Below, piece after piece: positions 1-64,000 of a DNA stretch of 64,000 nt. Location of the stretch: the NCBI GenBank assembly GCA_964016885.1, contig OZ024741.1, positions 325,686,001 to 325,750,000 of the forward strand, given 5' to 3'. The position numbers and the translations under genes are program-made. The stretch is from Eledone cirrhosa (Eukaryota). The notes under the pieces were generated by a model, which did not search any database, was not told where the DNA came from, and saw only the letters and a program-made list of their open reading frames with translations. The first letter of the stretch is position 1. Each line of letters begins with the position of its first letter.

Positions 1-2050
1 GGATAACCTGGTGGGAGATGCGCAGACATGTGCTATCCCGTCCAGGTCCATCCACGACAACCTCCACCTCATGCGATACATCATAGAGAGGGTTGGGAAC
101 GAACCCGGCTTTGGTGGGGCCCTGATCAACTTGGATCAATCTAAGGCATTCGATAGGGTCGACCATGATAGGGTCGACCCGTTTTCAGGGGCTGGATCAA
201 TGCCATGCACAGCAGCCGCATCTGCTCTAGGGTCAAGGTGAACGGCTACCTCTCGGAGCCGTTCGAAATCGCGCGGTCCATCCGACAGGGGTTCCCTCTC
301 TCCCCCCTTCTGTATGTAATGACTCTAGAGCCACTGCTGCGGAAGTTGGAGTTGTTGCAGGGCATCCCGTTTGAACCGGGATTGCGGAAAGCGGTGTCAG
401 CCTACGCCGATGACATAACAGTAATGGTGTCGACGGCCTCGGAAATCGGGGCGTTCGGCACCTTACTGGAGGAGTACGAAAGGTTTACAGGGGCTAAGCT
501 GAACCGGGACAAGTCGATCGGTCTGCAACTCGGCACGTGGAGGGGCAGAACGATGCCCTCCGATGACGTCGTCGGGCGCTGGACGGAGGGCCCGGTGAAG
601 TTGCTCGGGGTCTGGTTCGGACCAGACCTCCAGGTGGAGAAGAACTGGGGTGAAGTAACGAAGAGGGTGTTTGCACTGACCCAGAAGTGGGCCGAGTGCA
701 AACTGTCCCTGAAAGGTCGGGCGGAGGTGGCGAACACTTATATAGCGTCCGTCATCTACTACCGCCTGACCGTTGTGCCTTGCCCGAGGGAAACGCTCGC
801 CAAAATGGAGCGCGCACTCTTCCAATTCCTTTGGAAGAAGCGGGCTCCTATGGTGAGGAGATCCATCTGCTGTCAACACCCTTCGAAAGGAGGGCTGGGG
901 ATGCCGTGGCTAATGATACGTAAACACGCATTAAGGCTACAGCACCTTCAGGTATTCCTCTCCGGTCAACCGGTGTGGGCCCCGTTTGTGAGGCGAGCCT
1001 TTCCCAGACTCGTCTCACTCACCGAGCTGCAATCCTGGGTCAAGCAAAGACCGAGAAAACTGGGCGCCTGGCACACCGAGTGTGCCCAGGCGCTCACGGC
1101 TCTCTGGCAAGCGGACTCGGCTGTCAGTGGAGAATCGCCCTCGTCATTCTATAGAGGGCTGGTGGTTAGCAGGTGCGACGACGCCCTCGGAGAAGCCCTA
1201 GGCATGGAGGAAGACGAACTGGCCAACCTGTTCGGTAGGACATTCAGCCCGGGACCCATGGATAACTTCCAGAGGTCCCTGGCCTGGCAATGCTACAGAA
1301 GGGCTCTGCCCATTCGCGAAAGGCTCTACAGACATGGGCGCCCGGGTAGGGACCCCTCGAAAAAGATCTGTCCCAGACGCGTGTGCGACGAGGAAACCGT
1401 TGCACACGCATTGGTACACTGCTCGGGCATTGCCGATCTGTGGGGCTATGTCGAACAGCTGCTGTCAAGGGTGGGACCGATCTGGTTGACCACCGAGTCT
1501 ATTGTAACGATCAAGCCGCCTCCCTTCTTCAAAAACGAAGAAGAGGCGGTGTTTCTGTGCGTAATAGCCATGGCGGAAGAGGTTGTATGGTGGACGCGTC
1601 TGAAAGGACTGAGGTCAGACACCTTTCTCTCTGGCCAACAACTGGTCCGTTTCTTCCGATATCATTTCGGAAGAAGGATCAGGATGGAGAGAGAGGTGCT
1701 GCACCCCAGCCGTTTTTATGAAAGATGGGTGAAAGTGGCGAGAATGGCTCGTGTGAATGGGCCTTCACTCTACATCAGACTATAGGTGAGGAAGATGAAA
1801 GACCAAGGGAGCACCCCTTCTCTGTGCTCCTGAGGAAAAGGGTTGCACACTTCTTTCGGGGGTGTTTGCGACCCCCCCAAGGCGCCTCCTCTCTATTGAG
1901 GATTTTGTTATATATTTTATTCTGTTATATTTTATTTTATTTTTATATTTTGTTATTGCCTCCTCCTTATTGAGGATGCCTTGTTTTGTAAACTCCCCCC
2001 TTTGTACTTGTCCCACTTTTGATGCCCTGGTGGCAAATAAAAGAAACATT
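1..2050 (+). mobile_element. E1: Tx1/L1-like non-LTR retrotransposon, 3' part (subfamily B), cut by window start
   Basis: RT motifs LDQSKAFDRVDH, IRQGFPLS, AYADD; ORF2 stop 1785; 3'UTR; AATAAA 2036-2041, then (TATC)n. Local duplication/deletion near 165-180 breaks the frame. Confidence 0.95.
205..1785 (+). pseudogene. E1 ORF2 C-terminal part (RT and C-terminal Zn motif, here CPRRVC)
   Basis: Near-identical to the C-terminal half of ORF2 at 10753-14022; frameshifted upstream. Confidence 0.9.

Positions 2051-2139
<89 letters not shown>
2051..2139 (+). repeat. (TATC)n tract between E1 and E2
   Basis: About 22 perfect TATC units. Confidence 0.98.
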
Positions 2140-2372
2140 TAATCTAGCTGTCGTCTGTTCTACAGCGTAGATGTAATTCACTTCGCGCAGAAGTTTTGTT
2201 CAAATTTATTGCGGAAATTTTGTAAGTTCAATTTTAATTTTGATACTATTGTGTAGCTTGAACCCCGTCTGAACTGTCAGGCGGTGGGTCAGCTCATCTT
2301 TACCCCTCCTAGGGGTGAAAAACCTGTTTTTAAAAATTTTGTGGCAAAAAAAATTTCAATCGTCTGACAGAA

Positions 2373-4288
2373 ATGTTAAACGAAGCGAACGAAAATAGTA
2401 GTGGAGGACAGCGGTAAGAGTTGTAAGCTCGCACGCTTTAGTCCCCCCTTCCTTCCCAACTAACGTCATAGAGAAGGAAGGAAAAAATAAAATAAAAACA
2501 GACGAATCTGCGGAGAAAAATGACGAAAACACAAATCTGGACATGGATTCCAACAACGAAAAAAAAAAATTTGAAAAATTGCATGACAATATTAATACCA
2601 CAAACAAAGACACAACAAACACAAAAATAACATTTGAAAACAACATCATAACAGAAAGCAAAGCAGACGACAAAGTCAATACCAATAATATTTCATTTGC
2701 ACAAACAACAAAGAAATCTTTAACATATATACCTGAAAATATTTCAGATGTGGCACAAAGAATTGCAGACGCCAAAAAATATATAACTGAAGGAGAAAAT
2801 GGTATTTTATCGGTAAAAATGCCTCAAGAACTCACCAAAGACATTGAAAGTCGAACGGTCGTTATCCGCACCATCAACAACATTTCAAAAATACCTGAAC
2901 AGCCAACTCAAACAGAAATCTAAACAGTACTTACAGAAGTACTTAATGAAACCACTTTCATAAGAAAAGACAGACTGTATGGAAGCCTAGCGATTATTAT
3001 GAAGAACGAATCGGCGGCAAAAAAATGTGCTTTGTCACCGATTCGTTCGAAAAATTTTACCTTTTATCCATCTTATATGGGTAAAAGAACTCAACGCATA
3101 TGGCTGGATGCAATGATGCCAGATGTGGACTACTGCTGGCTCATAGCTGGCTTCATCGATCCAGCGAATGACAACGTGATTTCCATTGGGAAAACCACAG
3201 GCAATGCGTTCAGTGGAACAGGTATAGAACTTGTAGTGCAAATGAAGCCTGAACGCATCGCCCAAATACCCGACAGAATCCTATTAGCGGGCCACGGGTA
3301 TATAAACATTAGCGTGGAGGGGAGAAGGCCGTCCTGTCATATCTGTGCAGGAAGAGGGCACCTGCAGGCGGCTTGTCCCCAACTCAACAAAAAGAAAACC
3401 CTGCTACCAACATCAGCTCCACCACCACCACCACCACCACAACAGATAAACAAACAACAAAACTCAGTCCCACCCAACCCGTCCCTCAGTAAAACTACAC
3501 CACCACCACAACACAAACAGTCACAACACATTACCCCAAAACAAAATACAGGCCCACCCAACCCCTCACTCAATAAAACAACACAACCACCGCAGCCACA
3601 ACACACAACACAGTCTAACATAGTGACATCCATCTCCCCCACAAAGAAAACCAACACGGAAACATTACCAGCAAACATACCTCTTCCCTCCAACACTGAA
3701 GATAACCCAACGAATTCGGAGGAAGAAACGGAGTCCTTCAGACAGATTAAAAGGAAAAAAAGAAAACATGTGCAAAACACACAAGGCCAAACAACCCCCA
3801 CCCAAATGTCAACACAATCCAACAAAACACAAAACACCCCTCCAGCAACAAACAAAACCAAACCTACCCCTCCCCTCTTCGAAACACTCACACCATCCGA
3901 AAAAAAGACATTACACTATACTTACATCAACAGAAACAATAATAAATTAAATGAACTCATAAACAATAATCCTTCGGTACAAACCGAAGGTGTAAACTTT
4001 GTTTCTTCAGAAAACTACCCACATTTAAAATTAATAAAGATCCCAATGAACCTCTACCAAAAACTAAAAAAGGATTTTAAGGTGGACGTAAGTCCACCCT
4101 CTGTCAAACCCATAAACCGCGTCCTACTAAAAAGCTTTCCCCCTCCCTTTCTCCTCCCCAACACAACTCCAAACACCCCAACCCCACCACACACTGACGA
4201 CCCCACACCACCACAAGACACCCCTTCACCCAACACCACCTACCCCATGGAAGTCGTGCGACCCGAACCCCGGGAAGCAGAAAGGTAG
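2373..4288 (+). pseudogene. E2 ORF1 (gag-like, CCHC knuckle), premature stop
   Basis: ORFs 2543-2923 and 2999-4288 share a frame, separated by TAA at 2921-2923; knuckle CHICAGRGHLQAAC; start uncertain. Confidence 0.85.
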
Positions 4289-4321
4289 GTCTCTACACTC
4301 TCCTTTGGCTTTGCCGCCCAC

Positions 4322-7300
4322 ATGGATGTGTTAAGAGTAGGATGTTTGAATGCACGTGGCCTGGGCTCTACTTGGAAGCAAGCAAAGCTTCTAAATGACC
4401 TCAGGTCATGTGGTATAAATGTAATGGTTATCTGTGAGACTCGGATCAGCGTCGTGCGGCAGCTGACCCCTACCTTCGATGAATTTGAGGTGCATGCATC
4501 TCTCTGTCAACCTGGAGGTGGGGGTGGGGTTGTCGTACTGCTGCAAAAACACCTGGGTCTTGCCGTACAGGTTGTTCACTCGGACCCGGAGGGTCGTTTG
4601 TTGGTGCTAGACGTTGGCAGTAGTGAAGGTGCGGCCTTGAGACTGGTCGCCGTCTACTCCCCTTTCGGAGCTGAACAGCCCGACTTCTTCCAGCGTTTGG
4701 AGACTTTTCTGGGAACGTCGCGTTCCCTGCTTCTAGCGGGGGATTGGAATGACATCCTAGATGCACGTTGGGACTATGCAGGAGCATGTCCTAATAGAGG
4801 GGGGTGTAACAGCCTCAAGGGGTTACTCGACCGCTTTAACTTGGTCGATAGATATCGACTAGATTTTCCAACTGTGCCTACCTGGACTTGGACGAACCAC
4901 AGTGGTCAATCTAGATCGTACTTAGATAGATTCTTAGTTAGAAGTAAGGATAGGGACATATTAAGCTGTCCAGAAATGCTCACGGTTGGCTATATGGATC
5001 ACAAATTAGTGACCTGCGTAGTCAATCTCGAGAAAACACATAAACAGGGTCCCGGTTACTGGAAACTTAATTTGTCTTTACCGGCAAAAGAGACTTACAG
5101 AAACCGGATTAGCAGATTAGTTAATGAGAGGTTGACGGGTGCAATCGTCAACAACCGATGGTGGGCATCTCTCAGAAGAGAGATTAGAACAGAATCAATA
5201 AATTATAGCAAGATGTTAGCTGCCGATAGGAATAGAAACGAGAAAGAATTAACAGGTAAATTAGAAGAGGCAATCAAGAGCGAAGATGTGGCCAGACTGC
5301 TGGCATCGAGGACGGCCTTGAACCAGTTTTTCGATGCAAAGCACGAAGGCTGCGTCATTCGAAGTAAAATACGTGCTCTAGGTAATGAGGGGGCCAAAGC
5401 CGTTGGCTGGGCCCGCGTGACAGAAGCTAAGAGTGGAAATCGATCCACCATCTGGTCGTTGCAAGACGAGGATGGACGGGTGATCCGGGAGACTAAGCAG
5501 ATGTGCGAGGCCTTTCAAAGGCACTTTGCCCGATTATTCGGGGGAAGCGAGGGCCCGGGCGGGGACGTGGATTTCGGTCCATACCTCGACGGCTTGCCGC
5601 GTCTCTCGAGCGAAGAGGCAGAGTCCTGCGAGGGACCAATCTCGGCTGATGAGATCGGGGATGCGCTGAGCCAATGCAGCAGACGCAAATCTCCATGTCT
5701 CGATGGTATACCTTACGAACTTTATTTAGCAATGCCGGTCTTCTTCTCCGAACTCCTCGAAGCGGTCTACTGCAACTGGCAACAGAACGGGAGAATTCCT
5801 TGTTCTGTAGCCAAGGGCGTAGTCTCGCTGGTGAGGAAGGACGAGAACAAGGGGGATAGTATAAATAATTTTCGGCCCATAACCCTGCTAAACACAGAGT
5901 TAAAGATTTTGGCCAAGGTGTTAGCAAAGAGGTTGGCGCTTGTCGTGGGTAGCCTGGTGGGAGATGCGCAGACATGTGCTATCCCATCCAAGTCCATTCA
6001 CGATAACCTCCACCTCATGCGATACATCATAGAGAGGGTTGGCAACAAACCCGGCTTCGGTGGGGCCCTGATCAACTTGGATCTGTCTAAGGCCTTCGAT
6101 AGGGTCGACCATGGTTACCTGGATGCGGTGCTAGCGGCGGCTGGGTTCGGTCCTGTTTTCAGAGGCTGGATCACTGCCTTACATAGCAACCACATCTGTT
6201 CTAGGATCAAGGTGAACGGCTACCTTTCGAAGCCGTTCGAAATCACACGATCCATTCGACAGGGGTGCCCTCTCTCCTCCCTTCTGTATGTATTGATTCT
6301 CGAGCCTTTACTGAGGAAGTTGGAGTTGTTGCAGGGTATCCGCCTGGAACCAGGATTGAGCAAAGCGGTGTCGGCCTACGCCGATGACGTAACAGTAATG
6401 GTATCGACCGACTCGGAGATCGAGGCGATCGATACCTTACTGGAGGATTACGAAAGGTTGTCAGGAGCGAAACTGAACTGGGAAAAATCCATCGGGCTGC
6501 AACTCGGAACGTGGAGAGGCAGATCGATGCCTCCCGACGGTGTCGTCGGACACTGGACGGAGGGCCCGGTAAAGTTGCTTGGGGTCTGGTTTGGACCGGA
6601 CCTCCAGGTGAAAAAGAACTGGGACGAGCTTACGAACAAGGTGTTTGCACTAACCCAGAAATGGGCCAAGTGTAAGCTGTCCCTAAAAGGCCGGATGGAG
6701 GTGGCGAACATTTACATAGCGTCCGTCACTTACTACCGCCTGACTGTCGTGCCTTGCCCTAAGGAAACATTCACCACCATGGAACGCATGCTCTTCCAAT
6801 TTCTTTGGAAGAAGCGCCTTCCTATGGTGAGAAGATCCATCTGCTGCCAACAACCTTCGAAAGGAGGGCTGGGGATGCCGTGGTTGATGATGCGTAGGCA
6901 CGCATTAAGGCTACGGCACCTACAGGTATTCCTCACTGGTCAACCGGTGTGGGCTCCGTTCGTGAAACGAGCCTTTCCGAGACTCGTCTCGCTCACCGAG
7001 CTACAGTCCTGGGTCAAGCAAAGATCCGGAAAACTGGGAGACTGGCACACTGAGTGTGCTCAGGCGCTCAGCGCTCTCTGGCAAGCGGGCCAGGCCATCG
7101 GTGGAGAATCCACCTCATCATTCTATAGAGGGCTGGTGGCTAGCAGGGGCGATGACACCCTTGGAGAATAGCTGGACATGGAAGAGGACGAACTGGCCAG
7201 CCTGTTCGGTAGGACTTTCGGCCCGGGACCAATGGACAACTTCCAGAAGTCACTAGCCTGGCAGTGCTACCGGGGGCTCTACCCGTTCGAGAGAGGCTCT

Positions 7301-7758
7301 ACAGACACGGGCGCCCGGGCAGGGATCCCTCAAAAAAGATTTGCCCTAGATGCGTGCGTCACGAAGAAACCGTTGCGCACGCATTGGTGCAATGTCCGGG
7401 CGTGGCTGATCTGTGGGGCTACGCTGAACGACTGCTGTCGCGGGTGGCGCCGATTCAATTGACCGCCGAGTCCGTGATGACAATCAAACCGCCTCCCCTC
7501 TTCACAAAGGAAGCAAAGGCGGTTTTTCTGTGCGTAATAGCCATGTTGAAAGAGGTTGTTTGGTGGACACGATTGAAAGGTCTGAGGTCAGGCAACTTCC
7601 TCTCTGGCCATAGTCTGGTCTACTTCTTCCGATATCACTTCGGAAGAAGGATAAGAATGGAGAGAGAGGTGCTTGGCCACAGGCAGTTTTATGAAAGGTG
7701 GGTGATAGTGGCGAGAATGGCTCGTGTAAATGGGCCTTCTCTGTATACCATCCTGTAG
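4322..7758 (+). pseudogene. E2 ORF2 (APE + RT + CCHC), stop at 7169-7171 and frameshift near 7275
   Basis: NARGL, ICET, GDWN, SYLDR, MDH (APE); AYADD (RT); CPRCVRHEETVAHALVQC. Confidence 0.92.
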
Positions 7759-7888
7759 GTAAAGAAGTAAAGGAGAGGGGAGCACCTTCTCCATGTGCTC
7801 CCCGGGCAAAGGATTGCACAGTTTTTCGGGGGTGTGTGCAACCCCCATCACGTCCCCTCCCTTTTGAGGTTATTTTCGATTATTTTCA

Positions 7889-8418
7889 TGACCACCGAGT
7901 CCATTGTCATGATCAAACCGCCACCCTCCTTCAAAAACGAAGGAGAGGCGGTTTTCCTTTGTGTGATAGCTATGGCGAAAGAGGTTGTATGGTGGACAAG
8001 GTTGAAAGGGCTGAGGTCAGACACCTTTCTCTCCGGCCAACAACTGATTCTTTTTTTCAAATACCACTTTGGAAGAAGAATCAGGATGGAGAGAGAGGTG
8101 CTGTACCCCAGCAAGTTTTATGAAAGGTGGGTGAAAGTGGCGAGAATGGCCCGAGTGAATGGGCCTTCTCTCTATATCAGCCTGTAGATTGAGGAAAAGG
8201 AGGAGGAGAGGAAAGGAGTACAAGCTCTTCGTACTCCTGGAGATGAGGGTTGCACATTTTTTTCGGGGGTACCCATATAAACTGTCTCCCTCTATTGGGG
8301 AAAATCGACTAACTTTTAAATTCCATCTGTGATAACATTTTACACGTTTTTATTGTATGTAAACTTCCCCCTTTGTATTTGTCCCCTTCTTTTGTGCCCC
8401 TGTGGCTAATAAAGAAAT
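7889..8418 (+). mobile_element. E2b: 5'-truncated copy (subfamily C, ~530 bp)
   Basis: Near-identical to the 3' end of E13; ORF2 stop 8187; AATAAA then TATC. Confidence 0.93.
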
Positions 8419-8419
8419 A

Positions 8420-8502
<83 letters not shown>
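8419..8502 (+). repeat. (TATC)n tract
   Basis: About 20 units. Confidence 0.97.
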
Positions 8503-8725
8503 ATGCTGGGATGGACACACGCGTATAACTTGCTGAGTAAGTTCTGTTTAAATTTCTATAGAAATTCTTGTCTGTTAACTTTAATTGTTGTACCATTTTG
8601 TAGAGGGACTGCCAGGTCAAATTTTGATCTGGTCGGTCTCTCAAAATATTCTGCGCCTTTGGGCGAAATAGTATTGTGAACATTTTATCTTTCGAAAAAC
8701 TTCGAAAAACCCTATTTTGAGAAAA

Positions 8726-8899
8726 ATGGCTGAAGCATCTTCACCATCAATCAAAGAAGGAAAGGGGAAGTCATACTCACAGCTTCCCCCTGCCACTGTC
8801 ACAGCAGCAGATGCCAAAGACAGAGGTCAGAGAGAGCAAGAATTGTCTTCACCTGTTGACCGACCACTAGATGTAGCCACAACTACACAAGAATTTGAA

Positions 8900-8930
<31 letters not shown>

Positions 8931-10573
8931 GCAACAATAAAGACAACAAAAACAACAACAACACAAACGTCACAAGTATCCACACACCAAACGAAAAAGA
9001 CAACAACAACAACAAAGATGAAAACAACTCAAACGACGAGAAACAAAACAATACTAAAATCCAAAACGAAAACAAAATATCTTTTGCACAAACGGCTAAA
9101 TTCTCAGTCGCTTATGTGCTGGAAGATATTTCAAAAGCAAAAGAAATGCTGGAAAAAGCCAAGAAATATGTGTCTTTTGGCGAAAACGGTTCGTTTTCTA
9201 TACATTCACCTCCGGAGCTAAAAAGACAGACGGAATTACGAACTGTCGTATTCCGAACAATTTTAAATAAAACAAAGAAACCAGCGCAACCATCTCAAGC
9301 GGAAATTCAGTTAGTCTTGAAAGACGCGATGAGAGATATCACTTTTATACAAAAGGATAAACTCTATGGGAGTTTATCCATATTGATGAAAGACGAATTG
9401 GCGGCAAAAAAATACTCTGTGTCGCCAATTCGGTCCACACACTACACCTTCTTCCCCACCTACATGGGTAAAAAAACCCAGAGGATATGGATAACCACCA
9501 TCACCCCAAACATAAACTACTGGTGGTTACTAACCGGTTTCCTCAATTTAGACGAGGACAACCTCATTTCAATAGGGAAGGCATCCGGCGACGCGTTCAG
9601 TGGAACGAGCATCGAAGTTCTGACCCAAATAAGGCCAGAACGCATCGCCCAAATCCCTGAGCGCGTCATGCTGGATGACCGTACCCACCTCAACATTATT
9701 GTGGAGGGTAGGCGTCCCTCCTGTTACCTCTGTGGCAATAGAGGTCACCTGAGGGCTGCCTGTCCCCAGCTCACACAGAAAAAAACACTGCTACCAACAC
9801 CAACACCACCCCAACTACAACAACAAAAACAACCACAACAACAACAAAAACCAACAACCCCACCACCACCACCACAACAACAACAACAAACACGTGAAAA
9901 AATAACACAGAATACTGTCTCACCCAATCCCTCCCCACCCAAAACAAATACAAAAACACGCACACCGCAAACACTACCAGAAAACATACCCCTCCCACCC
10001 AACAAGGAAGACGAACCTCTTTCGTCGCAAGACGAAAAAGATCCCTTCCAACAAGTAAAAAGAAAGAAGAGGAGACGCACCACAGACACACATGTTAACT
10101 TTAACCCCCCCCCCCCAAGAGAACACAAACTACACACAAACCACCCCTCCCTGTCACACAACACTAACTGCTACACAAAAAAAGACCTTACAATACACAT
10201 ACATGAACACAGACAAAGAATTACGGAAAACAATTTCAGCAAACCCGTCGGTCCAAACTGAAGGGCCAAACTTTATAACTGCTGTGGGACTACCTCATTT
10301 GAAAATGATAAAAGTCCCAATGCACTTGTACAAAACACTGAAAATAAATTTCACGGAGGACGTGGGCCCCCCCGGCGCCACACCAATCAACCGCGTCCTC
10401 CTAAAAAATTTCACCCCCCCCCACCCCACCCAGACACCCACTCAACCACAAACACCCCAACCCCACAACACACCGATGCCCCTTCTCTTCCACAAACCAC
10501 CACCCCACCCAACAACCCATCCCCAACCAGCATGGAAATTGAGCGGCCCGTTTCCCGGGACGCAGAGAGGTAA
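8726..10573 (+). pseudogene. E3 ORF1, frameshifted in C-rich runs
   Basis: MAEAS start; knuckle CYLCGNRGHLRAAC; C-terminal block in ORF 10092-10610; homologous end MEIERPVSRDAER* at 10532-10573. Confidence 0.85.
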
Positions 10574-10597
10574 GTGCCTTTTCTCTTTACCACCAAC

Positions 10598-13500
10598 ATG
10601 GCTGTGCTAAGAGTAGGATGTCTAAATGCGCGTGGCCTGGGCTCGTCTTGGAAGCAAGCAATGCTTCTAAATGACCTCAGGTCACAATCTATAAATGTGA
10701 TGGTTATCTGCGAGGCCCGGATCAGCTAGCCCCCACCTTTGACGACTTTGAGATGCACGCATCTCTCTGTCAGCCCGGAGGTGGGGGTGGGGTTGTCGTT
10801 CTGCTGCAAAAACATATGGGCCTTGCAACACAGATAGTTCACTTGGACCCAGGGGGTCGACTGGTGGTGCTGGACCTTGGCAGTGGTGAAGGTATAGCCT
10901 TTAGGCTGATAGCCGCATATGCCCCTTTTGGGACAGAGCGGCCCGACTTTTTCCAGCGTCTGGAGTCTTTTCTAGGGACGTCCCGTTCCCTGCTTTTAGT
11001 GGGGGATTGGAATGGTATCCTGGATGCACGTTGGGACTATGCAGGGGCATGTCCCGATAGAGAGGGGTGCAACAGCCTCAAGGGGTTACTCGGCCGATTT
11101 GACCTGGCCGATAGATTTCGACTAGATTTTCCGACGGTGCCAACCTGGTCTTGGTCAAATCGCAGCGGATCATCTAGATCGTACCTAGATAGATTTTTAG
11201 TTAGAAATAAGGACAGGGACTTTTTAAGTTGTCCAGAAATGCTCATGGTTGGCTATTCAGACCACAAGTTGGTGACCTGCATGGTCAACCTTGATAGAAC
11301 GCATAGACAGGGCCCCGGTTACTGGAAGCTCAACTTGTCCTTGCCGGCAAGTAGAGCCTACAGGAATCGAATTAGTACGTTAGTTAAGGAACGGTTGACT
11401 GGAGCGATCGTCAACAGCAGGTGGTGGGTATCTCTAAAGAGAGAGATTAGAGTAGTCTCGATAGAATTTAGTAAGGTTCTAGCTGCGGATAGGAATAGGA
11501 AGGAAAGGGAGCTAATAGATAGAGTAGAAGAGGCAATTAGAAGCGGCGACGTGGCCAGAGTGCTAGCGTCGAGAACGGCTTTGAGCCAGTTTTTCGACGC
11601 GAAGCACGAAGGCTGCGTTGTCCGAAGTAAAATACGTGCTCTAGGGAACGAGGGGACCAAAGCTGTTAGCTGGGCCCGCGTGACAGAGGCCAACAGTGGA
11701 ACTAAATCCACCATCCGGTCTTTGCGAGACCTGGATGGACGGGCGATTCTTGAGCCTAAGCAGATGTGTGAGGCCTTTCAAAGGCACTTTGCCCGACTGT
11801 TCGGGAGGGGCGGGGAGCCGGTTGGGAACATGGACTTCGGTCCATACCTCGACGGCCTGCCGCGCCTCTCGGACAGGGAGGCGAAGTCCTGCGAGGAGCC
11901 GATTTCGGCCGCTGAGATAGAGGACGTGCTGAGCCAATGCGGCAAACGCAAATCCCCGGGTCTCGATGGTCTTCCTTACGAATTATATCTAGCTATGCCG
12001 GACTTGTTCCTCGATCTCCTCGAGGCGGTCTACTGCAACTGGCAACATAACGGGAGAATTCCCTGTACTGTGACCAAGGGCGTAGTCAAGCTAGTGAGGA
12101 AGGACGAGAACAAGGGGGACGAAATAAGTAACTTCAGGCCCATAACTCTGCTAAATACAGAGTTACAGATTTTGGCCAAGGTGCTAGCAAAGAGGTTGGC
12201 GCTTGTCGTGGGCAACCTGGTGGGAGATGCGCAGACATGCGCCATCCCGTCTAGGTCCATCCATGACAACCTCCACCTCATGCGATACATCATAGAGAGG
12301 GTTGGGAACGAACCCGGCTTTGGTGGGGCTCTGATCAACTTGGATCAATCTAAGGCGTTCGATAGGGTCGACCATGGTTACCTGAATGCGTTGCTAGCGG
12401 CGGCAGGCTTCGGACCCGTTTTCAGGGGCTGGATCACTGCTATGCACAGCAGCCGCATCTGCTCTAGGGTCAAGGTGAACGGCTACCTCTCGGAGCCGTT
12501 CAAAATCGCGCGGTCCATCCGACAAGGGTGCCCTCTCTCCTCCCTTCTGTATGTGTTGACTCTCGAGCCACTACTGCGGAAGTTGGAGTTGTTGCAGGGC
12601 ATCCCTTTGGAACCGGGATTGCGGAAAGCGGTGTCGGCCTACGCCGATGACGTGACAGTAATGGTGTCGACGGCCTCCGAAATCGAGGCGGTCGGCACCT
12701 TACTGGAGGAGTACGAAAAGTTCACAGGGGCTAAGCTGAACCGGGACAAGTCGATCGGTTTGCAACTCGGCACGTGGAGGGGCAGACCGATGCCCTCCGA
12801 TGGCGTCGTCGGACGCTGGACGGAGGGCCCAGTGAAGTTGCTCGGGGTCTGGTTCGGACCGGACCTCCAGGTGGAGAAAAACTGGGCGGAGGTTACGAAC
12901 AGGGTGTTTGCACTGACCCAGAAGTGGGCCAGTTGCAAACTATCCCTGAAAGGTCGGGCGGAGGTGGCGAACACCTACATAGCGTCCGTCATCTACTACC
13001 GCCTGACCGTAGTGCCCTGCCCAAGGGAAACCCTCACCAAGATGGAGCGCGCGCTCTTCCAATTCCTTTGGAAGAGACGGGCTCCTATGGTGAGGAGATC
13101 CATCTGCTGTCAACACCCTTCGAAAAAAGGGCTGGGGATGCCGTGGCTAATGATGCGTAAACACGCATTAAGGCTACGGCACCTCTACGTATTCCTCACC
13201 GGACAACCGGTGTGGGCCTCGTTTGTGAGACGAACCTTTCCCAGACTCGTCTCACTCACCGAGCTGCAATCCTGGGTCAAGCAAAGACCGAGAAAACTGG
13301 GCGCCTGGCACACTGAGTGTGCCCAGGCGCTCACCGCCCTCTGGAAGGCGGATCCGGTTATCAGTGGAGACTCCACCGCAACATTCTATAGAGGGCTGGT
13401 ACGCAGCAGGTGCGACGACGCCCTCGGAGAAGCCCTAGACATGGAGGAGGACGAACTGGCCAGCCTGTTCGGTAGGACATTCAGCCCGGGACCTATGGAC

Positions 13501-14022
13501 AACTACCAGAAGTCCCTGGCCTGGCAGTGCTACCGAGGAGCTTTACCCGTTCGAGAAAGGCTCTACAGACACGGGCGCCCGGGTAGGGACCCCGCCAAAA
13601 AGATCTGTCCCAGATGCGTGTGCGACGAGGAAACCGTTGCACACGCATTGGTACACTGCTCGGGCGTAGCCGATCTGTGGGGCTATGTCGAACAACTGCT
13701 GTCAAGGGTGGGACCGATCTGGTTGACCATCGAGTCTATTGTAATGATCAAGCCGCCTCCCCCCTTCAAAGATGAAGCAGAGGCGGTGTTTCTGTGCGTA
13801 ATAGCCATGGCGAAAGAGGTTGTATGGTGGACGCGTCTGAAAGGACTGAGGTCAGGCACCTTTCTCTCTGGCCAACAACTGGTCCGTTTCTTCCGATATC
13901 ATTTCGGAAGAAGGATCAGGATGGAGAGAGAGGTGCTGCACCCCAGTCGTTTTTATGAAAGGTGGGTGAAAGTGGCGAGAATGGCCCGTGTGAATAGGCC
14001 TTCTGTTTACATGAGCCTGTAG
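10598..14022 (+). pseudogene. E3 ORF2; short deletion near 10726 breaks the N-terminus, remaining 1089 codons open
   Basis: ATG 10598 (MAVLRVGCLNARGL) ends at TAG 10727-10729; ORF 10753-14022 holds the rest of APE, RT and CPRCVCDEETVAHALVHC. Confidence 0.93.
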
Positions 14023-14286
14023 GTGGAAAAGAGGAAGGAACGAGGGAGCACCCCTCTCTGTGCTCCTGAGGAAAAGGGTTGCACACCTTTTTCGGGGGTG
14101 TGTGCGACCCCCCAAGGCGCCTCCTCTCTATTGAGGATTTTGTTATAAATTTTATTTTTTGTTATATTTTATTTTATTTTTATATATTGTTATTGCCTCC
14201 TCCCTATTGAGGACGCCTTGTTTTGTAAACTCCCCCCCATTGTACTTGTCCCACTTTTGATGCCCTTGTGGCAAATAAAAGAAACA

Positions 14287-14361
<75 letters not shown>

Positions 14362-14362
14362 A

Positions 14363-14407
<45 letters not shown>
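14287..14407 (+). repeat. (TATC)n tract
   Basis: About 30 units with one TATA variant. Confidence 0.97.
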
Positions 14408-17400
14408 CTGGGATGGACACATGTGTTAAACTTGCTCGGTAAGTTTTGTTTAAATTTTTTTAGAAATTCGTCATTGTAAACTTTTATTTTTATACTATTT
14501 GTAGAGGGACTGACAGGTCAAATTTTGATCTGGTCAGTCTCCCAAAATATCGTGCCCCGCAGGACAAAAACATCCAAAATAATTTCGAAAAAAAAATTTT
14601 GCAAAACACTTCAATTTTTAAAAAATGGCTGAAGCAAGGCACTTACTTTTTTGTCAAAACAAGAAGATGGGAAGGGAAAGCCATGCCTACTTGACCAGCA
14701 GGTAGTTGCAGACATGGACAAAGGAATGCCAACATTATCGCCTCAACATTTAGAAGAGGAACAATCTTCAGCTGCTTGTAAGCAACTGAACACGCCTGAC
14801 GTCACAAACGTCATATGTATCCACACACAGAAGAAGTATATGTAGCAAATACTAACACTACCACAACCAACAACAACAACACAATAAATGAGAACAACAA
14901 CAATACAACAAAAGGAATCAACGGCAACACAACGAATGAGACCATCATCACCACCAACAACAACAATAACAACATTTCATTTGCAGCAACAGTTGCTAAG
15001 TAGCAGGTTTTTAAATACTACTCCATGGACATTTCCCAAAAGTCCCAATATTTGGAAGAAGCTTCCAACTATGTGACGTTTGAGGGAGACACCCCGCACA
15101 TACACATACCCCACAAGTAAGAGAAATGATACACAAAAAGAAACTAATTTATAAAACAGTTGACATCATTGCCAAAAAACCCATAACGCTCCCAACAAGC
15201 ACTATTGAAGCTGCACTAAAAGACATCAAGCCAGACGTGGCATACCCCCAAAGAGGTAAACAGTATGGAAGTGTGTCAGTGCTCTTTAAGAGCGAAACTC
15301 TGGCACAAAAACACTCAGTTCACCCAATAAAAACGGATCAACACATCTTCTTCCCCGCATACATGGGAAGACGATCCTACAAAATAAAAATAACCAGGAT
15401 CCCAGCAGAGGTCAACATATGGTGGATCCTACGTTGTATCCTGAAGAAGGATGAGGACACCCTCCAATCTGTAGACAGGACAGACCGGCATAACTGGTTT
15501 GGAACCTGCATCGAGGTTCTGGTACAAATGAGGCCAGAGAGAGTTGAGAAAATACCGGACAGGATCAGCCTTGAGGAAGATGTCATCTCCATTTTAGTGG
15601 AGGGGAAAAGACCTCAGTGCTATAAGTGTGGGAAAACCACACACTTAAAGGCCTTTTGCCCTCTCTTAAACAAACCGAGGACAAACAAGGTGTTATTACC
15701 AACACCAAAACCCCATCATCAACACTCCAAACCAAACACAACACAAACACCTGCAACATCCACTTCCACATCACCACAGACCACAGACCAGAGACAACCA
15801 CACACACAAAATCGCACTGAAAAACCCTCCATTGCCTCTTCCCCCTCTGTCAAATACTTCCATAAACACCTGCGCAAACACTCCACCACACAACATACCC
15901 CTCTCATCTACCCCTGATTCAGAAGTCTCAGATACGGGAACCTCTACATCTCCAAGTGAGAATGAAGAGGAACCCCCAAAATCCAAAAAACGAAAAAGAC
16001 ACAAAAAAGACACAAAAACATCTACAGAAAACACGCACACACCCAACCCCACCATAAACACACCGCCTCAAACAACAAACACACCAACAACACAATCACC
16101 ACCAACACAACCAAACACTTCACCAACAAAACAAACACCCACACCACCATAATCACAAACCCAACCACAAAAAGAAAACTACAAACAGAAACAGTACACA
16201 TAAAAAACAAAACACACTACACATACATAAAAACAAAAAACAAAGAACTGGTGGAAACTGTCCGAAAGGACCCCACAATACAAACAGAAGGGAAAACCTT
16301 CCCCACCAACGATCCACCCCTAAACCTCAAACTTATCAGGGTAACAACCCTACAGTATGAAACTTTAAAAGAGAATTTCCTACATGATGTGGGACCCCCT
16401 TGCCAAAAGCCTCTTAACTGTGTCCTGCTAAAAGGATTCCCTCCCTCCCCAAACACCACCAATCTGGACATGGAGATCGAAGAACCCGACCTCCAGGAAA
16501 CGAAAAGGTAAGTGTTCCTGCCTTTTCTCTCTTTAACTCTTCTTCACCAACATGGCGACTATACAAGCAACATGTCCCATGATTTTGAGATCTACGCATC
16601 TCTCTGTCAGCCAGGAGGTGGAGGGGGAGTTGCTGTTCTGTTTCGAAAAAGCTTGGATCTCAAAATACAGACGATTCACTTGAACCCGGAGAACAGCCTG
16701 GTGGTCCTAGACGTGAATGGTAGTGAAGGTGGAGCTTTCAGACTGGTTGCCGTGTATGCCCCGACTGGGACATCGCGACCAGAGTTCTTCAAGCGTCTAG
16801 AGCCATTCCTGGGAACGTCTCACTCTTTAGTGTTAGCGGGGACTGGAATGGCATCTTAGACGCACGTTGGGACTATGTAGGAGCTTGTGATAATAGAGGG
16901 GTGTAATAGCCTCAAAAATTTCATCAGCCAATTCCAACTGGCTGATAGGTATCGACTAGACTTCCCAAGTGCACCACTGTGGACGTGGAGCAACCGCACT
17001 GCGTCTTCTAGATCGTATTTAGATAGATTTTTAATTAGACAGAATGATAAGGAAACATTAAGCTGTCCACAAATGCACATGGTTGCCTATTCAGACCACA
17101 AATTAGTCACCTGTGTAAGTCAACCTTGATAGAACACATAGACAGGGACCCGGATACTGGAAGCTAAACATGTCACTCCCGGCGTGTAAGGCCTACAGTA
17201 AACGGATTAGCACCTTAATTAAGTTCCAGTTGACGGGGGCGATCGTCAACAACAGGTGGTGGAGCTCTGTCAAGAGAGCAATTAGAATAGAATCGATAGT
17301 ATTTAGCAAGGAAGTAGCTTTAGAAAAAAACAAAACTGAAAAGGAACTGGTAGCTAAAATAGAAGAGGCACTTAGGAATGGCAGTACAGCTGACGTGCTA

Positions 17401-20096
17401 GCGGCGAGAACGGCACTAGACCAGTTCTTCAACGTGAAACACGAAGCTTGTATTGTCAGAAGTAGAACAGGTGCTTTAAGAAACGAGGGAGCCAAAGATG
17501 TTAGCTGGGCCCGAGTGGCAGAGGCGAAAAATGGCAACAAATCCACAATTCAGTCTTTGCAAGACAAAGATGGACGCATTATACTTGAATCCAAGCAGAT
17601 GTGCGCAGCCTACCAGCAGCATTTTGCACAACTGTTCGGGCAAAGCGATACATCGAGCGAGGTGATGGACTTCAGCTCCTAATTCGACGGCGTACCGCGA
17701 CTCTCGAGCACGGGTGCAGAGAGCTGCGAAAGGCCGATCACAGCGGGCGAAATAGAAGATGCCCTAGGCCGCTGCGGGAAACGCAAATCACCCGGTTTAG
17801 ATGGTCTACCCTATGAGTTTTACATAGGCATGCCAGACTTGTACTCTGTCGTCCTCAAAGCCGTCTACTGCAACTGGCAGCAGAACGGGAGGATTCCCAG
17901 TACTGTAGGCAGAGGCGTAGTAATGCTGATCAGGAAAGATGAGAACAAGAGGGGGGGGGGGGGTGAGATAAGTAATTTCAGGCCCATAACTCTGCTCAAC
18001 ACTGAGTTAAAGATTTTGGCCAAGGTGTTAGCAGCAAGGTGGCGCTTGTCGTCGAGAACCTGGTAGGGGAAGCCCAAACGTATGCAATCCCGACCAGGTC
18101 CATACACTACAACCTCCACCTCATGCGATACATCATAGAGATGGTACGGTGTAAACCTGGCTTTGGTGGGGGCTCTGATCAATTTAGATCAGTCTAAGGC
18201 ATTTGATAGAGTCGACCATCAATACTTGGAAGCAGTTCTCAAGGCGGCCGGCTTCGGTCCCGTCTTCAGAAGCTGGAGCGCTGCCATGCACACCAGCATC
18301 TGTTCGGCAGTCAAGGTGAATGGCTACCTATCAGAGCCATTCCAAATCATGCGTTCCATCCGTCAGGGATGCCCTCTCTTCTCCATTCTGTATGTACTGA
18401 CTCTAGAGCCGTTACTGCGTAAATTGGGGCTGTTGCAGGGCATCCCGATCGAACCAGAACTGCGGAAAGCAGCGTCAGTATATGCCGAGAACATAACCGT
18501 AATGGTGTCGAAAACCTCGGAAATCAGGGTAATCGGCAACCTATTACAGGAATACGAAACGTTGACAGGAGCAAGACTAAACCCAAACAAGTCTGTCGGT
18601 TTGCAACTCGGCACATGGAGAGGCAAACCCATGCCTTCCGACAGTCTCGTTGGACGCTGGACGGAAGGACCGGTGAAATTGCTCTGGGTCTAGTTCGGTC
18701 CAGACCTCCAGGTGGACAAGAACTGGAACGAAGTCACGGCAAAGGTGTGTGCACTCACCCAGAAGTGGGTTGAGTGCAAACTCTTCTTGAAAGGTTGAGC
18801 GGAGGTGCCAAACACTTACATAACGTCCGTCATCTACTACCGCTTGACAGTCGTGCCTTGCCCCCGCGAATACCTTACCAAAATGGAACGCATACTCTTC
18901 AAGTTCCTCTGGAGAAAACAGGCTCCATTGGTGAGGAGATCCATCTGCTGTCAACACCCTTATAACGGAGGACTGGGTATGCCGTGGCTGATGATGCGCA
19001 AACATGCGCTGAGGCTACGCCATCTCCAGGTATTCCTGACCAGTGAACCGGTGTGGCTGTCGTTTGTGAGACAAGCTCTTCCACAACTCGTCTCACTAAC
19101 AGAGCTGCAGTCCTCGGTCAAGCGAAGACCGAAAATGGGTGCCTGGCACTTCGAATGCCTACAGGCGCTCACAGCCCTCTACCAAGCAGAAACCGCAATC
19201 TACTTCAACATTCTATAGGGGATTAGTGGAGGATAAGTGTGACGACGTTCTCGGGGAAACTCTAGGCATCGAGGAGGACGAACTGACCAGTCTGTTCGGG
19301 AGGACTTTCCGTCCAGGGCCTATGGACAACTTCCAGAGGTCTCTCGCCTGGCAGTGCTACCGAGGAGCTCTACCAGTTCGAGACAAAATCTACAGGCACG
19401 GACGCCCTGGCAGAGATCCTGCCAAAAGGACCTGTCCAAGATGCGAGCAGGACATCGAAACCGTTCTGCACGCAATTGTTCAGTGCCCAGGGGTGACCGA
19501 CCTGTGGAATTATGTCGAACAGCTGCTCTCACGTGTGGGACGCATCCAGTTGTCAGCCGAGTCCATCGTGAGGATCACCCCGCTGCCTTCATTTAAGAAC
19601 GAAGGAGAGGCGGTTTTCCTGTCTGGTGGCTTTGGCGAAAGAGGTAATATGGTGGACGAGATTAAAAGGACTGAGGGCAAACACCTTTCTCTCCGGACAA
19701 CAACTTATCCCCTTCTTTAAGTATCACTTTAGAAGGAAGGTGAGAGTGGAGAGAGAGCTGCTACACCCCAGTAAATTCGCTGAAAGGTGGGTGAATGTGG
19801 CAAAAATGGCCTGAGTGAATGGGCCTGCTCTGTATAGAAACCTGTAGGGTGAGGAAGATAAACAGAGGGAAGACAGGAACACGTACAAAACGTGTTCCTG
19901 GTGTTGAGGGTTGCTCTATCTACGGGGTGTAAAACAACCCTGCAGTAACGTTCCCCCTATTGGGGATTTCAATTGTTATTTTATTATATATAGTTTATTG
20001 TTATTTATTATTGTTAAAGTTATTTTTATGTAAAACCCCCGCCGTCACGTCTTGTAATGTGCAATTTTGTACGCCCCTGTGGCAGATAAAGAAAGA
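14408..20096 (+). mobile_element. E4: full-length, degenerate copy (subfamily D)
   Basis: 5'UTR like E3; ORF1 remnants 14625-16511 (CYKCGKTTHLKAFC, ends MEIEEPDLQETKR*); ORF2 remnants 16552-19847 with many stops and frameshifts (YADD mutated to YAEN). Confidence 0.92.
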
Positions 20097-20116
20097 TATC
20101 TATCTATCTATCTATC
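20097..20116 (+). repeat. (TATC)5 tract
   Basis: Short perfect tract. Confidence 0.95.
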
Positions 20117-20686
20117 TTCCGGTTGACCACCGAGTCTATTGTAATGATCAAGCCGCCTCCCCCCTTCAAAGATGAAGCAGAGGCGGTGTTTCTGTGCGTA
20201 ATAGCCATGGCGAAAGAGGTTGTATGGTGGACGCGTCTGAAAGGACTGAGGTCAGGCACCTTTCTCTCTGGCCAACAACTGGTCCGTTTCTTCCGATATC
20301 ATTTCGGAAGAAGGATCAGGATGGAGAGAGAGGTGCAGCACCCCAGCCGTTTCTATGAAAGATGGGTGAAAGTGGCGAGAATGGCCCGTGTGAATGGGCC
20401 TTCACTCTACATCAGACTATAGGTGAGGAAGATGAAAGACCAAGGGAGCACCCCTTCTCTGTGCTCCTGAGGAGAAGGGTTGCACACTTTTTTCGGGGGT
20501 GTGTGCGACCCCCCAAGGCGCCTCCTCTCTATTGAGGATTTTGTTATAAATTTTATTTTTTGTTATATCTTATTTTATTTTTATATTTTGTTATTGCCTC
20601 CTCCTTATTGAGGACGCCTTTTTGTGTAAACTCCCCCCTTTGTACTTGTCCCACTTTTGATGCCCTAGTGGCAAATAAAAGAAACA
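20117..20686 (+). mobile_element. E5: 5'-truncated copy (subfamily B, ~570 bp)
   Basis: Near-identical to the 3' end of E11; ORF2 stop 20422. Confidence 0.94.

Positions 20687-20740
<54 letters not shown>
20687..20740 (+). repeat. (TATC)n tract
   Basis: About 13 units. Confidence 0.97.
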
Positions 20741-21167
20741 GGTTGAAAGGGCTGAGGTCAGACACCTTTCTCTCCGGCCAACAACTGATTCTTTTTTTCA
20801 AATACCACTTTGGAAGAAGAATCAGGATGGAGAGAGAGGTGCTGTACCCCAGCAAGTTTTATGAAAGGTGGGTGAAAGTGGCGAGAATGGCCCGAGTGAA
20901 TGGGCCTTCTCTCTATATCAGCCTGTAGGTTGAGGAAAAGGAGGAGGAGAGGAAAGGAGTACAAGCTCTTCGTACTCCTGGAGATGAGGGTTGCACATTT
21001 TTTTCGGGGGTCTGTGTTACCCATATAAACTGTCTCCCTCTATTGGGGAAAATCGACTAACTTTTAAATTCCATCTGTGATAACATTTTACACGTTTTTA
21101 TTGTATGTAAACTTCCCCCTTTGTATTTGTCCCCTTCTTTTGTGCCCCTGTGGCTAATAAAGAAATA
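20741..21167 (+). mobile_element. E6: 5'-truncated copy (subfamily C, ~430 bp)
   Basis: Starts GGTTGAAAGGGCTG within the ORF2 tail; stop 20928; C-type 3'UTR. Confidence 0.94.

Positions 21168-21230
<63 letters not shown>
21168..21230 (+). repeat. (TATC)n tract
   Basis: About 16 units. Confidence 0.97.
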
Positions 21231-21231
<1 letters not shown>

Positions 21232-22894
21232 AGACGTGTGTAACTTCGCGGAGAAGTGTCCAAGATGCGCTTATGCCGACGACGTAACGGTAATGGTGTC
21301 GAGCACCTCGGAAATCGGGGTGATCGGCAACATACTGAAAGAATACGAAACGCTGACGGGAGCAAAACTAAACCCAGACAAGTCTGTCGGTTTGCAACTC
21401 GGTACGTGGAGAGGCAAACCGATGACATCCGACAGCGTCGTTGGACGCTGGACGGACGGACCGGTGAAATTGCTCGGGGTCTGGTTCGGTCCAGACCTCC
21501 AGGTGGAGAAAAACTGGAACGAGGTCACGGCCAAGGTGTTTGCACTCACTCAGAAGTGGGCAGAGTGCAAACTGTCCTTGAAATGTCGAGCGGAGGTGGC
21601 GAACACTTTCATAGCGTCCGTCATCTACTACCGCTTGACTGTCGTGCCTTGTCCCCGTGAACACCTCGCCAAGATGGAACGCATGTTCTTCCAGTTTCTG
21701 TGGAAGAAGCAGGCTCCGCTGGTGAGGAGATCCGTCTGCTGTCAGCACCCTTCCAACGGAGGGCTGGGAATGCCGTGGCTGATGATGCGCAAACATGCGC
21801 TGAGGCTGCGGCATCTCCAGGTATTCCTCACCGACCCCCAACCGGTGTGGGCACCGTTTGTGAGACAGGCTTTCCCACAGCTCGTCTCGCTAACGGAGCT
21901 GCAGTCCTGGGTGAAGAAAAGACCGAAAACGATGGGCGCCTGGCACATTGAATGCGCTCAGGCGCTCACAGTCCTCTGGCAAGCGGGCGCAGCAATCAGT
22001 GGAGACTCCACTTCGACATTCTATAGAGGGATTGTACGTTACAAGGGCGACGACGTGCTCGGAGAGACTCTGGGCGTCGAAGACGATGAGCTCACCAGTA
22101 TGTTTGGTAGGACTTTCCGCCCGGGACCTATGGACAACTTCCAGAGGTCCCTGGCCTGGCAGTGCTACCGAGGAGCTCTACCAGTTCGAGACAAGCTCTA
22201 CAGACATGGGCGCCCGGGCAGGGACCCTGCAAAAAAGATCTGTCCGAGGTGCGTGCGAGACGAAGAAACCGTCGCGCACGCATTCATACACTGCCCGGGC
22301 GTCACTGACCTGTGGGGATATGTAGAACGACTATTGTCGCGGGTGGGACCAATCCAGTTGACCACCGAGTCCATTGTCATGATCAAACCGCCACCCTCCT
22401 TCAAAAACGAAGGAGAGGCGGTTTTCCTTTGTGTGATAGCTATGGCGAAAGAGGTTGTATGGTGGACAAGGTTGAAAGGGCTGAGGTCAGACACCTTTCT
22501 CTCCGGCCAACAACTGATTCTTTTTTTCAAATACCACTTTGGAAGAAGAATCAGGATGGAGAGAGAGGTGCTGTACCCCAGCAAGTTTTATGAAAGGTGG
22601 GTGAAAGTGGCGAGAATGGCCCGAGTGAATGGGCCTTCTCTCTATATCAGCCTGTAGATTGAGGAAAAGGAGGAGGAGAGGAAAGGAGTACAAGCTCTTC
22701 GTACTCCTGGAGATGAGGGTTGCACATTTTTTTTCGGGGGTATGTGTTACCCATATAAACTGTCTCCCTCTATTGGGGAAAATCGACTAACTTTTAAATT
22801 CCATCTGTGATAACATTTTACACGTTTTTATTGTATGTAAACTTCCCCCTTTGTATTTGTCCCCTTCTTTTGTGCCCCTGTGGCTAATAAAGAA

Positions 22895-22895
<1 letters not shown>
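21231..22895 (+). mobile_element. E7: chimeric/internally deleted copy: ~31-nt 5' head fused to ORF2 from AYADD onward
   Basis: 21231-21261 matches the E8/E13 5' terminus; AYADD codons start at 21269; ORF2 stop 22657. Confidence 0.9.
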
Positions 22896-22974
<79 letters not shown>

Positions 22975-22980
22975 CTCTAT
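22896..22980 (+). repeat. (TATC)n tract
   Basis: About 21 units ending TCTCTCTAT. Confidence 0.97.
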
Positions 22981-23200
22981 CAGACGTGTGTCACTTCGCG
23001 GAGAAGTTTCCGTTAATTTATGTAAGAAAAAAAACGTGAGTTTTTAGTTAAATTTTATATCATTGTGTAACTTGACCACCCGTCTGGACCTTCAGGTGGT
23101 GGGTCAACTCATTTTCGCCCCCTATAGGGGCGGAATATCCATTTAAAAAATTTTTCTCCATCGAATCTTGGAAAAAATATTGTAAAATTTTGATTACGTT

Positions 23201-25117
23201 ATGAACGCTGCGTCCAACGATAATGGTGGTGGAGAGGCGGTAAGACTACAAAGCTCGCAGTCAACAACGTCTTCTTCACTAGATACTATAGAGATGGAAA
23301 GACAAAATGAAAATAGAAAAACGAATTCATATCCAAACAACACAAATGACACCAAACAGTTCAATGACAACAAAAATAACAGCAAAACCAATAATGATGA
23401 TAAAAGCAACAATGATAACAACAACAAAGAAAAAAATAAAGACAACGCCAATAACACCAGCATCAAAGACAACAACAACACCAAGGAAAATACGGATGAT
23501 ACCAACATCGGTGACAACAAGAATAACAACAAGAATAACAACAATAATGACAACACCACCAATACGGATTCCACAAAGAAACCAAAAATCTCCTTTGCAG
23601 AGAAAGTTCAAAAGAAAGAAGAATTGATATATCTCGACATAACAAATGCTGAACAACTTTTAAAGGACGCTAAGAGATATGTCACCTTCGAAAAAAATGG
23701 TGCTTTCAGCATCAATTCTCCGGTAGAAATTCGCAAGGAAACTGCTCTCAAAACGATAGTTTTTAGGACAGTTTCCAATTCTACCCGAAAACCAGTCCAA
23801 TTGTCACAGAAAGAAATTGAACTGGTTTTCAAAAATTCAATGAATGATATTGCATTCATTCAAAGAAGCAAACTTTTTGGGAGTATTTCGGTACTCATGA
23901 AGGATCAATTGACGGCCCAAAATTACTCTGTGTCGCCAATTGTATCCAACCTGTACACCTTTTTCCCTACATACATGGGAAAAAGGACACAAAAGATCAG
24001 AATCACAAGTGTCACACCAAAGGTGAACATATGGTGGATACTGTGCGGCTTCATCAATTTTGATGAAGACAGAATACTGTCAGTAGGAAAGACCCCCAGA
24101 GATGTACTCAATGGGACTAGCATTGAAGTTCTGGTGCAAATGAGCCCAGAGCGAATAGCTATGATCCCACAGCGTGTACTCCTGGACGGACTCACCTACA
24201 TAAACCTTTCGGTTGAGGGTAGGCGGCCTGCATGTTACCATTGCTTTAGCAGGGGTCACCTGAGGGCTTCCTGTCCTAAACTAATGAACCAAAAAAAGGC
24301 TCTTCTGCCGACACCCATCAAAACAACACAACCACCAACACCACCACAACAACAACAACACCAACACACAAAAATAACCACAACAAACACAGTCCCACCC
24401 AACCCCACTCCACCTAAAACCACTGCAAAATCACATACAGACACAACAGCTCCCCAAGACATACCCCTCCCCAATCACACAGACGATACAACAGATGAGG
24501 CTATCTCGCCATCACCCAGTGAAGACGAGGGAGAACCCCATCGCTCGAAAAGAAAGAAAAGACATCACAAAAGCAAAAAACCAGCAAACACTACCACAAA
24601 CATACAACCACCAACACAAACAACAAAAATATCACAAACAAAACCCCCACCTGCTGAAAACAAAATACCTACAACAAAACGAAAGCACACACAAGAACTA
24701 CAGACAAAAACAAACACAACACAAGAAAATTACACTTACACTTACATAAACACTGAAAACAAAACACTAATGGAGACCATCACGAACGACCCTTCGGTTT
24801 TCACCGAAGGGAAAACTTTCGCCCACTCTATTAAAAATAGTAAAAAACTGAACCTAAAACTGATTAGGGTCCCTATACAAACTTATAGGTCCCTAAAAGA
24901 AACATTTGAGAAGGATGTGGGTAATTCCTGCGCGAAACTACTCAACCGCGTCCTTCTCAAATGCCTCCCCACCCCAGACACCCCCATCCCACCAGACCCC
25001 ACCCCACCAAACATCTGCATCCCCACCCCGCCGGAAACCACCACCCATCCAGACAACCACTCCAACACCCCCATGGAAATCGTGCGGCCTGGTCCCCAGG
25101 AGGCGAAGGGTGAGTGA
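23201..25117 (+). CDS. E8 ORF1 protein, 638 aa, gag-like nucleic-acid-binding protein
   Basis: Open frame; Asn-rich N-terminus, ISFA motif, conserved central domain, CYHCFSRGHLRASC knuckle, Pro/Thr-rich region, basic patch, conserved C-terminal block. Confidence 0.92.
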   Translation: MNAASNDNGGGEAVRLQSSQSTTSSSLDTIEMERQNENRKTNSYPNNTNDTKQFNDNKNNSKTNNDDKSNNDNNNKEKNKDNANNTSIKDNNNTKENTDDTNIGDNKNNNKNNNNNDNTTNTDSTKKPKISFAEKVQKKEELIYLDITNAEQLLKDAKRYVTFEKNGAFSINSPVEIRKETALKTIVFRTVSNSTRKPVQLSQKEIELVFKNSMNDIAFIQRSKLFGSISVLMKDQLTAQNYSVSPIVSNLYTFFPTYMGKRTQKIRITSVTPKVNIWWILCGFINFDEDRILSVGKTPRDVLNGTSIEVLVQMSPERIAMIPQRVLLDGLTYINLSVEGRRPACYHCFSRGHLRASCPKLMNQKKALLPTPIKTTQPPTPPQQQQHQHTKITTTNTVPPNPTPPKTTAKSHTDTTAPQDIPLPNHTDDTTDEAISPSPSEDEGEPHRSKRKKRHHKSKKPANTTTNIQPPTQTTKISQTKPPPAENKIPTTKRKHTQELQTKTNTTQENYTYTYINTENKTLMETITNDPSVFTEGKTFAHSIKNSKKLNLKLIRVPIQTYRSLKETFEKDVGNSCAKLLNRVLLKCLPTPDTPIPPDPTPPNICIPTPPETTTHPDNHSNTPMEIVRPGPQEAKGE

Positions 25118-25150
25118 TCTCTTTTCCTCTTTTAACTTTTCAGCACCAAC

Positions 25151-28100
25151 ATGGCCAATATAAGAGATGGATGTGTGAACGTACGCGGCCTGGGGATGCC
25201 CTGGAAACAGGGCAAACTCTTAAACGACCTCAGGTGGCACAGTATGGATGTGGTAGCCATTTGCGAGTCTAGGATCCACGGCGAGCGACAGCTGGCCCCC
25301 ATCTTCGATGACTTTGAGATCTACGCATCTCTCTGTCAACCGGGGGGTGGGGGCGGAGTTGCCGTTTTGCTGCGGAAACACCTGGGCCTCGTAACACAGA
25401 CAGTACATCTGGACCCGGAGGGTCGACTGGTGGTCCTAGACGTTGACGGTAGTGAAGGTGGAGCCTTCAGGCTGGTGGCCGCATATGTCCCATCCGGGAC
25501 ACCGCGGCCAGACTTCTTCAAACGTCTAGAGACTTTTCTGGGAACGTCCCGCTCCTTGCTTTTAGTGGGGGACTAGAATGGAATCCTAGATGCACGTTGG
25601 GACAATGTGGGAGCATGTCCCGAAAAAGGGGGGTGTAACAGCCTCAAACAGTTAATCGACCGATTTGACCTGGCCGATAGATATCGACTAGATTTTCCGA
25701 CTGCGCCACTGTGGACGTGGAGTAATCGTAGCGGAACATCTAGATCGTACCTAGATAGGGTTCTAGTTAGAAATAAGGATAGGGACATGTTAAGCTGTCC
25801 ACAAATGTTCATGGTTGCCTATTCAGATCACAAACTAGTGACCTGCATGGCCAACCTTGATAGAACCCATAGACAAGGACCCGGCTACTGGAAGCTGAAC
25901 TTGTCGTTACCGACAAGCAAAGCCTACAGTAGACGGATTAGCACTTTAGTTAAACAGCACTTGACAGGGGCCATTGTCAACAACAGATGGTGGTACTCTC
26001 TCAAGAGGGCAGTTAGATTAGACTCGATAGTTTTTAGTAAAGAATTAGCGTTAGATAGAAATAGAACCGAGAAGGAACTGGTAGATAAAGTAGAAGAGGC
26101 AATTAGAAGTGGCAACGTAGCCAGTGTGCTAGCAACGAGAACGGCCTTGGACCAGTTCTTCGACGCAAAGCACGAGGGCTGCGTTGTCAGAAGCAAAATA
26201 CGTGCTCTGGGAAACGAGGGAGCCAAAGCTGTTAGCTGGGCCCGAGTGACGGAGGCAAAAAGTGGCAACAAGTCCACGATTCGGTCTTTGAAGGACCAAA
26301 ACGGACGCATGATACGTGAGCCGAAGCAGATGTGTGCGGCTTTTCAGCGGCATTTTGCTCGGCTGTTCGGGGGGAGCGACACCCCGGGAGAGGCTATGGA
26401 TTTCGGTCCATACCTCGACGGCCTACCGCGACTCTCGGACAGCGAGGCAAAGTTCTGCGAAAAGCCGATTTCAGCCACTGAGATAGGGGACGCGCTGAGC
26501 CAATGCGGCAAACGCAAATCTCCAGGTCTCGACGGTCTACCCTACGAATTTTACGTAGCAATGCCGGACTTATTCTCCGGTCTCCTGGAAGCGGTCTACT
26601 GCAACTGGCAACAGAACGGGAGAATTCTCAGTTCTGTAACCGGGAGCGTGGTCACACTAATCAGGAAGGACGAGAATAAGGGGGATGCCATAGGCAACTT
26701 CCGGCCCATAACTCTGCTAAACACAGAGTTACAGATTTTGGCCAAGGTGTTGTCAAAGAGGCTGGCGCTTGTCGTCGAGAACCTGGTGGGAGAAGCGCAG
26801 ACATGCGCAATCCCGACCAGGTCCATACACGATAACCTCCACCTCATGCGATACATCATAGAGAGGGTAGGGTGTAAACCCGGCTTCGGTGGGGCCCTGA
26901 TCAACTTGGATCAGTCTAAGGCCTTCGATAGGGTTGACCATCGTTACCTGGATGCGGTGCTCGAGGCGGCAGGCTTCGGACCCGTGTTCAGGGGCTGGAT
27001 TGCTGCAATGTACAACAGCAACATCTGCTCAAGGGTCAAGGTGAACTGCTACCTCTCGGAGCCGTTCCATATTACGCGATCCATTCGACAGGGATGCCCT
27101 CTCTCCTCCCTTCTGTACGTACTGACTCTCGAGCCACTACTGCGGAAGCTGGAGCTATTGCAGGGCATCCCTCTGGAACCGGGACTGTGGAAAGCGGCGT
27201 CGGCCTACGCCGACGACGTGACAGTAATGGTGTCGAGCGCCTCGCAAATCGAGGAAGTCGGCACCTTACTGAAGGAATACGAAAGTGTCACAGGAGCGAA
27301 GCTGAACCGGGACAAGTCCATCGGTTTGCAACTTGGATCGTGGAGAGGCAGACCGATGCCTTCCGATGGCGTCGTCGGACGCTGGACGGAAGGACCGGTA
27401 AAGCTGCTCGGGGTCTGGTTTAGTCCGGACCTCCAGGTGGAGAAGAACTGGAACGAAGTGACGGCCAAGGTGTTTGCACTCACCCAGAATTGGGCCGAGT
27501 GCAAACTATCCTTGAAAGGTCGAGCGGAGGTGGCGAACACTTTTATAGCGTCCGCCATCTACTACCGCTTGACCGTCGTGCCTTGTCCAGCCAAAACGCT
27601 CGCCAAAATGGAGCGCGCGCTCTTCCGATTCCTTTGGAAGAGGCGGGCTTCTTTGGTGAGAAGATCCATCTGCTGCCAACACCCTTCTAGCGGAGGGCTG
27701 GGGAAGCCGTGCCTGACGATGCGCAAACACGCGCTCAGGCTGCGGCATCTCTACGTATTCCTCACCGGACAACCGGTGTGGGCCCCGTTCGTGAGGCGAG
27801 CTGCAGTCCTGGGTCAAGCAAAGACCGAGGAAAATGGGCGACTGGCTCATCGAATGTGCTCAGGCGCTCACAGCCCTCTGGCAGGCGGACCCGGCGATCA
27901 GTGGAGACTCCACTTCGTCATTCTATAGAGGGTTGGTCCGCAGCAAGTGCGACGACGCGCTCGGTGAAACTCTAGGCGTAGAGGAAGATGAACTGGCTAG
28001 TCTGTTCGGTAGGACCTTCCGCCCGGGACCGATGGACAACTTCCAAAAGTCCCTGGCCTGGCAGTGCTACCGAGGAGCTCTACCAGTTCGAGACAAGCTC

Positions 28101-28559
28101 TACAGACATGGGCGCCCGGGAAGGGACCCTGCAAAAAAGATCTGTCCGAGGTGCGTGCGAGACGAAGAAACCGTCGCGCCCGCATTCATACACTGCCCGG
28201 GCGTCACTGACCTGTGGGGCTATGTAGAACGACTATTGTCGCGGGTGGGACCAATCCAGTTGACCACCGAGTCCATTGTCATGATCAAACCGCCACCCTC
28301 CTTCAAAAACGAAGGAGTGGCGGTTTTCCTTTGTGTGATAGCTATGGCGAAAGAGGTTGTATGGTGGACAAGGTTGAAAGGGCTGAGGTCAGACACCTTT
28401 CTCTCCGGCCAACAACTGATTCTTTTTTTCAAATACCACTTTGGAAGAAGAATCAGGATGGAGAGAGAGGTGCTGTACCCCAGCAAGTTTTATGAAAGGT
28501 GGGTGAAAGTGGCGAGAATGGCCCGAGTGAATGGGCCTTCTCTCTATATCAGCCTGTAG
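25151..28559 (+). pseudogene. E8 ORF2 with TGG>TAG at 25574-25576 and a 29-nt deletion near 27800
   Basis: Comparison with E13; the deletion lies between two CGAGC repeats. Confidence 0.93.
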
Positions 28560-28798
28560 GTTGAGGAAAAGAAGGAGGAGAGGAAGGGAGTACAAACTCT
28601 TCGTACTCCTGGAGATGAGGGTTTCACATTTTTTTTCGGGGGTATGTGTTACCCATATAAACTGTCTCCCTCTATTGGGGAAAATCGACTAACTTTTTAA
28701 ATTCCATTTGTGATAACATTTTACACGTTTTTATTGTATGTAAACTTCCCCCTTTGTATTTGTCCCCTTCTTTTGTTCCCCTGTGGCTAATAAAGAAA

Positions 28799-28841
28799 TA
28801 TATCTATCTATGTATCTATCTATCTAGCTAGCTATCTATCA
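28799..28841 (+). repeat. Degenerate (TATC)n tract ending array 1
   Basis: TATC units with TGTA/TAGC variants. Confidence 0.9.
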
Positions 28842-28859
28842 GCTCAACGACTTCCACAC

Positions 28860-29630
28860 ACATAAACATCAACCCCCACCATCACAACCTCCACCACAAC
28901 AACAATAACAACAACAATAACAACAACAACAGCAACAACAGTAATTAGCACTATCACCACCACGACCACTACCATCGCCACTACCACAACCATAACAATA
29001 AGAGCAGCAACCACCACTACTACCATGACCACTACCACCGCTACCACCACCACCACCACCACCACCACCACCACCACCACCAACAACACCACTACTACTA
29101 TCATCACAACAACAACCACCACTACCATAAACATCAGCCCTACTACCACCACAATCACTACAGCACAGCGCCTACCACATCACAATACTAAACCATAGTA
29201 CAACACATCATTACTATACCACTTAACATCATATCACATCATTATACCACACTACACCACACTACACCACACCACACCACACAACACCACACTACAACAC
29301 ACCACAACACACCACCATCCTCATTCAACGCTACACAACACTACAGGCACCACACCACACTACACCACACTACACCACACCACACAACACCACACTACAA
29401 CACGCCACAACGCACCAACATCCTCATTCAACACTACACAGCACTACAGGCACCACACCACACAACAACATACATCACATCACATCACACCACACCATAC
29501 CACACCACACCACACAACACCACACCACATCACAATGCCAAACCACCGTACAAAACAACATCATTACTACAGTACATGACACCGCACGCCCCTCCCGCCA
29601 CCAAACCACACCACAGTACTCCACACAACT
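28860..29630. repeat. Compound low-complexity repeat: (CAA)/(CCA)/(CTA) then (CACCA/CACTA)n
   Basis: Direct inspection; includes a ~100-bp internal duplication marked by CATCCTCATTCAAC. Confidence 0.9.
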
Positions 29631-30231
29631 CCTCACACCTTCCTACTTCTCACAAGTTTCTCAGGAAAAGTTTAGGTACATTAAACTGATGTACAAAGTT
29701 CGTAAAAAAAGCGGCCATCACTGTAACTCGTTTAGCCTCAGGTCCAAAATGTTTTAAAATACCGGCAGAGAAGCTGATCTCCGACATTGCGGCTGCTGCT
29801 GAGGAAAAACAACATCAACAGCAGCAACAACAAAGACTCAGAAAATCAAAACAAAGGCAAACGTAACAACAACAATTGCAACATCATCAACAACAGTAAC
29901 AACAACAAAAACAAAAACAAAGCAAAGACAAAAGCAACAACAACAACAGCAGCAAGAACAACAACAATAAAAGACATATACATTAATGTAATGTAGATTG
30001 AAGAGTTTTCTCTCTCGAAAACCAGATGGTCAATATCGATCTAAGTCATACAAGTTTTCAGACCGGACTGGTGGTGGTGTGATGGAGTTTGTGGTTGGGG
30101 TAGTGGTGATGGTGTTTGTGGTTGTGGTGGTCGTGGAAGTGTTGTTGTCGTTGATGAAGGTGGTGGTGATAGCGATGCTTTTCTTGGTAGTAGTGATGAT
30201 GGTGGTGTTGATGGGTTGACGAGATGATGTT

Positions 30232-30276
30232 TATCTAACTATCTATCTGTCTGTCTATCTGTCTGTCTGTTTACCC

Positions 30277-30351
<75 letters not shown>

Positions 30352-30354
30352 ATA

Positions 30355-30389
<35 letters not shown>

Positions 30390-30400
30390 TATATATACAG
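30232..30400. repeat. (TATC/TGTC), (TC)n and (TA)n microsatellites
   Basis: Direct inspection. Confidence 0.92.
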
Positions 30401-30409
30401 TAAGAATGA

Positions 30410-30890
30410 AAATCAGTGGTGGGAAGACTCGTACTTTCAAGGAAATCTGCACTGAAGAAGTTGAAGTATCGTGGGGCCGTATTCACGAGTGTTGAAAGGC
30501 AGGAGGCTGAATTAATGGGGTTCATTCGGAAGGTCTTTGGAGTAACATTACTCAATAGAGTGTGTAAATCGGAGATCAGAGAGTCGCTCCAGGTAGAGCC
30601 ACTACTTCTCCGAATTGAGAGATCATAGCTCCGATATTACAGGCATGTGGTTAGAATATCCCAGGGAAGAATCACTGGACAGATTTTCCGGACAAACCAA
30701 CCAACAGAAGACCAATGTGTAGACATCGAGAAAGATTCCTTGAATAACTTGCATGAGCTCAGCTGGTCTCGCTTGGGGATCCAGCCGGATCAATTGGAGA
30801 GGGTTGCTTCTGATAGGACACCCTGGTAGGAGTACTTGAGGATTTTCCCCTACAGCCCTCTCAGGAATATGCGGACGTAAAAGAAGAAAA
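30410..30890 (+). mobile_element. RTE-like LINE 3' fragment, degenerate
   Basis: LKYRGAVFTS...EAELMGFIRKVFGVTLLNRVCKSEIRESLQVEPLLLRIERS*LRYYRHVVRI resembles the RTE ORF C-terminus (KYLG; EM.FLR.I.G.T..D...N..IR; LRW.GHV.RM). Confidence 0.75.
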
Positions 30891-30895
30891 GATTA

Positions 30896-30896
<1 letters not shown>

Positions 30897-30943
<47 letters not shown>

Positions 30944-31028
30944 TAGATCTTTATATATATATATCTATATATATCTATATATATCTATATATATCTATAT
31001 ATATCTATATATATCTATATATATATAT
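30897..31028. repeat. (TA)n and (ATATCTATAT)n
   Basis: Direct inspection. Confidence 0.92.
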
Positions 31029-31269
31029 GGACACTTTTTATTTAAGTGAATTTTCTCATCGACAATCTAATTAAAGTTAATCGCCTCCAAGATTGTTATG
31101 CAATGAGTATACTAATGGAAATAGAGATGTTTATACTTAAAGAAGAATGCATACTCAATAGCGTGTGCATATCCTTTGTTATAAAATTACATGAAATAGT
31201 GAACTTAGCTGACAGTACCACTTTTACGGATCACTACCACCAGTCTAAAAAAAGGTTGCTGGGCGTTGC

Positions 31270-31528
31270 ATCCGCCAACCAGAAGAGACAGCATCTAAAC
31301 TTGTGCTCTGGAACCGACGGTCGGACGAAGAAGCGTGGGAATACAAGCCGTCTCATTCATTGATACCCTGCTGAGAGATGCCAACATTGATAACATCGAT
31401 GAACTGAGAAATGTCATGCTCGACCGGGATGATTGGAGAGAGCGTGCTGTATCTTTGTGAGTGTAAACTCGGCCGAAGAAGAAGAAGAAGAAGAAGAAGA
31501 AGAAGAAGAAGAAGAAGAAGAAGAAGAA
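31270..31528 (+). mobile_element. Short LINE 3' end (RTE-like) with (GAA)n tail
   Basis: Translates LVLW.P...GRR...FIDTLLRDANIDNIDELRNVMLDRDDWRER, followed by (GAA)n at 31475-31528. Confidence 0.65.
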
Positions 31529-31611
31529 CCGCTGATATAGTGAGTGATTTGAGAAAAAATTAAGCCGCTATATCTAGCCGATGAAACAACCACGTAGAAG
31601 TTCCATTATGT

Positions 31612-31830
31612 TACCGAGATGGTAGATTGGCGGTATAGCTAGGGAGTCAGACAATAAGCTTCGCAGCATAGGGTTACGGCCTTTTATGATCTGATTTCAA
31701 ATCCCGCAAACGTTAACTTTGCCGTTCATCCTTACGGGGGTCGATAAAATAAAGTACCAGTCACGCACTGGGTCGATTTGATCGATTTTCCTCTCCCCCC
31801 CCCCAAATTGCTAGCCTTCTACCTATATAC
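31612..31830 (+). mobile_element. tRNA-derived SINE (Meta-domain-like), copy 1
   Basis: B-box-like TTCAAATCCC followed by TTTGCC.TTCATCCTTACGGGGGTCGATAAAATAAAGTACCAG; at least 8 related copies in this window. Confidence 0.8.
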
Positions 31831-31854
31831 GAAGCCATCATTTTACCGAGGTAT

Positions 31855-32058
31855 AGGGCAGTAGATTGGCGATGTAGCTAGAAAGTCAGACAATATGCTT
31901 TGCGGCATATAGTTACGCCCTTTTATGTTCTGAGTTCAAATCTCGGCGAGGTTAACTTTCCCTTTCATCCTTTTGAGTTCGATAAAATACACTACCAGCA
32001 ACACACTGGGGTCGATTTCATCGACGTTCACCTTTCCTTCAAATCGCTAGTCTTGTGT
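31855..32058 (+). mobile_element. Same SINE family, tandem copy 2
   Basis: GAGTTCAAATCTCGGCGAGGTTAACTTTCCCTTTCATCC. Confidence 0.8.
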
Positions 32059-32654
32059 TTATATTTTTTCTTCTTTTTCTTGACTTGCTCATCAAAAAAT
32101 TTGATTTATGCCATGAAATATAAAGAATGTAATGAAGATTAACTGGATGATAATTTAGTCACGTTATTTATGTAAGAAAGGAAATAAATAATGTCTATAT
32201 ACATAATAAACACAACCACAAGGATATGGTCTGAACGTAGAAGAGCCGAACTCCCACTGTCATCGCCCTCCCCATCTCTCGGTATGGTGAACAAATGGGG
32301 TCCCACGTGCTGGCCTTCCCACAGCACCGGCGGACAGAATGGAGAAGGTGTTTTGCCGGAGGATGGTAAGGGAGATACGCTGGAATATGAAACCATTATT
32401 TTACCCAGGTATGCGAATCTTTTTGAATAAAGTGATTTCTTTTTCAAGTTGAAATTGAAATGGAATCGTATAATTCTTCTATCCCGCCGCCATCCAGGCA
32501 TGACATAAACAATTGCAGAATATTTAATTAAATATTAGTCACATATTAACAATGAAATAAGGTGAACGTCTGTAATTTGAGAAGTAAACACTTCAACATT
32601 TATTGAAATACTCCGATAACAGAAGAAATCAGTTTGATAGAAAGTAGAATGAGC

Positions 32655-32920
32655 CGATGACGATGACGACGATGACGACGATGATGATGATGATGACGAT
32701 GATGATGATGACGATCATGATGATGATGATGATGATGATGACGATGATGGCGATAACGATGATGATGATGATGATGATGACAACAACGACGACAACGATG
32801 ACGTCAACGATGACGACGATAACGATGACGATGATTAAGATTATGATGATGATAAGGCTGATGGTGATGAGAAAGATAAGGAAGAAGATAAAGACAATGA
32901 GGCAGCAGTAGCAGAAGAAG

Positions 32921-32979
<59 letters not shown>

Positions 32980-33000
32980 GTAGTAGTAGTAGAAGAAGAA
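32655..33000. repeat. (GAT/GAC)n, (GAA)n, (GTA)n trinucleotide repeats
   Basis: Direct inspection. Confidence 0.92.
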
Positions 33001-33172
33001 AGAAAAAATATGAAGAAAAATGAAATGAAAACGGGTAAAAAATCTGAAAGTTGAATGAAAAGTGAGTCGTCAGCCATTGTAAGATGTTTAATGAAATGTT
33101 AGCCACATATTAACAATGGAATATTAATTTTTAGCAATTTTAAAAGTAAATATTGTTTATTAATATCATTAT

Positions 33173-33352
33173 AGGGCGAGGGTTTGGCAGTATCGGTAGA
33201 GGGTCGGACACCATGCTTTGCAGCATAGAGTTACGTCCCTTTACGTTCTGAGTTCAAATCCCGCTGAGGTTAACTTTGCCTTTCATCCTAACGGGGTCGA
33301 TAAAATAAAGTACCAGTAATGCACTGGGGTAATTGCTGGCCTTGTACCAAAA
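33173..33352 (+). mobile_element. Same SINE family
   Basis: GTTCTGAGTTCAAATCCCGCTGAGGTTAACTTTGCCTTTCATCCTAACGGGGTCGATAAAATAAAGTACCAG. Confidence 0.85.
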
Positions 33353-33369
33353 GTGTGGATTGGCATATC

Positions 33370-33890
33370 ATATTGATGATGATGGTGATTGTAGTAGTGG
33401 TGCTGGCAATGATGAGAACGATGGCGATGATGATGGTAGCGATGGTGATGAAGATGATAATGATAATGACGACGATGATGGCGATTGCGGTTATGGTAGT
33501 GGTGGTAGTGAGGATGAGGACAATGTGAATGATGGTGTGGATTATGATGATGATGATGATGATGTTAATGATGATGATGGTAATGATAATGATGACGATG
33601 ATGGTGGTGGTGTAGATGAGGACGATGAAGATGGTGATGTCAATGACGGTCATGATGATTGTAGTGGTGATGACGATGGTAATGATGGTGGTTGTAGTGG
33701 TGGTGGTTGATGATGATAGTTATGATAATGACGACGATGATGGCGATGATGATGATATTGATGATGATGATGGTAGTAATGGTGAGGATGATGGTAATGA
33801 TAATGATGACGATAATGTCGATGATAATGACGACGACGACGATGATGATGATGATGGCGATGATGATGATGATGTTGATAATGATTGTGT
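33370..33890. repeat. Degenerate (GAT/GGT)n low-complexity tract
   Basis: Direct inspection. Confidence 0.9.
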
Positions 33891-33939
33891 AACGATCATG
33901 TTTACCATACGATAATGAGGAGGAGAATAATAATTATTT

Positions 33940-34187
33940 CTACCTTAGGCACAAGGCCAGCAATTTGAACAGGAGGGAAAAGTCGATTAGATAGACCCTA
34001 CTCTTTTACTTGTTTCAGCCATTCGGCTGAGGCCATGCTGGGGCACCGCCCTTGGTACTAGTACTTTATTTTATCGATCCCGTAAGGATGAAGGGCAAAG
34101 TTAACCTCGGCGGGATTTGAACTCAGAACATAAAGATCAGGAACGAATGTTTACCCAACACTAACGATTATGCCAATCCATCACCCT

Positions 34188-34188
<1 letters not shown>
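33940..34188 (-). mobile_element. Same SINE family, reverse strand, followed by (AAT)n at 34189-34250
   Basis: Reverse complement of the core: GTACTTTATTTTATCGA..CCGTAAGGATGAAGGGCAAAGTTAACCTCGGCGGGATTTGAACTCAGAAC. Confidence 0.85.
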
Positions 34189-34249
<61 letters not shown>

Positions 34250-34744
34250 CAACAAAAATAACACCATCCCCTAATATTAGCCAAAAAAGGAAAAGAAAAT
34301 AACCACAGCTCTGTACAACGAGTGCAGCGAACCGTAACAATATGCAATTATTTATTCACGGTTCCTTACCATGACTAACTAATATTTTATATCTTTTGTT
34401 TTTCGATCTGCAAATGCTACATTCTGATTAGTTTATTCGTTTTATATTAGTGGAGGTGAGGGAAATGTATTTAATATTTCGCTATTTCGTAGCTAAAATG
34501 GTAAAGTGACACAGTCAGTAGAATGTCAGATAGAATGCTTTAAAGTATTTAATCCGGCGCTCTTGGTTCAAATACCGCCAACACCAGCGTTTGTTTGAAG
34601 TCGATAAATAAAGTATCAATTCAATACTGGGGATTATTCTCACCCCTCTCTCTTCACTAGAGTTAAGGGCTAATGGATGGTTTTCGTAACTAAAACAACT
34701 AACAGTAAAATTCAGAAATATTTATTCTATTTACCTTTTTATGG

Positions 34745-35154
34745 AGGGGGGGGGGGCAGATTAAGTGGCCCCCAGTTCGTTACAGGTACTTTATTTTATC
34801 GACCCCGTAAGGCTGAAGGACAAAACTAACCTAGACGGGATTTGAAATTAGAATGTAAAAGGCCGTAATTCAATGCTGCAAAGCATGGTGTTCGACGCTC
34901 TACCGATACGGTCAATCCACTGCCCTTTATTTACTTTTTAATAATGGTTTCTTATATAGGCAAAAGGCCAGCAATTTTTTGGGGGAGGGGAAAATCGACT
35001 CCCAGTGCATGACTGTTTCTTTATTTTATCGACCCCGTAAGGATGAATGACAAAGTTAAACTCGGCGGAAATTGAACTCTGACCGTAAAGGACCGTAACT
35101 CTAAGCTGCAAAGCATGGCGTCCGACTCTACCGATACTGCCAATCCACCGCCCT
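34745..35154 (-). mobile_element. Two tandem reverse-strand copies of the SINE (~34745-34926, ~34955-35154)
   Basis: Both have TTATTTTATCGACCCCGTAAGG and end CAATCCAC.GCCCT. Confidence 0.85.
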
Positions 35155-35644
35155 AATTTTCATTTTAATAATGAATCTGATAAATATAATTTTAATCGCA
35201 AATACGTATTTCTATCTTAACGGGAACTCATCAGCATTATACAACACTGAAAATTACCTTTTGAAAATATAGATAGTAATTACAGCGTGGGCGATTCATT
35301 TTTAACATTCAAAACTGTCGATTTCACTTTACATTTATGACCCACCTCTTGGTATCAAATTTGTTGACGTACATAGACTTCAAAGACACACTGTTTTGAA
35401 CTGTCAACATTTGAATTCGTGTTTTGTAATTTTATTTCCCCTTATTTTCTGTTCAATTTTCTTTCGTTATATTTTAGCATGTGTTGCTCATGATTTCGCC
35501 TAGAGGTATTTTTGTTTTCAAGCTCTGCAATCCATAAGTATCGCCACCACGTAAAAGTTATTTAACTGTGTATTTTTTCTCTCGAAACTTCTGCAATGGA
35601 ACGACAGATTTTTGTTTGAGAATATTTCATATTTTACTCAAGAG

Positions 35645-35795
35645 ATTAACTACGTCGCGCTGAATCTCCCTGAGAACTACGTTAAGGGTACGAGTGTCTG
35701 TGGAATGCTCAGCCACATGCACGTTCATTTCACAAGCAGGCTGTGCCGTTGATCGTATCAATTGGAACACTCGCCGCCGTATCCGACGGAGTGCC
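35645..35795. repeat. Interspersed repeat with a diverged inverted copy at ~36700-36820
   Basis: Reverse complement of 35660-35770 aligns by eye with 36704-36812 (TGTTCCA.TTG...CAACGG.AC...GACAC.CGTAC...TTCTCAGG.AGATTC). Confidence 0.7.
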
Positions 35796-36117
35796 ATTTG
35801 TTTTTTTATACTAACCTATACTCTCTTCTACACTATTTTCTAATATTTGGTCCAAGATATTATCGGTTCCTTTATTGATATTGTTCATCACATGGTATTT
35901 CATTTTAAAAATGTTGAAAAGAATTTTAATCAACATTAAAATCCAATCAATTTCCTATATTTCATTTCTATCATGTCTTGTCATCAATGAAATTGGCTGT
36001 TTTGTTTTGTATGATTTTCTTTTATTTAAAAACAACAAAAATCAATTACAAAAACAACAACAAAAAAAACATCTTAACAAATTTAAACAAAAAACAAAAC
36101 AAAATAAGTGTTAGGAT

Positions 36118-36365
36118 TAAGGCGGCAAATTGTCAGAGTCGTTAGTACGTTGGGTATTGGTTCTGGTTCCCTGCTCTCTGAGTTCAAATCCTGTTGACCT
36201 CAACTCTACTCTTCGTGCTTTAGAGGAATATAATATAAGTCCAGCGCAGGAGTCAACCTTACTCTATCTCTCGTTCTCTTTCTCTCTTTTTTCTCTTTCT
36301 CTTGAAGAAATCACCTGGTTTAAATGTCGGAGATACGTCATACAACACTACTACGTAGCCCTAAG

Positions 36366-36396
<31 letters not shown>

Positions 36397-36565
36397 CTTC
36401 TTCCTGCTTTGGGATATAGAGTTACATCCCTTTACGCTCAAATTTTACCAGAGTAGCTTTGCCTTTCATTCTTACGGGGTTTATTATATAAAGCACCAGT
36501 AATGCACTGAGGTCGATTTAATCAACTTTATCCTCATAATTTGTAGCCTTGTGCCTAAATCAGAA
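36118..36565 (+). mobile_element. Degenerate/interrupted SINE copies with an internal (CTT)n
   Basis: GAGTTCAAATCC near 36180; CTTTGCCTTTCATTCTTACGGGGT near 36457; (CTT)n 36367-36403. Confidence 0.65.
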
Positions 36566-37174
36566 ACTATTATTATTTGTAATTCGAGAACTTTTAAAAA
36601 GTCTTTTTTGAAATAAATCAAGGGGATATTTTTATTTTTATTATTCGTATATTATTAGTTAGTACACTGGACTGGGCTGGATCTCAGTCAGATTAGACAA
36701 TGAATGTTCCAGTTGTTCAACCAACGGAACGGCTTACCCTTGAAATTAACGTATAAGGGGCTAAACATTACAAAGACACACGTACTCTGAACTTAATTCT
36801 CAGGAAGATTCGCAATGAGATTTGTGTGTGATAAGCCTGGCCCGTTTAATGTCAGGTACAATTGATTTTTATTCTGTTGAGGGACTTGAGCGATCTGAAA
36901 TAATGTGTCGTCAGAAAACAAAATGGCGACAACACAATCGTGATTCAAATGCCTGTACAAATATGCTAAGCGTCTTCAGAATTTCTACAATAACGTATAC
37001 ATACACAGTAAAATAACGGTTACTCGAGCCTATAGGTTTCTACTGACGTCTGGCTGATAAGAAATACCATTGTGTCTGGAGAAGACAATCAGTATTATGT
37101 ATTTAGTTTGTAACTCGATTTTATTTTCAAATCTATCACTTCGTTTTAGCAGTACATATATATTATTTATTATT

Positions 37175-38261
<1,087 letters not shown>

Positions 38262-38268
<7 letters not shown>

Positions 38269-38612
38269 TCATTCAAAAATCGATGCAGGTTTTATGCTTT
38301 CATCAGTTTCAACACATTTTTTAAAAATAAACTCACGTAAGGTGTGTGAAAAAATTATGTAAAATTATGTAACATTTTAACGCTAATTGTATTTTATTTA
38401 TTTCTGTGTAATTTGATTTTAACATATAATCCATTTTAATTCTTGTTCAATTCTTAGATTTTTCAATGTAAGATGGCAGAACAGGACTTTCGACAAGTTT
38501 ATTTATATGAGTATAAACTCGGTTACAGTTTTGCGCAAATGACTAGAAGCACCAATGACATTTTGAGCCAAAGAATTAATGAATACAGATTGTAACGTTG
38601 GTTTCATGGGAA
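38262..38612 (+). mobile_element. Mariner-like DNA transposon 5' remnant
   Basis: TA-TTAGATCATTCAAAAATCGATGCAGGTTTT resembles a mariner TIR at a TA run; ATG 38473 gives MAEQDFRQVYLYEYKLGYSFAQMTRSTNDILSQRINEYRL*RWF, like the Hsmar1-type N-terminal HTH. Confidence 0.6.
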
Positions 38613-38700
38613 TACACGACAATGATAGCAGAAAAAGACAGATATATCCCTTCTCATTAGCTAACTACTGAAAGTCGGTATGGTTTTTTATTATAATGTG

Positions 38701-38735
<35 letters not shown>

Positions 38736-38984
38736 ACACGCGTGTGTTTGTGCCTAGTGGGTTTTCTTCTGGCATTTGTGTAATTTGTGGAAAACACACA
38801 CTCTAGTCTACGTCACCATATTTTGTCCTATAACAATCACCTATGCACAGTTACTAGACTGCGGTCATACTGGAACACATCCTTGACTCAGTTGATCATA
38901 TCCATAGGACACTTACTTGGTTTATCTTCAAGTTTGGTTACTTATTTTATCGATTTTGTAGACTTGCTCAGTTACTGAACATAA

Positions 38985-38987
<3 letters not shown>

Positions 38988-39070
<83 letters not shown>

Positions 39071-39130
39071 AAACACACACATCCACTCATCCCCCACACA
39101 TGCACACACACACACATACACACAAGCACA
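38988..39130. repeat. (CA)n microsatellite
   Basis: Direct inspection. Confidence 0.93.
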
Positions 39131-39184
39131 GAAACATACGCATTCACCCAGTCCCCCCACACACATAAACTCACATACTTCCTT

Positions 39185-39328
39185 AGTTTCCTTCTACCGA
39201 ATTCCACTCACAATGCGCTGGCGAGCCCAAAGTTACAGGAGAAGAAACATGTCCAAGGTGCTGCGTAGAGAGACAGAACCCGGATCTATATGAATATTGA
39301 GCTTGCTCCTTAAGCACACTGCCACACA
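39185..39328 (-). mobile_element. Degenerate tRNA-derived SINE of a second family
   Basis: CCAAGGTGCTGCG...GAACCCGG (reverse B-box) and AATTCCACTCACAA. Confidence 0.5.
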
Positions 39329-39374
39329 TTCCTGTCTATTCGATTTTGTGTATATATAAAGAAATGATTTCTAG

Positions 39375-39576
39375 TATAAGCACAAGGTCAGCAATTCGGG
39401 CGAGAGGAAAGTCGATTAAATCGACCCCAGTACTGGTGCTTTATTTTATCGGCCCCGTAAGGATGAAAGGCAAAGTTAACCTCGGCGGTATTTGAACTCA
39501 GACCGTAAAGAACCGTAACTCTATGCTTCAAAGCATGGTGTACGACTCTCTACCGATACTGCCGATCCACCACCCT
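39375..39576 (-). mobile_element. Meta-like SINE, reverse strand
   Basis: CCCCGTAAGGATGAAAGGCAAAGTTAACCTCGGCGGTATTTGAACTCAGA. Confidence 0.85.
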
Positions 39577-39789
39577 TGTATATATAAAGAAATGGAAAGT
39601 GTTGTTTGTCAGATTGGATCAAGAAAAGTAGGCTTCCATGGTAAATACGTATCCAACTGACACAACATGTGACATATGCGTCACTACTTTTCCAGTGACA
39701 GGAGGCGTGAATTGAACACAAGGCGCACAAAACCGGAACAGAAACCACGAAGTATTAGTATTTAGCAACTCAACCATATATAGACTGCC

Positions 39790-40010
39790 ACCTTTTATGG
39801 ACTTCTACCATTCGTGGACTACATGTATGTATAATACTACAAATCTACCATACATGGACATCAATTGTTTATGGACTTCTACTATACATGTATTACATAT
39901 ATGGACAATTCTACCAATCTACTATATATGAATTTTAATATTTTATGGACCTTTGCCATATATGGACTACATATATGGACAATTCCACCAATTTACCATA
40001 TCTGGACTGC
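39790..40010. repeat. Minisatellite, ~74-bp unit x3
   Basis: TTTATGGAC(T/C)T recurs near 39793, 39867 and 39941, with internal ATGGAC subrepeats. Confidence 0.75.
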
Positions 40011-40189
40011 TATTTTATCTATCGACATTGAAAGGATGAAAGTCCAACTTACATCGTCAGGATTACTACTGAGACCACAAACAGTCTGAGCATGCCACAA
40101 GGGTTTAATCTGACGCTCTAACGACACTGCTAAATCACCAGCTTTCATTGATCACACGAAACAAAACTCAGTAAGAATAAATCAAAAGA

Positions 40190-41375
<1,186 letters not shown>

Positions 41376-41631
41376 TATGCAATGCAAGTTAGCTAGGATA
41401 TTGGAATATTGGAATATTGTTTCAAATCCCAGAAATGACAACCTCACTAAAGATATATAGCAAATAAAATCTATACTTGATGAGATTCTTACCTCGGATA
41501 CTATTTGCAATTACCGCAATGGCTCATGGGATATTCTCCTGTATATGTTTGTGCACTTGACATGAATATGTGAACGGTGATGTAATGGTTGTCTTCACCG
41601 TTGTTGTTGTTGTTGTTATTATTATCGTAAT

Positions 41632-41660
<29 letters not shown>

Positions 41661-41663
<3 letters not shown>

Positions 41664-41900
41664 GAGGCACGTAGACTTACGATCATAATGTCGTCGTTTC
41701 GAATCCCGGGATGCGTGTTGTGTTCTTGAGCAAAACACTCCACTTCACGTTGCTCCAATATACTCAACTGAAAATGAGTATTAGCAATAGCTGGGGGTCT
41801 AAGACTGCGATGGATTGCCGTCCTGTCCAGAGGGGAGTCTTGTACTCTCAGTTGTTTCACGCCATGAAACCGGGATAAGCACGAGCCAAATGAACCTTCT
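41661..41900 (+). mobile_element. tRNA-derived SINE, third family (CORE/V-domain-like motifs)
   Basis: B-box TTCGAATCCC, GTTGTGTTCTTGAGCAAAACACT, CTGCGATGGATTGCCGTCCTGTCCAG. Confidence 0.6.
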
Positions 41901-42492
41901 GGCTTAAGACAGATCTCAGGCTTTAATTAGACAATTCCATTGATTTGCTAATTATTTATGTTTGTTTAATAATGTCTAGTCGAGAGCTTCTTTTTCGGAT
42001 TGTGGAACGGAATTAATTCCTTTGTTCAAACTTTAAATTTGACCGCCAAAAACCGGGGGTTACTTCCCTTGTTGGAAAAAACACGTGACAGTGAAACATT
42101 GACTGCTGCCACCGTTAGCAGTTCAGTGCTACACGTCACTCCGGCTTGAGGCATAGAGCGGAAACTTGTTGATAACGTGAGTCCACAGTTCAATCATCGA
42201 ATACCACAAACTTGCATATTGCTCAAGTAGGATTCATAGAAACCTATCGGACGTATTGCATAATATCGTTCGATTTGATCCACGTCAGTTGTCTAACCTG
42301 ATTGGTTTTTTTCGTTGATTTGGTATTATGTGGCTAGGCTTACCTGCCGCCATTTTCAATTTGTCAAGCTGCCTAAACGTATGTTATTACACTAAGGTCA
42401 AACAACCCCATCGAGTGCTTTGCTGCACATTCCTAATAGTATATCTTTAGCTTAGCCACAGCCAAAACTTCGATTTTACTAAACTCCCACTA

Positions 42493-42539
<47 letters not shown>

Positions 42540-42581
42540 AAAAAGTATTACCCACTCTACCGGTTTCGAACCCATCTTCAG
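42540..42581 (-). ncRNA. Truncated minimal type I hammerhead motif (Penelope-like remnant) next to (TA)n
   Basis: Minus strand reads CTGAAGA-TGGGTTC-GAAAC-CG-GTA-GAGTGGG; the 5' strand of stem I is replaced by E9. Confidence 0.45.
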
Positions 42582-44293
42582 AGGCTGGATCACAGCAATG
42601 CACACCAACATCTGCTCGACGGTCAAGGTGAACAGCTACCTATCGGAGCAATCACGCGTTTAATCCGACAGGGATTCCCTTTCTTCTCCATTCTATACGT
42701 ATTGACTCGAGAGGCACTACTACGGAAGTTGGGGCTTCTCCAGGGCATCCCTTTGGAACCGGGACTGCTGTAGAAATCCTCGGAAATCGGGGCGATCGGC
42801 AACTTACTGTAGGAATACGAAAGGCTCACAGGAGCAAAACTGAACCGAGACAAATCTATTACTTTGCGACTCGGAACGTGGAGAGGCAAACCGATGCCGT
42901 CCGACAGCGTCGTCAGACGCTGGACGAAAGGACCGGTGAAATTGCTCGGGCTCTGTTTCGGTCCGGACCTCCAGGTGGAGAAAAACTGGAACGAGGACAC
43001 GGCCAAGGTATTTGCGCTCAACCAGAAGTGGGCAGAGTGCAAACTATCCTTGATAGGTCGAGCGGAGGTGGCGAACACTTTCATAGAGTTCGTCATTTGC
43101 TACCGCTTGACCGTCGTGCCTTGTCCCCGTGAATACCCCATCAAGATGGAACGCATGCTCTTCGAGTTCCTTTGGAAGAAGCAGGCTCCACTGGTGAGGA
43201 GATCCCTCTGCCTTCAACACCCTTCCAACGAAGGGCTGGGAACGCCATGGATGATGATGCGCAAACACGCGCTGAGGCTACGGCATCTCCAGGTATTCCT
43301 CACTGACCAACCGGTGTGGGCACTGTTTGTGAGACAGGCCTTCCCGCAACTTGTCTCGCTGACGGAGCTGCAGTCCTGGGACAAGCGAGCTCAGCAATCA
43401 GTGGAGACTCCACTTCGAGATTCTATAGAGGGTCAGTACGTCACAAGGGCGACGACGTGCTCGGAGAGACTCTGGGTGTCGAAGACGATGAGCTCACCAG
43501 TCTGTACGGTAGGATTTGCCGCCCGGGACCTATGGATAGCTTCCAGAGGTCCTTGGCCTGGCAGTGATACCGAGGAGCTCTACCAGTTCGAGATAAGATC
43601 TACAGGCACGGACGCCCTGGGAGGGATCCTTCCAAGAGGACATGTCAAAGATGCGAGCAGGACATTGAAACCGCCCTGCACGCAATTGTACACTGCTCGG
43701 GTGTAACCGACCTGTGGAACTACGCAGAACAACTGCTGTCGCGTATGGGACAAATCCAGTTGATTGCCAAGTCCATAGTAAGGATCAAACCGCCAACTTC
43801 TTTCAAAAACGAAAGAGAGGCGGTTTTCCTCTGTATAGTGGCTACGGTAAAAGAGGTTATATGGTGGACGAGATTGAGAGGACTGAGGACAGATGCCCTT
43901 CTCTCCGGACAGCAACTCATTACCTTCTTTAGGTACCACTTTAGAAGGAGAATCAGAGTGGAGATAGAGGCACTGCACCCCAGTACATTTACTGAAAGGT
44001 GGGTGAATGTAGCAAAAATGGCCTGAGTGATTGGGCCTTCCCTGTATATAAACCTGTATATGAAAGAAGAGAACAAAAGGAAGAAAGGAGTATTTGCACA
44101 ACATGCTTCTGGAGTTGAGGGTTGTTCTATCGACGGGGTATTAAACATCCCATTTGTAACGCCTCCCCTATTGGGGATTTCGATTGTTAAATTTGTTTGT
44201 TGAAAATATATTTTTACACGATTGTATGTAAAATCCCCTGCACATACCCTGTATTGTTCCCTTTTCTTTTGCACCCTTGTGGCAAATAAAGAA
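42577..44293 (+). mobile_element. E9: 5'-truncated, highly degenerate copy (D-like); first element of array 2
   Basis: RT-to-3' end remnants with stops and deletions (YADD segment deleted); 3'UTR hairpins; AATAAA; no TATC at its 5' side. Confidence 0.9.

Positions 44294-44324
<31 letters not shown>
44294..44324 (+). repeat. (TATC)n tract
   Basis: About 8 units. Confidence 0.96.
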
Positions 44325-47300
44325 ACCGGATGGCATATACGTTCTTCACATCGGCTCCGCGAATATTGGAGATATTACGTGTTAAAAGTAAGTGTTTGTC
44401 TGTATTCTTGCGTTATTGCGTTAATTAACCCCCTTGCCTGGGTCTTCGGACATTAAGGTTAATTTATTTCACCCCTTTTGGGGTGAAATTTTTCATCCTA
44501 AAAATCTTGCAATTGTCTCTACGCTAGTGGTAATGGAACCCATTACCACAGGTAACAATGACACGCCCACTAAACAAACTGAAGGAGAGCGGGTAGCTGA
44601 GGCAACAAACCACCCTACTGAAAGAATAATGATTATTAGAAACATTGAAAAAATGGAACCTAACCCTAATGAAAAAAATGTGAAAAAAATTACCAAAAAA
44701 ATTGCCAAAATTAATGGATGCCGTTTCGACTTTTCACAGCGCCACGCCCACCAGCAAAGGTGAAAGAGAAGTAGTAGCTGTGACTACAAGTCTCTCGGAT
44801 AATGAAAATATAAGTGAAGACTTTGAAAAAATGGAGTCTAACCCCAAAGGGAAAAAAATGTGAACGAATACACCAACATAAGTAACACAGACACAACAAA
44901 AACAACTTTCGCCCAGACAACAAAAATATCAATCACATATACACCTATTGACTTAACTGCCGCCAGAGAGAAACTGGCAGAAGCAAAAAAGCACATAGTC
45001 TTGGGGGAGAACGGAATGTTTTCCATTAATTCCCCCCCAGAATTCAAGAAAACGAGACAAGAAAACACTGTTCTGTTTAGAACAGTCCTAAACAACACAA
45101 GGAAGTCAGCACAGCTCACCGAAAGGGAGATAGAGTTGGTCCTAAAAGACCATATGAAGAATATTCTCTTCATACGAAAGGACCGACTCTATGGCAGCAT
45201 TTCTGTTTTAACAAAAGACAAAGAAACAGCACAGAGGCTTTCCATAAGCCCACTCACATCAACAGCATACAGTTTCTATCCCTCCTACATGGGTAGAAGA
45301 ACTCAGCGAATCAAAATACAGACAATGCTGCCCACAATGGACTTCTGGTCGGCTATTGCTGGCTTCATAGACATGGGCGAGGACACAGTGCTGTCAATGG
45401 GGAAGGCATCTGGAGATGCGTTCCTGGGAATGGGCCTCGACCTACTAGTACAAATGAGGCCCGAAAGAATAGCGCAAATCCCGGATCGCATCTGGCTGGA
45501 TGACCTCACCCCAATATATATAATTGTAGAGGGGAGAAGACCAGCATACTATTCATGCATGGAAAGGGGACACGTTAAGGCTAACTGCCCGAATCGTATC
45601 CCCCAAAAAGGACTATTGCCCACACCCACTACAAACAGTACACCAACACCACCCACCTCCAAAAATACACTAACACCATCAACACACACAGCAAACAAAA
45701 TACAGACACCACCAACCACAAGCACAACACAAACATCACCTCCACCAGCACCAAACACAAGCACGACACAAAAATCACCACCACCATCACCAACCACAAG
45801 CACAACACAAACATCACCACCACCATCACCAACCACAAGCATGACACAAACATCACCACCACCACCACCAAAAAACACATTCCAAAAAAACAAAAAAACA
45901 GCAACAATTCTACCCCTCCCGCAAAAAAAACAACCAGACACCACGTCCCTCCCACCTAGCGCTGAAGAGTTTCCCCAACTTCTGAAGAAGAAGGAGGAGA
46001 AGCCTTCAGACAAGTTAAAATGAAAAAACGAAAGCACACACCCAGCACACCACAACAACAAATAACCCACACACAAATACCAACTCCAATCAAAAACACC
46101 CCACCCTCGACAAACAAAAATAAATCTGCGCCTCCCCCCTTCGAAACATTGACAGCATCACAAAAAAAGACTTTACAATACACATATATAAATAAAGAAA
46201 ACAAAAAACTGTTTAAATTAATAAACAATAGCCCTTTGGTGCAGACCGAAGGGCCAAACTTTATCTCAACAGAGAACTTCACTCATTTGAAAATGATAAA
46301 GGTGCCTCTGGACCTCTATCGTTCCTTAAAAGAACAATTTAAACAGGACGTGAGCACCCCCTGTTTAAAACCGTTAAATCGCGTCCTCTTGAAATATTTC
46401 CCCATAACCTCCCCTCTCCCTGACACAACTGCAAATACCCTAACCCCACCACACTCGGATACCCCCACACCACCACAACACATCCCTCCACCCAACACAC
46501 CCGACCCCATGGAAATTACACAACCCGGAGAGGTAGGTGCTATTCTTTCTTCACTTTCAACACCAAAACAGATCAATTGAGAGTTGGTTGTTTGAATGCG
46601 CGTGGCCTGGGCTCAGCTTGGAAGCAAGCAAAGCTTCTAAGTGATCTCAGGTCACGAAGTATAGATATGATGGTTGTTTGCGAGAGTCGGATCAGCAGCG
46701 TGCGACAGCTGGCTCCCGCCTTCGATGACTTTGAGATGCACGCATCTCTCTGTCAACCCGTAGGTGGGGGTGGGGTTGCCGTACTGCTGGATAAACGTCT
46801 GGCTCTCGACGTACAGATTGTTCACTCGGACCCGGGGGGTCGATTACTGGTGCTGGACGTCGGAGGCGGTGAAGGCGGGGCTTTCAGACTGGAGGTCTTT
46901 ATGCCTCCTTCGGGGCCGAAAGAGCCGACTTCTTCCAGCGTCTGGAGACTTTTCTAGGAACGTTGCGTTCCCTGCTTTTAGTGGGGGACTGGAATGGAAT
47001 CCTAGATGCGCGTTGGGACTATGCAGGGGCATGTCCCGATAGAGCGGGGTGTAGCAGCCTCAAGGGGTTACTCGATCGATTCGACCTGGTCGATAGATTT
47101 CGACTAGATTTTCCAACTGTGCCAACCTGGACTTGGGCAAACCGCAGTGGTCAATCTAGATCGTACCTAGATAGGTTTTTGGTTAGGAGTAAGGATAGGG
47201 ACGTATTTAGTTGTCCAGAATTGCTCATGGTTGGCTATTCAGATCACAAATTAGTGACCTGCGTGGTCAACCTTGATAGAACGCATAGACAGGGTCCCAG

Positions 47301-50223
47301 ATACTGGAAGATGAACTTGTCCTTGCCGGCAAAGGAAGCTTACAGGAACCGGATTAGTAGCTTAGTTAAGATGCGGTTGACGGGAGCGATCGTCAACAGC
47401 AGGTGGTGGGTATCTCTAAAGAGAGAGATTAGAGTAAGTTCGATAGGTTACAGTAAGGAACTAGCGGCGAATAGAAATAGGAGGGAAAGGGAGTTGACAG
47501 ATAAACTAGAAGAGGCGATTAGGAGCGGAGACGTCGCCAGAGTGTTAGCGTCGAGAACGGCGTTGAGCCAGTTCTTTGACGCAAAGCACGAAGGCTGCGT
47601 TGTCCGAAGTAAAATACGTGCTTTAGGAAACGAGGGGTCCAAAGATGTTAACTGGGCCCGCGTGACAGAAGCCAAGAGTGGGAATAAATCCACCATTCGG
47701 TCTTTGCGAGACCAGGATGGACGGGTGATCCTTGAACCTTAGCTGATGTGCGAGGCCTTTCAAAGGCACTTTGCTCGACTGTTTGGAGGGGGCGGGGGGC
47801 CGGACGTGGATGCGGACTTCAGTCCATACCTCGACGGTCTACCGCGCCTTTCGAGCGGCGAAGCGGAGTGCTGCGAAAGGCCAATCACATCCACTGAAAT
47901 CGGGGAAGCGCTCAGCCAATGCAGCAGACGCAAATCTCCGGGTCTCGATGGTCTACCATACGAACTTTATTTAGCTATGCCGGTCTTGTTCTCCGAACTC
48001 GTCGAGGCTGTCTATTGCAACTGGCAACATAACGGGAGAATTTCCTGTTCTGTGACCAAGGGCGTAGTCACGCTAGTGAGGAAGGACGAGAGCAAGGGGG
48101 ACGACTTAAGTAACTTTAGGCCCATAACTCTGCTGAATGCAGATTTTGGCCAAGGTGTTAGCGAAGAGATTGGCGCTTGTGGTGGGTGGCTTGGTGGGAG
48201 ACGCGCAGACATACGCTATCCCGTCCAGGTCCATTCACGACAACCTCCACCTCATGCGATACATCGTGGAGAAGGTTGGCTACGAACCCGGCTTTGGTGG
48301 GGCCCTGATCAACTTGGATCAATCTAAGGCGTTCGATAGGGTCGACCATGGTTACCTGGATGCGGTGCTAGCGGCGGCGGGCTTCGTACCCGTTTTCAGG
48401 GGCTGGATTTCTGCCATGCACAGTGGCAACGTCTGCTCTAGGGTTAAAGTAAACGGCTACATCTCGCAGCCGTTTCAAATCACCCGATCCATCAGGCAGG
48501 GGTGCTCCCTCTCCTCCCTTCTGTACGTATTGGCTCTCGAGCCACTGCTGCGGAAGTTGGAGTTGCTGCGGGGCATACCCCTGGAACCGGGATTGCACAA
48601 AGCGGTCTCGGCCTATGCCGACGACGTAACAGTAATGGTGGCGGACGCCTCGGAAATCGGGGCGATCGCCACCCTACTGGAGGAATACGAAAGGCTGACG
48701 GGGGCTAGGCTGAACCGGGACAAGTCAGTCGGTTTGCAACTCGGAACGTGGAGGGGCAAACCGATGCCGTTAGACGGTGTCGTCGGACGGTGGACGGAGG
48801 GCCCGGTGAAGCTGCTCGGGGTCTGGTTCGGACTGGACCTCTAGGTGGAGAAGAATTGGGGCGAGGTGACGAGCAGGGTGTTTGCGCCTTTCCAGAAGTG
48901 GGCCAAGTGCAAACTATCACTGAAAGGTCGGGCGGAGGTGGCGAACGCTTACATAGCGTCCGTCATCTACTACCGCCTGACCGTCGTGCCTTGTCCTAAG
49001 GAAACGCTCACCATCATGGAGCGCATGCTCTTCCAGTTCCTCTGGAAGAAGCGGCCTCCCATGGTGAGGAGATCCATCTGCTGCCAGCACCCTTCGAAAG
49101 GAGGGCTGGGTATGCCGTGGCTGTTGATGCGTAGGCACGCATTGAGGCTACGGCATCTACAGGTATACCTCACCCGTCAGCTGGTGTGGGCCCCGTTTGT
49201 GAGGCGAGCCTTCCCACAGCTCGTCTCGCTCACCGAGCTGCAATCCTGGGTGAAGCAAAGACCGAGAAAACTGGGCAATTGGCACACTGAGTGTGCCCAG
49301 GCGCTCACGGCTCTCTGGCAAGCGGACCCGACTATCAGTGGAGAATCCACCTCGACATTCTATAGAGGGCTGGTGGCTAGCAGGGGTGACAACACCCTTG
49401 GAGACTCGCTAGGCATGGAGGAGGACGAACTGGCCAGCCTGTTCGGTAGAACTTTCGGCCCGGGACCCATGAACAACTTACAGAGTCCCCTAGCCTGGCA
49501 GTGCTACCGGGGGTCTCTGCCCGTTCGAGAAAAGCTCTACAGACACGGGCGCCCGGGCAGGGATCCCGCGAAAAAGATCTGTCCTAGATGCGTGCGCGAC
49601 GAGGAAACCGTTGCGCATGCACTGGTACACTGCCCGGGCGTTGCCGATCTGCGGGGCTACGTCGAACGACTGCTGTCGCGTGTGGTGCCGATTCGATTGG
49701 CCGCCGAGTTCGTGGTGAACATCAAGCCGCCTTCTCCCTTCAGAAATGAAGCAGAGGTGGTCTTTCTGTGCGTAATAGCCATGATAAAAGAGGTTATGTG
49801 GTGGACGCGCCTGAAAGGTCTGAGGTCGGGTGACTTTCTCTCCGGCCATCACCTGGTTTACTTCTTCCGATACCACTTCGGAAGAAGGATTAGGATGGAG
49901 AGAGAAGTGCTTGGCCCCAGACAGTTTTATGAAAGGTGAGTGAAAGTGGCGAGAATGGCTCGTGTAAATGGGCCTTCTCTCTACATTGTTCTGTAGGTGA
50001 AGAAGTGAAGAGGAAAGGGGGAACGCCTCCTCTCTGGGCTTCCCCCGGGTAAAGGGTTGCACACTTTTCGGGGGTATGTGCAATCCCCAACACGCCCCCT
50101 CCCTTTTGAGGACTTTTTATTATTATATTCTTATTGTCATTCCTTTTTTCTTTACTCGCATTTATGTAAACTGCCCCCTGTGTATTTGTCCATTCCTTTT
50201 GTGCCCTAGTGGCAAATAAAGAA
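44325..50223 (+). mobile_element. E10: full-length copy (A-like, distinct 5'UTR), inactivated
   Basis: ORF1 remnants ~44533-46536 (knuckle mutated YYSCMERGHVKANC; 36-bp TTSTTQTSPPPSP repeats at ~45715-45870); ORF2 remnants ~46570-49996 with stops and frameshifts. Confidence 0.93.

Positions 50224-50262
<39 letters not shown>
50224..50262 (+). repeat. (TATC)n tract
   Basis: About 10 units. Confidence 0.96.
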
Positions 50263-52969
50263 GCTTTGAGCCAGTTTTTCGACGCGAAGCACGAAGGCTG
50301 CGTTGTCCGAAGTAAAATACGTGCTCTAGGGAACGAGGGGACCAAAGCTGTTAGCTGGGCCCGCGTGACAGAGGCCAACAGTGGAACTAAATCCACCATC
50401 CGGTCTTTGCGAGACCTGGATGGACGGGCGATTCTTGAGCCTAAGCAGATGTGTGAGGCCTTTCAAAGGCACTTTGCCCGACTGTTCGAGAGGGGCGGGG
50501 AGCCGGTTGGGAACGTGGACTTCGGTCCATACCTCGACGGCCTGCCGCGCCTCTCGGACAGGGAGGCGAAGTCCTGCGAGGAGCCGATTTCGGCCGCTGA
50601 GATAGAGGACGTGCTGAGCCAATGCGGCAAACGCAAATCCCCGGGTCTCGATGGTCTTCCTTACGAATTATATCTAGCTATGCCGGACTTGTTCCCCGAT
50701 CTCCTCGAGGCGGTCTACTGCAACTGGCAACAGAACGGGAGAATTCCCTGTACTGTGACCAAGGGCGTAGTCACGCTAGTGAGGAAGGACGAGAACAAGG
50801 GGGACGAAATAAGTAACTTCAGGCCCATAACACTGCTAAATACAGAGTTACAGATTTTGGCCAAGGTGCTAGCAAAGAGGTTGGCGCTTGTCGTGGGCAA
50901 CCTGATGGGAGATGCGCAGACATGCGCTATCCCGTCCAGGTCCATCCATGACAACCTCCACCTCATGCGATACATCATAGAGAGGGTTGGGAACGAACCC
51001 GGCTTTGGTGGGGCTCTGATCAACTTGGATCAATCTAAGGCGTTCGATAGGGTCGACCATGGTTACCTGGATGCGGTGCTAGCGGCGGCAGGCTTCGGAC
51101 CCGTTTTCAGGGGCTGGATCACTGCTATGCACAGCAGCCGCATCTGCTCTAGGGTCAAGGTGAACGGCTACCTCTCGGAGCCGTTCAAAATCGCGCGGTC
51201 CATCCGACAAGGGTGCCCTCTCTCCTCCCTTCTGTATGTGTTGACTCTCGAGCCACTACTGCGGAAGTTGGAGTTGTTGCAGGGCATCCCTTTGGAACCG
51301 GGATTGCGGAAAGCGGTGTCGGCCTACGCCGATGACGTGACAGTAATGGTGTCGACGGCCTCCGAAATCGAGGCGGTCGGCACCTTACTGGAGGAGTACG
51401 AAAAGTTCACAGGGGCTAAGCTGAACCGGGACAAGTCAATCGGTTTGCAACTCGGCACGTGGAGGGGCAGACCGATGCCCTCCGATAGCGTCGTCGGACG
51501 CTGGACGGAGGGCCCGGTGAAGTTGCTCGGGGTCTGGTTCGGACCGGACCTCCAGGTGGAGAAAAACTGGGCGGAGGTTACGAACAGGGTGTTTGCACTG
51601 ACCCAGAAGTGGGCCAGTTGCAAACTATCCCTGAAAGGTCGGGCGGAGGTGGCGAACACCTACATAGCGTCCGTCATCTACTACCGCCTGACCGTAGTGC
51701 CCTGCCCAAGGGAAACCCTCACCAAGATGGAGCGCGCGCTCTTCCAATTCCTTTGGAAGAGGCGGGCTCCTATGGTGAGGAGATCCATCTGCTGTCAACA
51801 CCCTTCGAAAGGAGGGCTGGGGATGCCGTGGCTAATGATGCGTAAACACGCATTAAGGCTACGGCACCTCTACGTATTCCTCACCGGACAACCGGTGTGG
51901 GCCTCGTTTGTGAGACGGACCTTTCCCAGACTCGTCTCACTCACCGAGCTGCAATCCTGGGTCAAGCAAAGACCGAGAAAACTGGGCGCCTGGCACACTG
52001 AGTGTGCCCAGGCGCTCACCGCCCTCTGGCAGGCGGATCCGGTTATCAGTGGAGACTCCACCGCAACATTCTATAGAGGGCTGGTACGCAGCAGGTGCGA
52101 CGACGCCCTCGGAGAAGCCCTAGACATGGAGGAGGACGAACTGGCCAGCCTGTTCGGTAGGACATTCAGCCCGGGACCTATGGACAACTTCCAGAAGTCC
52201 CTGGCCTGGCAGTGCTACCGAGGGGCTTTACCCGTTCGAGAAAGGCTCTACAGACACGGGCGCCCGGGTAGGGACCCCGCCAAAAAGATCTGTCCCAGAT
52301 GCGTGTGCGACGAGGAAACCGTTGCACACGCATTAGTACACTGCTCGGGCGTAGCCGATCTGTGGGGCTATGTCGAACAACTGCTGTCAAGGGTGGGACC
52401 GATCCGGTTGACCACCGAGTCTATTGTAATGATCAAGCCGCCTCCCCCCTTCAAAGATGAAGCAGAGGCGGTGTTTCTGTGCGTAATAGCCATGGCGAAA
52501 GAGGTTGTATGGTGGACGCGTCTGAAAGGACTGAGGTCGGGCACCTTTCTCTCTGGCCAACAACTGGTCCGTTTCTTCCGATATCATTTCGGAAGAAGGA
52601 TCAGGATGGAGAGAGAGGTGCTGCACCCCAGCCGTTTCTATGAAAGATGGGTGAAAGTGGCGAGAATGGCCTGTGTGAATGGGCCTTCACTCTACATCAG
52701 ACTATAGGTGAGGAAGATGAAAGACCAAGGGAGCACCCCTTCTCTGTGCTCCTGAGGAGAAGGGTTGCACACTTTTTTCGGGGGTGTGTGCGACCCCCCA
52801 AGGCGCCTCCTCTCTATTGAGGATTTTGTTAAAAATTTTATTTTTTGTTATATCTTATTTTATTTTTATATTTTGTTATTGCCTCCTCCTTATTGAGGAC
52901 GCCTTTTTGTGTAAACTCCCCCCTTTGTACTTGTCCCACTTTTGATGCCCTAGTGGCAAATAAAAGAAA
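50263..52969 (+). mobile_element. E11: 5'-truncated young copy (subfamily B), ORF2 open from linker to stop 52707
   Basis: Near-identical to E3 from 11578 onward; no stops. Confidence 0.95.
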
Positions 52970-52971
52970 TA

Positions 52972-53010
<39 letters not shown>

Positions 53011-53011
53011 A

Positions 53012-53048
<37 letters not shown>
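52970..53048 (+). repeat. (TATC)n tract
   Basis: About 19 units. Confidence 0.96.
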
Positions 53049-54699
53049 GGAACCGGGACTGCGGAAAGCGGCGTCGGCCTACGCCGACGACGTGACAGTA
53101 ATGGTGTCGAGCGCCTCGCAAATCGAGGAAGTCGGCACCTTACTAAAGGAATACGAAAGTCTCACAGGAGCGAAGCTGAACCGGGACAAGTCCATCGGTT
53201 TGCAACTCGGATCGTGGAGAGGGAGACCGATGCCTTCCGATGGCGTCGTCGGACGCTGGACGGAAGGACCGGTAAAGCTGCTCGGGGTCTGGTTTGGTCT
53301 GGACCTCCAGGTGGAGAAGAACTGGAACGAAGTGACGGCCAAGGTGTTTGCACTCACCCAGAATTGGGCCGAGTGCAAACTATCCTTGAAAGGTCGAGCG
53401 GAGGTGGCGAACACTTTTATAGCGTCCGCCATCTACTACCGCTTGACCGTCGTGCCTTGTCCAGCCAAAACGCTCGCCAAAATGGAGCGCGCCCTCTTCC
53501 GATTCCTTTGGAAGAGGCGGGCTCCTTTGGTAAGAAGATCCATCTGCTGCCAACACCCTTCTAACGGAGGGCTGGGGATGCCGTGGTTGACGATGCGCAA
53601 ACACGCGCTCAGGCTGCGGCATCTCTACGTATTCCTCATCGGACAACCGGTGTGGGCCCCGTTCGTGAGGCGAGCCTTCCCACGACTCGTCTCGCTGACC
53701 GAGCTGCAGTCCTGGGTCAAGCAGAGACCGAGGAAAATGGGCGACTGGCACATCGAATGTGCTCAGGCGCTCACAGCCTTCTGGCAGGCGGACCCAGCGA
53801 TCAGTGGAGACTCCACTTCGACATTCTATAGAGGGTTGGTCCGCAGCAAGTGCGACGACGCGCTCGGTGAAACTCTAGGCGTGGAGGAAGATGAACTGGC
53901 CAGTCTGTTCGGTAGGACCTTCCGCCCGGGACCGATGGACAACTTCCAAAAGTCCCTGGCCTGGCAGTGCTACCGAGGAGCTCTACCAGTTCGAGACAAG
54001 CTCTACAGACATGGGCGCCCGGGCAGGGACCCTGCAAAAAAGATCTGTCCGAGGTGCGTGCGAGACGAAGAAACCATCGCGCACGCATTCATACACTGCC
54101 CGGGCGTCACTGACCTGTGGGGCTATGTAGAACGACTATTGTCGCGGGTGGGACCAATCCAGTTGACCACCGAGTCCATTGTCATGATCAAACCGCCACC
54201 CTCCTTCAAAAACGAAGGAGAGGCGGTTTTCCTTTGTGTGATAGCTATGGCGAAAGAGGTTGTATGGTGGACAAGGTTGAAAGGACTGAGGTCAGACACC
54301 TTTCTCTCCGGCCAACAACTGATTCTTTTTTTCAAATACCACTTTGGAAGAAGAATCAGGATGGAGAGAGAGGTGCTGTACCCCAGCAAGTTTTATGAAA
54401 GGTGGGTGAAAGTGGCGAGAATGGCCCGAGTGAATGGGCCTTCTCTCTATATCAGCCTGTAGGTTGAGGAAAAGGAGGAGGAGAGGAAAGGAGTACAAGC
54501 TCTTCGTACTCCTGGAGATGAGGGTTGCACATTTTTTTCGGGGGTCTGTGTTACCCATATAAACTGTCTCCCTCTATTGGGGAAAATCGACTAACTTTTA
54601 AATTCCATCTGTGATAACATTTTACACGTTTTTATTGTATGTAAACTTCCCCCTTTGTATTTGTCCCCTTCTTTTGTGCCCCTGTGGCTAATAAAGAAA
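53046..54699 (+). mobile_element. E12: 5'-truncated young copy (subfamily C), open to stop 54462
   Basis: Starts ~30 nt upstream of AYADD, with TCT microhomology to the tract. Confidence 0.95.
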
Positions 54700-54736
54700 T
54701 ATATCTATCTATCTATCTATCTATCTCTCTCTCTAT
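54700..54736 (+). repeat. (TATC)n/(TC)n tract
   Basis: About 6 TATC units then TCTCTCTCTAT. Confidence 0.95.
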
Positions 54737-54790
54737 CAGTCGTGTGTCACTTCGCGGAGAAGTTTCCGTTAATTTATGTAAGGAAAAAAC

Positions 54791-54796
54791 GTAAGT
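54791..54796 (+). promoter_or_regulatory. 5'UTR donor-consensus GTRAGT (representative)
   Basis: Present near the 5' end of all 7 full-length copies: 2222, 8537, 14439, 23036, 44388, 54791, 60615. Confidence 0.5.
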
Positions 54797-54955
54797 TTTT
54801 AGTTCAATTTTATATCATTGTGTAACTTGACCACCCGTCTGGACCTTCAGGTGGTGGGTCAACTCATTTTCGCCCCTTCAGGGGCGGAATATCCATTTAA
54901 AAAATTTTTCTCCATCGAATCTTGGAAAAAAATATTGTAAAATTTTGATTACGTT

Positions 54956-56872
54956 ATGAACGCTGCGTCCAACGATAATGGTGGTGGAGAGGCGGTAAGA
55001 CTACAAAGCTCGCAGTCAACAACGTCTTCTTCACTAGATACTATAGAGATGGAAAGACAAAATGAAAATAAAAAAACGAATTCACATCCAAACAACACAA
55101 ATGACACCAAACAGCTCAATGACAACAAAAATAACAGCAAAACCAATAATGATGATAAAAGCAACAATGATAACAACAACAAAGAAAAAAATAAAGACAA
55201 CGCCAATAACACCAGCATCAAAGACAACAACAACACCAAGGAAAATACGGATGATACCAACATCGGTGACAACAAGAATAACAACAAGAATAACAACAAT
55301 AATGACAACACCACCAATACGGATTCCACAAAGAAACCAAAAATCTCCTTTGCGGAGAAAGTTCAAAAGAAAGAACAATTGATATATCTCGACATAACAA
55401 ATGCTGAACACCTTTTAAAGGACGCTAAGAGATATGTCACCTTCGAAAAAAATGGTGCTTTCAGCATCAATTCTCCGGTAGAAATTCGCAAGGAAACTGC
55501 TCTCAAAACGATAGTTTTTAGGACAGTTTCCAATTCTACCCGAAAACCAGTCCAATTGTCACAGAAAGATATTGAACTGGTTTTCAAAGATTCAATGAAT
55601 GATATTGCATTCATTCAAAGAAGCAAACTTTTTGGGAGTATTTCGGTACTGATGAAGGATCAATTGACGGCCCAAAATTACTCTGTGTCGCCAATTGTAT
55701 CCAACCTGTACACCTTTTTCCCTACATACATGGGAAAAAGGACACAAAAGATCAGAATCACAAGTGTCACACCAAAGGTGAACATATGGTGGATACTGTG
55801 CGGCTTCATCAATTTTGATGAAGACAGAATACTGTCAGTAGGCAAGTCCCCCAGAGATGTATTCAATGGGACTAGCATTGAAGTTCTGGTGCAAATGAGC
55901 CCAGAGCGAATAGCTATGATCCCACAGCGTGTACTCCTGGACGGACTTACCTACATAAACCTTTCGGTTGAGGGTAGGCGGCCTTCATGTTACCATTGCT
56001 TTAGCAGGGGTCACCTGAGGGCTTCCTGTCCTAAACTAATGAACCAAAAAAAGGCTCTTCTGCCAACACCCATCAAAACAACACAACCACCAACACCACC
56101 ACTACAACAACAACACCAACACACAAAAATAACCACAACAAACACAGTCCCACCCAACCTCACTCCACCTAAAACCACTGCAAAATCACATACAGACACA
56201 ACAGCTCCCCAAGACATACCCCTCCCCAATCACACAGACGATACAACAGATGAGGCTATCTCGCCATCACCCAGTGAAGACGAGGGAGAACCCCATCGCT
56301 CGAAAAGAAAGAAAAGACATCACAAAAGCAAAAAACCAGCAAACACTACCACAAACATACAACCACCAACACAAACAACAAAAATATCACAAACAAAACC
56401 CCCACCTCCTGAAAACAAAATACCTACAACAAAACGAAAGCACACACAAGAACTACAGACAAAAACAAACACAACACAAGAAAATTACACTTACACTTAC
56501 ATAAACACTGAAAACAAAACACTAATGGAGACCATTACGAACGACCCTTCGGTTTTCACCGAAGGGAAAACTTTCGCCCACTCTATAAAAAATAGCAAAA
56601 AAATGAACCTAAAACTGATTAGGGTCCCTATACAAACTTATAGGTCCCTAAAAGAAACATTTGAGAAGGATGTGGGGAATTCCTGCGTGAAACCACTCAA
56701 CCGCGTCCTTCTCAAATGCCTCCCCACCCCAGACACCCCCATTCCACCAGACCCCACCCCACCAAACATCTGCGTCCCCACCCCGCCGGAAACCACCACC
56801 CATCCAGACAACCCCTCCAACACCCCCATGGAAATCGTGCGGCCTGGTCCCCAGGAGGCGAAGGGTGAGTGA
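54956..56872 (+). CDS. E13 ORF1 protein (638 aa; single CX2CX4HX4C knuckle)
   Basis: Open frame, near-identical to E8 ORF1. Confidence 0.93.
   Translation: MNAASNDNGGGEAVRLQSSQSTTSSSLDTIEMERQNENKKTNSHPNNTNDTKQLNDNKNNSKTNNDDKSNNDNNNKEKNKDNANNTSIKDNNNTKENTDDTNIGDNKNNNKNNNNNDNTTNTDSTKKPKISFAEKVQKKEQLIYLDITNAEHLLKDAKRYVTFEKNGAFSINSPVEIRKETALKTIVFRTVSNSTRKPVQLSQKDIELVFKDSMNDIAFIQRSKLFGSISVLMKDQLTAQNYSVSPIVSNLYTFFPTYMGKRTQKIRITSVTPKVNIWWILCGFINFDEDRILSVGKSPRDVFNGTSIEVLVQMSPERIAMIPQRVLLDGLTYINLSVEGRRPSCYHCFSRGHLRASCPKLMNQKKALLPTPIKTTQPPTPPLQQQHQHTKITTTNTVPPNLTPPKTTAKSHTDTTAPQDIPLPNHTDDTTDEAISPSPSEDEGEPHRSKRKKRHHKSKKPANTTTNIQPPTQTTKISQTKPPPPENKIPTTKRKHTQELQTKTNTTQENYTYTYINTENKTLMETITNDPSVFTEGKTFAHSIKNSKKMNLKLIRVPIQTYRSLKETFEKDVGNSCVKPLNRVLLKCLPTPDTPIPPDPTPPNICVPTPPETTTHPDNPSNTPMEIVRPGPQEAKGE
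56865..56870 (+). promoter_or_regulatory. Putative 5' splice donor overlapping the ORF1 stop (representative)
   Basis: G|GTGAGT here and in E8; AG|GTAAGT at 10570, 16508, 62667; AG|GTAGGT at 4285, 46533. Confidence 0.6.
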
Positions 56873-56905
56873 TCTCTTTTCCTCTTTTAACTTTTCAGCA
56901 CCAAC

Positions 56906-59900
56906 ATGGCCAATATAAGAGTTGGATGTGTGAACGTACGCGGCCTGGGGATGCCCTGGAAACAGGGCAAACTCTTAAACGACCTCAGGTCGCACAGTTT
57001 GGATGTGGTAGCCATTTGCGAGTCCAGGATCCACGGCGAGCGACAGCTGGCCCCCATCTTCGATGACTTTGAGATCTACGCATCTCTCTGTCAACCGGGG
57101 GGTGGGGGCGGAGTTGCCGTTTTGCTGCGGAAACACCTGGGCCTCGTAACACAGACGGTACATCTGGACCCGGAGGGTCGACTGGTGGTCCTAGACGTTG
57201 ACGGTAGTGAAGGTGGAGCGTTCAGGCTGGTGGCCGCATATGCCCCATCCGGGACACCGCGGCCAGACTTCTTCAAACGTCTAGAGACTTTTCTGGGAAC
57301 GTCCCGCTCCTTGCTTTTAGTGGGGGACTGGAATGGAATCCTAGATGCACGTTGGGACTATGTGGGAGCATGTCCCGATAAAGGGGGGTGTAACAGCCTC
57401 AAACAGTTAATCGACCGATTTGACCTGGCCGATAGATATCGACTAGATTTTCCGACTGCGCCACTGTGGACGTGGAGTAATCGTAGCGGAACATCTAGAT
57501 CGTACCTAGATAGGGTTCTAGTTAGAAATAAGGATAGGGACATGTTAAGCTGTCCACAAATGTTCATGGTTGCCTATTCATATCACAAACTAGTGACCTG
57601 CATGGCCAACCTTGATAGAACCCATAGACAAGGACCCGGCTACTGGAAGCTGAACTTGTCGTTACCGACAAGCAAAGCCTACAGTAGACGGATTAGCACT
57701 TTAGTTAAACAGCACTTGACAGGGGCCATTGTCAACAACAGATGGTGGTACTCTCTCAAGAGGGCAGTTAGATTAGACTCGATAGTTTTTAGTAAAGAAT
57801 TAGCGTTAGATAGAAATAGAACCGAGAAGGAACTGGTAGATAAAGTAGAAGAGGCTATTAGAAGTGGCAACGTAGCCAGCGTGCTAGCAACGAGAACGGC
57901 CTTGGACCAGTTCTTCGACGCAAAGCACGAGGGCTGCGTTGTCAGAAGCAAAATACGTGCTCTGGGAAACGAGGGAGCCAAAGCTGTTAGCTGGGCCCGA
58001 GTGACGGAGGCAAAAAGTGGCAACAAGTCCACGATTCGGTCTTTGAAGGACCAAAACGGACGCGTGATACGTGAGCCGAAGCAGATGTGTGCGGCTTTTC
58101 AGCGGCACTTTGCTCGGCTGTTCGGGGGGAGCGGCGCGCCGGGAGAGGCTATGGATTTCGGTCCATACCTCGACGGCCTACCGCGACTCTCGGACAGCGA
58201 GGCGAAGTTCTGCGAAAAGCCGATTTCAGCCACTGAGATAGGGGACGCGCTGAGCCAATGCGGCAAACGCAAATCTCCAGGTCTCGACGGTCTACCCTAC
58301 GAATTTTACGTAGCAATGCCGGACTTATTCTCCGGTCTCCTGGAAGCGGTCTACTGCAACTGGCAACAGAACGGGAGAATTCCCAATTCTGTAACCGGGG
58401 GCGTGGTCACACTAATCAGGAAGGACGAGAATAAGGGGGATGACATAGGCAACTTCCGGCCCATAACTCTGCTAAACACAGAGTTACAGATTTTGGCCAA
58501 GGTGTTGGCAAAGAGGCTGGCGCTTGTCGTCGAGAACCTGGTGGGAGAAGCGCAGACATGCGCGATCCCGACCAGGTCCATACACGACAACCTCCACCTC
58601 ATGCGATACATCATAGAGAGGGTAGGGTGTAAACCCGGCTTCGGTGGGGCCCTGATCAACTTGGATCAGTCTAAGGCTTTCGATAGGGTTGACCATCGTT
58701 ACCTGGATGCGGTGCTCGAGGCGGCAGGCTTCGGACCCGTGTTCAGGGGCTGGATTGCTGCAATGCACAACAGCAACATCTGCTCAAGGGTCAAGGTGAA
58801 CGGTTACCTCTCGGAGCCGTTCCATATTACGCGATCCATTCGACAGGGATGCCCTCTCTCCTCCCTTCTGTACGTACTGACTCTCGAGCCACTACTGCGG
58901 AAGCTGGAGCTATTGCAGGGCATCCCTCTGGAACCGGGACTGCGGAAAGCGGCGTCGGCCTACGCCGACGACGTGACAGTAATGGTGTCGAGCGCCTCGC
59001 AAATCGAGGAAGTCGGCACCTTACTAAAGGAATACGAAAGTCTCACAGGAGCGAAGCTGAACCGGGACAAGTCCATCGGTTTGCAACTCGGATCGTGGAG
59101 AGGCAGACCGATGCCTTCCGATGGCGTCGTCGGACGCTGGACGGAAGGACCGGTAAAGCTGCTCGGGGTCTGGTTTGGTCCGGACCTCCAGGTGGAGAAG
59201 AACTGGAACGAAGTGACGGCCAAGGTGTTTGCACTCACCCAGAAGTGGGCCGAGTGCAAACTATCCTTGAAAGGTCGAGCGGAGGTGGCGAACACTTTTA
59301 TAGCGTCCGCCATCTACTACCGCTTGACCGTCGTGCCTTGTCCAGCCAAAACGCTCGCCAAAATGGAGCGCGCCCTCTTCCGATTCCTTTGGAAGAGGCG
59401 GGCTTCTTTGGTAAGAAGATCCATCTGCTGCCAACACCCTTCTAACGGAGGGCTGGGGATGCCGTGGTTGACGATGCGCAAACACGCGCTCAGGCTGCGG
59501 CATCTCTACGTATTCCTCACCGGACAACCGGTGTGGGCCCCGTTCGTGAGGCGAGCCTTCCCACGACTCGTCTCGCTGACCGAGCTGCAGTCCTGGGTCA
59601 AGCAGAGACCGAGGAAAATGGGCGACTGGCACATCGAATGTGCTCAGGCGCTCACAGCCCTCTGGCAGGCGGACCCGGCGATCAGTGGAGACTCCACTTC
59701 GTCATTCTATAGAGGGTTGGTCCGCAGCAAGTGCGACGACGCGCTCGGTGAAACTCTAGGCGTGGAGGAAGATGAACTGGCCAGTCTGTTCGGTAGGACC
59801 TTCCGCCCGGGACCGATGGACAACTTCCAAAAGTCCCTGGCCTGGCAGTGCTACCGAGGAGCTCTACCAGTTCGAGACAAGCTCTACAGACATGGGCGCC

Positions 59901-60343
59901 CGGGCAGGGACCCTGCAAAAAAGATCTGTCCGAGGTGCGTGCGAGACGAAGAAACCGTCGCGCACGCATTCATACACTGCCCGGGCGTCACTGACCTGTG
60001 GGGCTATGTGGAACGACTATTGTCGCGGGTGGGACCAATCCAGTTGACCACCGAGTCCATTGTCATGATCAAACCGCCACCCTCCTTCAAAAACGAAGGA
60101 GAGGCGGTTTTCCTTTGTGTGATAGCTATGGCGAAAGAGGTTGTATGGTGGACAAGGTTGAAAGGGCTGAGGTCAGACACCTTTCTCTCCGGCCAACAAC
60201 TGATTCTTTTTTTCAAATACCACTTTGGAAGAAGAATCAGGATGGAGAGAGAGGTGCTGTACCCCAGCAAGTTTTATGAAAGGTGGGTGAAAGTGGCGAG
60301 AATGGCCCGAGTGAATGGGCCTTCTCTCTATATCAGCCTGTAG
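56906..60343 (+). CDS. E13 ORF2 protein (1145 aa; APE endonuclease, reverse transcriptase, C-terminal CX2CX8HX4C)
   Basis: NVRGL, ICES, GDWN, SYLDR, S(D>Y)H; GPGYWKLN; KSPGLDGLPYEFY; FRPITLLN; LDQSKAFDRVDH; IRQGCPLS; AYADD. These motifs are typical of L1/Tx1-clade ORF2. Confidence 0.96.
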   Translation: MANIRVGCVNVRGLGMPWKQGKLLNDLRSHSLDVVAICESRIHGERQLAPIFDDFEIYASLCQPGGGGGVAVLLRKHLGLVTQTVHLDPEGRLVVLDVDGSEGGAFRLVAAYAPSGTPRPDFFKRLETFLGTSRSLLLVGDWNGILDARWDYVGACPDKGGCNSLKQLIDRFDLADRYRLDFPTAPLWTWSNRSGTSRSYLDRVLVRNKDRDMLSCPQMFMVAYSYHKLVTCMANLDRTHRQGPGYWKLNLSLPTSKAYSRRISTLVKQHLTGAIVNNRWWYSLKRAVRLDSIVFSKELALDRNRTEKELVDKVEEAIRSGNVASVLATRTALDQFFDAKHEGCVVRSKIRALGNEGAKAVSWARVTEAKSGNKSTIRSLKDQNGRVIREPKQMCAAFQRHFARLFGGSGAPGEAMDFGPYLDGLPRLSDSEAKFCEKPISATEIGDALSQCGKRKSPGLDGLPYEFYVAMPDLFSGLLEAVYCNWQQNGRIPNSVTGGVVTLIRKDENKGDDIGNFRPITLLNTELQILAKVLAKRLALVVENLVGEAQTCAIPTRSIHDNLHLMRYIIERVGCKPGFGGALINLDQSKAFDRVDHRYLDAVLEAAGFGPVFRGWIAAMHNSNICSRVKVNGYLSEPFHITRSIRQGCPLSSLLYVLTLEPLLRKLELLQGIPLEPGLRKAASAYADDVTVMVSSASQIEEVGTLLKEYESLTGAKLNRDKSIGLQLGSWRGRPMPSDGVVGRWTEGPVKLLGVWFGPDLQVEKNWNEVTAKVFALTQKWAECKLSLKGRAEVANTFIASAIYYRLTVVPCPAKTLAKMERALFRFLWKRRASLVRRSICCQHPSNGGLGMPWLTMRKHALRLRHLYVFLTGQPVWAPFVRRAFPRLVSLTELQSWVKQRPRKMGDWHIECAQALTALWQADPAISGDSTSSFYRGLVRSKCDDALGETLGVEEDELASLFGRTFRPGPMDNFQKSLAWQCYRGALPVRDKLYRHGRPGRDPAKKICPRCVRDEETVAHAFIHCPGVTDLWGYVERLLSRVGPIQLTTESIVMIKPPPSFKNEGEAVFLCVIAMAKEVVWWTRLKGLRSDTFLSGQQLILFFKYHFGRRIRMEREVLYPSKFYERWVKVARMARVNGPSLYISL
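60320..60343 (+). promoter_or_regulatory. Putative 3' splice acceptor using the ORF2 TAG stop (representative)
   Basis: CCTTCTCTCTATATCAGCCTGTAG|G; CTRTAG preceded by a pyrimidine-rich run in all but the most decayed copy (E9). Confidence 0.55.
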
Positions 60344-60595
60344 GTTGAGGAAAAGGAGGAGGAGAGGAAAGGAGTACAAGCTCTTCGTACTCCTGGAGAT
60401 GAGGGTTGCACATTTTTTTCGGGGGTCTGTGTTACCCATATAAACTGTCTCCCTCTATTGGGGAAAATCGACTAACTTTTAAATTCCATCTGTGATAACA
60501 TTTTACACGTTTTTATTGTATGTAAACTTCCCCCTTTGTATTTGTCCCCTTCTTTTGTGCCCCTGTGGCTAATAAAGAAATATATCTTTCTGTCT

Positions 60596-63500
60596 AACGT
60601 GTGGAATATCGCCGGTAAGTTTTTTGTTAATTTCTATGCAAAAAACCGATCTAATTGTTTGAAAAAAAGACAACACTTTGTAGATTAACCCCCAAGCTGA
60701 ATTGTCAGCCGGGTGGTAATCCCATTTTTCGCAAATGTAGGGGCGAAAATTTTATTTAAAAGTTTGTTTTAAAATATCAAATTTTACAAAGTAAAAAAAA
60801 CTTGAGCAACACTAGAACGCTGGAGAACGTTAATAGAGAAAAGAGAGAGAAAGAGGCAGATATTAGCGTTATATCTGCTTCTACTGCTATGGACGTTGCC
60901 ATAGATACTGTCACAAAAGAAAAAAATATATCAACATTTGAAAATGTTACAATTTCTACCGCCGAAGCGGAGAAAAATGACAATAACACACGGGAAAACA
61001 CGGCAAAAAAACCCATTGACATACATACACATGAAAAAGACATCAACAACTCTACAGATACATCTACACATAAAATTTCCAACAACGATAACATCATTAT
61101 TAACAACAACATCATACAAAAAAAGAAAATGTCTTTTGCTGACACAGTCAACAAGAAACAAGATTTTATAAATCTTGATATCTCCAACGCAAGGGATATG
61201 CTCCAGCAAGGGAGAAAATTTGTAACTTTCGAAGAAAGAGGTGGATTTAGAATTAACTCACCCCTTGAAATAAAGGAAGACACAAACCGCCGATCAGTCA
61301 CTTTTAGGACTGTGTCAAATTCGTCAAGAAAACCGACATTTGTTAATCAGTCAGATATAGAAGATTCTTTCAAGGAGATTCTAGGAAATGTCGATTTTCT
61401 CCAGCGAGGAAAACAGTACGGAAGTGTTTCCGTACTGTTTAAAAGCGAGGCACTGGCCCCAAAAAACTCTGTGACACCAATAGTGTCAAAAGCATACACC
61501 TTTTTCCCTACATACATGGGGAAAAGGACACAAAAAATAAAAATAAAAAACATACCTCCAAGCATTAACATCTGGTGGATCTTGGCTGGCTTCGTAGAAC
61601 CAGAAACAGATATAATACTTTCGATACGAAAATCCATTCGACAAAGGTGGGCGGGCACCGATTTGGAGATTCTGTTGCAAATGAAACCGGAGAGAATCTC
61701 CAAAATACCCGAAAGAGTCGTTATTGATAATAACAACAAAATAAACATTTCGGTAGAAGGAAGAAAATTTCACTGCTTTCGCTGTGGTAGCACATCTCAC
61801 CTAAAAGCCTCTTGTCCACAAACACACAACAGCAACATCATAAAAAAAACGCTATTACCAACACCAAAACAACCACCACCACCACCACAAGTACAACGAC
61901 AGACGAAACGAGCAACCACACCAAAACAAACAGACACTTAACCAACAACAACAGAAAAAACAGAGACAACACCCCTGAAGAACACATCCCCACTCCATCC
62001 CACTCCATCAAACACTACCACAAACACACATACCGAAACACCACCACCACCACACAACATACCCTTACCCCACACACCTGACGATGATTATTCATCGACG
62101 GATGAAGCTGCTTCTCCTTCTTTAAGTGAAGAGGGAGAACCGCGGAAATCCAAAAAACAAAAAAAGAGACACCACAAAACCCCCAGAACTCCAATCACCA
62201 ACACCAACACACAACCACAGACACAAACAACAACACAAACAACACCACAGTCAAACATCCCCCTATCAGCAAAACCAGCACCAACACCACCCCAAACACA
62301 AGCACCCACCATAAAAAGAAAACTCCCGGATGAACAACAAACTAAAACAATACAACAAAAACACAAACAACAATACGCATACATCAACACAAACAACAAG
62401 AGTTTGATGGAGGTCATCTCCCAAAACCCCAAGGTGGAGACGGAGGGCAAAACTTTCGTCAAGGCAGAATCGTCTCCACACCTTAAACTTATAAGGGTTT
62501 CTATGGAAACCTATAAAGACCTGAAAATTAAATTTTCACAGGACGTGGGCAACCCCTGCCACAAACCCATCAACCGCGTCCTGTTGAAAGGTTTCCCCAC
62601 CCCACCCAACACCCCATCCAGCACCCAAATGGAGATTGAACAACCCGATCTCCAGGAAACGAAAAGGTAAGTGCACCTTTCGTCCCTTTTCGCCAACTTT
62701 TCTTCACCAACATGGCTGGTTTACGAGTTGGAACCGTGAATGTGCGTGGCCTAGGGATGCCCTGGAAACAGGGCCAACTTTTAAACGACCTTAGGTCACA
62801 CAGTATGGATGTGATAGCCATCACCGAGTCCAGAATCCACAACAGGCAGCAACTAACCCCCATCTTCGACGACTTTGAGATCTACGCATCTCTCTGTCAG
62901 CCAGGAGGTGGAGGTGGAGTGGCTGTCATGTTTCGGAAGAACCTGGACGTCGGAGTACAGCAAGTACACTTGGGCCCGGAGGGTAGACTGGTAGTCCTAG
63001 ACGTGAACAGTATCGGAGGTGGAGCCTTCAGACTGGTGGCCGTTTATGCCCCGACCGGGCAATCGCAATCACGGCCAGACTTCTTTAAGCGTCTAGAGTC
63101 TTTTCTGGGAACGTCTCGCTCCTTACTTTTAGTGGGGGACTGGAATGGTATCCTAGATGCACGATGGGACTATGTGGGAGCATGTCCCAGTAGAGCGGGG
63201 TGCAACAGCGTCAAAACTTTAACTGGCCGATAGGTATCGATTGGATTTCCCGACTGCACCACAGTGGACGTGGGTAAACCGCAGTGGGACATCTAGATCG
63301 TATTTAGATAGGTTCTTCATTAGAGAAAGGGACAAGGATATGTTAAGCTGTCCACGAATGCACATGGTTGCCTATTCAGATCACAAGTTAGTCGTCTGCT
63401 TAGTCAACCGTGATAGAATACATAGACAGGGTCCCGGATACTGGAAGCTGAACGTGTCGTTGCCGGCACGTAAAGCTTACAGTGAACGGATAAGTAAACT

Positions 63501-64000
63501 AGTCAAGCAACAGTTAACGGGAGCCATCGTCAACAATAGATGGTGGTACTCTCTCAAGAAAGCAATTAGAATAGAATCGATAGGGTATAGCAGAGAGTTA
63601 GCCTTAGAGAAAAACAGAATAGAAAGAGAACTAGTAGCCAAGGTAGAGGAGGCACTTAGAAGTGGCAACGCGGCTAGAGTGTTAGCGTCGAGAACGGCAC
63701 TGGACCATTTCTTCGATGCGAAACACGAAGGCTGCGTGGTCAGAAGCAAAACACGTGCTCTAGGAATCGAAGGAGCGAAAGCTGTCAGCTGGGCCCGAGT
63801 GGCGGAGGCAAAAAGTGGCAACAAGTCCACGATTCGGTCTTTGAAAGACCAAAACGGACGCGTGCTACTTGACCCCAAGCAAATGTGCGCGGCCTTTCAG
63901 CGGCACTTTGCGCGACTGTTTGAGCAGAACAACGGTGAGGCGAACGGGGCAATGGACTTTAGTTCATACCTCGACGGCCTGCCGCGTCTCTCGAACACGG
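60596..64000 (+). mobile_element. E14: full-length-type copy (ORF1 like E4), cut by window end
   Basis: 5'UTR; ORF1 ~60802-62670 frameshifted near 61940 (CFRCGSTSHLKASC; ends MEIEQPDLQETKR*); ORF2 from ATG 62712, frameshifted near 63220. Confidence 0.93.

Follow-up and report, generated by a model that had tools for sequence, protein, structure and literature searches.

The window analysed here is a 64,000-nucleotide stretch of the Eledone cirrhosa genome (contig OZ024741.1, forward strand, positions 325,686,001 to 325,750,000) holding a series of LINE copies, among them the full-length element E13. From its architecture the family is putatively called Tx1-like (Tx1 clade, L1 group). The TATC/TC tail of the preceding element adjoins the E13 start (54738) directly, and the other elements inspected also begin at TATC/TC or ATT tails and lie head to tail in arrays. 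The parts of E13 are arranged as follows.

54738-60596, + strand: E13, full-length Tx1-like LINE of the C1 subfamily, member of a head-to-tail cluster
54956-56872, + strand: ORF1 (638 aa), which encodes a CX2CX4HX4C zinc knuckle; the predicted exon 1 ends at 56864
56862-56870, + strand: phase-1 donor consensus (GT at 56865-56866), lying two codons upstream of the ORF1 stop
56865-60343, + strand: predicted intron, 3,479 nt
56873-56905, + strand: pyrimidine-rich linker running into the ORF2 ATG, which lies in a strong Kozak context
56906-60343, + strand: ORF2 (APE endonuclease, RT, zf-RVT), entirely within the predicted intron
60320-60343, + strand: predicted 3' splice region, a pyrimidine tract with a CAG (60334-60336) and the TAG that ends ORF2 (60341-60343)
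60344-60375, + strand: first part of the 3'UTR (predicted exon 2), rich in purines and containing the TGA of 60346-60348
60571-60576, + strand: polyadenylation hexamer, immediately 5' of the microsatellite tail

ORF2 matches the APE endonuclease (PF03372, E=6e-12), reverse transcriptase (PF00078, E=7e-27) and zf-RVT (PF13966, E=4e-06) families in Pfam and has an Atlas score of 0.98. ORF1 of E13 has no Pfam match; the CX2CX4HX4C motif is visible in the aligned ORF1s, the Atlas neighbours of the ORF1 core are zf-CCHC proteins, and PF00098 on the ORF1 of E3 reaches E=0.0026, which is below the curated cut-off. The 181-nt ORF1/ORF2 junction of E13 has 40 scored genome matches at 100% identity.

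The original prediction regarded the whole of ORF2 as one intron, with a donor on the ORF1 stop, an acceptor on the ORF2 stop and a phase-matched replacement stop behind it. Its reading of E13 is correct with regard to the donor GT (56865), the TAG at the ORF2 end and the TGA at 60346-60348, which comes into frame once the phase-1 donor is joined to the TAG, and the competing CAG that it placed upstream of the TAG is present at 60334-60336.

The donor consensus at the ORF1 end

As had been claimed, a donor consensus is found at the ORF1 end in all seven copies of the window (GT at 4285, 10570, 16508, 25110, 46533, 56865 and 62667). Apart from E13, these are the following.

4282-4290, + strand: E2 donor, A family, phase 2; partner TAG 7756-7758, with a stop directly after the join
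10567-10575, + strand: E3 donor, B1 family, phase 2; TAG 14020-14022 would lengthen ORF1
16505-16513, + strand: E4 donor, D family, phase 2; TAG 19845-19847 would give a 27-codon extension
25107-25115, + strand: E8 donor, C1, phase 1; partner TAG 28557-28559
46530-46538, + strand: E10 donor, phase-0 family; partner TAG 49994-49996, with a stop after 3 codons
62664-62672, + strand: E14 donor, D type, phase 2; the E14 3' end lies beyond the window

Across the genome, a 5' splice consensus sits at the ORF1 stop in 15/15 subfamilies, out to ~68% ORF2 identity, and in nine of these it is the sole strict donor site on the sense strand. The donor is kept among the 15 family representatives between dissimilar flanks, with variation confined to U1-compatible forms. 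Elsewhere in their ~84 kb the strict pattern occurs 7 times in sense and 17 times in antisense; the frequency of the donor at the ORF1 end exceeds chance. Exact C1 copies number 306 in the genome, and roughly 96 of 100 listed junction copies, judged by eye, hold the donor GT in a near-consensus context, with 8,841 copies genome-wide.

The ORF2 end as a predicted acceptor

The proposed CTRTAG ending of ORF2 holds for 13 of the 14 copies in the window, the exception at 44059 being mutated, and TAG closes ORF2 in 13/15 subfamilies. On a crude, hand-made acceptor score this terminal TAG ranks between 1 and 19 of ~260 AGs in 12 of the 13 TAG families and 46 in E4; by the same crude measure the CAG and TAG of E13 rank 5 and 3 among 257. 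D, F4 and F8 have weak pyrimidine tracts before the site (11-13 of 20), several internal ORF2 AGs per family equal or outscore the terminal TAG in 11/13 TAG families, and high-scoring AGs also occur in the U-rich 3'UTRs of some of them.

The two remaining subfamilies, F2 and F3, end ORF2 with TAA and carry a poly-T/CAG site within the 3'UTR, at +158 and +178, which takes first place among 261 and 264 AGs, respectively. This acceptor is present in 17/17 unselected TAA copies, as well as in L192, whereas none of the 10 TAG-ending elements inspected in the sister groups has it. In the tree F2 and F3 are sister subfamilies nested beside F4, so the loss of the TAG and the gain of the new acceptor fall on one branch. 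Such turnover, as read from sequence comparison, is the best evidence that the predicted splicing is genuine, and it represents one evolutionary event only.

Phase and the replacement stop

The notion of a phase-matched replacement stop survives as a tendency but not as a general rule. Splicing to the TAG would bring a stop in the donor's own phase within 3 codons in 9/13 families, with B1, C2, C3 and D failing (permutation p 0.009, kinship not corrected for). This p value refers to the TAG counts, and families added later were tallied by eye, outside the tree and the permutation test. If use of the AG lying 7 nt upstream is also admitted, the count is 12/13, and by the first AG alone 11/13; both counts fall to these values because D has no rescuing upstream AG. 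For C1, the family of E13, the first AG would append 34 codons. In the phase-1 families F4, G1, G7a and G7b the TGA is constant and the two bases after the TAG are variable.

The exceptions named in the original prediction prove to be traits of families rather than defects of copies. The G-TGG 3' end of E3 is real and shared by B1, of which one copy (L059) has an AAG 7 nt upstream of the TAG that would stop ORF1 after one codon. The ORF1 extension of E4, thought to reflect decay, is likewise real, at 27 codons, and common to the D family, whose ORF1 would grow by 27 residues on splicing (its donor is of phase 2, and its TAG is followed by GT-TGA and lacks an upstream AG). E10, by contrast, had been taken for a decayed phase-2 copy and belongs to a phase-0 family; its stop still lies 3 codons past the TAG.

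The search for spliced retrocopies

The spliced retrocopies anticipated for such an intron were not recovered: ORF2-less copies with the exact junction, sought genome-wide with queries that left out the C2, C3, D and E10 TAG junctions, gave 0 true matches, against 8,676 plus 13,732 unspliced 3' ends for comparison (>22,000 in total). Candidates were rejected as a chance match within the ORF1 of another family (L035, L039, L040), an internal deletion devoid of a GT donor (L041), a deletion plus point changes (L042), unrelated DNA (L086, L087, L094, L100) or inversions (L097, L102), the remaining candidates of one junction search being small indels. A further junction search yielded 18 candidates, 16 of them with mutated acceptors; the others were a truncated 3' end next to the tail of a SINE, which resembled an F3 junction (L143), and an inversion (L140). 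L195-L197 belong to a different element. Separately, several of the loci examined hold a SINE whose 3' tail is similar. The 56864-to-60344 joint does not figure among the 15 joints listed, beside 295 outside the listing, for the X4, X1, X5 and X6 contigs of unrecorded kind, and this is uninformative either way.

Proposed splicing of ORF2 and its alternatives

Since a donor stands at the ORF1 end and an acceptor-like site at or past the ORF2 end, removal of the whole of ORF2 is likely. The intron reading draws comparative support from the donor common to all subfamilies and from the new acceptor placed exactly in the clade that lost the TAG. Its strict phase match does not hold generally, and the search for its retrocopies found none. 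We consider it probable that regulated splicing gives rise to an ORF1-only mRNA in Tx1-like LINEs. The host spliceosome would excise the ~3.5-kb ORF2 from the ORF1-end donor to an AG at the ORF2 end or in the 3'UTR, and RNA retaining the intron would be both the ORF2 message and the template for retrotransposition. Splicing would lift ORF1p relative to ORF2p. Termination at the last junction or beyond it should escape EJC-triggered NMD, and a tight phase match would therefore be optional. In addition, the cis-preference of ORF2p may bar the spliced RNA from genomic copying. With slightly more reserve, we favour an octopod-wide Tx1-like lineage in which ORF2 would be a regulated intron, its donor kept and its lost acceptor rebuilt, convergent with copia in ORF1:ORF2 control, with retrotransposition switched by intron retention and the spliced RNA not copied.

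The main rival, which we hold unlikely, is that the donor serves for docking of U1 snRNP and is rarely or never spliced. It would block premature polyadenylation or help export or stability of the full-length RNA, and the TAG with its pyrimidine tract would reflect the C-terminal codons of ORF2. The donor is indeed more constant than any acceptor, the genome junction searches gave no spliced retrocopy, and a U1 site suppresses premature termination in EVD, according to the available part of PMC5580714. Set against this, poly(A) hexamers are few past the donor (an ORF2 region has 0-2 of them, and 9/15 have none) and lie mostly upstream in ORF1, and docking predicts neither the new poly-T/CAG site of the TAG-less clade nor the fixed TGA behind variable bases in the phase-1 families.

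We regard as improbable that the donor is used with variable acceptors (cryptic AGs in ORF2, the next tandem element or host exons), so that ORF2 is attenuated but no dedicated ORF1 mRNA is made, or that constraint on the coding sequence incidentally produced the acceptor pattern. The competitive internal AGs in 11/13 TAG families and the head-to-tail arrays would suit such use, but terminal acceptors lead to a stop within 3 codons in 12/13 families and internal ones mostly to longer out-of-frame tails, and the TAA clade acquired one specific, top-ranked acceptor. Joining of the donor to a nearby AG at the ORF2 start (the Arg codon before a Val-Gly motif, or the C-type linker CAG), which would delete the ORF1 stop and fuse ORF1 to ORF2, is very improbable. 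In its favour are a pyrimidine-rich linker common to all families, an Arg-codon AG that phase-2 donors would join in the ORF2 frame, and an E10 family devoid of an ORF2 ATG. Against it, the introns would be only ~35-55 nt, D types read CGA at the Arg codon, C1 and the E10 family would be out of frame, and the strong Kozak ATG of ORF2 is kept in most families.

Relation to known systems

The excess of ORF1p over ORF2p in two-ORF LINEs is usually put down to poor translation of ORF2 from a single bicistronic RNA. If whole-ORF2 splicing is true, an ORF1-only spliced mRNA offers a different answer to this ratio and host splicing has direct control over one of the genome's most successful LINE families (8,841 junction-bearing copies); reads from ORF1 or the 3'UTR would then overestimate retrotransposition-competent RNA. 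HAL1 (half-L1) is an ORF1-only LINE derivative that exists as a separate genomic element; the product predicted here is likewise ORF1-only, but a genomic ORF2-less junction copy was not found.

The closest parallel is Drosophila copia, in which a spliced intron spans all of POL to leave a 2.1-kb gag RNA (PMC5580714, available part). The spliced copia RNA is ~10 times more abundant, and the accessible portion of the preprint records no genomic reads matching the spliced form (bioRxiv 10.1101/2023.05.27.542554). As in copia, one predicted intron spans the enzymatic region and the RNA for the structural protein remains, here judged by sequence signals. Unlike copia, a Ty1/Copia LTR element with gag-pol, the present one is a non-LTR APE-RT element with two separate ORFs and predicted splicing, and because ORF1 has its own stop, its termination does not depend on splicing. 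The shGAG RNA of Arabidopsis EVD and barley BARE1 resemble the predicted product in the stop soon after the junction and in a U1 site where the structural gene ends, but in the sections of PMC5580714 available their intron is short and coupled to premature polyadenylation, whereas the intron predicted here comprises all of ORF2 and leaves the normal 3' end in place. Processed human L1 RNAs (SpORF2, prematurely polyadenylated RNAs and SpIREs) provide, in the parts accessible, a precedent for the host-spliced LINE RNA predicted here (PMC2896524; PMC5860796). SpORF2 loses ORF1, the opposite outcome (PMC2896524), and SpIREs are genomic copies of spliced RNA (PMC5860796), of which none were found here.

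In architecture the element resembles Tx1L, Kibi, Koshi and Keno, with a CCHC ORF1 and an APE-RT-zf ORF2; the copies inspected lie within microsatellite tails. The targets of Kibi and Koshi are (TC)n and (TTC)n, and where the available passages of the same source mention splicing, introns and stop codons, they deal with snRNA and introns of the host rather than with splicing of Tx1 (PMC4494074). A literature search found no report of ORF2-as-intron splicing in a Tx1-like non-LTR element.

Relatives are named in Octopus sinensis, O. bimaculoides and Argonauta hians. Those of ORF1 were found by HMMER search, without DNA context; a word-indexed ORF1 search gave no relatives and two metagenome scans no loci. 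One O. sinensis RefSeq model (P0006) has a Lys/Trp-rich tail faintly resembling the 3'UTR frame, its best genome matches being only 30-36% identical. Two ORF1 relatives (P0007, with 32% identity to its best matches in this genome, and P0008 from A. hians) end in Gly-Lys or Gly-Lys-Ser, like the phase-1 donor reading, a hint at the protein level only.

The donor site at the end of ORF1

A splice donor consensus had been noted at every ORF1 end in the window, and it is present in all seven (7/7). In E13, a full-length copy of the C1 subfamily, the relevant features occupy the following window positions.

54956-56872, ORF1
56865, GT of the donor
56906-60343, ORF2, terminated by TAG
60346, TGA downstream of ORF2

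In the Eledone cirrhosa assembly (G000), a pattern on the ORF2 start matched 8,841 junction-bearing copies, with the donor kept, by eye, in 96 of the 100 listed; exact copies of the E13 subfamily number a further 306. Forty elements were fetched and compared through one representative per subfamily (n = 15, ORF2 identity down to ~68%). The donor stands at the ORF1 end in 15/15 representatives, within differing flanks, and is the sole strict sense-strand match in nine of them, while their ~84 kb hold only 7 sense and 17 antisense strict matches elsewhere. As the subfamilies are akin, this represents a single ancestral site retained under selection, not 15 independent events. Judged from this sequence comparison, the ORF1-end donor is real. 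A hint, at the protein level only, comes from the ORF1 relatives P0007 and P0008 (the latter from Argonauta), whose C-terminal Gly-Lys or Gly-Lys-Ser fits reading through a phase-1 donor; P0007 shares 32% identity with its best G000 matches.

The putative acceptor at the end of ORF2

ORF2 had been noted to end in CTRTAG, and 13 of the 14 ORF2 ends in the window do so. TAG is the ORF2 stop in 13/15 subfamilies and, by a crude hand-made score, ranks 1-19 of ~260 AGs in 12 of these 13 (46 in E4). The sister families F2 and F3 stop ORF2 with TAA; in both, a poly-T tract with a CAG lies within the 3'UTR, at 158-178 nt, and ranks first of 261 and of 264 AGs by the same crude score. This site recurs in 17/17 unselected TAA-ending rows, a tally omitting 5 rows chosen by AG pattern, and at locus L192; none of the 10 sister-group elements seen to end in TAG has it, and they show instead a stretch that is A-rich or mixed and lacks the CAG. 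In the tree, the F2/F3 branch is placed beside F4 with full support. A used intron predicts loss of the old acceptor and gain of a new one on one branch, so the F2/F3 pattern supports splicing, as a single event and with high-scoring 3'UTR AGs also present in some TAG families. The putative acceptor is thereby supported, less firmly than the donor.

GC-rich inverted repeats, differing in sequence by family, occur in the 3'UTRs (window 60380-60470 and homologous 3'UTRs) and are a possible RT-recognition structure; the predicted TAA-clade intron would excise them.

Reading frame across the predicted junction

The proposed phase-matched replacement stop emerges as a tendency. Joining donor to TAG stops ORF1 within 3 codons in 9/13 families (permutation p 0.009, kinship ignored; background 8% per position), the failures being B1, C2, C3 and D. 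Added families agree by eye (G1, G7a, G7b and F8c in phase 1, G4 in phase 2), and L186, a decayed F8-type copy, does not fit. Within the phase-1 F4/G group the TGA is constant and the two bases following TAG vary. B1, C2 and C3 stop one codon on via an AG 7 nt upstream of TAG, which for a phase-2 donor is ORF2's own frame. The D family, whose donor is phase 2, lacks an upstream AG and would be extended by 27 codons; it fails by both routes, reducing the first-AG count to 11/13 and the either-AG count to 12/13; the upstream TAG of E4 is private to that copy, not a D-family trait. In the E13 family the TAG is needed, because a join to the first AG would lengthen ORF1 by 34 codons. The E10-family donor is phase 0, and the predicted TAA-clade splice extends ORF1 by 19 codons.

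Proposed mechanism and alternatives

That ORF2 is an intron is favoured by the donor and acceptor comparison across subfamilies; the partial phase match and the lack of a spliced retrocopy weigh against it. It appears reasonably probable that, with U1 bound where ORF1 ends, the spliceosome would excise the whole of ORF2, yielding a capped and polyadenylated ORF1-only mRNA with its stop at or past the last junction, while retained-intron RNA would be both the source of ORF2p and the copied template. We infer every step beyond the sequence signals.

The main rival, a U1 site that guards full-length RNA without splicing, has a precedent in EVD (PMC5580714). However, poly(A) hexamers are scarce 3' of the donor (zero in 9/15 representatives) and acceptor turnover is not predicted by it, and we regard it as unlikely. 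Variable cryptic acceptors, or a coding by-product, fit less well and are improbable; fusion of ORF1 with ORF2 through a short intron also fits less well and is very improbable.

P0006 (XP_036364761.1, Octopus sinensis), an ORF1-only RefSeq model, ends in a tail rich in Lys and Trp that bears a faint likeness to the start of the F4/G1 3'UTR in one reading, and its exon structure may record the splice.

Excision of ORF2 would resemble the spliced gag RNA of Drosophila copia, whose intron spans all of POL (PMC5580714), although this LINE is not a copia-type element. In human L1 SpORF2 the opposite occurs, ORF1 being spliced away (PMC2896524). Full-text literature searches returned no LINE reported to splice out ORF2 as a single intron; subscription papers, Repbase notes and supplements may describe one. 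The available text of an O. vulgaris repeat paper contains no splicing terms and lists 13 recently active L1-Tx1 families (PMC13282606), and that of an Arabidopsis atlas describes many LINE isoforms, with ORF2-intron detail absent (PMC13547354).

Search for genomic copies lacking ORF2

A search for retrotransposed ORF2-less copies with the exact junction had been proposed as a check, and junction-pattern searches of G000 found none; the patterns were exact, missing mutated copies, and for TAG junctions they covered families other than C2, C3, D and E10. Every match examined was of other origin. Unspliced 3' ends, for comparison, numbered 8,676 + 13,732. Cis-preference of ORF2p could account for the missing spliced retrocopies. 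For copia, where splicing is established, zero genomic reads matched the spliced form (bioRxiv 10.1101/2023.05.27.542554). Even so, several of the loci seen hold a SINE whose 3' tail is similar, and the lack of spliced retrocopies therefore makes an abundant spliced RNA less likely.

A SINE-like repeat adjoins ATT-tailed LINEs, its tail resembling their last ~30 nt (L102, L143, L043 ~1690-1800 and 7980-8100), and is possibly a non-autonomous partner of these families.

Organisation of the element family

Related LINEs lie clustered head to tail in the window (G000:C2:325686001-325750000; genome size 3.0 Gb), with a CCHC knuckle on ORF1 and APE endonuclease, RT and zf-RVT domains on ORF2. Named relatives occur in Argonauta hians, Octopus sinensis and O. 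bimaculoides. The label Tx1-like is given from architecture. Elements begin directly within another copy's microsatellite tail (TATC in A-D and F1 types, ATT in F2-F8 types), which produces head-to-tail arrays with a spacing of ~5.9 kb (window 54700-54745 and element junctions; L005/L006, L017/L018; G000:C1:4225261-4255762); self-targeting via microsatellite preference is likely. The 8,841 junction-bearing copies (one pattern) are a large fraction of ~22,400 3' ends (two patterns), which suggests unusually low 5' truncation for a LINE. Inversions near the ORF1/ORF2 junction or 3' end, twin-priming-like, occur at L097, L102 and L140.

In the E13 endonuclease (window ~57580-57590), Tyr replaces Asp of the Ser-Asp-His motif relative to P0003, a related protein, and this copy is probably endonuclease-dead although its frames are open. 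In the E10 family, the ORF2 ATG position reads ATA and the ORF2 frame (-1) overlaps the ORF1 stop (window 46533-46585; L198-L200 ~2300-2345), yet at L200 ORF2 residues 2-1150 align in a single frame; non-AUG initiation, stop-restart or frameshifting is suggested by this.
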